Below, in pieces: positions 1 to 37,934 of a DNA stretch of 37,934 nt (its first letter is position 1; the number at the start of each line of letters is the position of its first letter). Origin of the DNA: a bacterium UBP10_UBA1149 (GTDB taxonomy: Bacteria > Desulfobacterota > Binatia > UBA1149); contig DBZX01000015.1 of NCBI GenBank assembly GCA_002311335.1, forward strand, positions 106,430 through 144,363, given 5' to 3'. The translations under genes were made by a program, and so were the position numbers. The notes below the pieces were generated by a model. That model had not been told where the DNA came from. It saw only the letters and a program-made list of their open reading frames with translations, and ran no database searches.

Positions 1-159
1 AAACCCGGCGGCGCGCCCCTGCCGCACGAGTTGCAGTTGGAGCTTTCCGACGGTGGCAGGATACGGCTGGTATACTCGAGAATCTGGCGAAACCTGGACA
101 TGGGCGACGAGCTGTTTCGGCTTGAGCCCGGCCCGGGGGTAAAAGTAGTGGAGGTCTGA
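1..159 (+). CDS. 3' end of a gene that starts left of the window (52 codons + TGA), function unknown. The C-terminus ...DELFRLEPGPGVKVVEV faintly resembles LolA-like lipoprotein-sorting folds.
   Basis: Frame 1 is open from base 1 to TGA 157-159, which overlaps the ATG at 159 (TGATG). It is absent from the ORF track because no start lies in the window. The family guess rests on a short motif only. Confidence 0.3.
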   Translation, partial: KPGGAPLPHELQLELSDGGRIRLVYSRIWRNLDMGDELFRLEPGPGVKVVEV

Positions 160-1850
160 TGTTGCGGCTGCAAATAAACAAGACGAGGCCAGTGTCGGGG
201 CACAAGATGCAGGGCCTGGTACTGGCGGTGGCTTTGCTGGCCCTGGCGGGCTGCAAGTCCGGCCCCGGCGGCAACGACGCTGGCCCGGCGGCCGACATCG
301 ATCTTTCGCCCGCCACGGGGGACGCCTTACTCGAGGGCAGCATCGGCGACGCCTCCAATCTTATTCCCATGCTCGCCGGCGACAGCTCGTCGCACTCGGT
401 GGCATCGCTGGTGTTCGACCCCCTGCTCACTTACGACCGCAACCAGGACCAGCTCGAGCCCAGGCTCGCGAGTAGCTGGGACGTGAGCGAAGACGGGCTG
501 GAGATCACCTTTCACCTGCGCGAGGACGTACGCTGGCAAGACGGCGAGCCGTTTACCGCCCGCGACATAGAGTATGGTTTCAAGACCATCACCGACCCCA
601 CGACCCTGACGGCCTACGCGGAGGACTACCGGCAGGTTTCGCTCTTTGAGGTCATCGACGACTTTACGTTCAAGGTCACTTACGACAAACCCTTCGCCCC
701 GGCACTGGCCAGCTGGAACAACCTCGTGGTCTTGCCGCGCCACCTGCTCGAGGGGCGCGACATAAACTCAGCCACCGACTTTGCCCGCCACCCGGTGGGG
801 CTGGGCCGCTACACTCTGGAAAGCTGGACCGCCGGCACCACTATCTCGCTGCGGGCCAACCACGACTACTACCGTGGTCGCGCATATGTGGAGCGCGTGG
901 TCTACCGCATCATACCCGACCAGCAGACCCAGTTTCTTGAGCTCAAGACGGGCGGCCTCGACATGATGGGGCTCACCCCGTTGCAGTACAGCCGCCAGAC
1001 CTCGAGCGACGCCTTCAAGAACAACTTTGCCCGCTACAAGTACCTCGCCAACAGCTACACCTATCTTGGCTACAACCTGCGCAACGATCTGTTCAAGGAC
1101 CAACGCGTGCGGCGGGCCTTGACTCACGCGATAAACAAGCAGGAAATCGTCGACGCGGTACTGCTCGGGCTGGGCGCACCGGCGCGGGTGCCGTACAAGC
1201 CCGGCACTTTCTGGCACAATGACAGCATAGAGGACCTCGCTTTCGACCCCGCCCGCTCACGGCAACTGCTGGCCGAGGCCGGCTGGAGCGACAGCGATGA
1301 CAACGGCGTGCTCGACCGCGAGGGCAAGGAGTTCGAGTTCAAGATTCTCACCAACCAGGGCAACGACCTGCGCTTGAAGACCGCCACCATCATACAGCGG
1401 CGTTTCAAGGAGATCGGCGTCAAGGCCGATGTCCGGGTCATAGAGTGGTCGGCGTTCATCAACGACTTTGTCGACAAGCGCGCGTTCGACGCGGTGGTGC
1501 TGGGCTGGTCGCTGGGCCTCGACCCCGACCAGTACGATATATGGCACTCGTCGAAGACCTCCGAGAAGGAGTTTAATTTCGTGTCGTTTGCCGACCAGGA
1601 AGTCGACGACCTGCTCGACAGCGCGCGCCGCAGCTTCGATCGCCAGGAGCGCAAGAAGGCCTACGACAGGTTCCAGGAAATACTCGTCGAGCAGCAGCCC
1701 TACACGTTTCTCTACGTTGCCGAGAGCCTGCCCGCCGTCCACCGTCGTTTTCACGGCATAGAGCCGGCGCCGGCCGGCATCGCCTATAACTTCGAACGCT
1801 GGTACGTACCCGCGGCCCTGCAGAAACACTCGCTGAGTCCGGGGGGCTGA
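159..1850 (+). CDS. ABC transporter substrate-binding lipoprotein, family 5 (peptide/nickel, DppA/OppA-like)
   Basis: 563-aa ORF with a lipoprotein signal (LAVALLALAGC lipobox). Its length and motifs are typical of SBP family 5, and it is the first gene of a permease-permease-ATPase-ATPase operon. An alternative start is ATG 207. Confidence 0.9.
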   Translation: MLRLQINKTRPVSGHKMQGLVLAVALLALAGCKSGPGGNDAGPAADIDLSPATGDALLEGSIGDASNLIPMLAGDSSSHSVASLVFDPLLTYDRNQDQLEPRLASSWDVSEDGLEITFHLREDVRWQDGEPFTARDIEYGFKTITDPTTLTAYAEDYRQVSLFEVIDDFTFKVTYDKPFAPALASWNNLVVLPRHLLEGRDINSATDFARHPVGLGRYTLESWTAGTTISLRANHDYYRGRAYVERVVYRIIPDQQTQFLELKTGGLDMMGLTPLQYSRQTSSDAFKNNFARYKYLANSYTYLGYNLRNDLFKDQRVRRALTHAINKQEIVDAVLLGLGAPARVPYKPGTFWHNDSIEDLAFDPARSRQLLAEAGWSDSDDNGVLDREGKEFEFKILTNQGNDLRLKTATIIQRRFKEIGVKADVRVIEWSAFINDFVDKRAFDAVVLGWSLGLDPDQYDIWHSSKTSEKEFNFVSFADQEVDDLLDSARRSFDRQERKKAYDRFQEILVEQQPYTFLYVAESLPAVHRRFHGIEPAPAGIAYNFERWYVPAALQKHSLSPGG

Positions 1851-1856
1851 GTCGGC

Positions 1857-2831
1857 GTGATCGCTTACCTCTCCCGTCGACTGCTCGGCCTCGTACCGCT
1901 GCTGCTCGGCATCACGCTCATTTCTTTCATGGTCATCCACGTGGCGCCTGGTTCGCCAATGGATCTTCTCACCGACATGAATCCCGACGCGAGCCCCGAG
2001 CTGCGCGACCGCTTGGCCGAGCACTGGGGGCTCGACGAACCGCTACCCGTGCAGTACGCGATGTGGCTCAAGCGCGTGGTGGTGGGCGACTTCGGCAACT
2101 CGCTGTCGCGCGATCCGCGGCCGGTCATCGACAAGGTGGCAGAGGCCCTGCCCGTGACCCTGGTGCTCAACCTGATGTCGCTGTGCCTGGTCATGGCCGC
2201 GGCGATTCCCATAGGCGTTTACTCGGCCACCCATCCTTACTCGCGCAGCGACCGCGTGGCCACGGTGTTCGTGTTCCTGGGCTTTGCCATGCCCACTTTC
2301 TGGCTGGCACTGTTGTGCATGATGCTGTTCGGCGTGGAGCTGGCGTGGCTGCCGGTGTCGGGCCTGCAGTCGTTGGACTATGACTCGCTCGGGCCGTGGG
2401 ACAAGGTGCTCGACCGCGCGCGCCACCTGGTATTGCCGGTGTCGATTGCGGCCATCACCAGCCTTGCGGGCATGTCGCGCTACATGCGTTCGAGCATGCT
2501 CGAGGTTTTTCGCCAGGACTACGTGACCACGGCGCGGGCCAAGGGACTTTCCGAACGCGTGGTGGTCTACCGGCACGCGCTGCGCAACGCCATGCTGCCG
2601 GTCATCACCCTGCTGGGCCTGTCGGTGCCGGGCCTCATCGGCGGTTCGGTGATTTTTGAAACCATTTTTGCCATCCCCGGTATGGGCAGGCTTTTTTACA
2701 ACAGCGTAATGGGTCGTGACTACACGGTGGTCATGGGCGTGCTGGTCATAGGCGCGGTGCTCACGCTGTTGGGCAACCTGCTGGCCGATGTTTCCTACGC
2801 GATCGCCGACCCGAGGTTGAGGCGAAGATGA
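1857..2831 (+). CDS. ABC transporter permease (DppB/OppB-like)
   Basis: 324 aa, multi-TM, N-terminus MIAYLSRRLLGLVPLLLGITLISF typical of DppB/OppB. GTG start. The stop overlaps the next start (ATGA). Confidence 0.9.
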   Translation: MIAYLSRRLLGLVPLLLGITLISFMVIHVAPGSPMDLLTDMNPDASPELRDRLAEHWGLDEPLPVQYAMWLKRVVVGDFGNSLSRDPRPVIDKVAEALPVTLVLNLMSLCLVMAAAIPIGVYSATHPYSRSDRVATVFVFLGFAMPTFWLALLCMMLFGVELAWLPVSGLQSLDYDSLGPWDKVLDRARHLVLPVSIAAITSLAGMSRYMRSSMLEVFRQDYVTTARAKGLSERVVVYRHALRNAMLPVITLLGLSVPGLIGGSVIFETIFAIPGMGRLFYNSVMGRDYTVVMGVLVIGAVLTLLGNLLADVSYAIADPRLRRR

Positions 2832-3658
2832 GCATCTTGTCGCGCATAGCGAGTAACCGGCTCACGATGGCCGGTGGCGTGATGGTGGCCTTGCTGTTTG
2901 CCGTGGCGGTGCTGGCGCCGGTGATTTCGCCCTACGATCCGGGTGCCGTCAATACCCAGGCGATACTCGAAGCGCCGTCGTTAGCGCACCCGCTGGGCAC
3001 CGACGGCATAGGCCGCGACGTGCTCAGCCGCATGATTTACGGCGCAAGGGTTTCGCTGATGGTGGGCTTCGTAGCCGTTGGCATCGCCAGCCTGATCGGC
3101 GTGCTGCTCGGTTCTACGGCCGGTTACTTCGGCGGCATGATCGACGCCGTCATCATGCGCTTCGTGGACGTGATGCTCTGCTTCCCGTCCTTCTTTCTCA
3201 TACTGGCGGTGATCGCTTTTCTCGACGCCAGCATCTGGAACATCATGGTCGTCATCGGGCTTACCTCGTGGATGGGTGTGTGCCGGCTGGTGAGGGCTGA
3301 GTTCATGGCCCTGCGCAGCCGCGAGTTCATGCTGGCCGCCGAGGGCCTGGGGCTGCCGTCGTTGCGCATCATGCTCAGGCACGGGTTGCCCAACGCAATG
3401 GCGCCGGTGTTCGTGGCCTTCATCCTGGGCGTGGCCGGCGCTATTCTCACCGAGAGCGCGCTCAGCTTCCTGGGCATAGGCGTGCAGCCGCCCGACCCGA
3501 GCTGGGGCAACATTCTCACCGAGGGCAAGAACACCATAGAGGTCGCCTGGTGGCTGTCGGTCTGTCCTGGCGTGGCCATCCTGCTGACGGTGCTCGCGTA
3601 CAACCTGCTGGGCGAGGGCTTGCGCGATGTCCTCGACCCGAGGCTCAGGGAGGGCTGA
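2828..3658 (+). CDS. ABC transporter permease (DppC/OppC-like)
   Basis: 276 aa, multi-TM, contains the HPLGTD.GRD motif characteristic of DppC/OppC N-termini. Confidence 0.9.
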
Positions 3659-3663
3659 GGCAG

Positions 3664-4656
3664 GTGGCCGCATTACTCGAGTTGCGCGACCTGGTGACGG
3701 TGTTCGACACCGCCGACGGCGTGGCGCGGGCCGTCGACGGCGTGAGCTTCAGCATTGATCGTGGCGAGACCCTGGGAGTTGTCGGCGAATCGGGCTGCGG
3801 CAAGAGCGTTACCGCCCTGTCCATTCTGCGCCTGGTGCCCGAACCGCCCGGCCGCATAGAGAGCGGCAGCGTTCTGTTCCAAGGTACCGACCTGCTGCAG
3901 ATGAGCGAGCCCGAGCTGCGGGCCATACGTGGTAACGAAATTGCCATGATCTTCCAGGAGCCCATGACGTCGCTCAACCCGGTTTTCACTGTCGGCTTCC
4001 AGGTGGCCGAGGCCTTGCGATTGCACCGGGGGTTGGGCAAGCGCGAGGCCGAGCGCGAAGCCGTACGCATGCTCGAGTTGGTCGAGATTCCCGAAGCCGA
4101 GTCGCGCGCGAGGGACTACCCGCACCAGCTCAGCGGCGGCATGCGGCAGCGGGTGATGATTGCCATGGCGCTTTCCTGTACCCCGAGCCTGCTCATTGCC
4201 GATGAGCCCACGACCGCGCTCGACGTGACCATACAGGCGCAGATACTCGAGCTGCTGGGCGAGCTTCAGCAAAGATTGGGAATGGCACTGCTGCTCATAA
4301 CCCACGATCTCGGCGTTGTGGCCGAGAGGGCCGACAGGGTCATGGTCATGTACGCCGGTCGCGTGGTCGAGCAGGGCCCGGCCGACTCGGTGCTGGGCAG
4401 TCCGCGGCACCCATACACCCGTGGGTTGATCGCTTCGCAGCCGCGGCTGGGGGCCACCGGCGAACGGCTGCAGCCCATAGCCGGCATGGTGCCGAGGCTT
4501 ACCGAGCTGCCATCGGGCTGCCACTTTCGCACCCGCTGTTCGCTGGCCACCGATCGCTGCGAGCGCGAGGAGCCCCTCCTGGAGGGCGGCGCGCACGAGG
4601 TCGCGTGTTTTGAAACGTCGGTACCCCCGGCGGGCAACGGAGGTAGGCATGGCTGA
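3664..4656 (+). CDS. ABC transporter ATP-binding protein (DppD/OppD-like)
   Basis: Walker A GESGCGKS, signature LSGGMRQR, Walker [13 protein letters not shown], and an oligopeptide C-terminal domain (HPYT...C). I chose GTG 3664, just after the upstream stop. The track ORF start at 3550 would overlap the permease by 109 nt. Confidence 0.9.
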
Positions 4657-5620
4657 AGTCGAACCGTTGCTCAAGGCCCGAGGCCTGGTGAAGGTGTTTA
4701 AGACCGGCGGCGGTGTGTTCGGCGGTGGCAGTGCCGAGCTGCGCGCAGTGGACGGCGTCGACCTCGACGTGTGGCGCGGCGAGACCCTGGGTATCGTCGG
4801 CGAGTCAGGCTGCGGCAAGACCACCCTCGGGCGGCTGTTGCTGAGGTTACTCGAGCCAACGGCCGGCAGCGTGGAGTTTGATGGCCAGCAACTCACCGGC
4901 TTGTCGCGTAGGCAACTGCGGCCTTTCAGGCGTCGCATGCAGGTTGTCTTCCAGGACCCCTACGCTTCGCTCAACCCGCGTATGAAGGTGGGCCGCATCA
5001 TAGCCGAGGGCATGGAGTTCCACGGCCTGGCCTCGGGTGCCGAGCTGCGCACCCAGGTGCTCGAGCTGATGGAGAGGGTGGGGCTGGGCGCCGACGCCTG
5101 GGATCGCTATCCCCACGAGTTCAGCGGTGGGCAGCGGCAGCGCATCTGCATCGCGCGAGCGCTGGCCGTAAAGCCCGAGCTGGTGGTGGCCGACGAACCG
5201 GTGTCGGCGCTGGACGTTTCTATACAGGCGCAGATACTCAACCTGTTGGGCGAGCTGCAGCAGGAGTTTGGCTTGACCTTCGTGTTTATCTCGCACGACC
5301 TGAGGGTCGTGGAGCATTTCAGCCACCGCGTGGCCGTGATGTATCTCGGGCGCGTTGTTGAAACGGCACCGTCACGCGATATCTACGAGCGTCCGTTGCA
5401 CCCTTACACGGCTGCGCTGTTGTCGGCGGTGCCCCGCGTAGACGCCAAAGCGCGTACGCAGCGGGTGGTGCTCAAGGGCGACGTGCCCAGTCCGATCAGC
5501 CCGCCAGGGGGCTGTCCGTTTCATCCGCGCTGCCCGGTTGCCGAAGCGCGTTGCTCGTCGGAAGTGCCACAGCTGCTACCACGCGGCGATGAGCGCAGCG
5601 TTGCCTGCTTGCTGGTATAG
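4649..5620 (+). CDS. ABC transporter ATP-binding protein (DppF/OppF-like)
   Basis: Walker A GESGCGKT, signature FSGGQRQR, Walker [16 protein letters not shown] 4649 overlaps the upstream stop (ATGGCTGA); the track start at 4610 is an extension. Confidence 0.9.
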
Positions 5621-5642
5621 CGCCAGCTCCTGGAAAACGGCG

Positions 5643-5987
5643 TTAGCGCTGGTCGCGTGAACGTATGCGCGCGGCCTTGCCGGTGCGGTCACGCAGGTAG
5701 TACAGGCGACTTCGGCGGACGATGCCACGTGCCTTGATCTCTACCTTGTCGATGCGAGGGGAGTGAAGTGGAAAGGTTCTTTCGACGCCGACGCCGTAGG
5801 AGGTCTTGCGCACGGTGAACGACGCGCCGCTGCCGCCGCGGGACCGCCGTATGCAGACGCCTTCGAACACCTGGATTCGCTCTTTATCGCCCTCGACGAT
5901 GCGCGCGTGCACGCGCAGGGTGTCGCCCGGGCGAAACGCCGGTAGCTCTCGCAGTTGCTCTGCTTCTATCTGGTCTATGATGTTCAT
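5643..5987 (-). CDS. rplS: 50S ribosomal protein L19
   Basis: 114 aa, [31 protein letters not shown]...G.G...FTVRK is the canonical L19 sequence. GAGGA lies upstream of the ATG. Confidence 0.97.
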
Positions 5988-6020
5988 TGGCGCAATCCTC
6001 GGTCTTTCTAACCCGCCTTT

Positions 6021-6581
6021 CTACCCTGTGCCGCGTAGCCGGTCAAGAATTACCGCCGCTGCGGCCCGCACCGACAGGTGATTATAGTCGCCGGGGCCGT
6101 TGACAGGCGGCAGCCTGAGATCGCAGCGCTCGACCAGCTCATCGGTCATCCCCCAGCCCGTACCGAGCAGGAGCAGCCAGGGCCGGCTGTCGTCGGCCAG
6201 CTGCCGGGCGGCTTGTTTCCACGCCGTTTGGCGGGGCATGGGGCGGGCACTGGTGGCCACCAGGGTAGGCAGCTCGCCGGTTTCGCGCTCGATCTCTATG
6301 AGCACGCCTTCGAGGTCGCGCTCCAGGCGCACCAGCTCCATGGCCTGCCGGCGATTGTCGTTGTAGCTGCTGCCAGGGCCATCCTGCCAGTGGCGCAAAA
6401 TTTTTCTCACCAGCCCGCGCAAGGCATCCACGGGTGTGACCACGAAAAACGCGTGGGCGTGGTATGTGCGGCAGCTGCGCGCGATGTCGTGCACGTCGAT
6501 GTTGGTCACCGAAGTGGTCACCACGTTGTGATTGCGGTCGTACACCGGGTAGTGCAGCAGCGCCACGTAGAGATCGGACAC
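6021..6581 (-). CDS. Predicted SAM-dependent RNA methyltransferase of the SPOUT superfamily (Methyltrn_RNA_4-like)
   Basis: 186 aa, YVALLHYPVYDRN..VVTTSVTN.DVHDIARS..TY and C-terminal NHLSVR.A.A..LDRL match my memory of this family. It sits between trmD and rplS. GTG start. Confidence 0.6.
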   Translation of the reverse strand: MSDLYVALLHYPVYDRNHNVVTTSVTNIDVHDIARSCRTYHAHAFFVVTPVDALRGLVRKILRHWQDGPGSSYNDNRRQAMELVRLERDLEGVLIEIERETGELPTLVATSARPMPRQTAWKQAARQLADDSRPWLLLLGTGWGMTDELVERCDLRLPPVNGPGDYNHLSVRAAAAVILDRLRGTG

Positions 6582-6583
6582 GG

Positions 6584-7318
6584 TCAGTCGTCCCCGGGCT
6601 CTTCGCCACGGCCAACGCCGCCGCTGCGGTCGCCAGCCACGAGATCGGGGCGACGTGCCCGTGTTCGTCGTTCGGACTGTTCCCGTCGCCAGCGTTCTAT
6701 CTCGGCGTGGTTGCCCGACAGCAGGACGTCGGGGACGGCTTCTCCCCTGAAGACAGCGGGGCGCGTGTACTGCGGGTACTCGAGGCGGCCGTCACTGAAG
6801 GATTCGTGGCTCGTGGATTCATCGCTGCCCAGCGCGCCGGGCACCAGGCGTGTGACGGCGTCGATGATCACCAGGGCGGCCAGCTCGCCGCCACTCAGAA
6901 CGTAGTCGCCGATGGACAACTCCTCGTCGAACAGCGGGCGGATTCTTTCGTCCACTCCCTCGTATCGACCACAGAACAAGAGCACGCGTTTTTCGTCGGC
7001 CAGCCTGGCGGCGGCTTTCTGGCCGAAGCGCCGTCCCTGCGGCGTGAGCAGCACGCTCACGCCCGGCGGCGCCGTGCTGCTCACCTGTTCAACGGCCGCG
7101 AACACCGGCTCGGGTTTCATCAGCATGCCCGGCCCGCCACCATAGGGAGAGTCGTCGACCGGGTGTATGCTGCCGCCGGTAAAGTCGCGCAGCTGGTACG
7201 CGGTGAGGCCAACCAGTCCGCGTTCGACGGCCTTGCCGGTAACGCCGCACAGCGAGGCTGGCGAAAACATTTCCGGGAACAGGCTGATGACGTGAAACTC
7301 GGGGCCGGGGCGACTCAT
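6584..7318 (-). CDS. trmD: tRNA (guanine37-N1)-methyltransferase
   Basis: [52 protein letters not shown] are canonical TrmD motifs. The start is set at ATG 7318, which overlaps the rimM stop (ATGA). The track ORF extends to 7456 inside rimM. Confidence 0.95.
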
Positions 7319-7833
7319 GCGCTGTCTTCTCCCCCGCGGCTGAAGTCGAGGCCTTTCCGGTTTACCACCACCCGGCCGGCCTCGCTGTCGATGCTCGTGA
7401 CCACTGATTTTACGACGGGGATCAGGGCGGTGACTTCGGGACCCTCGACCTTCCATACGTCGTTGGCCCCGGTCTGTATCACCTCGGTAACCAGGCCCAG
7501 CACCGAGCCGTCGCTGTCTTCTACCGTCGCTCCGAGAATGTCGTTTTCGTAGTAAGCGTCGTCTTCCGCGTCGGGCAGGCAGTCTTCGGGTATCCAGGCG
7601 TCGCTGCGCGCGAGCGGCTCGGCGGCGCTGCGGTCTTTTACCCCCACCAGCTTGAGCAGGGCGTCATCGTGCCTGCGCTTGAGCTGATCGATGGCAGCCG
7701 ACAGCAGCTCGTCTCCATCGCGTCTCAGTACCACCCGGGTGCCGGGCAGCAGGGCGTCCATGATGTAATCGTCGGCCTTGAGCAGCAGCGCGCCTCTCAA
7801 TCCGTGGGCGCGCAGGATCCGTCCGGCGAGCAA
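7315..7833 (-). CDS. rimM: 16S rRNA processing protein RimM
   Basis: 172 aa, [17 protein letters not shown]-terminal motif plus a PRC-barrel-like C-terminus, at the conserved operon position. Confidence 0.9.
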
Positions 7834-7890
7834 CTCGCCGGGAAATGGCTGTTTGGTTGAAATCTGACCCGGAGCCTGCGCCGCAGGCCC

Positions 7891-8229
7891 CTAGTCCTCG
7901 ATGATCTCGAGGACGGCACGGCAGTTGGTGCGCGAGGCGGCCGCGTTGAGAATGGTGCGCAACGACTTGGCGGTGCGCCCCTGCTTGCCTATCACTCGGC
8001 CGAGGTCCCCCTTGTCCACGCGTAGCTCAAGCACGGAAGACTCATCGCTGATGGAGTGGGTCACCTCTACGGCCTCTGGCTTGGTAACCAAGTTGGCCGC
8101 CAGGAACTCCAGCAGCTCCTTGAGGGCTTCGCCCTGGTGCTTTACCGCGTCGAGTGCGTCGTCGGCAGGCCGGCTTTCTTCATCAGCTTGGCTACTGTCG
8201 GCGATGGTATCGCTCCCTTCTTCACCCAT
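7891..8229 (-). CDS. KH-domain RNA-binding protein (UPF0109 family) with a 35-aa acidic N-terminal extension
   Basis: [21 protein letters not shown]...[18 protein letters not shown] is the conserved KH/UPF0109 core found between rpsP and rimM. The only canonical start upstream of the conserved core is ATG 8229, which overlaps rpsP by 88 nt. Confidence 0.8.
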
Positions 8230-8405
8230 TGCTCGATTTTCTCCCCTTCAAGTTTGACCTCCGGCGGATCTGACACCGGGTTATAAGTACCCAGAACTTC
8301 AAGGTACTTCCCGTCCCGTGGAGCTCGCTTGTCTGCAGCCACCACCCTGTAGAAGGGGCGCTTTTTGGTTCCGCGTCTGGTCAATCGAATCGTAACAGCC
8401 ATCAA
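8142..8405 (-). CDS. rpsP: 30S ribosomal protein S16
   Basis: [27 protein letters not shown]...E.LG.YNP is canonical S16. Two adjacent ATGs (8405, 8402). Confidence 0.95.
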
Positions 8406-8459
8406 TATGCTTCCTGGGTTTCCCGTGCGCCACGGTCACCCGCGGTCAGATTCCTTCAG

Positions 8460-8488
8460 TTAATACTAGACCTTGCGGCTCTTCTCAA
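8460..8488 (-). promoter_or_regulatory. Candidate sigma-70-type promoter of the rpsP operon
   Basis: On the minus strand, TTGAGA-17 nt-TATTAA lies about 55 nt upstream of the rpsP ATG, with AGGAAG before the start. Motif match only. Confidence 0.35.
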
Positions 8489-8520
8489 GGGCTACGGCCT
8501 ATTTTCTGATATCAGTGGTC

Positions 8521-8561
8521 AACAAAAGACCCCCCGCCGACTGTTAGGCCGACGGGGGGTC
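8521..8561 (-). terminator. Intrinsic terminator after groEL
   Basis: Minus strand reads GACCCCCCGTCGGCCTAACAGTCGGCGGGGGGTC (a long GC stem with two mismatches), followed by TTTTGTT, starting 30 nt after the groEL stop. Confidence 0.7.
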
Positions 8562-8590
8562 AAGGTTTTCTTCCCTTAAAAACAGGGAAT

Positions 8591-10279
<1,689 letters not shown>

Positions 10280-10355
10280 TTACCCGACTGGGTTTTTCTT
10301 TTCCTTGGTAGCACTACGGGCCACCACGGGGTTGCGTTCAATTGGTCTACGCGGC

Positions 10356-10646
10356 TCAGCCTTCGACCACGCCGAGGATGTCGTCCTCGCGCATGATCAG
10401 GTGCTCGATACCGTTTATTTCGATCTCGTTGCCGGAGTACTTGCCGAAAAGGATGCTGTCGCCCTTTTTGACGCCGGGCTTGCGCACCGATCCGTCATCG
10501 TTGATGTGGCCACCGCCAACGGCGACCACTTTGCCTTCCTGGGGCTTTTCCTTTGCTGTATCCGGAATGATTATGCCGCCGGAGGAAAGTTCTTCCTCGG
10601 CGATTCTCTGTACGAGTACACGATCCTGTAATGGACGAATCTTCAT
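10356..10646 (-). CDS. groS: Co-chaperonin GroES
   Basis: 96 aa. [12 protein letters not shown]...[22 protein letters not shown] is canonical. Confidence 0.97.
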
Positions 10647-10753
10647 GATGTTTGTCTGCCTCCTGAGCCTGACGAGTATTGAGTCTTAAAATTAACGTAA
10701 CGAGGGCGCTTCGTAGCCCAGTAGACGGGTTATTTGCTGCCCAAACCTTGCGA

Positions 10754-10781
10754 ACATTAATGGCGGGCAGCCGCGTGTCAA
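10754..10781 (-). promoter_or_regulatory. Candidate groESL promoter (sigma-70/sigma-32-like)
   Basis: Minus strand CCTTGACA-16 nt-TAATGT (with CCGCCAT just before the -10), about 105 nt upstream of the groES ATG. No CIRCE inverted repeat was found. Motif match only. Confidence 0.3.
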
Positions 10782-10792
10782 GGATATTCGGC

Positions 10793-10831
10793 AAAAAAAA
10801 CCGCCCGCCCGCCTCTGAAGGGCGCTTTTTT
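10793..10831 (-). terminator. Possible intrinsic terminator after the 10877-11158 gene
   Basis: Short GC hairpin (CGCCC/GGGCG) flanked by A8 on one side and T6 on the other, so on the minus strand the hairpin is followed by T8. The stem is weak. Confidence 0.35.
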
Positions 10832-10876
10832 ACCGGGGAAGGCTGGCCCCGGGGCCGGTCGCGCGGGCCCGGGTTT

Positions 10877-11158
10877 CTAGCGCCGCTTGGCCAGTTCTTC
10901 GCTGTATTGCCGGTAGAGCAGGTCCCACTCGCTGCTGCCCTCTGGCACCTGTCGGCTGAGCGACTCGATTCGCTGCCTCACGGCCCGGTCGAGCTCGGGG
11001 TCGTGGGCCCAGGCGGCCATGATGACCGAGGCCAGCACGCGCAGCGCCGCGCCTTCGTCCACCACGCTGACGCCAGCAGTATTTCTCAAGGTCCCGAGGG
11101 CGGTCGTCGCGATAGACTCGACCCTCTGGTCCGACATTCCCCGTCCACCGCCGCTCAC
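10877..11158 (-). CDS. Hypothetical small protein (93 aa, or 86 aa from ATG 11137)
   Basis: Protein-like composition, unlike the R/S/P-rich antisense 292-aa ORF. It overlaps the upstream small gene by 4 nt if the GTG at 11158 is used. No family recognised. Confidence 0.5.
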   Translation of the reverse strand: MSGGGRGMSDQRVESIATTALGTLRNTAGVSVVDEGAALRVLASVIMAAWAHDPELDRAVRQRIESLSRQVPEGSSEWDLLYRQYSEELAKRR

Positions 11159-11433
11159 AGGGCAAAGCCCCTGGCCTGGGCGATGCGTTCTTTCAGCCCC
11201 CGCAGCAGCGTGCTGCGGTCCATGCCGGAGGTCGAGCTGCCCAGCTTTTCAAACGTTCGTTCGGCTTCGAGCTGTATGGAGGCTTCGGCGGCAAAGTTGG
11301 CCGAGACCGCTGCCGAAACGGCCTCGGCTACCACGCCGTGGGGGCCTTTTATTGCTGGCGAGGCCTCGTCGAGCAACTTGCGGGCAGCCTGCATGGCGAC
11401 GTCCTCTATCGACTGCTTGCTGCGGTCTTTCAT
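11155..11433 (-). CDS. Hypothetical small helical protein (92 aa)
   Basis: Third-codon positions are about 75% G/C by my count, and the composition is K/E/A-rich and protein-like. It is the first gene of a two-gene unit. No family recognised. Confidence 0.5.
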   Translation of the reverse strand: MKDRSKQSIEDVAMQAARKLLDEASPAIKGPHGVVAEAVSAAVSANFAAEASIQLEAERTFEKLGSSTSGMDRSTLLRGLKERIAQARGFAL

Positions 11434-11561
11434 GCTGCGTGCCCCATCCCGGGGCTACAATACCGGGGGCTGGTGGCTACCGCCAGAGATAAACGATGGT
11501 TGGGCGATGGTGTCGGCGGCCCTGTTGAAAACTCTGCCAAGGGCAGTAGGCTGGTAAACAG

Positions 11562-12485
11562 ATGATGGTCAAACCAGCTCCCCTGGCAGCAGGCGACAGG
11601 GTCGCCCTGGTGGCCCCGTCCGGGGTATGCGACCCCGGCCGCCTGGCAACCGGCGTGCAACTGTTGCGCGATTGGGGACTGGACCCGGTCACGCTGGCCG
11701 TCGATGGGCGGTTTCGCTACATGGCCGACTCCGACCAGCGGCGCGCCGCTGCCCTTACCGAGGCTTTTTCCAACAACGACTACCGGGCCGTGATGGCGGT
11801 TCGCGGAGGTTTCGGCTGCGCTCGCCTGATCGACCGTTTTGACACGGCGCTGGTGGCTGCCAATCCCATAATACTCACCGGTTTCAGCGACCTTTCTTTG
11901 CTGCTCAACCGCGTGGTGCAGGAAGCCGGCGTGGCCTGCTACCATGCGCCCATGGTCGCGGCCGATCTCCCGCGCCTCGGCGAAGCTGCCAGGGAGTCGT
12001 TCCGGCGTTTCCTCTTCGGCGAAGACGGCTGGTTTGCAGGCCAGGCCGAGCAGTGCTGGCGCGGTGGTGTGGCGGAGGGCCTGCTGGTCGGGGGCTGCCT
12101 TTCGGTGCTGGTCACTACCCTGGGAACCCCCGCTGAAATCGACACCGAATCACGCATACTGTTTCTCGAAGACGTCGCTGAGAAGCCCTACCGCATCGAT
12201 CGCATGATGACCCACCTGCGACAGGCCGGAAAACTCGATCGCGTAGCGGGCCTGGTGCTTGGACCCATGACCGATTGCGATGACGGCCAGGGTCCCGGCG
12301 TTCTCAGGGACATAGTTCTCGAGGCGTTGGCTGGCATTGACTGCCCGGTGGCCTGGGGGCTGCAGTCGGGGCACGGCTGCGACAACGGTGTGCTACCTTT
12401 CGGATGCAGGGTGAGACTCGACGCTGACGCGCCAGGCCTCGAGCTGCTCGAGTCGGTGCTGTCCCCGGCCACGAGGTCGGGGTAG
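11562..12485 (+). CDS. ldcA: LD-carboxypeptidase (peptidase S66, muramoyltetrapeptide carboxypeptidase)
   Basis: 307 aa. GDRVALVAPSG, GGFGCARL and the nucleophile elbow GFSDLS are typical of S66. Confidence 0.8.
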   Translation: MMVKPAPLAAGDRVALVAPSGVCDPGRLATGVQLLRDWGLDPVTLAVDGRFRYMADSDQRRAAALTEAFSNNDYRAVMAVRGGFGCARLIDRFDTALVAANPIILTGFSDLSLLLNRVVQEAGVACYHAPMVAADLPRLGEAARESFRRFLFGEDGWFAGQAEQCWRGGVAEGLLVGGCLSVLVTTLGTPAEIDTESRILFLEDVAEKPYRIDRMMTHLRQAGKLDRVAGLVLGPMTDCDDGQGPGVLRDIVLEALAGIDCPVAWGLQSGHGCDNGVLPFGCRVRLDADAPGLELLESVLSPATRSG

Positions 12486-12508
12486 GCCGACTCCACGAGT
12501 TAAGCAAG

Positions 12509-13702
12509 GTGAGTAAGGGTGGGCAGGTATGGGCCGGGTTGGAGTCGCTGGTCGAAGAGGCCATGGGCCGGGGCGTGAGTCCGGGCGTGGTGCTGCTTGT
12601 AGGCCGGGGCGAAGACGTAATTTACCAGCGCGGCTGGGGTCGCCTGGGACTGGGCGAGAACCCCGACGTAGACAGCGCGGTTATACCCGCTACGCGTTTT
12701 GACGTGGCCTCACTGAGCAAGCCCCTGGCGACGTTTGCCTCGCTTGTGTTGCTAATGGCAGAGGGGCACTTGCTGCTGGGCCAGCCGGTGGCCGATTTTT
12801 TTCCAGGCTTTGGCGGCGTGGGACCCTTTGCCGGTGCGGGAGCAGGTGGAACTTCGGTCACCGTCAGCCAGCTGCTCACCCACAGTTCGGGCTTGCCCGA
12901 CTGGGTGCCGTATTTCAAGGCCCCGGAATTTGCCGCGGCCGGGCCGCAGCCGTTCACCTTCGACAAGCGTCGTCGCAGCCGCCTCGTGGCCGAGGTCGCC
13001 CGCCAGCCGTTGGTGTACGAACCCGGCAGCGAGTCGCGCTACAGCGATCTCGGTTTCATACTGCTGGGTGACATCGTAGAGCAGATCTCCGGCGAGGGTC
13101 TCGACGAGTTTATCACCTCGAGGCTGCTGCAACCGCTTGGCACGGGGGCTGGTTTCCGTCGTCCGGGCTCAGGCGTCCGGGGGCAGCCCGACGCCGAGTT
13201 AGCTCCCTGTGGAATCTGCGGGTGGCGGCAGCGGCTGGTGCAGGGGCAGGTGCAGGACGAGAACGCCTGGCTTATGGGCGGGGTGGCCGGGCACGCGGGA
13301 TTGTTTGCCTCGGCCCGGGACATCCACCTGTTGGCCGCTGAGCACGAGGCCGCGCTGGCTGGCAAGTCAACGCTGCTCGACGGCCGGCTGCTGCGCCACC
13401 TGCTCGACGCCGAGCCGTCGGTGCCTGGCTCGACCTGGCTGCCCGGCTGGGACACGCCCACGCCAGGCGCCTCGACGGCCGGCAGCCTGGTCGGCGCGCG
13501 CGCGCTCGGGCACCTGGGCTACACCGGTAGCTCGCTTTGGATAGACCGCGACCGGGGGGTGCACGTGGTGCTGCTCAGCAACCGCGTTCATCCCCACACT
13601 GGCAACCGCGGCATCGCTGCGCTCAGGCCGGCGGTGCACGACGCAGTGTTCGAGTGCGTTGATTCGCTGTCTCGACAGCGGTCACGCAAGCGTGCAGACT
13701 GA
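12509..13702 (+). CDS. Serine hydrolase of the beta-lactamase/penicillin-binding fold (class C-like)
   Basis: 397 aa. SxxK motif (ASLSKP), YSD (YxN-like) and HAG (KTG-like) in the expected order. GTG start. Confidence 0.8.
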   Translation: MSKGGQVWAGLESLVEEAMGRGVSPGVVLLVGRGEDVIYQRGWGRLGLGENPDVDSAVIPATRFDVASLSKPLATFASLVLLMAEGHLLLGQPVADFFPGFGGVGPFAGAGAGGTSVTVSQLLTHSSGLPDWVPYFKAPEFAAAGPQPFTFDKRRRSRLVAEVARQPLVYEPGSESRYSDLGFILLGDIVEQISGEGLDEFITSRLLQPLGTGAGFRRPGSGVRGQPDAELAPCGICGWRQRLVQGQVQDENAWLMGGVAGHAGLFASARDIHLLAAEHEAALAGKSTLLDGRLLRHLLDAEPSVPGSTWLPGWDTPTPGASTAGSLVGARALGHLGYTGSSLWIDRDRGVHVVLLSNRVHPHTGNRGIAALRPAVHDAVFECVDSLSRQRSRKRAD

Positions 13703-13709
13703 ACGGGTC

Positions 13710-15128
13710 GTGGCAGGCAAATCACAACACGTACATCTCGTGGCTGTATGCGGCGTCGGCATGGCGCCGCTGGCCGTCATGCTCAAGCAGTCGGGCTACA
13801 CAGTGAGCGGCTCCGACAAGGCTTCCTATCCGCCCATGGGGCAGGTGCTGGCCGACGCCGGCATAGAGATACTCGAAGGTTTTTCGCCCGACCATCTTGA
13901 CCCCCTGCCCGACGTGGTAGTTATCGGCAACGCGGTGTCGGCCAGCAACCCCGAGGCCGCGGAGGTCGAGCGCCTGGGGCTGCCGCGCCTGTCATTCCCC
14001 GAGGCGGTGGCCCGCTACTTCCTGCGCGATCGGCGTAGCCTGGTGGTGGCCGGTACGCACGGCAAGACAACCACCACCGGCATGCTGGCGCGCGTGCTCG
14101 AGGTCGCCGGCGAGGACCCCGGCTACCTGGTGGGCGGCCTGGTGCGCGACCTCAAAGGCTTGGCGCGGGCGGGCCGGGCGGGCGCCTGGTTTGCCATCGA
14201 GGGCGACGAGTACGACTCGGCCTACTTCGACAAGGGCCCCAAGTTTGTTCACTACCAGCCGGCGGCGAGCATAATCACCAGCGTTGAGTTCGACCACGCT
14301 GACATCTACCGCGACGTGGAGCACGTCAAGAGTTCCTTTGCGCGCCTGGTCGAGTTGCTGCCCGAAGGCGCCCCGCTGGTGGTTTGCGGCGACTATCCCC
14401 ACCTGCTCGACCTGCTTGGTTCGTCGCCGCGGCCGGGCTTGATCAGTTACGGTTGCGGCGACAACAACCAGTGGAGGCCCACAGAACTCGAGCACGGTTC
14501 GGCCGGCAGTTCGTTCCGACCGTCGCTTGAAGGTGAGCTGGGCCCGCGCTTGCAGCTGCGGCTTCACGGCAGCATCAACGTGCTCAACGCGCTGGCGGTG
14601 TTTGTGCTTTCGAGACAGCTCGGTATATCCGACGCCGCCGTGGCCGAAGCCCTGGCGGGGTACCGGGGTGCCGCCAGGAGGCAGGAGCTGGTGGGCAGTG
14701 CTGCGGGCGTGGACGTGATCGATGATTTTGCCCATCACCCCACCGCGGTTGCCGGCAGCCTGGCTGCCATGGCCGACGCGTACAACGGGCGCAGGGTGTG
14801 GGCGGTGTTCGAACCGCGCTCCAACACCAGCCGCAGGTCGGTCTTCCAGGCTCGCTATACCGAGGCCCTGGCCCTGGCCGACCGAGTCGTCCTGAGCGAG
14901 GTGTTCCACAAGGAGAACGATACCCTGGCCGAGGGCGAAGCGCTCGACACCGAGGCCGTGGTTGAGGAGCTGAACAGCACGGGCACCCCGGCCTGGCAGG
15001 CCGACGGTCCCGACGTCATACTCGACCGCCTGCCGGGCGAGCTCAAAGCGGGCGACGTGGTGCTGTGCATGTCCAACGGCGCTTTTGGAGATCTTCCGCG
15101 CCGCCTGCTGGCCGCTCTCGGCGGCTGA
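13710..15128 (+). CDS. mpl: UDP-N-acetylmuramate:L-alanyl-gamma-D-glutamyl-meso-diaminopimelate ligase (murein peptide ligase)
   Basis: HVHLVAVCGVGMAPLA..L...GY.VSGSD...YPPM aligns with the Mpl N-terminus, and GTHGKTTTT is the Mur-ligase P-loop. I prefer GTG 13710, just after the upstream stop. The track start TTG 13659 overlaps the previous gene by 44 nt. Confidence 0.85.
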   Translation: MAGKSQHVHLVAVCGVGMAPLAVMLKQSGYTVSGSDKASYPPMGQVLADAGIEILEGFSPDHLDPLPDVVVIGNAVSASNPEAAEVERLGLPRLSFPEAVARYFLRDRRSLVVAGTHGKTTTTGMLARVLEVAGEDPGYLVGGLVRDLKGLARAGRAGAWFAIEGDEYDSAYFDKGPKFVHYQPAASIITSVEFDHADIYRDVEHVKSSFARLVELLPEGAPLVVCGDYPHLLDLLGSSPRPGLISYGCGDNNQWRPTELEHGSAGSSFRPSLEGELGPRLQLRLHGSINVLNALAVFVLSRQLGISDAAVAEALAGYRGAARRQELVGSAAGVDVIDDFAHHPTAVAGSLAAMADAYNGRRVWAVFEPRSNTSRRSVFQARYTEALALADRVVLSEVFHKENDTLAEGEALDTEAVVEELNSTGTPAWQADGPDVILDRLPGELKAGDVVLCMSNGAFGDLPRRLLAALGG

Positions 15129-15134
15129 ACTGTT

Positions 15135-17288
15135 CTATTTTCCGGCAGCGCTGTCGCCGCTGGAGCCATACACGCGCTCGAAATTGCGAGCGTTGCGGAG
15201 AACCTTTTTCACGTAGCCACGGGTCTCGCGGTAGGAAATTCTTTCGATGAACTCATCCTCGTCGAGGCCGTCCAGCCGGTCGAACCAGCGTTGCGCCGCG
15301 TTCTCGCCCGCGTTGTAACCGGCCAGCATGAGGACGGGGTTGTCGTTGAAGCGCCGCGCGAGCGAGGCGAGGTAAGCCGTGCCCAGCGCGATGTTGACGT
15401 CGGGCACGAAGAGGTCGTCGCGCGAAGGCTCTGCCCGGTCCGTCGCCCTGGCCACCCGCCTGGCGGTGGGCAAGAGCAGTTGCATCAACCCGTAGGCAGC
15501 GGCCGGCGAGGTGGCGTGCGCGTCAAAAACGCTTTCCTGTTTCATCAGCGCGTAGACCAGCGAGGGGCGGATCTTCCAGCGACCCGCTTCGCGCCCCACG
15601 ATGTCGGCATGGGCCCTGGGGTAGAGAAACGGGTACAGCTGGGCATCGTTGAGCAGGCCCTTGCGATAGAGCTGCAGTGCCACGCGCAGGCTGCTGTTCC
15701 AGGCACCCGACGCGGCCAGCTGCGGCAACAGGGCCAGCAGTTGCTCGCTGCTGCGGCCGCTCGTCAGCCGAGCGGTTTCGGTGGCCCCGTGGTGGCCCAG
15801 GCCGGCGATTCTCAGTGCTTCCGCCCGCGCCAGTGTGCGCCGTGCAGAGGCGTCAAGCGTGACCGTTGAGCGTGGAAGATTTTCGACCGTGGCCGCGGGC
15901 GCCCTGAGCGGGAGCCGTTGCTCGACCAGCCAGGAATAAAAGCCGTCGGGAAACTCGGCCAGCAGCTGCCGGTAGACGGCCAGGGCCTCGTTGCTGGTCT
16001 TGCCAGCCGCGCGTTCAATGGAGCGGGCTTTCCAGTACAGGGCGCCTTCGCGTCCACTCGGGCTGGAGGGCCTGCTGACTCCTGACCCACGGGCCGGTGG
16101 CTTGGTGGCCTGCACGATGAGACCGAACTTCCACGCCGCGCCAGGGTAGTTGCCCGCCCGGTACGAGGCCCAGCCGGCCCGCCACGCGGACTCACTGCGG
16201 ATGTGCTGGTCAGGGCTTTTTTCGGCCGAGCGATAGTGGGCGGCCGCGCTGTTGTAGCGGCGGGCCGACTCATGGATGCGGCCCGAGGCGTAGTGGGCTT
16301 TGTGCTCTTCGTCCAGCCCCGACCCCAGCGACAGAAATTTTTCGAAGCGTTGCAGGGCCAGCGTCGACTGGTTCGCGTTCCAGCTGTACACCGCCGACTC
16401 GTACAGCAGTCGCGCCGACCGGCCCGGGTCGCTTTCGCCCGCAGATTTCTGCGACAGCCACCAGGCAGCCGCCTGCTTATCTTTCAGGGCCGCGGTCGAG
16501 CGGGCCCGGCCGAGAATCGAAGTCGTGCGCGATGGGTGGCGCGGAAAGTCCTTGAGCAGCTTGTCCAGCATCGCTACGCGTTGGCTGTGCCTGCCCTCGG
16601 CACCCAGCAGCCGGGTCTCGGCCACCAGCTGCTCGGCGCTGGTCGGCAACAGTTTCGGGTTGTCGCTTTGCAGATCGGATGCCAGCTCGGCGGCCGGCCT
16701 GCCCGATTGACCGCCGGGGTCTCTTGCCCTGGCGCGGTTGGCCAGCTCGAGCGAACGCCGGGGGTCCGAGGCCTGCAGGCGGCGCGCAGCCGCCACCGCG
16801 ATGGCCGCAAAATCGGCGTTGAGGGTGGTTCCGCCGCGGTACTTTTCGGCCAGCTCGAGTACGCGGGCATCTGCTGTTTCCGGCAGGCCAACCAGCAGCG
16901 CTGCGCTGGCGGGCGCCACCGGCGAGTCGGGTACCAGCGCCAGCAGCTTCTCGAGTTCGGCGGCAGCCGCAGTTTTTTCATCGGCGGCCGCTTCGGCGCT
17001 CAAGCCGGTAGCAGCGAGCCTGCTGCGGGCCAGGAAGTAGAGCACGTAGTCCTGCAGCAGGGCGAAGTCGTTTTTCAGGGTGAGCAGGGTGCGCCGGGCC
17101 AGGGCCGGGTCGTTGTCCCCGCTGGCTGACAGGGCCGTCACCGCAGATCCCAGCCGGGCGGCGTGGGTGGCGTCGGATCTGCCGAGCAGGGATTTTTCGG
17201 GTGCCGCCAGGGCGCTGCAGGCGGTAACGGCCGGGGCCAGCAGTGTGGCTGTAAGCAGGAAGGAAAGCGCTCTAACTCTGGTCAGCAC
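15135..17288 (-). CDS. slt: Soluble lytic murein transglycosylase (Slt70-like)
   Basis: 717 aa. Signal peptide, a long alpha-superhelical N-terminal region, and a C-terminal SLT domain with MKQESVF (catalytic Glu-Ser), AYGLMQL and AGYNAG. Confidence 0.85.
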   Translation of the reverse strand: MLTRVRALSFLLTATLLAPAVTACSALAAPEKSLLGRSDATHAARLGSAVTALSASGDNDPALARRTLLTLKNDFALLQDYVLYFLARSRLAATGLSAEAAADEKTAAAAELEKLLALVPDSPVAPASAALLVGLPETADARVLELAEKYRGGTTLNADFAAIAVAAARRLQASDPRRSLELANRARARDPGGQSGRPAAELASDLQSDNPKLLPTSAEQLVAETRLLGAEGRHSQRVAMLDKLLKDFPRHPSRTTSILGRARSTAALKDKQAAAWWLSQKSAGESDPGRSARLLYESAVYSWNANQSTLALQRFEKFLSLGSGLDEEHKAHYASGRIHESARRYNSAAAHYRSAEKSPDQHIRSESAWRAGWASYRAGNYPGAAWKFGLIVQATKPPARGSGVSRPSSPSGREGALYWKARSIERAAGKTSNEALAVYRQLLAEFPDGFYSWLVEQRLPLRAPAATVENLPRSTVTLDASARRTLARAEALRIAGLGHHGATETARLTSGRSSEQLLALLPQLAASGAWNSSLRVALQLYRKGLLNDAQLYPFLYPRAHADIVGREAGRWKIRPSLVYALMKQESVFDAHATSPAAAYGLMQLLLPTARRVARATDRAEPSRDDLFVPDVNIALGTAYLASLARRFNDNPVLMLAGYNAGENAAQRWFDRLDGLDEDEFIERISYRETRGYVKKVLRNARNFERVYGSSGDSAAGK

Positions 17289-17335
17289 GTGGTCTCCTTT
17301 TTGACTTTACCTGAGCGGGTTCAAGAATACAGGCC

Positions 17336-17965
17336 ATGGATACCGGCCGCCTCGTATTGGCGTCTGCCTCGCCAAGGCGGCGCGAGATTCTCGATCGAGA
17401 GGGTTACAGTTTCGATATTGACGTAGCCGGGGTCGAGGAACTTCAGTGCCTGGGCGAATCAGCGCTGCACGCCACTATCCGCCTGGCCCTGGAGAAGGCC
17501 GACGCGGTGGTGGGCCGGCGCCACCCGGGCGAAGTAGTCCTCGGCGCCGACACCACGGTGGTGGTAGGGGAAATGATGATGGGAAAACCCATCGACCGCG
17601 CCCAGGCGGTTGACTACCTGCTCATGCTCGCGGGACGCAACCACCTCGTCTACACGGGCTGGGCGCTGCTGGCGGCCGGCGGCGGTACGGGCCTGGCGCC
17701 ACCCGTCTGCGGGTTTACACGCTCGGTGGTGCGCATGAGGGAGTTTTCGAGATTGGAGGCCGAGCGCTACGTAGCAATGGGCGAAAGCGACGACAAGGCT
17801 GGTGGTTACGCGTCGCAAGGGCTGGGGCGCGCGCTGGTGGCTGCGGTAGTGGGTTGTGTGGACAACGCGATCGGTCTGCCCGTGGCGCAGCTCGAGGCTC
17901 CGCTTGCGCGCCGGGGAGTTCGGCCGCTGCAGCAAGGAGGGGGAGACGGTGGCGGTAGCCGATAG
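17336..17965 (+). CDS. maf: Maf-like nucleoside triphosphate pyrophosphatase
   Basis: LVLASASPRRREIL N-terminus and GADTVV, D.AGGYA motifs. Confidence 0.9.
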   Translation: MDTGRLVLASASPRRREILDREGYSFDIDVAGVEELQCLGESALHATIRLALEKADAVVGRRHPGEVVLGADTTVVVGEMMMGKPIDRAQAVDYLLMLAGRNHLVYTGWALLAAGGGTGLAPPVCGFTRSVVRMREFSRLEAERYVAMGESDDKAGGYASQGLGRALVAAVVGCVDNAIGLPVAQLEAPLARRGVRPLQQGGGDGGGSR

Positions 17966-18650
17966 TCTTGCCGAGGTCAGGGAACGGCTGGCCGCGGCTG
18001 CTGCCCGTGCCGGCCGTGCAGACCGGCCGCCGCTGCTGGTGGCCGTCACCAAGAACCAGCCCGACGAAGCCCTGCTGGAGGCGGTCAGGGCGGGGCAGCT
18101 CGATTTCGGCGAGAACTACCTGCAGAAGGCCCTGCCGCGTATGCAGATCGCAGGCCTCGAAGACGTTCGCTGGCACCTCGTGGGACGCCTGCAGTCGAAC
18201 AAGGCCAAGCGGGCGGCCGACGCTTTTTACCTGCTGCATGGCATCGACTCGGCTTCGGCCGGCCGGGCCTTGTCGCGCGCTGTTGTCGCGCGGGGAGAAG
18301 CGGCCGCGCCTTGCCGCTTGTTGTTGCAGATCAAACTTGGCGGCGGCCAGGGGCGGGCCGGGGTAGAAGAGGCCCGGGCCGAGCAGCTCTTGAGGCAGTT
18401 GGCCGACATGCCGGGGCTGAGCATCGAAGGCCTTACCGGCGTAGCCGACCCGGGGCAGGAGGCGCGCCCGCAGTTTGAACGGCTGCGATTACTGCGGGAA
18501 AGACTGCGGGGGCTGGACCTGCCGCGGGCAGCGATGGTTGAGATATCTGCCGGCATGTCGGCTGACTACGAGGACGCGATCATGGAGGGTTCAACGATGG
18601 TAAGGATAGGCAGGGCTGTGTTCGGGCAGCGTGAAAGGGGCGAGTCGTGA
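17949..18650 (+). CDS. yggS: PLP-binding protein YggS (UPF0001, alanine-racemase N-terminal fold)
   Basis: LVAVTKNQP (PLP lysine), FGENY.Q, WH.VG.LQSNK, GMS.D. The start is set at GTG 17949, preceded by AAGGAGGGGGA. The track start at 17856 lies inside maf. Confidence 0.88.
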   Translation: MAVADSLAEVRERLAAAAARAGRADRPPLLVAVTKNQPDEALLEAVRAGQLDFGENYLQKALPRMQIAGLEDVRWHLVGRLQSNKAKRAADAFYLLHGIDSASAGRALSRAVVARGEAAAPCRLLLQIKLGGGQGRAGVEEARAEQLLRQLADMPGLSIEGLTGVADPGQEARPQFERLRLLRERLRGLDLPRAAMVEISAGMSADYEDAIMEGSTMVRIGRAVFGQRERGES

Positions 18651-19498
18651 GCAAGCAGGCGCCGGTTGTCGGTTTTGTTGGTGGCGGCAACATGGCTGCT
18701 GCGTTGCTCAAGGGCTTGCTGGAGCCGGGCGATGACGGCGGCGGTGTTTCTCCAGGGTCAATAGTCGTCTGCGAGCCCCTGGCGGTCCGCCGCCGTGTGC
18801 TCAAGCGGCGCTTTGGAGTCAACGTCACGGCTGATCTCGCGCAGCTGGCCGAGGCCGCCCGGACGGTGGTGCTGGCGGTAAAACCGCAGGTCATGGACGA
18901 GGTTATGTCGGGCCTGTCGCCGCTGCTGGGGCGCGGCAAGCTGGTCATCTCTATCGCGGCCGGTGTACGCCTGTCGCGCATGGAGAAGGCCCTGGGGCCG
19001 GGCGTGCGCACTATCCGGGTCATGCCCAACACCCCTTGCCTGCTGGGCAGCGGCATGTCGGTGCTTTGCGCGGGGGCGACTGCGCGGAGAAAAGACCTCG
19101 CGGTGGCCAGGACCATGTTCGAAGCCGTTGGCGAAGTGCTCGTGGTCGAAGAAGAGAAGCTGATGGACGCGGTTACCGGCTTGAGCGGTAGCGGCCCGGC
19201 CTATGTTTACCTGTTTGCCGAGGCGCTGGCCCGGGGTGGCAAGGCGGCCGGACTCGACCAGGAAACCGCTTTGCACCTGGCCTGTCACACCTTGGCTGGC
19301 GCCGCCAGGATGTTGCTTGAGAGCGGGCAGGGGCCCGTCGAATTGCGCAAGGCGGTTTCGTCGCCGGGCGGCACCACGCTGGCCGGCCTCGCCGCTCTCG
19401 CCAGCGGGGGGTTCAGCCAGACGGTGGCTTCGGCCGTGAAGGCAGCCACGAGGCGGTCGAGGGAACTCGCCGTTGACACGACTGGCCGCCGTTCCTAG
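18647..19498 (+). CDS. proC: Pyrroline-5-carboxylate reductase
   Basis: VGFVGGGNMAAALLKGL Rossmann motif, RVMPNTP, SPGGTT. GTGA overlap with yggS. Confidence 0.92.
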   Translation: MSKQAPVVGFVGGGNMAAALLKGLLEPGDDGGGVSPGSIVVCEPLAVRRRVLKRRFGVNVTADLAQLAEAARTVVLAVKPQVMDEVMSGLSPLLGRGKLVISIAAGVRLSRMEKALGPGVRTIRVMPNTPCLLGSGMSVLCAGATARRKDLAVARTMFEAVGEVLVVEEEKLMDAVTGLSGSGPAYVYLFAEALARGGKAAGLDQETALHLACHTLAGAARMLLESGQGPVELRKAVSSPGGTTLAGLAALASGGFSQTVASAVKAATRRSRELAVDTTGRRS

Positions 19499-19548
19499 TT
19501 TCGTTCTGTTCCCACGAGGGAAACAAAAAACAACGGAAGCTAACCAAG

Positions 19549-19917
19549 GTGCCAATCTACGAATACGAGTGCCCCGTCTGCGGGGTTTTTGAACACAGCC
19601 AGTCCATGTCCGACGATCCCCTGTCGAGCTGCGCCACCAAGGGTTGCCGGCGCAAGGTGAAGCGGCTGATTTCGTCGTCGTCGTTTCAGCTCAAGGGCGG
19701 CGGCTGGTACTCGGAGGGCTACCAGAAAGGCTCCGGGGGCGATTCATCCAAGGACTCGGGCTCCACTTCGTCCGCCGACTCGTCCGCCGCTTCGTCGGCC
19801 GACTCGTCGTCTGACTCGTCGCCCAGCAGCGGCTCCGACAGCAGCCCGGGCAGCGGCTCAAGCAAGGGGTCAGGCAAGAGCTCGAGCAAAACATCGGCGA
19901 AAAAACCCACGAAATAA
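19549..19917 (+). CDS. FmdB-family zinc-ribbon protein (CxxC...C..C) with a ~65-aa serine-rich tail
   Basis: MPIYEYECPVCGVFE...SC...GC...V.RLIS is the FmdB/CxxC_CxxC_SSSS signature. The C-terminal half is S/D/G low complexity ending in KKPTK. Confidence 0.8.
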   Translation: MPIYEYECPVCGVFEHSQSMSDDPLSSCATKGCRRKVKRLISSSSFQLKGGGWYSEGYQKGSGGDSSKDSGSTSSADSSAASSADSSSDSSPSSGSDSSPGSGSSKGSGKSSSKTSAKKPTK

Positions 19918-19948
19918 GCTGCATCGCGTCAAAACCAGGCACAAGGCC

Positions 19949-19976
19949 TTGACTTTCATGACGCAGTGAGTAAAAC
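19949..19976 (+). promoter_or_regulatory. Candidate sigma-70-type promoter for the 20146 gene
   Basis: TTGACT-16 nt-TAAAAC, about 170 nt upstream of the ATG. Motif match only. Confidence 0.3.
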
Positions 19977-20145
19977 AATGCACAGGTAAGCGTTACGGCC
20001 AGCTTTGGGGCTGCCCGCACATGGATACGGCAGCGGTTTGGGTACAGACTTAAACCGGTGCTTCCTGGGCGGGTTCCCGTCCGGCACTCCCCCTGTTGGG
20101 GGGGCAAAGACGGGACCGGATGACGCGGTACGACAGGAGGAAAAA

Positions 20146-20631
20146 ATGGCAACAGCAAAGAAGCAACCTACACCGCTTTTCGGTAACGTGACTAACACCG
20201 TGGACAGGGTCCGTGGCGAGGTCGAAGGGGCCGCGGAGCGTTTCGGACGTCGCGCGGTGTCCATGCTCCCGGAGCAGCAGCAGGACCAGGTCGACAAGGT
20301 GGTCGACAAGCTGATCGACAGTATCGGTGAAGTTCGCGAGGACCTCAACGGTCGCGTCGACGAACTGCGTGAGCAGGTCGAAGAGCGCCTGGGCGACGTC
20401 AGGACCCAGCTCGACAAGAGGGTCACCGGGTTGCGCAAGCAGACCAATGGCCGTCGCCGTGAGCTGACTTCCACGGCCCAGAAGGAAGCCGGCAAGCTGG
20501 CCACGCGCCTGGCCAAGTGGCTCAAGCTGCCCGTGCGCGGCGATGTTGATTCGGTCAAGCGCAGGCTCACCGCCATTGAGCGCAGGATCGACGCCCTCGA
20601 GAAGGGGTCACGCCGCAAAGCAGCGGCCTGA
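20146..20631 (+). CDS. Coiled-coil protein, phasin-like (PHA granule-associated protein family)
   Basis: ATG 20146 is preceded by AGGAGGAAAAA. The 161-aa helical protein ends ...KLPVRGDVDSVKRRLTAIERRIDALEK, resembling the conserved C-terminal motif of PhaF/PhaI-type phasins (from memory). The track ORF start at 20005 is an extension. Confidence 0.45.
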   Translation: MATAKKQPTPLFGNVTNTVDRVRGEVEGAAERFGRRAVSMLPEQQQDQVDKVVDKLIDSIGEVREDLNGRVDELREQVEERLGDVRTQLDKRVTGLRKQTNGRRRELTSTAQKEAGKLATRLAKWLKLPVRGDVDSVKRRLTAIERRIDALEKGSRRKAAA

Positions 20632-20681
20632 CCCGGCAATCCAGTACAGCGGGGTTGATCGAGATCGGGAAACCGATTCGG

Positions 20682-22328
20682 TCAGCCTCGCTTTTTCTTG
20701 CCCGCTACCTTCCGTCCCACCCGCCCCCAGCCACCGCCGCCGGGGGTCTGCACGCGCACGCGGTCGCCGGCGGCCAGTTGGAGCTCGGTTTTCGAGGCGA
20801 TGGCTTTCGTTCGGCCGCCGCTGCTCACCGTATCGCGGCCCGGTAGACCGGGCTTTCCGCCCGCCAGTCCCCAGGGACCCTCTTGCCGCCTGTCGGCCAG
20901 CAGTGTCAGCGTGGCCGGCACAAGGACCTCTATTTCTCGATCTATTCCATCACCGCCGCGGTGCTTTCCGGTCCCGCCGGAGCGTCTTCTCAGCCCATAA
21001 CGGATTACCCTCAGGGGGTAATAGGACTCGAGCAGTTCCACGGGCGTGTTGAGCGTGTTGGTCATGTGGGTGTGCAGCGCGTGGCAGCCCGGACCCGACG
21101 GTCCGGCGCCGGCTCCTCCCGCCACCGTTTCGTAGTAGGCAAAGTGGCAATCACGTTTTACGTCCCAACCTCCGAGCGTAAGGTTGTTCATCGTGCCCGA
21201 GCTCGCCGCCGGTATCCGTCCGGGCAGCGCGCGGGCCAGGGCCCGTAGCAACAGGTCTACTATACGCTGCGAGGTTTCGACGTTGCCTCCGGCTACGGCT
21301 GCCGGAAAGCGGCAGTCCACCAGCGTGCCCGGCGTTGTGAGTATGTCTACCGGCTCCATCATGCCGCGGTTGGCCGGTACCCGGCTGCCGGCGAGACAGG
21401 CCACGACATAAAAGACCGCCGACGTGGTCACAGCGAGGTTGGCGTTGAGCGGGCCCCGGCATTGAGGGGCGCAGTCTCGCAGGTCGATCTCCAGGCGTTT
21501 GCCCCGCCGCCGTAGCGTGACCGAAAGTCGCAGTGGCTGCGGGTCAATACCGTCGTTATCGAGTGAGTCGCGGGCGCTGAACTCGCCGACGGGCAGCTCC
21601 TTGATCATGGCCTCGACCAGGCGGCGGGAGTAATCCTGCAGCTCCTTCATGGCGCGCGTGATCCGCCCCGGGCCGAAGCGAGTCGCCAGTTCGGACAGGC
21701 GCTGATCACCGCTGCGCAGGGCCGCGACCTGGGCGTCGAGGTCGCCCATCCTCTCGGCGGGCACGCGGGTGTTGGCCAGGAACAGCTCCATCGTTTCGCG
21801 CACCACGCGGCCACCTCGGTAGAGGTGAACCGGCGGTATGCGGAATCCCTCCTGGTGGATGTCGGTGCACAGCGCCATCGAACCGGGTGCGTGGCCGCCC
21901 ACGTCGGCGTGATGGGCGCGGGCCGCCAGCCAGGCAAAGGGCCGGCGGGCGCGCCCAGCCCTGCTCGACTTGTCGTGGCCGGCGAGGAAGACCGGCGCCA
22001 CTACGGTGAGGTCGGGCAGGTGGGTACCGCCCGAGTAGGGGTCGTTGAGCAGCATGATGTCGCCGGCGATAACGTCTCCGCTGTCAGCCGTCATGGCCTC
22101 GATGGCTGCCTTGACCGACAAGGGTGTCGAGCCGAGGTGCACCGGTATGTGCGCGGCGTGCGACACCATGCCGCCAGCCGCGTCAAAAATCGCGCAGGAA
22201 AAATCGCGACGCTCCTTGATGTTGGGCGAGAAGCCGGCCTGGCAGAGCACGGTGCCCATTTCTTCGGCCACCGCAACCAGGCGGTTGCTGAAGAGCTCGA
22301 GCTCGACGGGATCGAAGCGTTCAGCCAC
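20682..22328 (-). CDS. hyuB: Hydantoinase B/oxoprolinase family protein
   Basis: 548 aa. LNDPYSGGTHLPD motif. An 8-nt overlap with the upstream hyuA-like gene. Confidence 0.88.
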   Translation of the reverse strand: MAERFDPVELELFSNRLVAVAEEMGTVLCQAGFSPNIKERRDFSCAIFDAAGGMVSHAAHIPVHLGSTPLSVKAAIEAMTADSGDVIAGDIMLLNDPYSGGTHLPDLTVVAPVFLAGHDKSSRAGRARRPFAWLAARAHHADVGGHAPGSMALCTDIHQEGFRIPPVHLYRGGRVVRETMELFLANTRVPAERMGDLDAQVAALRSGDQRLSELATRFGPGRITRAMKELQDYSRRLVEAMIKELPVGEFSARDSLDNDGIDPQPLRLSVTLRRRGKRLEIDLRDCAPQCRGPLNANLAVTTSAVFYVVACLAGSRVPANRGMMEPVDILTTPGTLVDCRFPAAVAGGNVETSQRIVDLLLRALARALPGRIPAASSGTMNNLTLGGWDVKRDCHFAYYETVAGGAGAGPSGPGCHALHTHMTNTLNTPVELLESYYPLRVIRYGLRRRSGGTGKHRGGDGIDREIEVLVPATLTLLADRRQEGPWGLAGGKPGLPGRDTVSSGGRTKAIASKTELQLAAGDRVRVQTPGGGGWGRVGRKVAGKKKRG

Positions 22329-24315
22329 CGTCTTTCTCCAGCCGCAGGTTAGACTCGCCGTCTACGCGGGCGGTCCAACCGGTAGCGATCAGCGAGGTCG
22401 AACTGTACTCGGTCACCAACGCTGGCCCCGCGAAACGGTCCCCCATCACGAGGTCGTCGCGACGGTACAGCGGCAGCCTTCGTTTTCTGCCCTCGAGATA
22501 CACGCTCACGTTATGCGCGGGCGTCGGGGTCCTGCTACGGCCAACCGTGGCCACGGTTCTGCGCTTGCGGCGGCGGGCTTCGGTTGCGGTTACGTGCAGC
22601 GCGCAGGCCTCCACCGGCCGCGAGTCGTCGTGGTGGTGAAACAGCCTGTGGTGCTCGCGGTCAAAAGCGGCGCGGAAGCCTGGCTTCAGCGGCACTTCGA
22701 TTTCGCTTGACTGGCCAAGGTAGCGCAGCCCCACGCTTCGGCTCAGCCGTATCCGACCCGGCTGGCAGCCCTGTTGCAGTAGCTCGGCGCGGGCCTGTTT
22801 TTCGAGCGCGAGGCAGCGTTGCCTGAGCTCCCCGATGTCAGGGTCCTGCAGTGACAGCGCGGCCCTCAGGTCGCGGCTGAAGCTGCCCTCCAGCACTCCC
22901 CCCGCCGAAAGCAGGCCGGGGTTGCAGGGCAGCAGTACGCTGGCCATCTGCAACGAATCGGCCACCGCGCAGGCGTGCAGGCCCGCCGCACCGCCGAAGC
23001 CCAGCAGGGTTGCGCCGCGCGGGTCCTGGCCACGCTCTATGGTTATGCGGCGAATGGCCCTCTCCATGTTGGCCTCCACTATCCTGAGCACGCCCTCGGC
23101 GGCACGTTCGGCCGACAGGCCACCCATGCGCTTGCCCAGTCGGGTCATCACCCGGCGTGCCCGCGCAAGATCGACAGGCATTTCACCGCCTAGCAGTCCG
23201 CCGCCGGCGAGTCGCCCGAGCAACGCGTTGGCGTCGGTTACCGTGGGTTCGCTACCTTGCCCGTAACAGGCGGGGCCGGGCGTGGCGCCCGCGCTCGCCG
23301 GTCCTACCTTGAGCGCGCCGCCGGCGTCGACCGACGCTATCGAACCGCCACCGGCGCCCACCGTGTGAATGTCCACGGCCGGGCAGCGCAGCGGGATGCC
23401 ACCGATGACGGTGGTGTTGGTGAGAGGGATAGTCCCGTTGATCAGCGTGACGTCGGTGGAGGTGCCCCCCATGTCGAGTGTCACGGCTTGCTCAAGGTGA
23501 ACTGCGCGCATGACCTCGAAGGCCGCCGCGACTCCGCCCGCTGGCCCCGAAAGCATGCTGCGAACCGGCTCGCGGCTCACCGTCTTTACGCCCAGGCAGC
23601 CACCCGAGGATTGCATGACGCGAAAATCGGGCGTCCCGCACTTCAGCGCGAGGTCTTTGAGGTGCCGTTCCACCCGCGGGCGCACGAAGGCGTTGGCCAC
23701 CGCGGTCGAAGCGCGCTCGTACTCACCGGGTTCGGGCGAGAGCTGCTGCGAAAGGGTCACCGGCACGCCGAGGTGGCGCAGGGCCTCACCCACGGCTTTT
23801 TCGTGGGCCGGGTTGACGTGGGAGTGCAGCAGACACACGGCTATCGATTCGACCCGCGCTCGTCGCAGCTTGCTGGCCAGTTGGTCGAGAGCCGCCTTGT
23901 CGGGGCGCAGCAAAGCTTTGCCGTCGGCCGCGCTTCGTTCGGCCAGGCCGAAGCTCATGTTTCCTGCCAGCAGGGGTTGCTCGCGTCGCGGTTCCAGCCG
24001 GTAGAGTTCGGGGCGGGCCTGGCGGCCGATTTCGAGCAGGTCTTCGAAACCCGCGGTGGTGACCAGTGCGGTGCGCGCGCCTTGCCGCTGCAACATTGCG
24101 TTGGTAGCTATGGTGGTGCCGTAGCCCAGGCGGTCGGGCGGCGTTCCGTCGAACAGGCGCGCCAAGGCGTCGAGTACCGCGCGGCCGGGATCGTCGGGCG
24201 TGGACAACAGCTTGCACCAACCGCTGCTACCGTCCGAACGGCGGTAGACCACGTCGGTGAAAGTCCCACCGGTGTCTACGCCTACCTCGAGTCTGCCTTG
24301 AGCATTGCTCTGCAC
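22321..24315 (-). CDS. hyuA: Hydantoinase A/oxoprolinase family protein
   Basis: LEVGVDTGGTFTDVV N-terminal ATPase motif and DMGGTSTD. The start is set at GTG 24315, 10 codons before the motif. The 89 extra R/Q/H/P-rich codons in the track ORF (to 24582) look non-coding and overlap the divergent gene. Confidence 0.85.
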   Translation of the reverse strand: MQSNAQGRLEVGVDTGGTFTDVVYRRSDGSSGWCKLLSTPDDPGRAVLDALARLFDGTPPDRLGYGTTIATNAMLQRQGARTALVTTAGFEDLLEIGRQARPELYRLEPRREQPLLAGNMSFGLAERSAADGKALLRPDKAALDQLASKLRRARVESIAVCLLHSHVNPAHEKAVGEALRHLGVPVTLSQQLSPEPGEYERASTAVANAFVRPRVERHLKDLALKCGTPDFRVMQSSGGCLGVKTVSREPVRSMLSGPAGGVAAAFEVMRAVHLEQAVTLDMGGTSTDVTLINGTIPLTNTTVIGGIPLRCPAVDIHTVGAGGGSIASVDAGGALKVGPASAGATPGPACYGQGSEPTVTDANALLGRLAGGGLLGGEMPVDLARARRVMTRLGKRMGGLSAERAAEGVLRIVEANMERAIRRITIERGQDPRGATLLGFGGAAGLHACAVADSLQMASVLLPCNPGLLSAGGVLEGSFSRDLRAALSLQDPDIGELRQRCLALEKQARAELLQQGCQPGRIRLSRSVGLRYLGQSSEIEVPLKPGFRAAFDREHHRLFHHHDDSRPVEACALHVTATEARRRKRRTVATVGRSRTPTPAHNVSVYLEGRKRRLPLYRRDDLVMGDRFAGPALVTEYSSTSLIATGWTARVDGESNLRLEKDGG

Positions 24316-24468
24316 GCGTTCGATTTTACCGCGGGCCCGTGGCGCAGGGCGCTGCCCGCCCCACGAGTTGCCGTCAGCGGCAGTCAATAGCCGTTGCCGG
24401 CCGGCTTTAACAACCCCGCCCGGTCGGGCTCTTGCGGGCGTAGCCGGGTGGGGTAAGAATGATGGGCG

Positions 24469-26637
24469 ATGCGTTTTTCTACGCTTGTTGCCGTAGCCCG
24501 GCACACGTTCGCTCTCATGGCCGTGGCCGCCTTCCTGGCGGTGGTGACGCTGTTGTCGGCGTCCTTGGTCCTGGCGACACAACCTCCGCTACCGCTGTAT
24601 ATGGCTGCAGACCTGCCGGAAGCCGAGATCGAAGAACCCGGCGCTTCGCAAAAGGATCTCCTGGAAGACGGCCCCCGGGCGGCCCCCTGGCAGCCGGTTT
24701 CGGCTGCGGGCGAACGCCGCCTGGCCATAGCCGGCAGCGACCGCGTGCTGCTTTCCATGGTCCCGGTACAGGTAGCCGCCGGTGGTCGCGTGTTCGTGTA
24801 CGGCGAGCTACCGGCCTCCCTGCTGGGCCGAAAGCTAGAGGCCGAGGTGCTGCTCTACGAAGAAGGCGCTTGGAAGCGAAGGCATGTTTTCAGTCCGGGC
24901 GAGGGCAAGCTCGGCCGCCTGAGCAGCACGCTTGTTGCTCCCGAACGTGAACCCGGACCGGTGGTGGCGGCCTTGTACGCGCAGTTGGCCACCAACGGTG
25001 GAGCGCGCACCATCAGCAGCCTGCCGGTAAGCATTCCGCGCTCGTCGGAACTGCGTTTTGGATACAGCGTAGATTCCGAGGACTGGAAGGGTCTTGCGCC
25101 GGTGTCCATCACGGTTCGCGCGCGGGTGTTCGAAGACGGGCGGCCCGGGCTGCAGACGCTGAAGCTTTTCAGCGCCACGCTCGACCCTGGCCAACTGGAG
25201 CCGGCTTGGTTTGATATCGACGTGGATGTTTCGTCGCTTGGCGGCAGGCAGGTCAGCATAGAGTTCGAGTCGCGCTCTGTGGGTGGCGGCTCGAAAGTGG
25301 TACCGGCGGTGGTGTGGAGCTCGCCCATGGTGGTCGCCCGGAAGAGCCGAGACAGGCGTCCCTCCCTGGTCATCGTCGGGCTCGATTCATTACGCTATAC
25401 GAGCATGGGCTGCTGCGGTTCACGGCGCGACACTACGCCTTTCATGGACGAGTGGTTCGGTGGCAACGGCGCGATCTTTGACAACGCGTCGACCCCGTCG
25501 GTCACTCCGCAATCGGCGTGGATGAGCTTGTTTACCGGGCTGTACCCGTCGGTGCACGGCGTGCTCGACAACAACGAAGAGCTGTCACCGCAGGTGGACA
25601 CCCTGGCCGCGTTGCTGTCACGGGGGGGCTACCGCACCGTGGCTTTCACCGAGGGTGGTGCCGCGGGAACCTCGAGCCCCCTGGTCGCCGGTTTCGACAG
25701 CTTCGTGGCCGACGAGGGCTACGACCTGGCCGACACCGAGGGCCGCCTGGCCGGCACTCTCGAGGCCGCGGGCAACTGGGTCAACGCGCACTCGGACGAA
25801 CCCTTCTTCATGTTCGTGCACAGCTATCGGCTGCATGCACCGCACCTTCCGCCGCGGGGCTACGGCAGCATGTTCAAGGACGACAAGTTGTTTGCCGACA
25901 GCCGCGTCGACGAGGGCGCCCTGGTGCGCTACGAACGCGAACTGCGCTACGTGGACGACCAGCTCGGCATCTTCGTGGACTCGGTGGTGAGAAAACTCGG
26001 CGGCAACGTAGTGGTGGTGGTCACCTCCAATCACGGTCAGGAGTTTCTCGAGCACGGTGCGAGGGGCGCGGGCAGCCATCTCTACGAAGAATCGTTGAAG
26101 ATTCCGCTCATGATGAGTGGCCCGGGCATAAAAAAGTCTACCCGCTACGACGCTTCGTTGAGCCTGGTGGACCTCGCGCCCACGCTGGTTGAGCTGTTGG
26201 GCATCGACGCGCCACCGGGCATACAGGGAGTGTCGCTAGCCAGTTCGCTGGGCAGCGGCCTGCCGTTTTCGCTGTCGCCTCGGTTCAGCGAGGCCAGGGG
26301 GCGGCTGCGCGTTGACGAGAGCGGCAAAGGCCTGCGCTGGAAATCTCCCGCTTACGCGGTCAAGCAGGGACGCTACAAGCTCATCATGCAGCCGACCTCG
26401 GGTGGTGGGCAGGATCTGGAGGCCTACGACCTCGCGATTGATCCGGCTGAGCGCAACAACCTGCTGGCCGGCGGCGGGCAGGCACCTGCCTGGGCGGCCA
26501 CACTGACCGAGGCCCTCATGGGCTATCCCGTTGCCTGTCAGCAGGTGGCCAGGGGTGCCGGCCCGAGCGTTCAGCGCGGCTACGCCGGTCTGCTCAAGTC
26601 GCGCGCGCTTGGCGAAACGACCGCCCGCAAGCGCTGA
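24469..26637 (+). CDS. Membrane-anchored sulfatase-like hydrolase/transferase (alkaline-phosphatase superfamily) with a ~290-aa N-terminal domain of unknown function
   Basis: N-terminal TM (ALMAVAAFLAVVTLLSASLVLA). The C-terminal half carries LVIVGLDSLRYTSMGCCG, TPQSAWMSLFTGLYPSVHGV, VVVVTSNHGQEF. The canonical C/S-x-P-x-R formylglycine motif is absent. Confidence 0.8.
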   Translation: MRFSTLVAVARHTFALMAVAAFLAVVTLLSASLVLATQPPLPLYMAADLPEAEIEEPGASQKDLLEDGPRAAPWQPVSAAGERRLAIAGSDRVLLSMVPVQVAAGGRVFVYGELPASLLGRKLEAEVLLYEEGAWKRRHVFSPGEGKLGRLSSTLVAPEREPGPVVAALYAQLATNGGARTISSLPVSIPRSSELRFGYSVDSEDWKGLAPVSITVRARVFEDGRPGLQTLKLFSATLDPGQLEPAWFDIDVDVSSLGGRQVSIEFESRSVGGGSKVVPAVVWSSPMVVARKSRDRRPSLVIVGLDSLRYTSMGCCGSRRDTTPFMDEWFGGNGAIFDNASTPSVTPQSAWMSLFTGLYPSVHGVLDNNEELSPQVDTLAALLSRGGYRTVAFTEGGAAGTSSPLVAGFDSFVADEGYDLADTEGRLAGTLEAAGNWVNAHSDEPFFMFVHSYRLHAPHLPPRGYGSMFKDDKLFADSRVDEGALVRYERELRYVDDQLGIFVDSVVRKLGGNVVVVVTSNHGQEFLEHGARGAGSHLYEESLKIPLMMSGPGIKKSTRYDASLSLVDLAPTLVELLGIDAPPGIQGVSLASSLGSGLPFSLSPRFSEARGRLRVDESGKGLRWKSPAYAVKQGRYKLIMQPTSGGGQDLEAYDLAIDPAERNNLLAGGGQAPAWAATLTEALMGYPVACQQVARGAGPSVQRGYAGLLKSRALGETTARKR

Positions 26638-26638
26638 G

Positions 26639-28012
26639 TCAGCCCGCGGTCACCGATACGTTTTCGATTCTCACCGAGGGCACGAGCGCCGAGCTGCTGA
26701 TCAACCTGCGCTCGGACGAGAGCGCGCTTATGTCGCGCAGGGCCTCGAACAGGTTTCCGGCTATCATGGTTTCGCGTATCGGCCGGCGCTGTCCGTTCTC
26801 GACCAGGAAGCCGTTCTTGACCACGCCCGAAAAGTCTCCCGTCACCGCGTTGGTGCTGCCTGAAAAACGGTTGACGAGTACGACGGGGCCGCCGTTGCTC
26901 GCCAGCAGATCGCTTTCTTCACCGGCGGCCAGCTCGATGTAGCTCGGGCCGATACCCGGGGGCGATGACGCCGACCCCGCGGCGTGGCCGGTCGAGCGGG
27001 CGTTGCCACCGGCGAGGGTCGCTTCGTGCTGGTTAAACAGGAAGGTGCGCAGCCGGCCGCCTTCGATGATGGTAGTTTTTGCCGTCGCCACGCCTTCGCG
27101 ATCAAAGGGGCTCGAGGTCACCATCGAGTCGACGGTCGCGTCGTCGACCAGGTTGAAAGCCTCGCAGGCCACGAGCTGCTCGAGCTTGTCGGCCAGGGGG
27201 CTGCGGCCCTTGCGGACGGTGTCGGCGCACAGCGCCCCCATCAGGTTTGACAGAAGGAACTCGGCAACGGCTTCGGGAGACAGCACAACGGGGCCGCGGT
27301 AACTAAGGCCCTTACCGGCGCCCAGCCCGGCCACGCACTTGTCGGTAAAGCGATCTGCCGTCTTGAGCAACGCCGCTTCGAAGCCGTCCAGCCTGCAGCT
27401 CGACTCGCTGTCGTAGTCAAAGCTGGCAATGTCTTCTCCGTCCACCGCCATGCCGAACAGGGATCCGCCGGCCATCGTAGTGGATTTTTCTTTCTCGATT
27501 CCCAGCGAGTTGACGAGGGCGCTGCGCTCGATCGAGAAGCTCACCGACCCCGAGTCGATGGTGACGCGCGGGTCGCGCGACTTGACCGCTTCGGCCAGAG
27601 TCGCGGCGAGGCGGCTGGAGTCGGACACTGTCATTTTTTCGATCGCCGGGTCGTAAAGGCCCTCGATGGTAGTGCTGTCACCCGGGGGTGCGAAGGCGTT
27701 GGCCTCGTCGGCCGGGATGACCGAAGCCTGCTCGAGCGCTTCTTTTACGCTGTCGGCCAGGCGTCGCTCCGATACGTCGTTGGCGGTGACGAAGGCCTTC
27801 GAGCCCTGGCTTATTACCCTGAGCCCGAACACGGTTTCCTCGCGGGACTGAACGGTGTGCACCTCGCCCGACTCAATGTTGGTTTCTACCCCGCGGCCGC
27901 TTTCGACCATGGCTTCGGCCTGTTCGGCGCCGGCGTCAATGGCCATGTCGACCAGTTGTTTGCAGATCTCCAGCGGATCCCGGGGCGAAACACTCCCCCC
28001 TGTCGAGCTCAC
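26639..28012 (-). CDS. pmbA: TldD/PmbA-family metalloprotease subunit (PmbA/TldE-like)
   Basis: About 457 aa, a paralogue of the upstream TldD without HExxxH. GTG 28012 overlaps the tldD stop (GTGA). The track start at 28039 overlaps by 31 nt. Confidence 0.85.
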   Translation of the reverse strand: MSSTGGSVSPRDPLEICKQLVDMAIDAGAEQAEAMVESGRGVETNIESGEVHTVQSREETVFGLRVISQGSKAFVTANDVSERRLADSVKEALEQASVIPADEANAFAPPGDSTTIEGLYDPAIEKMTVSDSSRLAATLAEAVKSRDPRVTIDSGSVSFSIERSALVNSLGIEKEKSTTMAGGSLFGMAVDGEDIASFDYDSESSCRLDGFEAALLKTADRFTDKCVAGLGAGKGLSYRGPVVLSPEAVAEFLLSNLMGALCADTVRKGRSPLADKLEQLVACEAFNLVDDATVDSMVTSSPFDREGVATAKTTIIEGGRLRTFLFNQHEATLAGGNARSTGHAAGSASSPPGIGPSYIELAAGEESDLLASNGGPVVLVNRFSGSTNAVTGDFSGVVKNGFLVENGQRRPIRETMIAGNLFEALRDISALSSERRLISSSALVPSVRIENVSVTAG

Positions 28013-29412
28013 TGCTCGCCCCCGAGCAGGGCCTTGCATCTAATGTAGGGTCCGCCTGCGTCAACCTTGGCCGGCTGCCCCTTGCCGCAGTATCCCGACC
28101 CGAGGTCCCAGCGAAAACTGTCCGACACGCTATCCACCGTTGAAAGCACGTCGAAGGCGATACCGGTCACTGTGACTCCCTTGACCAGCGCCCCGAGTTT
28201 GCCGTCCTTGATCTCGCGCGCTTCCTGCACGCCGAACATGAACTCGCCGGTGGCGTCGGCCTGGCCGTTGCGAGGGCCGTCGAGGAGGTAGCCGTGGCTC
28301 GTGCTCGCGATCATCTCTTCGAGGCTGGTCTGCCCGGGCTCGAGGTAGGTGTTGCGCATTCTTATGAGCGGTTCGTTGGCGTATTCCCAGGCCCTGGCGT
28401 TGCCCGTGGGCGCGACACCGTAGCGCGCCGCGCTCTCGCGGTTGTGGAGGTAGGACTCAAGTATGCCGTCGCGGATGATGACCGTGCGACCGGCGAGCAC
28501 GCCCTCGTCGTCCACGGGTATGGTGCCGCCGGCGCCGTCTTCGAGTTCCGAAGCGCCACTGTCGCACAGCGTGACCAGGTCGCTGGCCACGCGCTGGCCC
28601 AGCTTCCCGGCCGCCACCGATCCTGCTTGCACGAAGTCGGCTTCGACAGTGTGGCCGATGGCCTCGTGCACCAGCAGCCCCACTATCGAGGGCGCCAGGA
28701 TGACCGAGGCGCGGCCGCCCTGCGGGTGCCCGGCCGACAGCAGGTCAACCGCGGTGCGCGCCGCCTTGCTGGCAAAGTACTCGCCGTCGCCGTGGCGAAA
28801 CAGGCACTCCCAGCCACCGGTAGTGCCAATCGCTTCGAAGCCGGTCGACATCTCTCCGTTTCTTTCGGCCACCGCCTGCAGGCGCAGCTCGGGTCGCACC
28901 AGGCGAAAACTCGCAGCTGCCCCGTCGGTAGTGACGATGGCTTTTTCTTCAAAAATTTCCGAGTAGCCGCAGGTAGCAGACGAAACCGACGATGAAGAAC
29001 TACGCACGGTTTCTTCGAGCTTGCGGGCCATGCCGACTTTTTCTTCGAGCGAGCGTTGCTCTATCTCGTCGACTCCCGGTTGGCTGAAGTCACCGGTGGC
29101 GAGCTTGACCTCGGGAAGGTCGGCTACGGCCTCGCTTCGCAGCGAGGCGCCCGAGCGCGCGGCGGCCCGCGCCGACTCGATGGCTCGCTTGACGTCGGCG
29201 GGTTCTGAACTTCCGGTGGAGGCGAATCCCCAGGCGCCGTTCTCGAGCACGCGCACCCCCAGCCCGGCAACCGAGCGCGAGCTGCTGCTTTCGACCTTAC
29301 CCTTTTCTACGACCACACCGCGGGAGGTCTTGGCGTGGTATCTCAGCTCAACGAAGCCACCTGCCGAGGCGGCGGCCTGCTTGAGGGTCTCCATTACTTC
29401 AGCGGCGGACAT
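28009..29412 (-). CDS. tldD: Metalloprotease TldD
   Basis: 467 aa. HEAIGHTVEADF (HExxxH) and a C-terminal GYCGKGQ motif. Confidence 0.9.
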   Translation of the reverse strand: MSAAEVMETLKQAAASAGGFVELRYHAKTSRGVVVEKGKVESSSSRSVAGLGVRVLENGAWGFASTGSSEPADVKRAIESARAAARSGASLRSEAVADLPEVKLATGDFSQPGVDEIEQRSLEEKVGMARKLEETVRSSSSSVSSATCGYSEIFEEKAIVTTDGAAASFRLVRPELRLQAVAERNGEMSTGFEAIGTTGGWECLFRHGDGEYFASKAARTAVDLLSAGHPQGGRASVILAPSIVGLLVHEAIGHTVEADFVQAGSVAAGKLGQRVASDLVTLCDSGASELEDGAGGTIPVDDEGVLAGRTVIIRDGILESYLHNRESAARYGVAPTGNARAWEYANEPLIRMRNTYLEPGQTSLEEMIASTSHGYLLDGPRNGQADATGEFMFGVQEAREIKDGKLGALVKGVTVTGIAFDVLSTVDSVSDSFRWDLGSGYCGKGQPAKVDAGGPYIRCKALLGGEQ

Positions 29413-29427
29413 TGGCTTATTCTAAGC

Positions 29428-29775
29428 ATGTTTTCGGGTTGTTCAACATCCGGCGACGCGGGGGCTTGTGTGCCCGCTCGCGCTGCGGTAATTAGCCGGG
29501 TGGATTCCGCACCTGCATCGGGTGTACCGGCCAAGCCGGGGCGCAAGATCAAGGTAAATCCCTTGCGTTGTAGGTCGGAATCCTGCGATGGCCTCCTGGC
29601 CTTCGAGGAAACGGATGAAGGATTTCTTATGGGGAACATGATCCTTCTGGCGGATGAGGTTGAGGGGAAGAGGTTTTTTCCGTGCCCGAAGTGCAGGGGT
29701 CGCAACCTGGTCGACGAAGTCGAACACGGTGGCAGGACCCGCGTCCGCGTTTTTGGTTTTGAGCCCGGCGAGTAG
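29428..29775 (+). CDS. Hypothetical small zinc-ribbon protein (start uncertain)
   Basis: CRSESC...(32 aa)...CPKCRG gives two CxxC-type knuckles. Third-position G/C is about 70% in this frame by my count. ATG 29428 is the first start outside tldD. No family recognised. Confidence 0.4.
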   Translation: MFSGCSTSGDAGACVPARAAVISRVDSAPASGVPAKPGRKIKVNPLRCRSESCDGLLAFEETDEGFLMGNMILLADEVEGKRFFPCPKCRGRNLVDEVEHGGRTRVRVFGFEPGE

Positions 29776-29843
29776 CGAGAGAGCGGCCTCTGCCGCTTGC
29801 TGTTCTTCGGGCGACAGTCACTGACAGCCACTGGTTCTTTTTC

Positions 29844-30593
29844 GTGCACCGGGTAGTGCCTTGCGCGCTTTTGCGCGCTCGGTTGGTGTACCGAGTGATA
29901 AGTTTGAACAAGTACAAGGTGTTGCGTGCGCAGAGCGCGGCGCTGCCGGTGGCCGCGCTGGCCTGCGCGCTGCTCGTCATTCCCTCGTTTTCGGGTGCCG
30001 CTTCGCTTCCGGAGGGACCACGCCAGGGCGTCGCAGCGGAGGCGAGCCGACGGCCGAGCAGCCAGCAGCTCAACAGGCTGGACCGGCTCGAGCCCCTGAT
30101 TCGCTACTTCACCTCCTTGTCTTACGGTCCCGACGACGCGCGCGTGAACGGCGACTACATTCGCGCCTTGATACTCACCGAGTCGGGCGCCAACATACGC
30201 GCCCGCTCGCGCAAGGGTGCAAGGGGCCTGACGCAGATCATGCCGTCCACGGCGAGGTGGGCCGTGGCTCACCTCGCCCGCGAAAACTACGACTACCTGT
30301 ACGTAGACGAGGGCGTGTTCAAGGATTTCGTGGCCGACGATCTTTACCATCCGGGCTTGAACGTATTGTTGGCCTGCTACCTCAACGCCACTTACAACCA
30401 GCGTTTTGATGGACAGATTGAGTTGATGGCCGCGGCCTGGAATGCCGGGCCCGGGGCGGTGCGGCGCTATGGAAACCAGCCGCCCCCTTACCCCGAAACA
30501 CTTACCCTGATCAGGCGAGTGCTGGGATACATAGATTTCTTCACGGCTACCGTCGGCGTTAATCCCGCATCACCCGGGCTGGCTCTCAAGTAG
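29844..30593 (+). CDS. Lytic transglycosylase (SLT domain) with signal peptide
   Basis: ALILTESGAN (catalytic Glu-Ser), ARGLTQIMPSTA, AAWNAGPG. There is a hydrophobic leader ALPVAALACALLVIPSFSGAAS. The start is uncertain (GTG 29844, TTG 29904 or GTG 29919). Confidence 0.8.
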   Translation: MHRVVPCALLRARLVYRVISLNKYKVLRAQSAALPVAALACALLVIPSFSGAASLPEGPRQGVAAEASRRPSSQQLNRLDRLEPLIRYFTSLSYGPDDARVNGDYIRALILTESGANIRARSRKGARGLTQIMPSTARWAVAHLARENYDYLYVDEGVFKDFVADDLYHPGLNVLLACYLNATYNQRFDGQIELMAAAWNAGPGAVRRYGNQPPPYPETLTLIRRVLGYIDFFTATVGVNPASPGLALK

Positions 30594-30612
30594 CCAGCTC
30601 TCAAGTAGCCAG
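30583..30612. repeat. Perfect 15-nt tandem duplication (CTCTCAAGTAGCCAG x2) spanning the stop codon of the SLT gene, with a degenerate third copy to 30627
   Basis: Read directly: 30583-30597 equals 30598-30612. Each copy carries an in-frame TAG. Confidence 0.9.
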
Positions 30613-30648
30613 CTACAGCGTAGCCGGCCGGCCTGCGGGGTCGGCGGT

Positions 30649-30828
30649 CTAGTGAAGGGTGCGTACGCGCTCGTTGCTGGCGCCGGCCACCGAAGCGTCG
30701 TTGTGCGAGCGCTCCCTGGCGAAGGGCAGCAGGGTCTCCATTACCCAGGAACCTTTTACGCGCTTGCCGGTGAAAACCACCCGTGAAGAAGACCTCTTTG
30801 AATCACTTTTCTCGTTACGCTTTGCCAT
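30649..30828 (-). CDS. Small basic hypothetical protein, 59 aa (below the ORF-track cut-off)
   Basis: Hand translation gives MAKRNEKSDSKRSSSRVVFTGKRVKGSWVMETLLPFARERSHNDASVAGASNERVRTLH. The ATG is preceded by GGGAGGAAAAACGAGC (strong SD) and by a sigma-54-like element. The listed 82-aa + strand ORF here looks like a shadow. Confidence 0.45.
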   Translation of the reverse strand: MAKRNEKSDSKRSSSRVVFTGKRVKGSWVMETLLPFARERSHNDASVAGASNERVRTLH

Positions 30829-30865
30829 GCTCGTTTTTCCTCCCGAAAGACTGTGGGTGGATAAA

Positions 30866-30881
30866 AGCAGGGCTCGTGCCA
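30866..30881 (-). promoter_or_regulatory. Sigma-54-like promoter element (TGGCAC-N5-CTGC) upstream of the 59-aa ORF
   Basis: Minus strand TGGCACGAGCCCTGCT has GG and GC separated by 10 nt, with 38 nt between the GC and the ATG. The -12 box is CTGC rather than TTGC, and a chance match is possible. Confidence 0.35.
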
Positions 30882-30996
30882 GCGTCGTGGCAGGCAGTCA
30901 AAAATAGTTAAGTTGTTGAAATTGCAGGAGAAGCGACCTCGCAGGCGCCATGGCAAAGGGCACGGCAATGAACCGCGCGGTACAGGATTGTCCGCT

Positions 30997-31773
30997 TCAG
31001 CGGCCTTTGAACTGAGGGCGGCGTTTTTCGAGGAAGGCGGTCACGCCCTCGGCGTAGTCCTCGCTCTGAAAACAGCGCGAGACAAGCTCGTTGACCTCGT
31101 CGGGCGATATGCGGCCGACTCTGCGCGAGGCCTGTTTTGAGTAGGCCAGCGCGAGGGGAGCGTTTGATGCTACCTGGGCAGCCATTTTCCTGGTGGTTTC
31201 TTCGAGCTCGTCCGAGCTTACACAGCGGTGCAGCATTCCCATGCGCAGCGCTTCTTCGCCTTGCACGAAGCGGCCGGTGAGCAGCAGGTCCAGCGTCGTG
31301 GCCTCTCCGAGCAGGGCCAGCAGCCGCTCGAGCGCGTGGTGCGGGTAGGCCAGGCCGAGGCGGCCGGCCGGGATGCCCATGCTTACGTCCTGCGCGGCTA
31401 TCCTGAGATCGCAGCCGAAGGCCAACAGGCAGCCACCTCCTATACAGGGCCCGCCCAGCATGGCGATTGTGGGGACCGAGAGCTTCTCAAGCGCTGCGAG
31501 CGTGTCGCGGCTTCCCTCGTCGTAGCGCCGCGCTTCTTCGGGGTCTGAACGCAGGGCGCGGAACTCGGTTATGTCGGCCCCGGCAACAAAGTTACCCTCT
31601 GTGCCCGTCACCACGATCACCCGCACTTCTTCGTGCGAGGCCAGGTCTTGTAGCAAAGCGGGAAACGCCTGCCACATGTCTCGGGTCATGGCTCCGCGGC
31701 TCTGCGGGCGGTCAATTTTGAGCCAGCCAACGGCGCCGTCTATCGAGCTCTTCAGTTCTTCGGTGCTGTTCAC
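30997..31773 (-). CDS. Enoyl-CoA hydratase/isomerase family protein (crotonase fold)
   Basis: 258 aa. FVAGADITEF and GGPCIGGGCLLAFGCDLRIA oxyanion-hole motifs. Confidence 0.9.
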   Translation of the reverse strand: MNSTEELKSSIDGAVGWLKIDRPQSRGAMTRDMWQAFPALLQDLASHEEVRVIVVTGTEGNFVAGADITEFRALRSDPEEARRYDEGSRDTLAALEKLSVPTIAMLGGPCIGGGCLLAFGCDLRIAAQDVSMGIPAGRLGLAYPHHALERLLALLGEATTLDLLLTGRFVQGEEALRMGMLHRCVSSDELEETTRKMAAQVASNAPLALAYSKQASRRVGRISPDEVNELVSRCFQSEDYAEGVTAFLEKRRPQFKGR

Positions 31774-31864
31774 GCTGACAACTGTATAACGCTGCCAGGG
31801 TTTTGGTGGAAGTCAGGGCTGAAAAGGCCAGCCGTAGAGGGGGGTAGGGCCTGTTCCGGGGGGG

Positions 31865-32047
31865 TTATTTCAGGGGGAGGCTGGCGTTGGCAAAGGTTCC
31901 CGAAAGCTTGACCTTGCCCGAGTTGATGAGCTTGAGAGCCGTCGATATCAGGGTTCCCTCGGTGCAGCGACCGTGGCTTTCGTCCTCGATCGTGACGAGC
32001 AGGTCGAGCAGGGTTATCTTTCGGACGGTCTTGTCAGTCGAAGCCAT
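31865..32047 (-). CDS. Hypothetical 60-aa protein
   Basis: ORF from ATG 32047 (MASTDKTVRKITLLDLL...). No clear SD and no recognised family. The region has lower GC than its surroundings. Confidence 0.3.
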   Translation of the reverse strand: MASTDKTVRKITLLDLLVTIEDESHGRCTEGTLISTALKLINSGKVKLSGTFANASLPLK

Positions 32048-32195
32048 GCCCGGGCTGAAGCAAAATGCTTGCCTGATGAAAAGCAGCAAAAAAGGCCTGT
32101 AAATGGGGGGTCTAGAGATTCAGGGATGCAAGGGCCGGACGTAAGCGCGCAGTACTGCACGAAAACGTAGACCCGGGGGAGGCCGCTGGCCAGCC

Positions 32196-33158
32196 TCAGC
32201 GATGTCGGCGCGTTGTAGGGTCGAGGCTGGCCGGTTCGACGTGGACTACCACGTCGGTCACCGCGGGGTAGCTCTGTTTTATCCTGTCCTCGATTTCCTC
32301 GGTGACGTGGTGCGATCGGAGTACACTCATGTCGTCGGGCAGGTAGAGCTGCAGGTCAACGTAGATGTCGCTGCCGTTGCTGCGCGAGCGAACCGCGTGC
32401 ATGCGGCCCATGGCCCGGTTGTTCTCGAACAGGGCGGCTATGTCCTCGCTGGGTATGGGAGCCGCGTCGGACAGTACGGCCAGCGCGTCGCGCATGATGA
32501 CGTAAGCCGTGCGCGCTATCAGGGCACCGATGCCAACTGCTACCAGGACGTCGAGGCCCGGGTAGCCCAGGCGTACGGCGGCCAGCGATCCTATTACCGC
32601 CAGCGATGCGTATACGTCCGAGCGCGTGTGGGCCGCGTCGGCCTTGAGCACCCGGCTGTTGAGCCGCTCACCGGCAGAGTGTTCCCAGCGGGTTACGGCG
32701 ATGTTGACGAGCAGGGTCGCGATCATGACGGCAAACGCCAGCGGGCTCGCTGTGGGGACAGATCCGCTGCGCGACCTGTCCAGCGCCGCGCCCAGCACTT
32801 CCCAGGCCGCCAGCACCAGGAAACCGGCGATGACCAGTGCCGCCACTACCTCGTATCGGCGATGCCCGTAGTGGTGGTCCGCGTCGGGCGGCCGCGCAGC
32901 CGCGGTCACGCCCAGTATGCCGACCACGGTGGCCAGGCTGTCGAACAGCGAGTGGTAGCCGTCGGCCAGGATGGCGATGCTGGCCGTCATCGTCCCGGTC
33001 ACCAGCTTGGCAATCGCGACCGACAGGTTGAGCACCAGCACGGCCGAGAGCACCCCGGTGGCACCGGTACGCCTCCCGGAAAGCGCCCCGGGCTTGTCGC
33101 TGTTGCGGCTTTCGGAGGCCATGAAGGGCATCATGTCAGCGAGAGGGGCAGATTCCAA
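32196..33158 (-). CDS. Cation diffusion facilitator (CDF) family divalent-metal efflux transporter
   Basis: Six predicted TMs. ADGYHSLFDSLA (TM2 HxxxD) and AHTRSDVYAS (TM5 HxxxD), plus a C-terminal cytoplasmic domain. Confidence 0.88.
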   Translation of the reverse strand: MESAPLADMMPFMASESRNSDKPGALSGRRTGATGVLSAVLVLNLSVAIAKLVTGTMTASIAILADGYHSLFDSLATVVGILGVTAAARPPDADHHYGHRRYEVVAALVIAGFLVLAAWEVLGAALDRSRSGSVPTASPLAFAVMIATLLVNIAVTRWEHSAGERLNSRVLKADAAHTRSDVYASLAVIGSLAAVRLGYPGLDVLVAVGIGALIARTAYVIMRDALAVLSDAAPIPSEDIAALFENNRAMGRMHAVRSRSNGSDIYVDLQLYLPDDMSVLRSHHVTEEIEDRIKQSYPAVTDVVVHVEPASLDPTTRRHR

Positions 33159-33261
33159 CGTAGCCTGCGGCCGGTCGCCCCTTATCGTGCATGGCTTGTT
33201 ACCTTGACGAAAAGTTGGTACTCAATGTCGATAAGCCGTTCCCCGGGGCGGTTACGCGTAT

Positions 33262-33507
33262 ATGGGTAAAGACGGTATAGAGGTAGACGGGACGGTCAAA
33301 GAGAACCTCCCGAACGCATTTTTCAAGGTGGAGCTGGAGAACGGCCACACCGTGCTCGCCCATATTTCGGGTAAGATGCGTAAGTACTATATCCGTATCC
33401 TTCCAGGCGATGCAGTCAAGGTGGAGCTGTCGCCCTATGATCTGACCAGGGGTCGGATAATCTGGCGAGAGAAAACGCCCCCCCGCACGCCTCGCAAGCG
33501 GCGCTAG
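33262..33507 (+). CDS. infA: Translation initiation factor IF-1 (with a short basic C-terminal extension)
   Basis: [65 protein letters not shown] is canonical IF-1. Confidence 0.96.
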
Positions 33508-33523
33508 CCGGGGTGGCCGCCGC

Positions 33524-33599
33524 TGGGGAGTGGCCAAATTGGTAAGGCACCTGATTCTGGTTCAGGCAACTGAAGGTTCGAGTCCTTCCTCCCCAGCCA
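33524..33599 (+). tRNA. tRNA-Gln (anticodon CUG), CCA encoded
   Basis: Hand-folded cloverleaf: acceptor TGGGGAG/CTCCCCA, anticodon stem CCTGA/TCAGG with loop TTCTGGT, T arm GAAGG-TTCGAGT-CCTTC, discriminator G plus CCA. The overall sequence is very close to E. coli tRNA-Gln as I remember it. Confidence 0.93.
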
Positions 33600-33660
33600 T
33601 TTTCGTCCACTGACTTTCCTGCTTTTTCGAGCTCCTGCCCGCCCGGCCGTAGTGTCTTCC

Positions 33661-33680
33661 CGCCGGGATTTTCCCCGGCG
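33661..33680 (+). terminator. Hairpin downstream of infA/tRNA-Gln (possible terminator or processing signal)
   Basis: Perfect 7-bp stem CGCCGGG/CCCGGCG with a 6-nt loop. The following sequence TTCACAAATGTTCGTTT is only moderately T-rich. Confidence 0.3.
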
Positions 33681-33756
33681 TTCACAAATGTTCGTTTACC
33701 GGGTCGAGTGAAGCATCGCGGTCAACGCTGCCGCTGTTGTTGCGGGTGCAGGCTTC

Positions 33757-33773
33757 TGGCACGTCCATTGCTC
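33757..33773 (+). promoter_or_regulatory. Sigma-54 (RpoN) promoter, copy 1
   Basis: TGGCACGTCCATTGCTC matches TGGCAC-N5-TTGC exactly. It lies 55 nt upstream of ATG 33826, and an identical 17-mer precedes the next gene. Confidence 0.75.
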
Positions 33774-33825
33774 ATGCAGCAGCGGGTAGTTGGGCTCGAG
33801 CCCAGGCAGACCCGGGGGAAGTCTT

Positions 33826-34728
33826 ATGGGCGACCAGTTTTCAGACGGGGATTCACAACTTTCAACAGGTTACGAGCCCGCGGTGCAATCGCCGGTGGCG
33901 ATACTGCGCTGGTCCGGGTTCGTCCTGGGGCTGGTGGCGGTTGTGGCGGCTGTGGCCGCGGTCATGCCATCCAACGGCGAGCTGCAGCTCCGGGCAGGAG
34001 AGTCGGCGCAGACCGTAGGCATGCTTGAAAGCCTGGGCGGTACGGTCGCCGTAGTGCCGGTCAACGCGCTTTGCGGTAACGCCCAGTTGGATGAGGGCGA
34101 GGCCTGCGACGACGGTAACCTTTCCAACTCGGACAAGTGCCTGGCTAATTGCAAGCTGCAGAGCTGCGGAGACGGATTTATCCACGTTGGCTTTGAGCAG
34201 TGTGACGACGGAAATTCTGACGACGCCGACAGTTGCCTGGGCAGCTGTCGCAGTGCTCGCTGTGGCGACGGCTTTGTCCAGGCCGATGTTGAGAGCTGCG
34301 ACGACGGCAACGCTGACAACACAGACGCCTGTCTGGATAGCTGCGAGACTGCTTCCTGCGGCGATGGTTTTGTGCAGGCCGATGTAGAGAGCTGCGACGA
34401 CGGCAACGCTGACAACACAGACGCCTGCCTCTCGAGCTGCGAGGCCGCGCCGGCCGAGTTGCCCGAGCTGTATACGCAGGCCGAGGACCTGGACCTTGCC
34501 GATTTCAGTCTGCAACTGGGTGCGTTCACTTCGCTGGCCAATGCCGAGGAGTTCATGGAAGCAGCTGCCCAGGTAGTACCTGGCGTGCGTGTGAGCCGGA
34601 CCGAAAGGAACGGCAAGTCCTTGTACCGGGTCGTCCTGGGACGCTACCCGACCGCCGGGCAGGCGGAGGTCATACAGCACACGCTGGCCATGGCAGGCAT
34701 GGGCTCGCTTTTGAAGGTTCGGCGCTAG
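33826..34728 (+). CDS. Bitopic membrane protein: TM helix, four Myxococcus-type cysteine-rich repeats, C-terminal SPOR peptidoglycan-binding domain
   Basis: ATG 33826 is preceded by GGGGGAAG. TM WSGFVLGLVAVVAAVAAVM. Repeats CG[ND]G..6-8..C-DDGN....D.C...C at 34072-34452. The C-terminus FSLQLGAFTSLANAEEF....G.SLYRVVLGRYPTAGQAE..... fits the SPOR consensus (34501-34722). Confidence 0.85.
   Translation: MGDQFSDGDSQLSTGYEPAVQSPVAILRWSGFVLGLVAVVAAVAAVMPSNGELQLRAGESAQTVGMLESLGGTVAVVPVNALCGNAQLDEGEACDDGNLSNSDKCLANCKLQSCGDGFIHVGFEQCDDGNSDDADSCLGSCRSARCGDGFVQADVESCDDGNADNTDACLDSCETASCGDGFVQADVESCDDGNADNTDACLSSCEAAPAELPELYTQAEDLDLADFSLQLGAFTSLANAEEFMEAAAQVVPGVRVSRTERNGKSLYRVVLGRYPTAGQAEVIQHTLAMAGMGSLLKVRR
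34261..34452 (+). repeat. 96-nt in-frame tandem duplication (two cysteine-rich repeat units)
   Basis: 34261-34356 versus 34357-34452 shows 15 differences in 96 nt by hand count. The first 24 codons encode identical peptides (CGDGFVQADVESCDDGNADNTDAC), with 6 differences that are all synonymous. Confidence 0.9.
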
Positions 34729-34740
34729 CCTGCCGCCCAG

Positions 34741-34772
34741 CCCCCTGCTGTTCATAAATGTCCAGCAAGGGG
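34741..34772 (+). other. Intergenic hairpin 13 nt after the stop of the SPOR gene
   Basis: CCCCCTGCTG / CAGCAAGGGG gives a 10-bp stem with one mismatch and a 12-nt AT-rich loop, TTCATAAATGTC. There is no T-tract, so it is not a classical terminator. Confidence 0.5.
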
Positions 34773-34893
34773 AGTCGTTGAACCGCTGTCGATAGCTCTT
34801 CAGCCTGCCACCAGCCTGTAAAACCGCCCCGATAACAAGTCTTTACGGCACATAGCCCAGCTTCCGGCGCTCCCTCTTTTCCAGCTCATACGG

Positions 34894-34910
34894 TGGCACG
34901 TCCATTGCTC
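34894..34910 (+). promoter_or_regulatory. Sigma-54 (RpoN) promoter, copy 2
   Basis: The identical 17-mer TGGCACGTCCATTGCTC, 57 nt upstream of ATG 34965. Confidence 0.75.
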
Positions 34911-34964
34911 TTGCAACTATGGGTATTTGGCCCTGACATGGGCCAATCCAGGGAGACCAGGGGA

Positions 34965-37934
34965 ATGGATGACAGAATTTTTGATATGAACTCAAAGCCT
35001 TTTTGCAACGATCGGCCAGACGAGAGCTGCTTCGATAGCGCTAACACTCGTGAGGCGGTGGCTTCGTTGCTGCACGGAATACGGTCGCGCAAGGGCTTTA
35101 TCACTCTCGTGGGTGACCAGGGAACCGGCAAGACGTCGCTGCTGCAGCGCGTCGCCGACGAGCTCGAGGGCGAGGCCGAGGTCGTATGCGTGTTCGACGC
35201 GGGGCTCGGCTTCGACGAACTGCTCGAGTACCTCTGCGTCCAGCTGGGCCTGGACACCGACGACAGCCGCCGCATGAGCCTGCTCGACAAGCTGAACGCC
35301 TACCTGCTCGATTCGCTCGTAGAGGGCGGCAACGTCGTAGTCATAATCGACGATGCTCACCTGATCGATGAGAGGCTGCTCGAAGAACTTCGCCTGCTCA
35401 CCAACCTCGAAACTTCCACAGAGAAAATACTGCAGATCGTCCTGTGCGGAGAGCGCTCTCTCGAAACCAAGCTCAAGCGCCACTCGCTTCGGCAGGTAAG
35501 GCAGCGCGTAGGCATGCGAGCAGTTCTCGAACCTCTGGCCAAGGACGACGTCGTTGATTACATCGACTCTCGCCTGGCCCCCTGGGAAGCGAGAGCCGAA
35601 GACATTTTCAGTGGTGGTGCTATTCGCCGTCTTTCCGGCGGCCGCAAGCCCACTCCCGCCAGCGTGAACAGCCTGGCCGCGAGAGCCATGGAGATCGCCC
35701 TGGAGAAAGGGCTGCCCCTGGTGCCAGCTTCTTGCATTCGAAAAGCCGAGGCCGAACAGCGACGCACTCTCAGGGGCGAGGGCTCAGGATCTACCGCTGC
35801 CGCTCTGCGGTGGACGGGATACGGTGGCGCGGCTTTCGCAGCTGCTGCGGTGGCCGTGCTGCTGACCAACAACTGGCAGGGCAGTGTTACGAACGTAGTG
35901 GCCCCTGGAGCTGAGCCCGTGCCGAGCTACTCGAACTCGGTGCAGCTGGCACTCGACGAACTTCAAAGCCAGAGCGAACTGGCCGACAGCGCGCTTGCCG
36001 AGGTTTCCAAGGCGAAAACCACCAGTGAAACGGCCGCTGCCAAGACCGTGGTCAGCGAGGAGGGGTTGGCTGATAGCTTGCAAGCCACGGTGCTTGTTGC
36101 AGCCGTGGCGCCTGTGCAAGCCGACGTCGTGGCGGCCGCCTCGTTGGTAGAAAACCATACTGCGGATAGCGCTTCGGTAGAAAGCGATCCGACAGGCGAT
36201 CACTCGGTGGACAACATCCTGGCGGATGATGCCTCGGTGGTAGTCGTTCTGGCCGGCGACCTGTGTGGGAACGGCGAATTGGACGAGGGCGAAGAATGTG
36301 ACGACGGCAACCCGTCGAACTCCGATGCCTGCCTGGTGACCTGTGAGCTCCGCAGTTGCGGCGACGGTTTCGTGCACTCTGGTTTCGAAGAGTGCGACGA
36401 CGCGAACTCGAACAACAGCGACGAATGTCTCAACAACTGTCGCAAGGCTCGTTGTGGAGACGGGCAGGTCCTGGCTTCCCTTGAGGAGTGCGATGATGGC
36501 AAGGCTAACAGCAACTCGACGGCGGACTCCTGCAGGGTAGACTGCCGTTTACCCTTTTGCGGTGACGGAGTGGTGGATGGCGACGAAGCCTGCGATGACG
36601 GCAACGCCAACAATAACGACACCTGTCTCGACAGTTGCGTGACCGCGGTTTGCGGCGATGGTTTTATACAGGTCGACGTAGAGCAGTGTGACGCGGGTGC
36701 AGACAACGACGACGGCACGGCCGACGTTTGTCGTACCGATTGCAGTCTGCCTTCCTGCGGCGACGGCGTGGCCGATTCCGGCGAGATCTGCGACGACGGA
36801 AACAGCTCTAACCAGGACGGTTGCATTGAAGATTGCACTCTCCCGGTTTGCGGCGACGGCTACTTGTTCGTGGGCATGGAAGAATGCGACGAGGGCGACC
36901 GGAACAGTACCAGGCTTCCCAATGTCTGCAGGACGGATTGCACGAGGCCTTCCTGCGGCGATGGCGTGGTCGACACCGGCGAATCCTGTGACGACGGAAA
37001 CAGTGACAACAGCGACGCCTGCCTTGACGACTGCCGCGTGGCTTCATGCGGAGACAGCGTGGTGCAGGCGGGCGTAGAAGAATGCGACTCCGGGGGCTTC
37101 AACAGCGACTTGCTCCCCGGCAGTTGTCGGAGCGATTGCGTTCTGCCCACCTGTGGTGACGGCGTGGTCGATTCGGGCGAGGCTTGCGACGACGGCAACG
37201 CCGACGACAGTGACTCCTGCCTGGCCAACTGCGTCTCGGCCACTTGCGGTGATGGGGTTGTATCCGTTGGCGTGGAGTCCTGTGACGGCGGAGACGCCAA
37301 CAGTGATATTGTTGCCGGTGCTTGCCGTAACGACTGTTCGTTGCCCTCCTGTGGTGACGGAGTTGTCGACGCGGGCGAGAGCTGCGACGACGGCAATATT
37401 TCGAACGATGACAGCTGCACGGCAAAATGTGAGCATGCGTTCTGCGGCGACGGCTTCGTACAGGTTGGTGTAGAGACCTGCGACGCGGGCATCGGGAACG
37501 GCAACCGGATCGGCGATCTTTGTCGTACGGACTGCCGCGTAGCTTCCTGCGGTGATGGAACTGTCGATGCCGGCGAGAGCTGCGACGACGGCAATATTTC
37601 AAACGATGATAGCTGCACAGCGAAATGTGAGCATGCGTTCTGCGGCGACGGCTTTGTGCAGGTGGGAGTCGAGGCTTGCGACGCGGGCCCGGCCAATAGT
37701 GATGTAACGGCTGATAGCTGCCGCGGCGATTGCACGGTGGCCAGCTGCGGTGACGGGATGGTTGACGCGGGCGAGGCCTGCGACGATGGCAACGCCGACA
37801 ACAGCGATGCCTGCCTGGCCAGCTGCGAGGCGGCGGCCTGCGGTGACGGTTTCGTTCAGCTTGACGTAGAGGCTTGCGACGCGGGCCTGGCCAACAGCGA
37901 TGTTGCGGCAGATAGCTGCCGCGGCGATTGCACG
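34965..37934 (+). CDS. Partial CDS (3' end outside the window): ExeA/GspA-like AAA+ ATPase, TM segment, linker, then at least 17 Myxococcus-type cysteine-rich repeats
   Basis: Hand translation of + frame 3 gives 990 codons without a stop from ATG 34965 to the last base, with the upstream in-frame stop TAA at 34833. GGGAGA lies 8 nt before the ATG; an in-frame ATG at 34938 is the alternative start. Walker A GDQGTGKT (35112-35135), Walker B VVVIIDDAH, and LRLLTNLETSTEKILQIVLCGERSLE are typical of ExeA/MshM ATPases. Hydrophobic segment at 35820-35867. Repeats from 36264. It is not in the ORF track because it has no stop. Confidence 0.88.
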   Translation, partial: MDDRIFDMNSKPFCNDRPDESCFDSANTREAVASLLHGIRSRKGFITLVGDQGTGKTSLLQRVADELEGEAEVVCVFDAGLGFDELLEYLCVQLGLDTDDSRRMSLLDKLNAYLLDSLVEGGNVVVIIDDAHLIDERLLEELRLLTNLETSTEKILQIVLCGERSLETKLKRHSLRQVRQRVGMRAVLEPLAKDDVVDYIDSRLAPWEARAEDIFSGGAIRRLSGGRKPTPASVNSLAARAMEIALEKGLPLVPASCIRKAEAEQRRTLRGEGSGSTAAALRWTGYGGAAFAAAAVAVLLTNNWQGSVTNVVAPGAEPVPSYSNSVQLALDELQSQSELADSALAEVSKAKTTSETAAAKTVVSEEGLADSLQATVLVAAVAPVQADVVAAASLVENHTADSASVESDPTGDHSVDNILADDASVVVVLAGDLCGNGELDEGEECDDGNPSNSDACLVTCELRSCGDGFVHSGFEECDDANSNNSDECLNNCRKARCGDGQVLASLEECDDGKANSNSTADSCRVDCRLPFCGDGVVDGDEACDDGNANNNDTCLDSCVTAVCGDGFIQVDVEQCDAGADNDDGTADVCRTDCSLPSCGDGVADSGEICDDGNSSNQDGCIEDCTLPVCGDGYLFVGMEECDEGDRNSTRLPNVCRTDCTRPSCGDGVVDTGESCDDGNSDNSDACLDDCRVASCGDSVVQAGVEECDSGGFNSDLLPGSCRSDCVLPTCGDGVVDSGEACDDGNADDSDSCLANCVSATCGDGVVSVGVESCDGGDANSDIVAGACRNDCSLPSCGDGVVDAGESCDDGNISNDDSCTAKCEHAFCGDGFVQVGVETCDAGIGNGNRIGDLCRTDCRVASCGDGTVDAGESCDDGNISNDDSCTAKCEHAFCGDGFVQVGVEACDAGPANSDVTADSCRGDCTVASCGDGMVDAGEACDDGNADNSDACLASCEAAACGDGFVQLDVEACDAGLANSDVAADSCRGDCT
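36558..37934 (+). repeat. In-frame 198-nt super-repeat (31-aa A unit + 35-aa B unit), 7 copies, the last cut by the window edge
   Basis: The Cys codon of each CGDG opening an A unit falls at 36558, 36756, 36954, 37152, 37350, 37548 and 37746, exactly 198 nt apart. The copies at 37350 and 37548 are the most similar. Confidence 0.9.

Follow-up and report, generated by a model that had tools for sequence, protein, structure and literature searches.

Sigma-54 (RpoN) promoters carry paired -24/-12 elements with the consensus TGGCAC-N5-TTGCW, as in the glnAp2, nifH and pspA promoters. Among described systems, the PrsK/PrsR regulon of PEP-CTERM proteins comes closest to the two units considered here; it consists of single-gene units that each have their own 17-nt sigma-54 motif (Haft et al., 2006; PMC1569441). 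The motif precedes the start codon by 71 nt on average and is joined by an upstream activator motif; the regulon is tied to EPS loci with a related ATPase, and its targets are exported or envelope proteins (PMC1569441). Our search of the literature found nothing on sigma-54 in the uncultured Binatia-related lineage from which the present sequence comes.

The stretch of DNA analysed here (the window, 37,934 nt) contains two adjacent genes, gene 1 and gene 2, each preceded by a motif of this kind (P1 and P2). The resemblance to PrsK/PrsR extends to the ATPase: among curated models, the gene-2 ATPase domain comes closest to the XrtA/PEP-CTERM-associated ATPase (TIGR03015), with a score of 154 bits that is far below the cutoff of 324.5. 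Unlike the PrsK/PrsR targets, gene 1 ends in a SPOR domain and has no PEP-CTERM signal. An activator linked to one orthologue of the ATPase (locus L120, described below) scores 377 bits against the PrsR model TIGR02915 (cutoff 502.6), no better than against AtoC/NtrC models. With the signal absent from gene 1 and both proteins below their cutoffs, membership of a PrsR or PEP-CTERM regulon was set aside as unsupported.

The two predicted promoters and their genes

The 17-mer TGGCACGTCCATTGCTC occurs twice in the window, at 33757-33773 (P1) and 34894-34910 (P2), both on the plus strand, where the original prediction had placed it; there is no third copy in the window, even with up to three mismatches allowed. 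Both copies read TGGCAC-N5-TTGCTC and keep the GG-N10-GC spacing (10 nt between GG and GC), so the perfect match to the RpoN consensus that had been claimed is exact at either site, and starts would be predicted at about 33783 and 34920. When both strands of the 37.9 kb are searched for perfect TGGCAC-N5-TTGC, two sites are found, and these are P1 and P2. Dinucleotide shuffles give a mean of 0.14 such sites per window, and none of 100 reaches two. A weighted consensus score leads to a similar picture: the top three sites of the whole window are P1 and P2 (22/22 each) and a minus-strand site at 30881-30865 (21/22), shuffles yield 0.14 sites at the 21/22 threshold, and all three are intergenic with an ATG 53-71 nt away. 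A promoter and terminator scan of 33200-35200 predicted no sigma-70-like promoter and no convincing terminators.

P1 and P2 are both intergenic and co-oriented with the gene that follows. The first T of the 17-mer lies 69 nt from the ATG of gene 1 and 71 nt from that of gene 2; counted from the C of the -12 GC, the distances are 55 nt (ATG 33826) and 57 nt (ATG 34965), in agreement with the values first proposed. The purine-rich, Shine-Dalgarno (SD)-like tracts reported earlier are present before both ATGs (GGGGGAAG at 33814-33821 and GGGAGA at 34951-34956), and the same two ATGs were picked independently by JGI, NCBI and ENA gene callers in eight related contigs, which supports the start-codon assignments as well. 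P1 and P2 thus share with sigma-54 promoters both elements, the GG-N10-GC spacing and an intergenic place 50-70 nt ahead of the start codon, and the cis element itself differs from them in nothing: by prediction these are standard RpoN promoters, and they imply no novel regulatory principle. We consider it probable that both function as promoters dependent on sigma-54 (RpoN) and that each stands at the head of a separate transcription unit, with the activator encoded elsewhere.

Gene 1 (33826-34728, plus strand) encodes a predicted bitopic envelope protein of 300 aa, in which a short N-terminal tail and a TM helix are followed by four DUF4215/TIGR02232 repeats and, at the C-terminus, a SPOR domain (Pfam DUF4215, 7e-17; SPOR, peptidoglycan-binding, 1.6e-10; TIGR02232, 4e-23). 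The repeats are cysteine-rich and acidic, the chain ends in ...AMAGMGSLLKVRR after SPOR, and a look-up of the exact protein returned nothing on record, so that infA and the window's first ORF served as queries in its place. Gene 2 (34965-37934, plus strand) runs past the end of the window; its product begins with an ExeA/GspA-like AAA_22 ATPase (aa 1 to about 260; AAA_22, 1.9e-21 over aa 40-170; Walker A GTGKT, Walker B IIDDAH), followed by a TM helix (hydrophobic segment at about aa 283-303) and a very long cysteine-rich DUF4215 array (1e-49). This product reaches at least 1526 aa in a related contig (L112), where the repeats continue past a probable assembly frame break. The genes had been described as cysteine-repeat genes, and cysteine-rich DUF4215/TIGR02232 repeats are indeed found in both.

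Relatives of gene 2 are numerous (2606 homologues at E<=1e-10), and many are named general secretion pathway protein A or ExeA. Gene 2 resembles ExeA/GspA-type ATPases in having an N-terminal AAA_22 ATPase and then a TM helix. It differs from them in its extracytoplasmic part, where a giant DUF4215 array takes the place of their periplasmic peptidoglycan-binding domain; the peptidoglycan-binding SPOR domain is located on the separate paralogue, gene 1. No peptidoglycan-binding domain was detected in the 990 aa of gene 2 visible in the window, where DUF4215 repeats alone were found, whereas a Binatia orthologue (L123) keeps a LysM peptidoglycan-binding domain.

Upstream of gene 1 are infA and tRNA-Gln, and the rest of the window is housekeeping (an Opp transporter, GroEL, murein recycling enzymes, a hydantoinase, TldD/PmbA and others). 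A tRNA-linked island was considered and dropped: 10-mers common to the tRNA-Gln/infA end and the gene-1 end occur at about chance frequency. A six-frame search of the window found no GAFTGA or GE(S/T)G(T/S/V)GK signature of a sigma-54 activator, and a scan of its large ORFs gave no match to Sigma54_activat, as expected from the earlier statement that the window encodes no activator; the 10 kb to its left, read on a near-identical contig (L144), also hold no activator gene.

Distant orthologues and their activators

The nearest non-identical relatives of the gene-2 ATPase domain share 41-49% identity with it. An ATPase-alignment scan of metagenomes returned almost solely relatives at 93-99%, and the distant orthologues were reached through protein searches and contig look-ups. 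At L121 (49%), TGGCATGAGGGTTGCT lies 94 nt before the ATPase ATG and a gene for a sigma-54 enhancer-binding protein (EBP) is directly upstream; at L122 (48%), TGGCATGGAGATTGCT lies 89 nt before the ATG. L120 (47%) and L123 (45%) have the ATPase gene 19-97 nt after an NtrC-type response-regulator/EBP gene; TGGCATGTCTTTTGCT or TGGCATTGGAATTGCT stands at the head of the operon, whose genes encode, in order, a small coiled-coil protein, an HK-like protein, the EBP and the ATPase. With the small coiled-coil protein as a probe, 17 further loci were found in MAGs labelled Binatia, "delta proteobacterium" or Polyangiaceae. All of them have the same operon, and TGGCAY-N5-TTGCT stands 45-145 nt before the first gene in 17 of 17. 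A sigma-54 site therefore heads the ATPase gene or its operon at every one of the 21 distant orthologous loci (L120-L123 and the 17), and elsewhere in about 150 kb of orthologue loci there is just one site of equal score. Those Binatia-type loci that reach far enough have a second sigma-54 site before a NusG-like gene beside EPS genes. In L120, L121, L123 and the Binatia loci, the gene just before the ATPase orthologue encodes an NtrC-type activator (Response_reg plus Sigma54_activat), and a palindrome, TCGTGC-N6-GCACGA, is found about 90 nt upstream of the Binatia promoters.

The intergenic DNA of these orthologues cannot be aligned with that of the window, so the recurrence of the site is independent evidence that sigma-54 controls this ATPase family, and we regard it as the strongest evidence for reading P1 and P2 as putative sigma-54 promoters. 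The Binatia-type operon (L120, L123, L127-L143) shares with the window an orthologous ATPase (41-49%) and has a TGGCAY-N5-TTGCT promoter in every locus. Compared with it, the window has its ATPase gene apart from two-component genes, under a promoter of its own and fused to cysteine-rich repeats. Binatia-type bacteria would thus have retained sigma-54 control of this ExeA-like ATPase family even when the gene is detached from its two-component regulators and joined to a giant array of cysteine-rich repeats. The scope of this pattern has a boundary: a 41% orthologue within a Wza-Wzz EPS operon (L126) has no sigma-54 site in the readable part of its locus, which means that sigma-54 control is documented for the closest subfamily and not for all ExeA-like ATPases. 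Weak sites upstream of two relatives at 25-32% (TGGAAC.. and TGGAAG.., at L097 and L111) were left out of the evidence.

The window GroEL is 75-79% identical to those of Binatia-type MAGs and about 70% to everything else, which places the organism near the Binatia-type clade, where the activator-linked loci occur. From the Sigma54_activat genes in those loci, the clade would be expected to possess rpoN.

Substitution pattern, leaders and duplication

Close relatives (93-99% amino acid identity) were drawn from marine metagenomes, among them the Guaymas plume, and from the NIOZ-UU50 MAG; 16 of their loci have P1 and 15 have P2. None of the 20 consensus columns varies among them (ten bases in each promoter), compared with 3 of 14 non-consensus promoter columns, 14 of 106 leader columns (7/52 for gene 1 and 7/54 for gene 2) and 132 of 322 upstream intergenic columns (41%). 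The P2 17-mer is unchanged in 15 of 15 related loci. P1 exists in four versions, with GTCCA, GCCCA or GTCCG spacers and TTGCTC or TTGCTG at the end; the variable positions are 8, 11 and 17, and every change is at a non-consensus position. It follows that in most relatives P1 and P2 are not identical but stand one non-consensus base apart. Judged from these substitutions, selection shows at the consensus bases only.

The leaders are nearly as conserved as the promoters in close relatives, so part of the conservation could reflect constraint at the RNA level. The gene-1 leader (33774-33825, plus strand) contains a conserved GGGTAGTTGG block and its SD-like tract and is homologous to the gene-2 leader (34911-34964, plus strand), which has GGGTATTTGG and the SD-like GGGAGA / AGGGGA. 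It might be argued that the conserved block is mainly an operator for some other DNA-binding protein, or a structured 5′ leader that is transcribed from an upstream start and controls stability or translation. Conservation does run on through GGGTA(G/T)TTGG into the whole leader, similar nested hairpins are predicted in both leaders, folding of the 81-nt P2 region gives z=-3.5, and GGGTTGGG is found again right after the promoters of two distant orthologues (L122 and L143). Even so, we think this explanation unlikely. The leader hairpins alone reach only z=-1.2 (gene 1) and -1.1 (gene 2), the relatives offer no clear compensatory changes for them, and an Rfam scan of 30400-35400 matched tRNA-Gln alone, with no family for the leaders. 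The distant orthologues keep the -24/-12 pattern only, the leader not being conserved there. An RNA element would also be compatible with a promoter, adding to its function and not replacing it.

A second question is how the window came to have two copies. Over the 60 nt before the 17-mers the two units show no relationship (global alignment z=0.2), and homology sets in with the 17-mer: a 37-nt stretch is 84% identical, 29 of 54 positions agree between the end of the 17-mer and the ATG (z=4.0), and so do 32 of 61 within the first 60 coding nt (z=3.9). In the relatives both proteins begin MDD(Q/R).F.D, and the two genes have repeats in common and a similar TM segment. Homology that extends from the promoter edge across the 5′ UTR and over ~20 codons of the gene start indicates that the promoters were duplicated together with paralogous gene starts; gene 1 looks like a copy without the ATPase domain and with SPOR. 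Two of the original arguments change in consequence. The view that the flanks differ and that there was no large duplication holds for the 5′ flanks and fails for the 3′ flanks, which are homologous. Selection had likewise been read from the identical core, and this stands for the consensus bases, invariant in relatives, but not for the spacer, whose identity in P1 and P2 was inherited through the duplication and owes nothing to selection.

Duplication raises the possibility that the 17-mer is simply the best-preserved remnant of a tandem copy, perhaps gene-converted and without promoter function, with transcription coming from unrecognised promoters or read-through. The homology that reaches past the 17-mer into leader and first codons, and the shared repeats and TM segment, are what such a remnant would leave. 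We nevertheless judge it very unlikely. The -26 edge is exactly where the homology starts, with no similarity upstream, and the remnant would have to be a perfect sigma-54 consensus by coincidence. At the ~54% per-base identity of the homologous flanks, 17 matches out of 17 have a chance of about 3e-5 by our own arithmetic, which points to constraint on the promoter. Substitutions in the relatives spare exactly the ten consensus bases, and gene conversion cannot account for the same kind of site at orthologous loci that do not align.

The exact 17-mer says little in itself. In a 596-Gb genome collection it is present at 94 places, as single matches in unrelated phyla, near the ~70 that we calculate for chance, and only one relative (L054 = L095) is among them; it is not a widespread element and is uninformative on a regulon. 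That count is the one point in favour of the consensus-like 17-mer having arisen twice by accident, which is scarcely credible given that no shuffle yields two perfect sites and that both are intergenic, co-oriented, equidistant from start codons and kept at orthologous positions in every relative.

Proposed regulation and neighbouring elements

The central claim of the original prediction, that RpoN-type -24/-12 promoters drive both genes, is thus supported by the sequence, rarity and placement of the elements, by the substitution pattern, by recurrence at orthologues and by the EBP genes that adjoin those orthologues. We infer from sequence that sigma-54 binds at P1 and P2, that start sites and activator dependence follow the usual scheme, and that genes 1 and 2 may be co-regulated. 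At both promoters, sigma-54 holoenzyme would sit on GG(-24)/GC(-12) in a closed complex; only once this had been remodelled by an NtrC-type enhancer-binding ATPase, whose gene would lie elsewhere in the genome, would transcription begin near 33783 and 34920. Both genes are predicted to stay silent until that ATPase answers a signal, and a SPOR-anchored cysteine-repeat protein and a giant that combines an ExeA-like ATPase with cysteine repeats would then be expressed under a tight switch. In evolutionary terms, duplication of promoter, leader and the first ~20 codons would have given rise to two paralogous units, after which the leaders would have drifted to ~54% identity with the promoter still at 17/17. 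Such a scheme would offer a firm way into the regulation of two envelope genes that are otherwise uncharacterised, in a deep-sea lineage known only from uncultured members.

The sequences further upstream may contain activator sites. The best local match between the regions upstream of P1 and P2 is a common element, CCCC(G/T)GC(T)GTTCAYAAATGT, followed 22 nt on by (G/T)TGAA. At P1 the candidate activator site (33673-33713, plus strand) reads CCCCGGC-GTTCACAAATGT ... N22 ... GTGAA and lies about 77 nt upstream of the promoter; at P2 (34742-34783, plus strand) it reads CCCCTGCTGTTCATAAATGT ... N22 ... TTGAAC, about 144 nt upstream. We propose both with low confidence. The element is near-invariant among relatives and the half-site geometry is alike at the two promoters. 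As good a match arose in 53 of 1000 shuffles (p~0.05), which is marginal, and the idea that one activator switches both genes together is accordingly hinted at weakly by this shared element. The Binatia palindrome TCGTGC-N6-GCACGA is absent from the upstream regions of the window, and the shared element is unlike it. For TTTACA, the hallmark of PrsR motif 1, there is no convincing copy: TTTACC and TTTACG occur, and the copy at P1 is not conserved in relatives. Matches to the IHF consensus, judged by eye, are poor.

Taken further, these observations might fit a sigma-54 regulon devoted to an envelope or surface apparatus, so far undescribed, of a deep-sea Binatia-related lineage, with a distant activator and leader control, a combined reading that we offer as doubtful. 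The apparatus would comprise the ExeA-like ATPase, fused to cysteine-rich repeats of several thousand residues, and its SPOR-anchored paralogue. The conserved 5′ leader, with its GGGTANTTGG hairpin, would form a second, post-transcriptional layer of control. Possible additions to the regulon are the shared GTTCAYAAATGT upstream element and the site at 30881-30865, in front of a 59-aa ORF.

This last site, TGGCACGAGCCCTGCTT (30865-30881, minus strand), ranks third in the window at 21/22, is intergenic and correctly oriented, and may be a further promoter of sigma-54 type. It lies 53 nt upstream of the conserved 59-aa ORF (30828-30649, minus strand), which has a GGGAGG SD sequence. The site is kept in the relatives, where the variation consists of CTGC/ATGC only.

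Sequences flanking the paired promoters

The two identical predicted sigma-54 promoters, P1 (upstream of gene 1, which encodes the SPOR protein with cysteine-rich repeats) and P2 (upstream of gene 2, which encodes the ExeA-like ATPase), have an AT-rich upstream element in common: GTTCAYAAATGT, followed 22 nt on by TGAA (33673-33713 for P1; 34742-34783 for P2). It is positioned at -77 from P1 and -144 from P2 and is near-invariant across close relatives; the match between the P1 and P2 copies reaches no more than marginal significance (p~0.05). An indel of about 32-34 nt, CGCCCGGCCGTAGTGTCTTCCCGCCGGGATTTT (33639-33672), is located between tRNA-Gln and this element of P1; it is found in the window and in the close relative L104, and also in L114-L117 as judged by promoter offsets, and is missing from the remaining relatives. 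Downstream, both leaders carry GGGTA(G/T)TTGG (33784-33793 and 34921-34930), which would occupy +2 to +11 of both predicted transcripts. At the equivalent spot 3′ of the promoters, two distant orthologues carry GGGTTGGG (L122, ~1720; L143, ~4881). Folding gives similar nested hairpins for the P1 and P2 leaders, with weak z-scores.

A third sigma-54-type site

A third predicted sigma-54-type site, TGGCACGAGCCCTGCTT (30865-30881, minus strand), lies 53 nt upstream of a conserved 59-aa ORF (30649-30828, minus strand; SD GGGAGG) whose protein begins MAKRNEKSDSKRSSS and has no Pfam match. Across relatives, the sole variation in the site is CTGC/ATGC. About 35 nt upstream of it is an AT-rich, IHF-like sequence, TTTCAACAACTTA.

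Length variation in the cysteine-rich repeat genes

Length is hypervariable among the cysteine-rich repeat genes (for example, 34965-37934 in the window), and they break assemblies: several contigs of the lineage terminate within them. The called length of gene 1 ranges from 179 to 428 aa in relatives, and our own translation gives about 95 aa in L095 (1541-1828). Gene 2 in L112 (12402-20246) has repeats spanning >3000 aa, with a frame break at 16982.

Operon and neighbourhood context

Binatia-type genomes (L120, L123, L127-L143) share a conserved sigma-54 operon (for example, L123 1121-5446) encoding a 91-101-aa coiled-coil protein, a soluble histidine-kinase-like protein, an NtrC-type enhancer-binding protein and an ExeA-like ATPase, the last with LysM in L123. 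A palindrome, TCGTGC-N6-GCACGA, lies about 90 nt upstream of the operon promoter, and another predicted sigma-54 promoter, the second, lies ahead of a NusG/RfaH-like gene and EPS genes. The neighbourhood in the window (26639-29412 and 15135-17288, minus strand; 29844-30593 and 11562-15128, plus strand) contains a TldD/PmbA pair and many murein-related genes, which encode two SLT lytic transglycosylases, one LD-carboxypeptidase, one Mpl-like Mur ligase and a protein with a beta-lactamase fold. Alongside the SPOR protein of gene 1, this gene content hints at a putative cell-wall theme.

Follow-up and report, generated by a model that had tools for sequence, protein, structure and literature searches.

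The window analysed here is a stretch of 37,934 nucleotides of contig DBZX01000015.1, and its host lineage belongs to the uncultured marine Binatota (UBP10). At the end of the window two adjacent genes, here called gene 1 and gene 2, lie on the forward strand. Gene 1 has the following features, numbered from the first letter of the window:

33826..34728, + strand: gene 1, 300 aa, analysed by Pfam and NCBIfam scans and an AlphaFold model
33901-33966, + strand: predicted transmembrane (TM) segment of gene 1 (residues 26-47), after a short cytoplasmic tail
34072-34452, + strand: four DUF4215 repeats of gene 1 (residues 83-209), from Pfam and NCBIfam
34501-34707, + strand: SPOR domain of gene 1 (residues ~226-294), from Pfam and AlphaFold/Foldseek

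The protein is predicted to start with the short cytoplasmic tail and the TM segment, followed by the four Cys-rich, acidic DUF4215/TIGR02232 repeats and the SPOR domain. In the Pfam scan, DUF4215 exceeded its cut-off (E 7e-17, 61.9 bits) and SPOR (PF05036) was found with E 1.6e-10 and 41.6 bits against a cut-off of 21. TIGR02232 passed its family threshold in the NCBIfam scan (E 4e-23, 80.9 bits). In the AlphaFold model the repeats reached a pLDDT of ~87-92 and the SPOR part only 50-60; with this model confidence, Foldseek matched the C-terminal part to the crystal structure of the RlpA SPOR domain (6i05, probability 0.97) and further to DamX (2lfv). The SPOR part alone was matched, and the repeats had no structural counterpart in the PDB. 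A PDB sequence search with gene 1 gave no match, and an exact-sequence look-up with either start codon returned no record. When the SPOR domain alone was used as the query in a database search, members of the lineage and nothing else were found. Among the proteins compared, the combination of DUF4215 and SPOR occurs solely in the window lineage.

The second gene runs out of the window and shows these features:

34965..37934, + strand: 5' part of gene 2, 990 codons without a stop, ending at the window edge
35082-35474, + strand: AAA_22 domain of gene 2 (residues 40-170), from the Pfam scan
35112-35138, + strand: Walker A motif GDQGTGKTS, read from the sequence
35337-35360, + strand: Walker B motif VVIIDDAH, read from the sequence
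35805-35867, + strand: predicted TM segment of gene 2 (residues 281-301), a hydrophobic segment preceded by Arg
36261 onward, + strand: DUF4215 repeats of gene 2 (from residue 433), 17 in the window, after an acidic linker

AAA_22 (PF13401) was detected with E 1.9e-21 and 77 bits against a cut-off of 27. The repeats passed the family threshold of DUF4215 in the Pfam scan (E 1e-49, 167 bits) and matched TIGR02232 in the NCBIfam scan (E 5e-55, 183 bits). The first-pass annotation had assigned the ATPase and the TM segment to gene 2 and a peptidoglycan-binding SPOR domain to gene 1, and the domain scans and the fold match agree with this. Residues 1-280 of gene 2 were modelled with a pLDDT of 86, and the top fold matches were ORC/Cdc6, MuB and TnsC, which belong to the AAA+ initiator clade; a PDB sequence search with the ATPase found no match. 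The Walker A motif follows GxxGxGK[ST], whereas the Walker B motif departs from hhhhDE with an Asp replacing the catalytic Glu. All DUF4215-fused ATPases have this DD, whereas 116 other homologues examined have DEAQ. The exchange of Glu for Asp argues for a binding switch over a motor, and the AAA+ domain of gene 2 is probably a slow switch. PADLOC gave a single 18-bit P-loop match at the locus and nothing beyond it, and a defence-system reading was dropped.

The full length of gene 2 was taken from the relative L011, whose orthologue is 92% identical, ~9.3 kb long and encodes ~3,114 aa, in which at least 77 repeats were counted. Beyond the TM segment, DUF4215 was the sole domain found in the window fragment and in the C-terminal 1,545 aa of the L011 protein, and neither contains a wall-binding domain. 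Judged from this relative, the gene 2 product is predicted to have ~3,100 aa, nearly all of them repeats, and to carry no wall-binding domain.

Both genes are preceded by sigma-54 type promoters and candidate upstream sites:

33680..33693, + strand: candidate enhancer-binding-protein site GTTCACAAATGTTC, 77 nt before the gene 1 sigma-54 site
33757..33772, + strand: sigma-54 type promoter of gene 1, TGGCACGTCCATTGCT, with -24 GG / -12 GC
34750..34763, + strand: candidate enhancer-binding-protein site GTTCATAAATGTCC, 144 nt before the gene 2 sigma-54 site
34894..34909, + strand: sigma-54 type promoter of gene 2, TGGCACGTCCATTGCT, 71 nt before the ATG

The sigma-54 promoter had been described as identical for the two genes, and TGGCACGTCCATTGCT is indeed present twice. 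Scanning the window for TGGCAC-N5-TTGCW gave 2 matches against 0.04 expected, and no shuffled sequence reached 2. Both sites read TGGCAC-N5-TTGCT, have the canonical spacing and lie upstream of a start codon. L001 and L009-L015 keep the gene 1 site and differ from it solely within the spacer. The gene 2 site lies at a constant 71 nt from the ATG in 8/8 close relatives and at 72 nt in the more distant L024, where it reads TGGCACGGCCATTGCT. Equivalent sites precede the genes of P0025 (TGGCACGGGGGTTGCT) and P0015 (TGGTACGACCATTGCT), so that conservation extends to relatives with 46-68% protein identity. The degenerate upstream 14-mer has 2 copies in the window, one ahead of each gene, and is also present in relatives. 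In L024, CTGCTGTTCATAAATGT and its 144-nt spacing are unchanged although the remaining spacer has diverged. When the two upstream regions were aligned locally, 15/1000 shuffles did as well, and support for the gene 1 copy of the motif is therefore modest. No convincing sigma-70 promoter or terminator was found between the genes in a scan, and Rfam detected tRNA-Gln and nothing more at 33400-35100, a region that includes the conserved leader. A Sigma54_activat domain was absent from the ~30 window genes scanned with Pfam. The pentamer TTTAC, which resembles the 3' end of the PEP-CTERM 'motif 1', occurs ahead of both sigma-54 sites and is too short to weigh.

The similarity of the two genes extends from the promoters into the proteins. 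Promoter and leader are identical at 30/37 nt (score 44 against a shuffle maximum of 23). The segment LRW[ST]G[FY] at the TM is common to both proteins and was equalled by 2/1000 shuffles. The same Cys-rich repeats had been claimed for both, with 48/68 residues identical over the first two, and the alignment was reproduced exactly. The match is collinear, repeat 1 best matching repeat 1 (71%) and repeat 2 best matching repeat 2 (66%). The N-terminal peptides of the two proteins, MGDQFSD and MDDRIFD, are not significantly similar (420/1000 shuffles). In L014, gene conversion between the two arrays was observed. Gene 1 is a tandem paralogue of gene 2 in truncated form; it lacks the ATPase and has in common with gene 2 the promoter with its leader, the segment next to the TM and repeats 1-2.

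The pair with both sigma-54 sites was found in every close relative covering the locus (L001, L009-L012, L014 and L015); L013, whose contig ends inside gene 1, was left out of this count. The L024 contig covers the end of gene 1, the start of the ATPase and, between them, the gene 2 sigma-54 site, with 68% identity in the ATPase and 52% in SPOR. Purifying selection acts on both genes. For gene 1, dN/dS was 0.2-0.6 against the relatives, below 1 in every comparison and higher than for the ATPase. The repeat number of gene 1 varies from 0 to ~14 among close relatives and a frameshift is found in L011, which suggests that the array is weakly constrained. In a haplotype on 9 contigs (P0242; L001, L012), in-frame deletions remove all gene 1 repeats and the SPOR core, while the neighbouring ATPase gene is intact with a dN/dS of ~0.2. 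The tether is therefore dispensable, at least in the short term. No SPOR gene was found at the locus of P0015, a sister protein with the order ATPase-TM-DUF4215. This and the deletion haplotype count against an obligate partnership. Adjacency of the two genes is kept at 68% ATPase identity.

The flanks of the pair consist of housekeeping genes. As the first-pass annotation had noted, no secretin, pilin, GspB/ExeB or exosortase domain is present in the ~30 other window genes scanned with Pfam. It had looked to the sequence beyond the window edge for secretin, pilus or exopolysaccharide (EPS) genes. In L011 the 3' side of gene 2 carries a NUDIX gene and then a histidine kinase (HisKA) gene instead, and the 2 kb read there contain no secretion, pilus or polysaccharide gene.

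The ATPases with DUF4215 group together in a single clade (99/100 NJ bootstrap), and the branch of the window lineage is long. Besides the window lineage, only P0002 and P0015 were seen to join DUF4215 to an AAA+ ATPase at the N-terminus. The nearest ATPases outside the lineage come from Binatia (P0003-P0028) and are 47-48% identical over the ATPase. In this sister clade LysM was found in 12/12 proteins tested and a weak SPOR in 3/12 (best E 1.8e-4). All 3/3 sister loci read contain genes for a sigma-54 enhancer-binding protein (EBP) directly upstream of the ATPase, the ATPase, Poly_export, a chain-length protein, a ParA-like protein, Wzy_C, glycosyltransferases and Bac_transf. The sister C-terminal domain gave an in-register hhalign match to the gene 1 SPOR (E 0.024, probability only 2%), and a descent of the gene 1 SPOR from that domain is at best tentative.

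Since the sister ATPases carry LysM and SPOR-like domains in cis, the 'split' is a genuine redistribution of domains, and gene 2 has lost its cis wall-binding domain. The point of reference for this redistribution is the EPS-locus ATPases and not the type II secretion ExeA. The split-ExeA logic first proposed for the locus was thus right in the AAA_22 type of the ATPase, in the wall modules that relatives carry in cis and in their loss, as L011 confirms. The type II secretion comparator was inaccurate in detail, because the relatives reside in EPS loci of the Wza/Wzc/Wzy type. A physical partnership of the two proteins and an array driven or gated by the ATPase, also proposed there, are hypothetical.

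The reading that we favour, with a probability somewhat short of even, is that the pair forms a sigma-54-controlled two-gene envelope module of marine Binatota (UBP10), in which SPOR subunits from gene 1 tether the gene 2 assembly. Its ancestry would lie in EPS-locus ATPases with LysM and SPOR-like domains in one chain. Gene 2 would encode a giant bitopic inner-membrane protein with a cytoplasmic ExeA/GspA-type AAA+ domain, one TM segment and ~80 disulfide-rich, very acidic DUF4215 repeats in the periplasm. Nucleotide binding by the AAA+ domain may lead to oligomerisation, gene 1 subunits may enter the assembly via the common TM and first-repeat segment, and their SPOR domains would anchor it to glycan strands. 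The repeat array could then serve as a cation-binding periplasmic scaffold. It counts against this reading that ~80 repeats, if extended, seem over-long for a periplasm. A bolder version, which we hold to be rather doubtful, is that an ExeA-type ATPase was 'unzipped' by tandem duplication, one copy losing the ATPase and carrying SPOR as the sole wall-binding domain, the other losing wall binding, changing its Walker B to a hydrolysis-poor DD form and expanding its array to ~80 repeats. Jointly they would build an undescribed sigma-54-inducible, peptidoglycan-tethered hetero-oligomeric scaffold, with a tethered/untethered stoichiometry and an array length tunable by repeat recombination.

The two genes may also be co-regulated yet work independently, a possibility to which we give a substantial minority chance. 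Gene 1 would then be an FtsN/DedD/DamX-like SPOR protein going alone to septal or remodelled peptidoglycan, the repeats would be alike by descent and ongoing gene conversion, and one sigma-54 regulon would not imply a complex. The FtsN/DedD architecture of gene 1, with weak NCBIfam matches to FtsN and RlpA via SPOR, points this way, as do the separate sigma-54 sites, the intact gene 2 of the deletion haplotype and P0015 without a SPOR neighbour. However, it is next to the TM and in the first two repeats that the proteins have stayed similar, while the distal repeats vary, and a similarity confined to this part is the pattern expected of a common interface. The adjacency retained at 68% ATPase identity and the restriction of the DUF4215-plus-SPOR architecture to the window lineage also speak against independence. 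Functional loss of gene 1, as a decaying by-product of tandem duplication and recombination in an unstable repeat gene, seems improbable. The repeat number polymorphism, the L011 frameshift, the in-frame double deletion haplotype on 9 contigs and a dN/dS reaching 0.6 would fit decay, but dN/dS stays below 1 throughout, both SPOR and the separate sigma-54 promoter of gene 1 have been conserved, and L024 keeps an intact DUF4215-SPOR gene end upstream of the ATPase despite 48% SPOR divergence.

Retention of a role in polysaccharide export is unlikely, though less so than decay. The ATPase would work with a Wza/Wzc-type machine encoded elsewhere, with the acidic array replacing LysM/SPOR as the periplasmic organiser. 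This is suggested by the sister clade, whose ATPase genes follow a sigma-54 EBP gene in EPS export loci, by the best NCBIfam match of gene 2, TIGR03015 (PEP-CTERM-associated ATPase, 150 bits), and by the documented sigma-54 control of PEP-CTERM/EPS genes (PMC1569441). On the other side, TIGR03015 requires 324.5 bits, far more than gene 2 scores, no EPS gene lies within 34 kb upstream (window) or 2 kb downstream (L011), and the long branch of the lineage and the Walker B change suggest an altered function. That gene 2 is a genuine ExeA/GspA orthologue, assisting a type II secretion secretin in crossing the wall, has hardly any probability left. The AAA_22 ATPase with a predicted single TM and the JGI name of the homologues, 'general secretion pathway protein A', would agree with it. 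At the locus level this reading is largely refuted, as PG_binding_1, GspB/ExeB, a secretin and other Gsp genes are all absent there and the nearest relatives are in EPS loci, not in type II secretion loci.

To our knowledge, ExeA/GspA-like ATPases are widespread and understood in type II secretion only, and DUF4215 is a very common domain of unknown function. We found no literature on ATPase-DUF4215 or ATPase-LysM-SPOR proteins. The loci described here show that a whole branch of the ExeA/GspA-like family belongs to polysaccharide export loci under sigma-54 control and has LysM and SPOR-like domains as wall anchors. They also indicate that a wall anchor can move to a truncated paralogue and that a cytoplasmic AAA+ switch can be directly coupled to DUF4215 repeats. 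Should the two proteins co-assemble, the pair would be a natural experiment in which nucleotide switch and wall tether are separated, and it would offer a handle on the role of DUF4215 arrays.

Among known systems, ExeA/GspA of Aeromonas and Vibrio needs peptidoglycan binding and multimerisation with a second bitopic protein for its function (PMC4098917). Gene 2 resembles it in the N-terminal cytoplasmic AAA_22-type ATPase, the predicted single TM and the large predicted periplasmic part. In contrast to ExeA, which has its own PG_binding_1 (PF01471), the gene 2 chain has no wall domain and SPOR is on the adjoining gene. The candidate partner is a paralogue of the ATPase rather than GspB/ExeB, no type II secretion genes are nearby, a ~2,700-aa repeat array makes up the predicted periplasmic part, and Walker B is DD, not DE. 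The ATPase-TM layout and the sigma-54 promoter are those of the Binatia EPS-locus ATPases and of the XrtA/PEP-CTERM system-associated ATPase TIGR03015. The Binatia proteins differ in having 600-770 aa, a Pro/Ala-rich linker, LysM and SPOR-like domains in cis and the Walker B DEAQ, inside Wza/Wzc/Wzy loci, whereas gene 2 has DDAH, DUF4215 and housekeeping neighbours.

Gene 1 is similar to FtsN, DedD and DamX in its short cytoplasmic tail, TM, linker and C-terminal SPOR. Unlike in these proteins, the linker consists of four or more DUF4215 Cys-rich repeats and the gene is a sigma-54-driven paralogue of an ATPase gene; it lacks similarity to the essential domain of FtsN (24 bits in NCBIfam against a cut-off of 108). 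As in the DUF4215/TIGR02232 'Myxococcus cysteine-rich repeat' proteins, the repeat has 31-35 aa, four Cys and a CDDGN core. This repeat is abundant in secreted proteins of Myxococcota and has no known function (bioRxiv 10.1101/2023.03.06.531300), and the typical proteins differ in being mostly 350-525 aa long with a signal peptide or lipoprotein signal. GspB/OutB of Dickeya dadantii is reported to be a separate bitopic scaffold that anchors an envelope machine to peptidoglycan (PMC9239104). It is a precedent for a wall anchor on a partner protein, but has unrelated domains and acts on a secretin. Taken together, the gene pair rearranges a known type of envelope protein in an unusual, though not a revolutionary, way.

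Two adjacent genes encode proteins with DUF4215 repeats, and the second of them runs over the window edge.

33826-34728 (+): gene 1, 300 aa; acidic cytoplasmic tail, hydrophobic segment, repeats and C-terminal SPOR domain
34965 to the window edge (+): gene 2, 990 codons without a stop; AAA_22 ATPase domain (E 1.9e-21)
35337-35360 (+): Walker B motif of gene 2, VVIIDDAH

In gene 1, the hydrophobic segment (residues 26-47) is followed by four Cys-rich, acidic repeats of 31-32 aa each (residues 83-209). DUF4215 (E 7e-17) and SPOR (E 1.6e-10) were both over the Pfam cut-off, and TIGR02232 (E 4e-23) was over that of NCBIfam. The ATG at 33826 is preceded by the ribosome-binding site GGGGGAAG and corresponds to the residue where gene callers start the close homologues (P0121). 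A TTG further upstream, at 33790, would nearly coincide with the predicted transcript start. Gene 2 has the Walker A motif GDQGTGKTS. Its residues 281-301 form a hydrophobic segment, which is followed by about 130 aa of acidic linker and then, within the window, by 17 DUF4215 repeats (Cys 12%, Asp+Glu 23%, pI about 4). The features that the first-pass annotation had described for the two genes were all found in the sequence. DUF4215 is without known function (bioRxiv 10.1101/2023.03.06.531300), and a fold search of the PDB gave no match for it. Long open reading frames on the minus strand over the repeats, such as 36860-37801 (-; 313 aa, Ser/Pro/Gln-rich), were discarded as shadow frames of a GC-rich periodic sequence.

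Sequence comparison identifies gene 1 as a paralogue of gene 2 in truncated form. The sigma-54 site and the 21 nt leader are identical at 30/37 nt between the genes (score 44, shuffle maximum 23), the juxtamembrane/TM motif LRW[ST]G[FY] common to both was matched by 2 of 1000 shuffles, and the pre-repeat segment V.VV...LCGN with an unusual CGN-starting first repeat is present in both alike. Repeat 1 of gene 1 best matches repeat 1 of gene 2 (71%) and repeat 2 best matches repeat 2 (66%); when the 68-residue alignment of the first two repeats was recomputed, the 48 identities counted earlier were obtained again. With the common promoter and leader, the TM motif and the first repeats, gene 1 thus amounts to gene 2 without its ATPase and long linker but with a SPOR domain added. 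Repeats 3-4 are closer to distal units of gene 2. Since gene 1 of the close relative L014 holds double units of the gene 2 type, the arrays still exchange sequence by recombination.

The AlphaFold model of residues 1-280 of gene 2 (pLDDT 86) showed an initiator-clade AAA+ fold with ORC/Cdc6, MuB and TnsC as the top matches. These ATPases work as nucleotide-dependent assembly switches. The Walker B motif reads DDA[QH] in 4/4 DUF4215-fused ATPases versus DEAQ in 116 other homologues, which suggests nucleotide binding with poor hydrolysis in the repeat-fused clade. Eight close relatives from one MAG and marine metagenomes show 91-97% identity to the N-terminal part of gene 2. In one of them, contig LWDU01040316.1 (L011; 304 kb), the orthologue spans about 9.3 kb, or about 3,114 aa, and is broken by an NN gap and frame shifts, as is usual in assembled repeats. 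Past the TM it consists of DUF4215 repeats alone, at least 77, and ends with a short non-hydrophobic tail; no LysM, SPOR, PG_binding_1 or sorting signal was found in this part. A 91% identical fragment carries the NCBI label 'candidate division UBP10', which is Binatota (PMC8262859).

Outside the lineage, the best ATPase matches are proteins of 600-770 aa with 47-48% identity, several of them named Candidatus Binatia. They consist of the ATPase, a TM, a Pro/Ala-rich linker, LysM and a C-terminal alpha/beta domain. LysM was detected in 12/12 sister proteins tested, and the C-terminal domain, which gave a weak SPOR match in 3/12 (best E 1.8e-4), aligns in register with the SPOR domain of gene 1. 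Sequence comparison and a SPOR database search gave no demonstration that the latter descends from the ancestral C-terminus. One gene order was found in 3/3 sister loci (L021, L022/L023 and L025): a response regulator of the sigma-54 enhancer-binding type, the ATPase, Poly_export (Wza-like), a chain-length protein (Wzc-like), a ParA-like kinase, Wzy_C, glycosyltransferases and Bac_transf (priming transferase), with a sulfatase and an acyl-CoA dehydrogenase upstream. This content agrees with an exopolysaccharide setting; TIGR03015 was built for that setting, and sigma-54 control within it is documented (PMC1569441). A sulfatase is encoded in the window too (24463-26634), which may be a synteny remnant or a coincidence. 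Neighbour joining on the ATPase domain placed the four DUF4215-bearing proteins (window, P0001, P0002 and P0015) in one clade (bootstrap 99/100), sister to the LysM clade. The simplest reading of these sequences would be that LysM/SPOR-like was exchanged once for DUF4215 repeats and that the catalytic glutamate was lost alongside.

An identical sigma-54 promoter had been proposed for both genes, and TGGCACGTCCATTGCT is indeed present at 33757 and again at 34894. The consensus TGGCAC-N5-TTGCW has 2 matches in the window versus 0.04 expected. Both sites are kept in every relative covering them, with changes confined to the spacer, and in the close relatives the gene 2 site lies at a constant 71 nt before the ATG. 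In the divergent locus L024 (ATPase 68% identical) the intergenic region has mostly diverged; four blocks persist, namely the sigma-54 site TGGCACGGCCATTGCT, the leader, a CTTTAC block and, 144 nt upstream, CTGCTGTTCATAAATGT, a form of a motif found twice in the window.

33680-33693: upstream motif GTTCAYAAATGTYC, near copy, 77 nt upstream of the gene 1 sigma-54 site
34750-34763: upstream motif GTTCAYAAATGTYC before the gene 2 sigma-54 site; motif and 144-nt spacing kept in L024 (556-569)

This motif (GTTCAYAAATGT, paired with the sigma-54 site) is a candidate activator-binding site. No gene for an enhancer-binding protein was seen among the window genes scanned. The leaders (33773-33793 and 34910-34930), the stretches of about 21 nt that follow each sigma-54 site, are alike between the two genes and L024 (TGCA.C...GG.TA.TTGG); their conservation exceeds the requirement of a promoter, and an Rfam scan gave no match. 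Sigma-54-like sites were also found upstream of the genes for the homologues P0025 and P0015, which makes sigma-54 dependence ancestral in this ATPase branch.

Upstream of the pair, the window has genes for a CDF transporter, infA, tRNA-Gln, an enoyl-CoA hydratase, an SLT-domain protein, TldD/PmbA, a sulfatase and hydantoinases. Downstream of gene 2, where secretin, pilus or exopolysaccharide genes were looked for, L011 instead has a NUDIX protein gene and then a cytoplasmic histidine kinase gene. The window genes scanned and the L011 downstream region gave no pointer to secretion, pili or polysaccharide synthesis. Directly upstream of gene 1 are infA (33262-33507) and tRNA-Gln(CTG) (33524-33599), and the upstream gene at the P0015 locus resembles glutaminyl-tRNA synthetase, judged by eye from the translation; the resemblance is probably coincidental. 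About 3 kb before the pair, at 29763-30590 (+), a second lytic transglycosylase with an SLT domain is encoded. SPOR binds the glycan strands that amidases and transglycosylases leave behind; the closeness of this wall-active gene to the SPOR protein gene could be coincidental. A peptidoglycan recycling/remodelling cluster (11550-17306) comprises an LD-carboxypeptidase, a beta-lactamase-family protein, an Mpl-like Mur ligase and an Slt70-like lytic transglycosylase (minus strand, 723 aa, with TPR); Maf, YggS-like and ProC genes come next. The cluster and the gene pair are 16-22 kb apart, and no link between them was shown.

Taken together, our results show the domain content of the two proteins, their paralogy and common promoter, the redistribution of the wall-binding domain and the Walker B DD. 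For the mechanism, we relied on switch-type AAA+ proteins and on established facts for ExeA, whose complex formation is ATPase-dependent and which multimerises on peptidoglycan (PMC4098917). By analogy, the cytoplasmic domains would oligomerise upon ATP binding, gene 1 subunits would enter via the conserved TM and first-repeat segment, and their SPOR domains would hold the assembly on glycan strands, with the acidic disulfide-rich array as a cation-binding periplasmic scaffold. We regard this SPOR-tethered scaffold as a tentative proposal that, as a whole, falls a little short of an even chance.

The main rival, unlikely by itself but a serious one, is that the two proteins are co-regulated yet independent. 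For a partnership, we counted that gene order and adjacency are kept in the eight close relatives and L024 (SPOR 52% identical), that dN/dS is <1 for both (gene 1 0.2-0.6, ATPase about 0.2), and that the DUF4215 plus SPOR architecture is seen in the window lineage only. Against it, gene 1 varies from 300 to 588 aa among near-identical strains, with 4 to about 14 repeats across L009, L010, L011, L014 and L015 (91-97% identical elsewhere), and is frameshifted in L011. In the P0242 haplotype (9 contigs, several sources), gene 1 lacks all repeats and the SPOR core next to an intact ATPase gene; this allele, 95 aa from the ATG, has lost 525 nt and 90 nt by in-frame deletions, neither of them repeat-mediated, and nucleotide-identical copies of the shortened allele are found at L001 1505-1828 and L012 1596-1916. 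The P0015 locus, also counted against, has no SPOR gene; its neighbours are glnS (called by eye), an opposite-strand unknown gene and an AMP-binding enzyme gene. The changes in gene 1 would also fit a decaying duplicate, which we consider improbable with dN/dS <1 in all comparisons. The earlier idea of a split ATPase and wall anchor survives, with the comparator corrected and with caveats on an obligate partnership.

Literature searches turned up no account of proteins with the ATPase-DUF4215 or the ATPase-LysM-SPOR architecture. Gene 2 is like ExeA in its layout, but the window pair is without PG_binding_1, GspB and the secretin linkage that define the ExeA family, and that gene 2 is a true ExeA of a T2SS is hardly credible. 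A continuing role alongside a distant EPS machine would fit the sister loci and is rather unlikely, though less so than decay of gene 1. Although gene 2 is below the TIGR03015 cut-off and outside any EPS locus, the ATPases of EPS loci are the closest to it.

Follow-up and report, generated by a model that had tools for sequence, protein, structure and literature searches.

An ExeA/GspA-like AAA+ ATPase fused to a giant cysteine-rich repeat array, and its SPOR-domain neighbour, in an uncultured marine Binatota bacterium

In the 37,934 nucleotides of DNA that were analysed (hereafter the window), which derive from an uncultured marine Candidatus Binatota (UBP10) bacterium, the N-terminal AAA+ module of a giant protein is joined through a single transmembrane (TM) segment and a linker to an array of DUF4215 repeats. 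This repeat-array fusion is a rare and hitherto undescribed version of a known family of ATPases. The explanation that we consider best, with somewhat better than even confidence, is that the four-part single-TM ATPase-repeat protein acts with a SPOR-domain partner, encoded upstream, as an envelope scaffold.

The giant gene is missing from the list of open reading frames (ORFs), because its ORF runs off the end of the window and only shadow ORFs were listed across this stretch. This omission had been recognised in the original prediction, and its count of 990 sense codons from the ATG at 34965, with an upstream TAA at 34833-34835, was reproduced: frame 3 of the forward strand is stop-free from 34836 up to base 37934. 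A further ATG lies in this frame at 34938. The start at 34965 is supported by the alignment of M1, P12 and F13 with the N-terminus of the family, and it matches the gene calls in five syntenic contigs. Syntenic contigs, from hydrothermal-plume and deep-sea metagenomes, also carry the rest of the gene, which had rightly been described as truncated by the window edge. The complete gene has about 3,100 codons (about 9.3 kb) and about 80 repeat units, a count that is approximate because the sole assembly reading through the array contains an NN gap and collapsed repeats. The window thus holds the 5' third of the gene, with exactly 17 of the units; the predicted 'at least 17' was right for the window and far too low for the full gene. 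In the syntenic full-length gene no further domain was found after the array, which is followed by a tail of about 45 aa without a recognised domain, hydrophobic character or PEP-CTERM motif.

Of the six syntenic assemblies, five break within the array, as does the window itself, gene callers cut the giant gene into two, and the read-through contig shows frame breaks in addition to its gap and collapsed repeats. This could point to an assembly chimera or a decaying pseudogene. Such an origin is, however, extremely improbable, since the ATPase-TM-linker-repeat junction is identical in six independent assemblies and is found again, at 42-48% identity, in five other lineages, in three of them on complete genes. 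The original prediction had also called for a check on frameshifts, and all 990 codons proved to be collinear and free of indels across five independent assemblies. Within these, dN/dS was well below 1 in every segment (0.10-0.22 for the ATPase, 0.28-0.47 for the linker and 0.16-0.19 for the repeats), and 68 of the 68 cysteines in the window part are invariant between strains. Purifying selection and invariant cysteines show that the gene is functional; it is real and not an artefact.

Table 1. Features of the giant-gene locus, in window coordinates.
Feature	Position	Strand	Remarks
tRNA-Gln(CTG)	33524..33599	+	ARAGORN; synteny anchor
σ54-type -24/-12 promoter motif, TGGCACGTCCATTGCT	33757..33772	+	53 nt upstream of partner-gene start
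Partner gene, 300 aa	33826..34728	+	Pfam, TIGR02232, motif scan; RBS and ATG read from sequence
Partner TM segment, residues 29-47, after short N-terminus predicted to be cytoplasmic	33910-33966	+	Motif scan
Partner, 4 DUF4215/TIGR02232 units	about 34072-34449	+	DUF4215 61.6 bits; TIGR02232 in 4 stretches
Partner, C-terminal SPOR domain (PF05036)	about 34501-34707	+	41.5 bits, cutoff 21
Second copy of σ54-type promoter motif	34894..34909	+	55 nt upstream of ATG 34965
Giant ATPase-repeat gene, 5' part, 990 of ~3,100 codons	34965..37934	+	Open at window edge
AAA+ module, predicted to be cytoplasmic, aa 20-270	35022..35774	+	AAA_22 and TIGR03015 matches, AF2, Foldseek
Single Ala/Val/Leu-rich TM segment	35820..35867	+	Predicted N-in/C-out
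A/S/V/E-rich linker, ~130 aa, low complexity	35868..36263	+	Fastest-evolving part, dN/dS 0.28-0.47
17 four-Cys acidic units, alternating 31 and 35 aa	36264..37934	+	Array continues past window to ~80 units

The domain order that had been predicted was recovered throughout: Walker A (GDQGTGKT, 35112-35135), Walker B (VVVIIDDAH, 35334-35360), the hydrophobic segment, the linker of about 130 residues and TIGR02232/DUF4215-type repeats from 36264 onward are all present, and the profile search returned AAA_22 at the N-terminus and both DUF4215 and TIGR02232 in the repeats, all above cutoff. AAA_22 from Pfam scored 77 bits (cutoff 27), the AF2 model of the module has an AAA+ fold with pLDDT values above 90, and its top Foldseek matches are ORC/Cdc6 and MuB, with E-values down to 6e-11. 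A sequence search of the PDB with the ATPase gave generic P-loop matches only. The best ATPase match in NCBIfam is TIGR03015, a family of ATPases from EPS/PEP-CTERM loci, at 150 bits and thus below the cutoff of 324.5. The assignment to the ExeA/GspA type consequently stands in so far as the module is an ExeA/GspA-like AAA_22 ATPase, but its nearest curated family, below threshold, is TIGR03015 and not the ExeA of type II secretion systems (T2SS). Walker A is intact, but Walker B has Asp in place of Glu (DD instead of DE), and neither the GIPR arginine nor the GQPE motif has been retained. A role as a defence system was also considered, and was rejected when PADLOC gave only insignificant P-loop matches.

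The TM segment is Ala-rich and moderately hydrophobic, with six Lys/Arg residues in its N-terminal flank versus none in its C-terminal flank. The hydrophobic helix spans residues 286-301, of which AF2 models 289-301 as helical at low confidence, and homologues carry an equivalent hydrophobic segment. In the predicted N-in/C-out orientation, which the charge bias and the disulfide-rich C-terminus support, the ATPase would be cytoplasmic and the repeats periplasmic. The linker has no Pfam match.

The repeats match DUF4215 (PF13948) with 167 bits (cutoff 27) and TIGR02232 from NCBIfam with 183 bits (cutoff 20.8), and the TRF period of 198 nt corresponds to one double unit of 31 + 35 aa. Their fold was predicted with confidence and would contain almost no regular secondary structure. 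The PDB sequence search with the repeats gave no match, and the fold search with the repeat model gave nothing significant (best E = 0.74). Locally, the model bears a weak likeness to PAPP-A and to disintegrin/ADAM modules. Long tandem arrays of the same four-Cys repeat are common in Myxococcota and in some eukaryotes, but those arrays belong to secreted or surface proteins, whereas fusion to an AAA+ module via a TM segment was seen in six lineages only.

The composition of the array would fit a periplasmic buffer or sensor for cations or metals, such as Ca2+ or the metals of hydrothermal plumes, whose occupancy is signalled to the NTPase. Over their 557 residues, the repeats within the window contain 17% Asp and 12% Cys and have a net charge of -104, TIGR02232 is named 'cysteine-rich acidic repeat', ADAM disintegrin-like domains, to which the local likeness extends, bind Ca2+, the relatives come from plume and deep-sea habitats, and a gene for a CDF cation-efflux protein lies 0.7 kb upstream. 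We nevertheless judge this role improbable. The four cysteines of each unit are invariant, which suggests structural disulfides and not free thiol ligands, no metal-binding family was matched, and the structural matches are not significant. Moreover, the CDF gene lies on the opposite strand, with infA and a tRNA between it and the locus.

An exhaustive HMMER search returned 21,443 matches, and repeats were scored by a regex census in the best 149 representatives of clusters at 50% identity. The ATPase-repeat fusion was found in 5 of these 149 closest representatives, from metagenome-assembled genomes of Binatia and 'Myxococcales'. Giant relatives may have been missed in a database of homologous proteins that listed no protein over 1,000 aa. 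More generally, giant repeat fusions of this type are probably under-counted, because assemblers and gene callers systematically fragment the present gene, which does not show in protein sets that seem to lack proteins over about 1,000 aa. In a scan of contigs from other genomes, at least 32 ExeA-like loci were found in other phyla, and none of those listed showed the repeat motif in any frame. Our target and the five fusion proteins form one clade of six lineages with a neighbour-joining bootstrap of 476/500 (95%). The replacement of Glu by Asp in Walker B is common to the whole clade, and the bootstrap was 464/500 when the Walker B columns were left out. The fusion proteins are annotated in databases only as 'AAA family ATPase' or 'DUF4215 domain-containing protein', and our literature search found no paper that describes an ATPase with a repeat ectodomain. 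The original claim that no such ectodomain had been described therefore agrees with the literature, but the architecture, although rare, is not unique, as it occurs in at least six lineages.

In the tree of the ATPase domain, the repeat clade nests within the group of EPS-locus ATPases, and TIGR03015 is the top NCBIfam match throughout this wider group (277, 268, 198 and 150 bits; 198-277 for the sisters, below the cutoff). Among the 70 closest representatives, Pfam identified LysM as the ectodomain in 20 and SPOR in 10. The unassigned C-terminal tails of LysM sisters were considered as cryptic SPOR domains related to that of the upstream partner, which was rejected with an hhalign probability of 2%, no higher than for shuffled controls. 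The sister locus P0310 encodes a σ54 response regulator of the NtrC type, an ATPase-LysM protein, Poly_export and Wzz, and the sister locus P0332 encodes a NusG paralogue, a sulfatase and a glycosyltransferase with Poly_export; the sister genes do not adjoin secretin genes. The TIGR03015 and LysM/SPOR relatives share with the giant protein the N-terminal AAA+ module, the TM segment and the low-complexity linker. They differ in that they carry a LysM or SPOR ectodomain instead of a DUF4215 array, a DE instead of a DD in Walker B, and the GIPR arginine and GQPE motif. We know of no experimental characterisation of TIGR03015 function. The fusion subfamily has a single origin inside this LysM/SPOR-bearing group, and in it the ectodomain was replaced by repeats. 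P0311 is a positional orthologue with about 5 units, which has the same tRNA-Gln upstream and the same genes for a NUDIX-like protein, a histidine kinase, a chlorite-dismutase-like protein and a CarboxypepD_reg protein downstream as the giant gene. By this comparison, the array in the marine lineage has grown 16-fold, to about 80 units.

A second gene with the same repeats and a SPOR domain lies between the tRNA-Gln and the giant gene; the original prediction mentioned neither this gene nor the σ54-type promoter motifs that both genes have in common. It encodes a predicted SPOR-domain protein with a single N-terminal TM segment, and its repeat number varies from 3 to 8 between strains. In predicted topology (short N-terminus in the cytoplasm, TM segment, periplasmic spacer and C-terminal SPOR domain) it resembles FtsN and DamX. 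However, its matches to FtsN and RlpA are weak and limited to the SPOR domain (24 bits for FtsN, cutoff 108), its spacer consists of DUF4215 repeats, and division genes do not occur in its context. The consensus TGGCAC-N5-TTGCW of the promoter motif has 2 exact matches in the window versus 0.04 expected by exact-pattern search, and the two promoter regions have 37 nt in common at about 84% identity, which identifies them as a duplication. The motif is kept in loci L001-L006 and in L041/L042 and occurs with one mismatch upstream of P0205 and P0320; it is conserved across orthologues at 48% identity. No σ70-like promoter was found, and no Sigma54_activat protein was detected among the window ORFs scanned. 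Among the other loci of the clade, those with available flanking DNA (P0311 in L041/L042, P0205 in L040) showed no partner gene beside the ATPase gene, so that the family does not depend on the partner. In L041 the ATPase gene directly follows the tRNA-Gln(CTG). In the lineage of the window, the second gene, with its TM segment, 4 repeats and SPOR domain, was added in front of the ATPase gene along with a duplicate of the σ54-type promoter.

The putative link to σ54 is another likeness to the TIGR03015 group, as an NtrC-type regulator adjoins the sister gene in P0310. In PEP-CTERM/EPS regulons, σ54 promoters drive single-gene units (PMC1569441). In contrast, the EPS/PEP-CTERM locus genes of that group (Wzz, Poly_export, exosortase, PrsK/PrsR) are not found at the giant-gene locus. 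Genes for EPS, T2SS, secretin, Gsp or pilus components were found neither in the 35 kb upstream nor in the 9 kb downstream, XrtA and PEP-CTERM genes are absent around the locus, and the histidine kinase encoded downstream reaches no more than 65 bits with PrsK (cutoff 300).

These observations bear on whether the giant protein is a true ExeA/GspA of type II secretion with an odd ectodomain, which would multimerise on peptidoglycan with GspB for passage of a secretin through the wall. In Aeromonas and Vibrio, ExeA/GspA comprises a cytoplasmic ATPase, a single TM segment and a periplasmic part, works alongside a second single-TM protein, and includes peptidoglycan binding (PMC4098917). The giant protein has the same predicted layout of AAA_22, one TM segment and ectodomain, homologues of its ATPase are named 'general secretion pathway protein A' or 'ExeA', and peptidoglycan binding would be provided here by the SPOR domain of the neighbour. 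Still, membership of the type II system is very improbable. ExeA is a protein of about 60 kDa with one PF01471 domain, whereas PG_binding_1 is absent from the 990 aa in the window and from the last 550 aa of the orthologue that is full-length. The upstream partner consists of DUF4215 and SPOR only, without a GspB-like match, no secretin or T2SS genes lie in the 35 kb upstream or the 9 kb downstream, the best curated match is TIGR03015, and the sister loci serve polysaccharide export.

A different view is that the ectodomain is the working part, a long fibre that would adhere or bind to a matrix in the attachment to biofilms, particles or hosts, with the ATPase and TM segment only as anchor and regulator. 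DUF4215 arrays are indeed typical of secreted and surface proteins of Myxococcota and eukaryotes, where they are joined to extracellular modules, cadherin-like, RCC1 and lectin domains among them, and a diatom adhesive-trail protein contains them too; the variable repeat number of the partner and the expansion of the array in the marine lineage would also fit. This view seems rather unlikely to us, because the giant protein has no signal peptide and lacks any known signal for sorting or for translocation across the outer membrane, its tail offers no PEP-CTERM motif or hydrophobic stretch, and its N-terminal inner-membrane anchor would hold it beneath the outer membrane of a diderm. Furthermore, the first 17 units do not vary in copy number between strains and are under purifying, not diversifying, selection.

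In the envelope scaffold that we favour, both genes would be expressed σ54-dependently with an enhancer-binding protein. Because Walker B is of the DD type and the GIPR arginine is lost while Walker A is intact, the derived ATPase may be mainly a nucleotide-dependent oligomerisation switch instead of a fast motor. The periplasmic repeats could form a stalk that is rigid, locked by disulfides and probably able to bind cations, and this stalk would pair with the SPOR partner through the like repeats of the latter. By analogy with ExeA and the LysM/SPOR sisters, the two proteins would thereby rebuild in trans the series of cytoplasmic ATPase, membrane and peptidoglycan anchor, and the outcome would be an envelope scaffold with polysaccharide export as its ancestral context. 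Against this, an 80-unit array would probably be far longer than a periplasm is wide. It is conceivable, if unlikely, that the two σ54-controlled genes build a new envelope structure, namely a nucleotide-gated fibre that is anchored in the inner membrane, consists of about 80 acidic modules locked by disulfides, may exceed 100 nm in length and is fastened to the cell wall via the repeats that the SPOR partner has in common with it. If so, the fibre would have evolved from an assembly ATPase of polysaccharide export by replacement of the ectodomain and runaway expansion of the repeats, and could act as a scaffold or ruler that spans the periplasm or runs around the cell, unlike known secretion accessories.

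To our knowledge, ExeA-type ATPases are the only proteins in which a cytoplasmic AAA+ module is linked across the membrane to a domain for peptidoglycan binding so as to assemble an envelope machine, and none of their many relatives in polysaccharide loci has been characterised. The present clade shows that the ectodomain of this design is exchangeable, with LysM, SPOR, PG_binding_1, SH3 and now DUF4215 in its place, and suggests that the wall anchor can move to a separate partner with the same repeats. For the DUF4215/TIGR02232 repeat, widespread in Myxococcota and in some eukaryotes, we know of no function or solved tandem structure, and the clade offers it a defined topological context and a candidate binding partner.

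The frame of the target gene, in which ATPase and repeats are joined, is indeed open to the edge of the window: in + frame 3 there are no stops between TAA 34833-34835 and base 37934. The gene is missing from the ORF list because it runs off the window, and the list gives overlapping shadow ORFs only. Translation in this frame places in-frame ATG codons at 34938 and 34965. The latter is likely to be the start, since M1, P12 and F13 then match the family N-terminus in the alignment, AGGGAGA lies about 10 nt upstream, and the same codon is called in five syntenic contigs. The positions originally predicted for the motifs, hydrophobic segment, linker and repeats were all confirmed, and the profile search matched AAA_22 as well as DUF4215 and TIGR02232, both of which describe the repeat, above their cutoffs. 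The original observation is confirmed in full, and the predicted architecture proved largely right. Within the window, the target carries exactly 17 units with four cysteines apiece, and units of 31 aa (CGDG…CDDGN type) alternate with units of 35 aa (CGDGF…CD.G type), corresponding to the 198-nt period detected by Tandem Repeats Finder.

Features of the target gene and of the partner gene directly upstream
Feature	Position	Strand	Description or value	Basis
Partner gene, 300 aa	33826-34728		Short cytoplasmic N-terminus, TM segment, four repeat units, C-terminal SPOR domain
Target, Walker A GDQGTGKT	35112-35135	+		Translation
Target, Walker B VVVIIDDAH	35334-35360	+		Translation
Target, hydrophobic segment, then linker	35820-35867 (segment)	+		Translation
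Target, start of repeat array	36264	+		Translation
Target, Pfam AAA_22			77 bits (cutoff 27)	
Target, Pfam DUF4215			167 bits (cutoff 27)	
Target, NCBIfam TIGR02232			183 bits (cutoff 20.8)	
Target, NCBIfam TIGR03015 (ATPase)			150 bits (cutoff 324.5)	
Target, ATPase segment			dN/dS 0.10-0.22	Window versus five assemblies
Target, linker			dN/dS 0.28-0.47	Window versus five assemblies
Target, repeats			dN/dS 0.16-0.19	Window versus five assemblies

When the window was compared with five other assemblies, all 990 codons were collinear without a single indel, at 90-96% identity. All 68 cysteines of the repeat region were invariant amid 23-65 substitutions, of which random placement would have put 2.8-7.9 at cysteines. 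Judged by its sequence conservation, the target is a functional gene and no artefact.

The six syntenic contigs were recovered by exact look-up of the neighbouring infA product. In four of the five distinct assemblies the array is interrupted by the contig end, as in the window, and one contig (LWDU01040316.1, or JGI GBIDBA_10000029; 308 kb) reads through. There, the gene calls of NCBI and JGI divide the giant ORF into one gene of 1,526 or 1,460 aa and another of 1,498 aa. Just ahead of the apparent stop there are an NN scaffold gap and a collapsed repeat, and repeats are still encoded between the two called genes. We take the full target to be one continuous ORF of some 9.3 kb, predicted to encode about 3,100 aa with roughly 80 units, although this count is approximate as the assembly is imperfect. 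The 17 units counted before thus hold for the window and not for the whole array. The regions affected by the NN gap, collapsed repeat and frame breaks of this contig, the only one to read through, are 16782-17260 and 10531-11622, and its gene calls end the partner gene in a frameshifted tail that lacks SPOR; the near-identical repeats in target and partner have probably led to cross-assembly. The 3' end of the gene, which lies past the window edge, was located by exact DNA search. Behind the last unit, the protein has a non-hydrophobic tail of about 45 aa, and no further domain was found in this tail of the full-length orthologue. The gene is followed on the same strand by a NUDIX-like gene, a histidine kinase gene and a chlorite-dismutase-like gene. 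The first of these is conserved, encodes about 290 aa and matches NUDIX only weakly, at the N-terminus (6855-7724 on the - strand of contig L007 and 2261-3136 in L041). It begins 24-37 nt past the ATPase-repeat gene in both orthologous loci, with the histidine kinase gene next, and may share a transcript with the ATPase-repeat gene.

Word-indexed and exhaustive searches with the ATPase returned thousands of relatives named ExeA or GspA. In the exhaustive search, a top tier of about 21 representatives of 50%-identity clusters scored 235-268 bits, beyond which the scores dropped. AlphaFold2, run on a 92-sequence alignment, gave a confident AAA+ domain with lid (pLDDT >90 at residues 20-270), as well as a helix spanning residues 289-301. 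Of the solved structures, which include no ExeA ATPase, ORC/Cdc6 and MuB were the closest in fold. The cysteine-rich repeat was present in 5 of the best 149 representatives (P0002, P0205, P0311, P0320 and P0330). The original claim that the fusion is undescribed was largely right. The fusion is uncommon, but it is not a single case, since a small clade carries it. It should be noted that the homologous-protein search listed nothing longer than 975 aa, and the contigs of the same collection carry called orthologues of 1,086-1,572 aa; this search seems to be blind to giant proteins, which would bias any census of this architecture.

In a tree built from 265 ATPase columns with 500 bootstrap replicates, the six repeat-bearing proteins, including the target, formed one clade in 476 replicates, and in 464 of 500 when the Walker B columns were omitted. 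This clade grouped with LysM-type proteins in 495 of 500 replicates. Pfam searches of the 70 closest representatives found LysM in 20 and SPOR in 10, and PG_binding_1 and SH3_3 occurred in more distant relatives. Together, the ectodomain census and the single clade show a family design of ATPase, TM segment, linker and wall-binding module, in which the DUF4215 array is a substitute of single origin for the last of these. Three relatives (P0328, P0329 and P0331) have two tandem ExeA-like ATPase modules per polypeptide.

The ATPases of this clade also share changes in conserved positions. The Walker B motif reads IDDA[HQ] in the target and in all five repeat-bearing representatives (in P0205 as read by eye), and DE in 136 of 136 other representatives with a recognisable Walker B. 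E130D, S146T/G and the loss of P17 are common to the six proteins. The target is the most derived of them: among 63 positions with a conservation of at least 90% in the other 144 relatives, it has kept 44, against a median of 62 for those relatives. The GIPR arginine (R232A) and the GQPE motif are gone from the target, and Walker A, D129, R143, N147 and Q157 have been retained. The Walker B glutamate of AAA+ proteins activates the hydrolytic water molecule, and a DD pair in this motif is typical of the slow, switch-like STAND NTPases. By analogy, we infer putative nucleotide binding with slow turnover for the target.

The gene context of two sister proteins without repeats bears on the ancestry of the clade. 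P0310, of the LysM type, has an NtrC-type σ54 response regulator directly upstream (378 bits for the PEP-CTERM-box regulator TIGR02915, under the cutoff of 502.6) and Poly_export and Wzz genes downstream, and P0332, of the SPOR type, is flanked by genes for a NusG paralogue, a sulfatase and a glycosyltransferase with Poly_export. The best NCBIfam match throughout was TIGR03015, the ATPase associated with the XrtA/PEP-CTERM system (sisters 277 and 268, P0311 198 and target 150 bits). These sister loci and matches trace the ancestry of the clade to loci of the exopolysaccharide (EPS) or PEP-CTERM type and not to type II secretion. Accordingly, the original assignment to ExeA/GspA-like ATPases stands, but as a TIGR03015-like protein of EPS-locus type and not as the ExeA of type II secretion. 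A PEP-CTERM tail is absent from both target and partner proteins, and there are no EPS genes within reach of the target locus.

P0311, a protein of 630 aa with about 5 units, is the positional orthologue of the target, since the flanking genes are shared: the same tRNA-Gln gene lies upstream and the same NUDIX-like, histidine kinase, chlorite-dismutase-like and CarboxypepD_reg genes lie downstream. Its cluster includes a protein annotated "AAA family ATPase, partial [Candidatus Binatia bacterium]". An exact σ54 motif is found 55 nt upstream, and the locus has no partner gene. By this comparison, the array has expanded about 16-fold in the lineage of the window, and it is in this lineage that the SPOR partner was added.

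The original prediction mentioned neither the partner gene nor the σ54-type promoters. The SPOR domain of the partner, a peptidoglycan-binding domain, scored 41.5 bits against a cutoff of 21, and partner and target are the only repeat-containing genes in the window. An identical motif, TGGCACGTCCATTGCT, precedes both, 53 nt before the start of the partner and 55 nt before that of the target. The window contains exactly two matches to the σ54 consensus TGGCAC-N5-TTGCW, where chance would give 0.04, and no σ70-like promoter was found. The two promoter regions have 37 nt in common at about 84% identity, which points to duplication. σ54-driven single-gene units are the rule in PEP-CTERM/EPS systems (PMC1569441). 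Motifs with one mismatch, but with intact GG and GC elements, lie upstream of P0205 and P0320. P0205 (6831-9701 in contig L040) is a complete fusion protein of 956 aa as annotated, in which the family N-terminus MYEHFFGL starts at codon 72. The σ54-type motif TGGTACGCGTGTTGCT (6907) falls within the N-terminal extension of the annotation, so the start has probably been placed 71 codons too far upstream. Among closely related strains with near-identical flanks, the unit number of the partner is 3, 4, 7 or 8, giving proteins of 268-428 aa (counts for the window and for L003-L006 from 10565 onward were corrected by eye for units beginning CGNA), whereas units 1-17 of the target show strict collinearity in the same strains.

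AlphaFold2 modelled six units of the array (64-row alignment) with a pLDDT of 94.7 and almost no helices or strands, and a search of the solved structures with this model gave no match (best E = 0.74). Single units superimposed on human PAPP-A over 32-35 residues (RMSD 0.9-1.4 Å, 46-48% identity), which is not significant at such length. Asp, Gly and Cys make up 17%, 13% and 12% of the array, whose 557 residues have a net charge of -104. Outside this family, the repeat is found in secreted proteins from Myxococcota and eukaryotes, where it is combined with cadherin-like, RCC1, lectin, carbonic-anhydrase and other modules; a diatom adhesive-trail protein is one example.

Three points argue for an N-in/C-out topology of the target: the positive-inside rule, with 6 Lys/Arg ahead of the TM segment and 0 behind it, the dependence of an NTPase on nucleotide in the cytoplasm, and the four cysteines of each unit. 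In ExeA, peptidoglycan binding by the periplasmic domain leads to multimerisation with ExeB, and the ATPase is required for complex formation (PMC4098917). Whereas SPOR or LysM is normally fused to the ATPase in this family, here SPOR resides on a neighbour protein that shares the repeat of the ATPase protein. By Rosetta-stone reasoning, target and partner probably act together, the repeat arrays being the likely interface, and the pair would rebuild the link between ATPase, membrane and cell wall in trans.

Cluster names of conserved window proteins lead to Candidatus Binatota (UBP10), previously binned as Deltaproteobacteria, and the relatives were recovered from metagenomes of the deep sea and of hydrothermal plumes, among them the Guaymas GBIDBA sample (JGI 3300001683). 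The remaining window genes are housekeeping genes unrelated to the target: a Dpp/Opp-type ABC transporter, GroEL, a peptidoglycan-recycling cluster, proC, hydantoinase A and B, a sulfatase, a TldD/PmbA pair, an enoyl-CoA hydratase, a CDF transporter, infA and tRNA-Gln. The infA gene (33262-33507) encodes an IF-1 of 81 aa with a basic C-terminal extension, and some cluster members are called at 93 aa. Typical bacterial IF-1 has about 72 aa and is not known to carry such an extension. The cell-wall turnover cluster at 11562-17288 encodes an LD-carboxypeptidase, a class C beta-lactamase-like protein, an Mpl-like Mur ligase and a 717-aa TPR-SLT lytic transglycosylase; together with a second SLT-domain ORF at 29844-30593, it is consistent with a diderm that recycles its peptidoglycan. 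Four long ORFs (6078-7552, 10679-11557, 29394-30350 on the - strand and 32202-33269) had no Pfam matches. The third lies opposite the SLT ORF and the fourth opposite the CDF transporter gene, and in this sequence of 64% GC some of the four are probably shadow ORFs.
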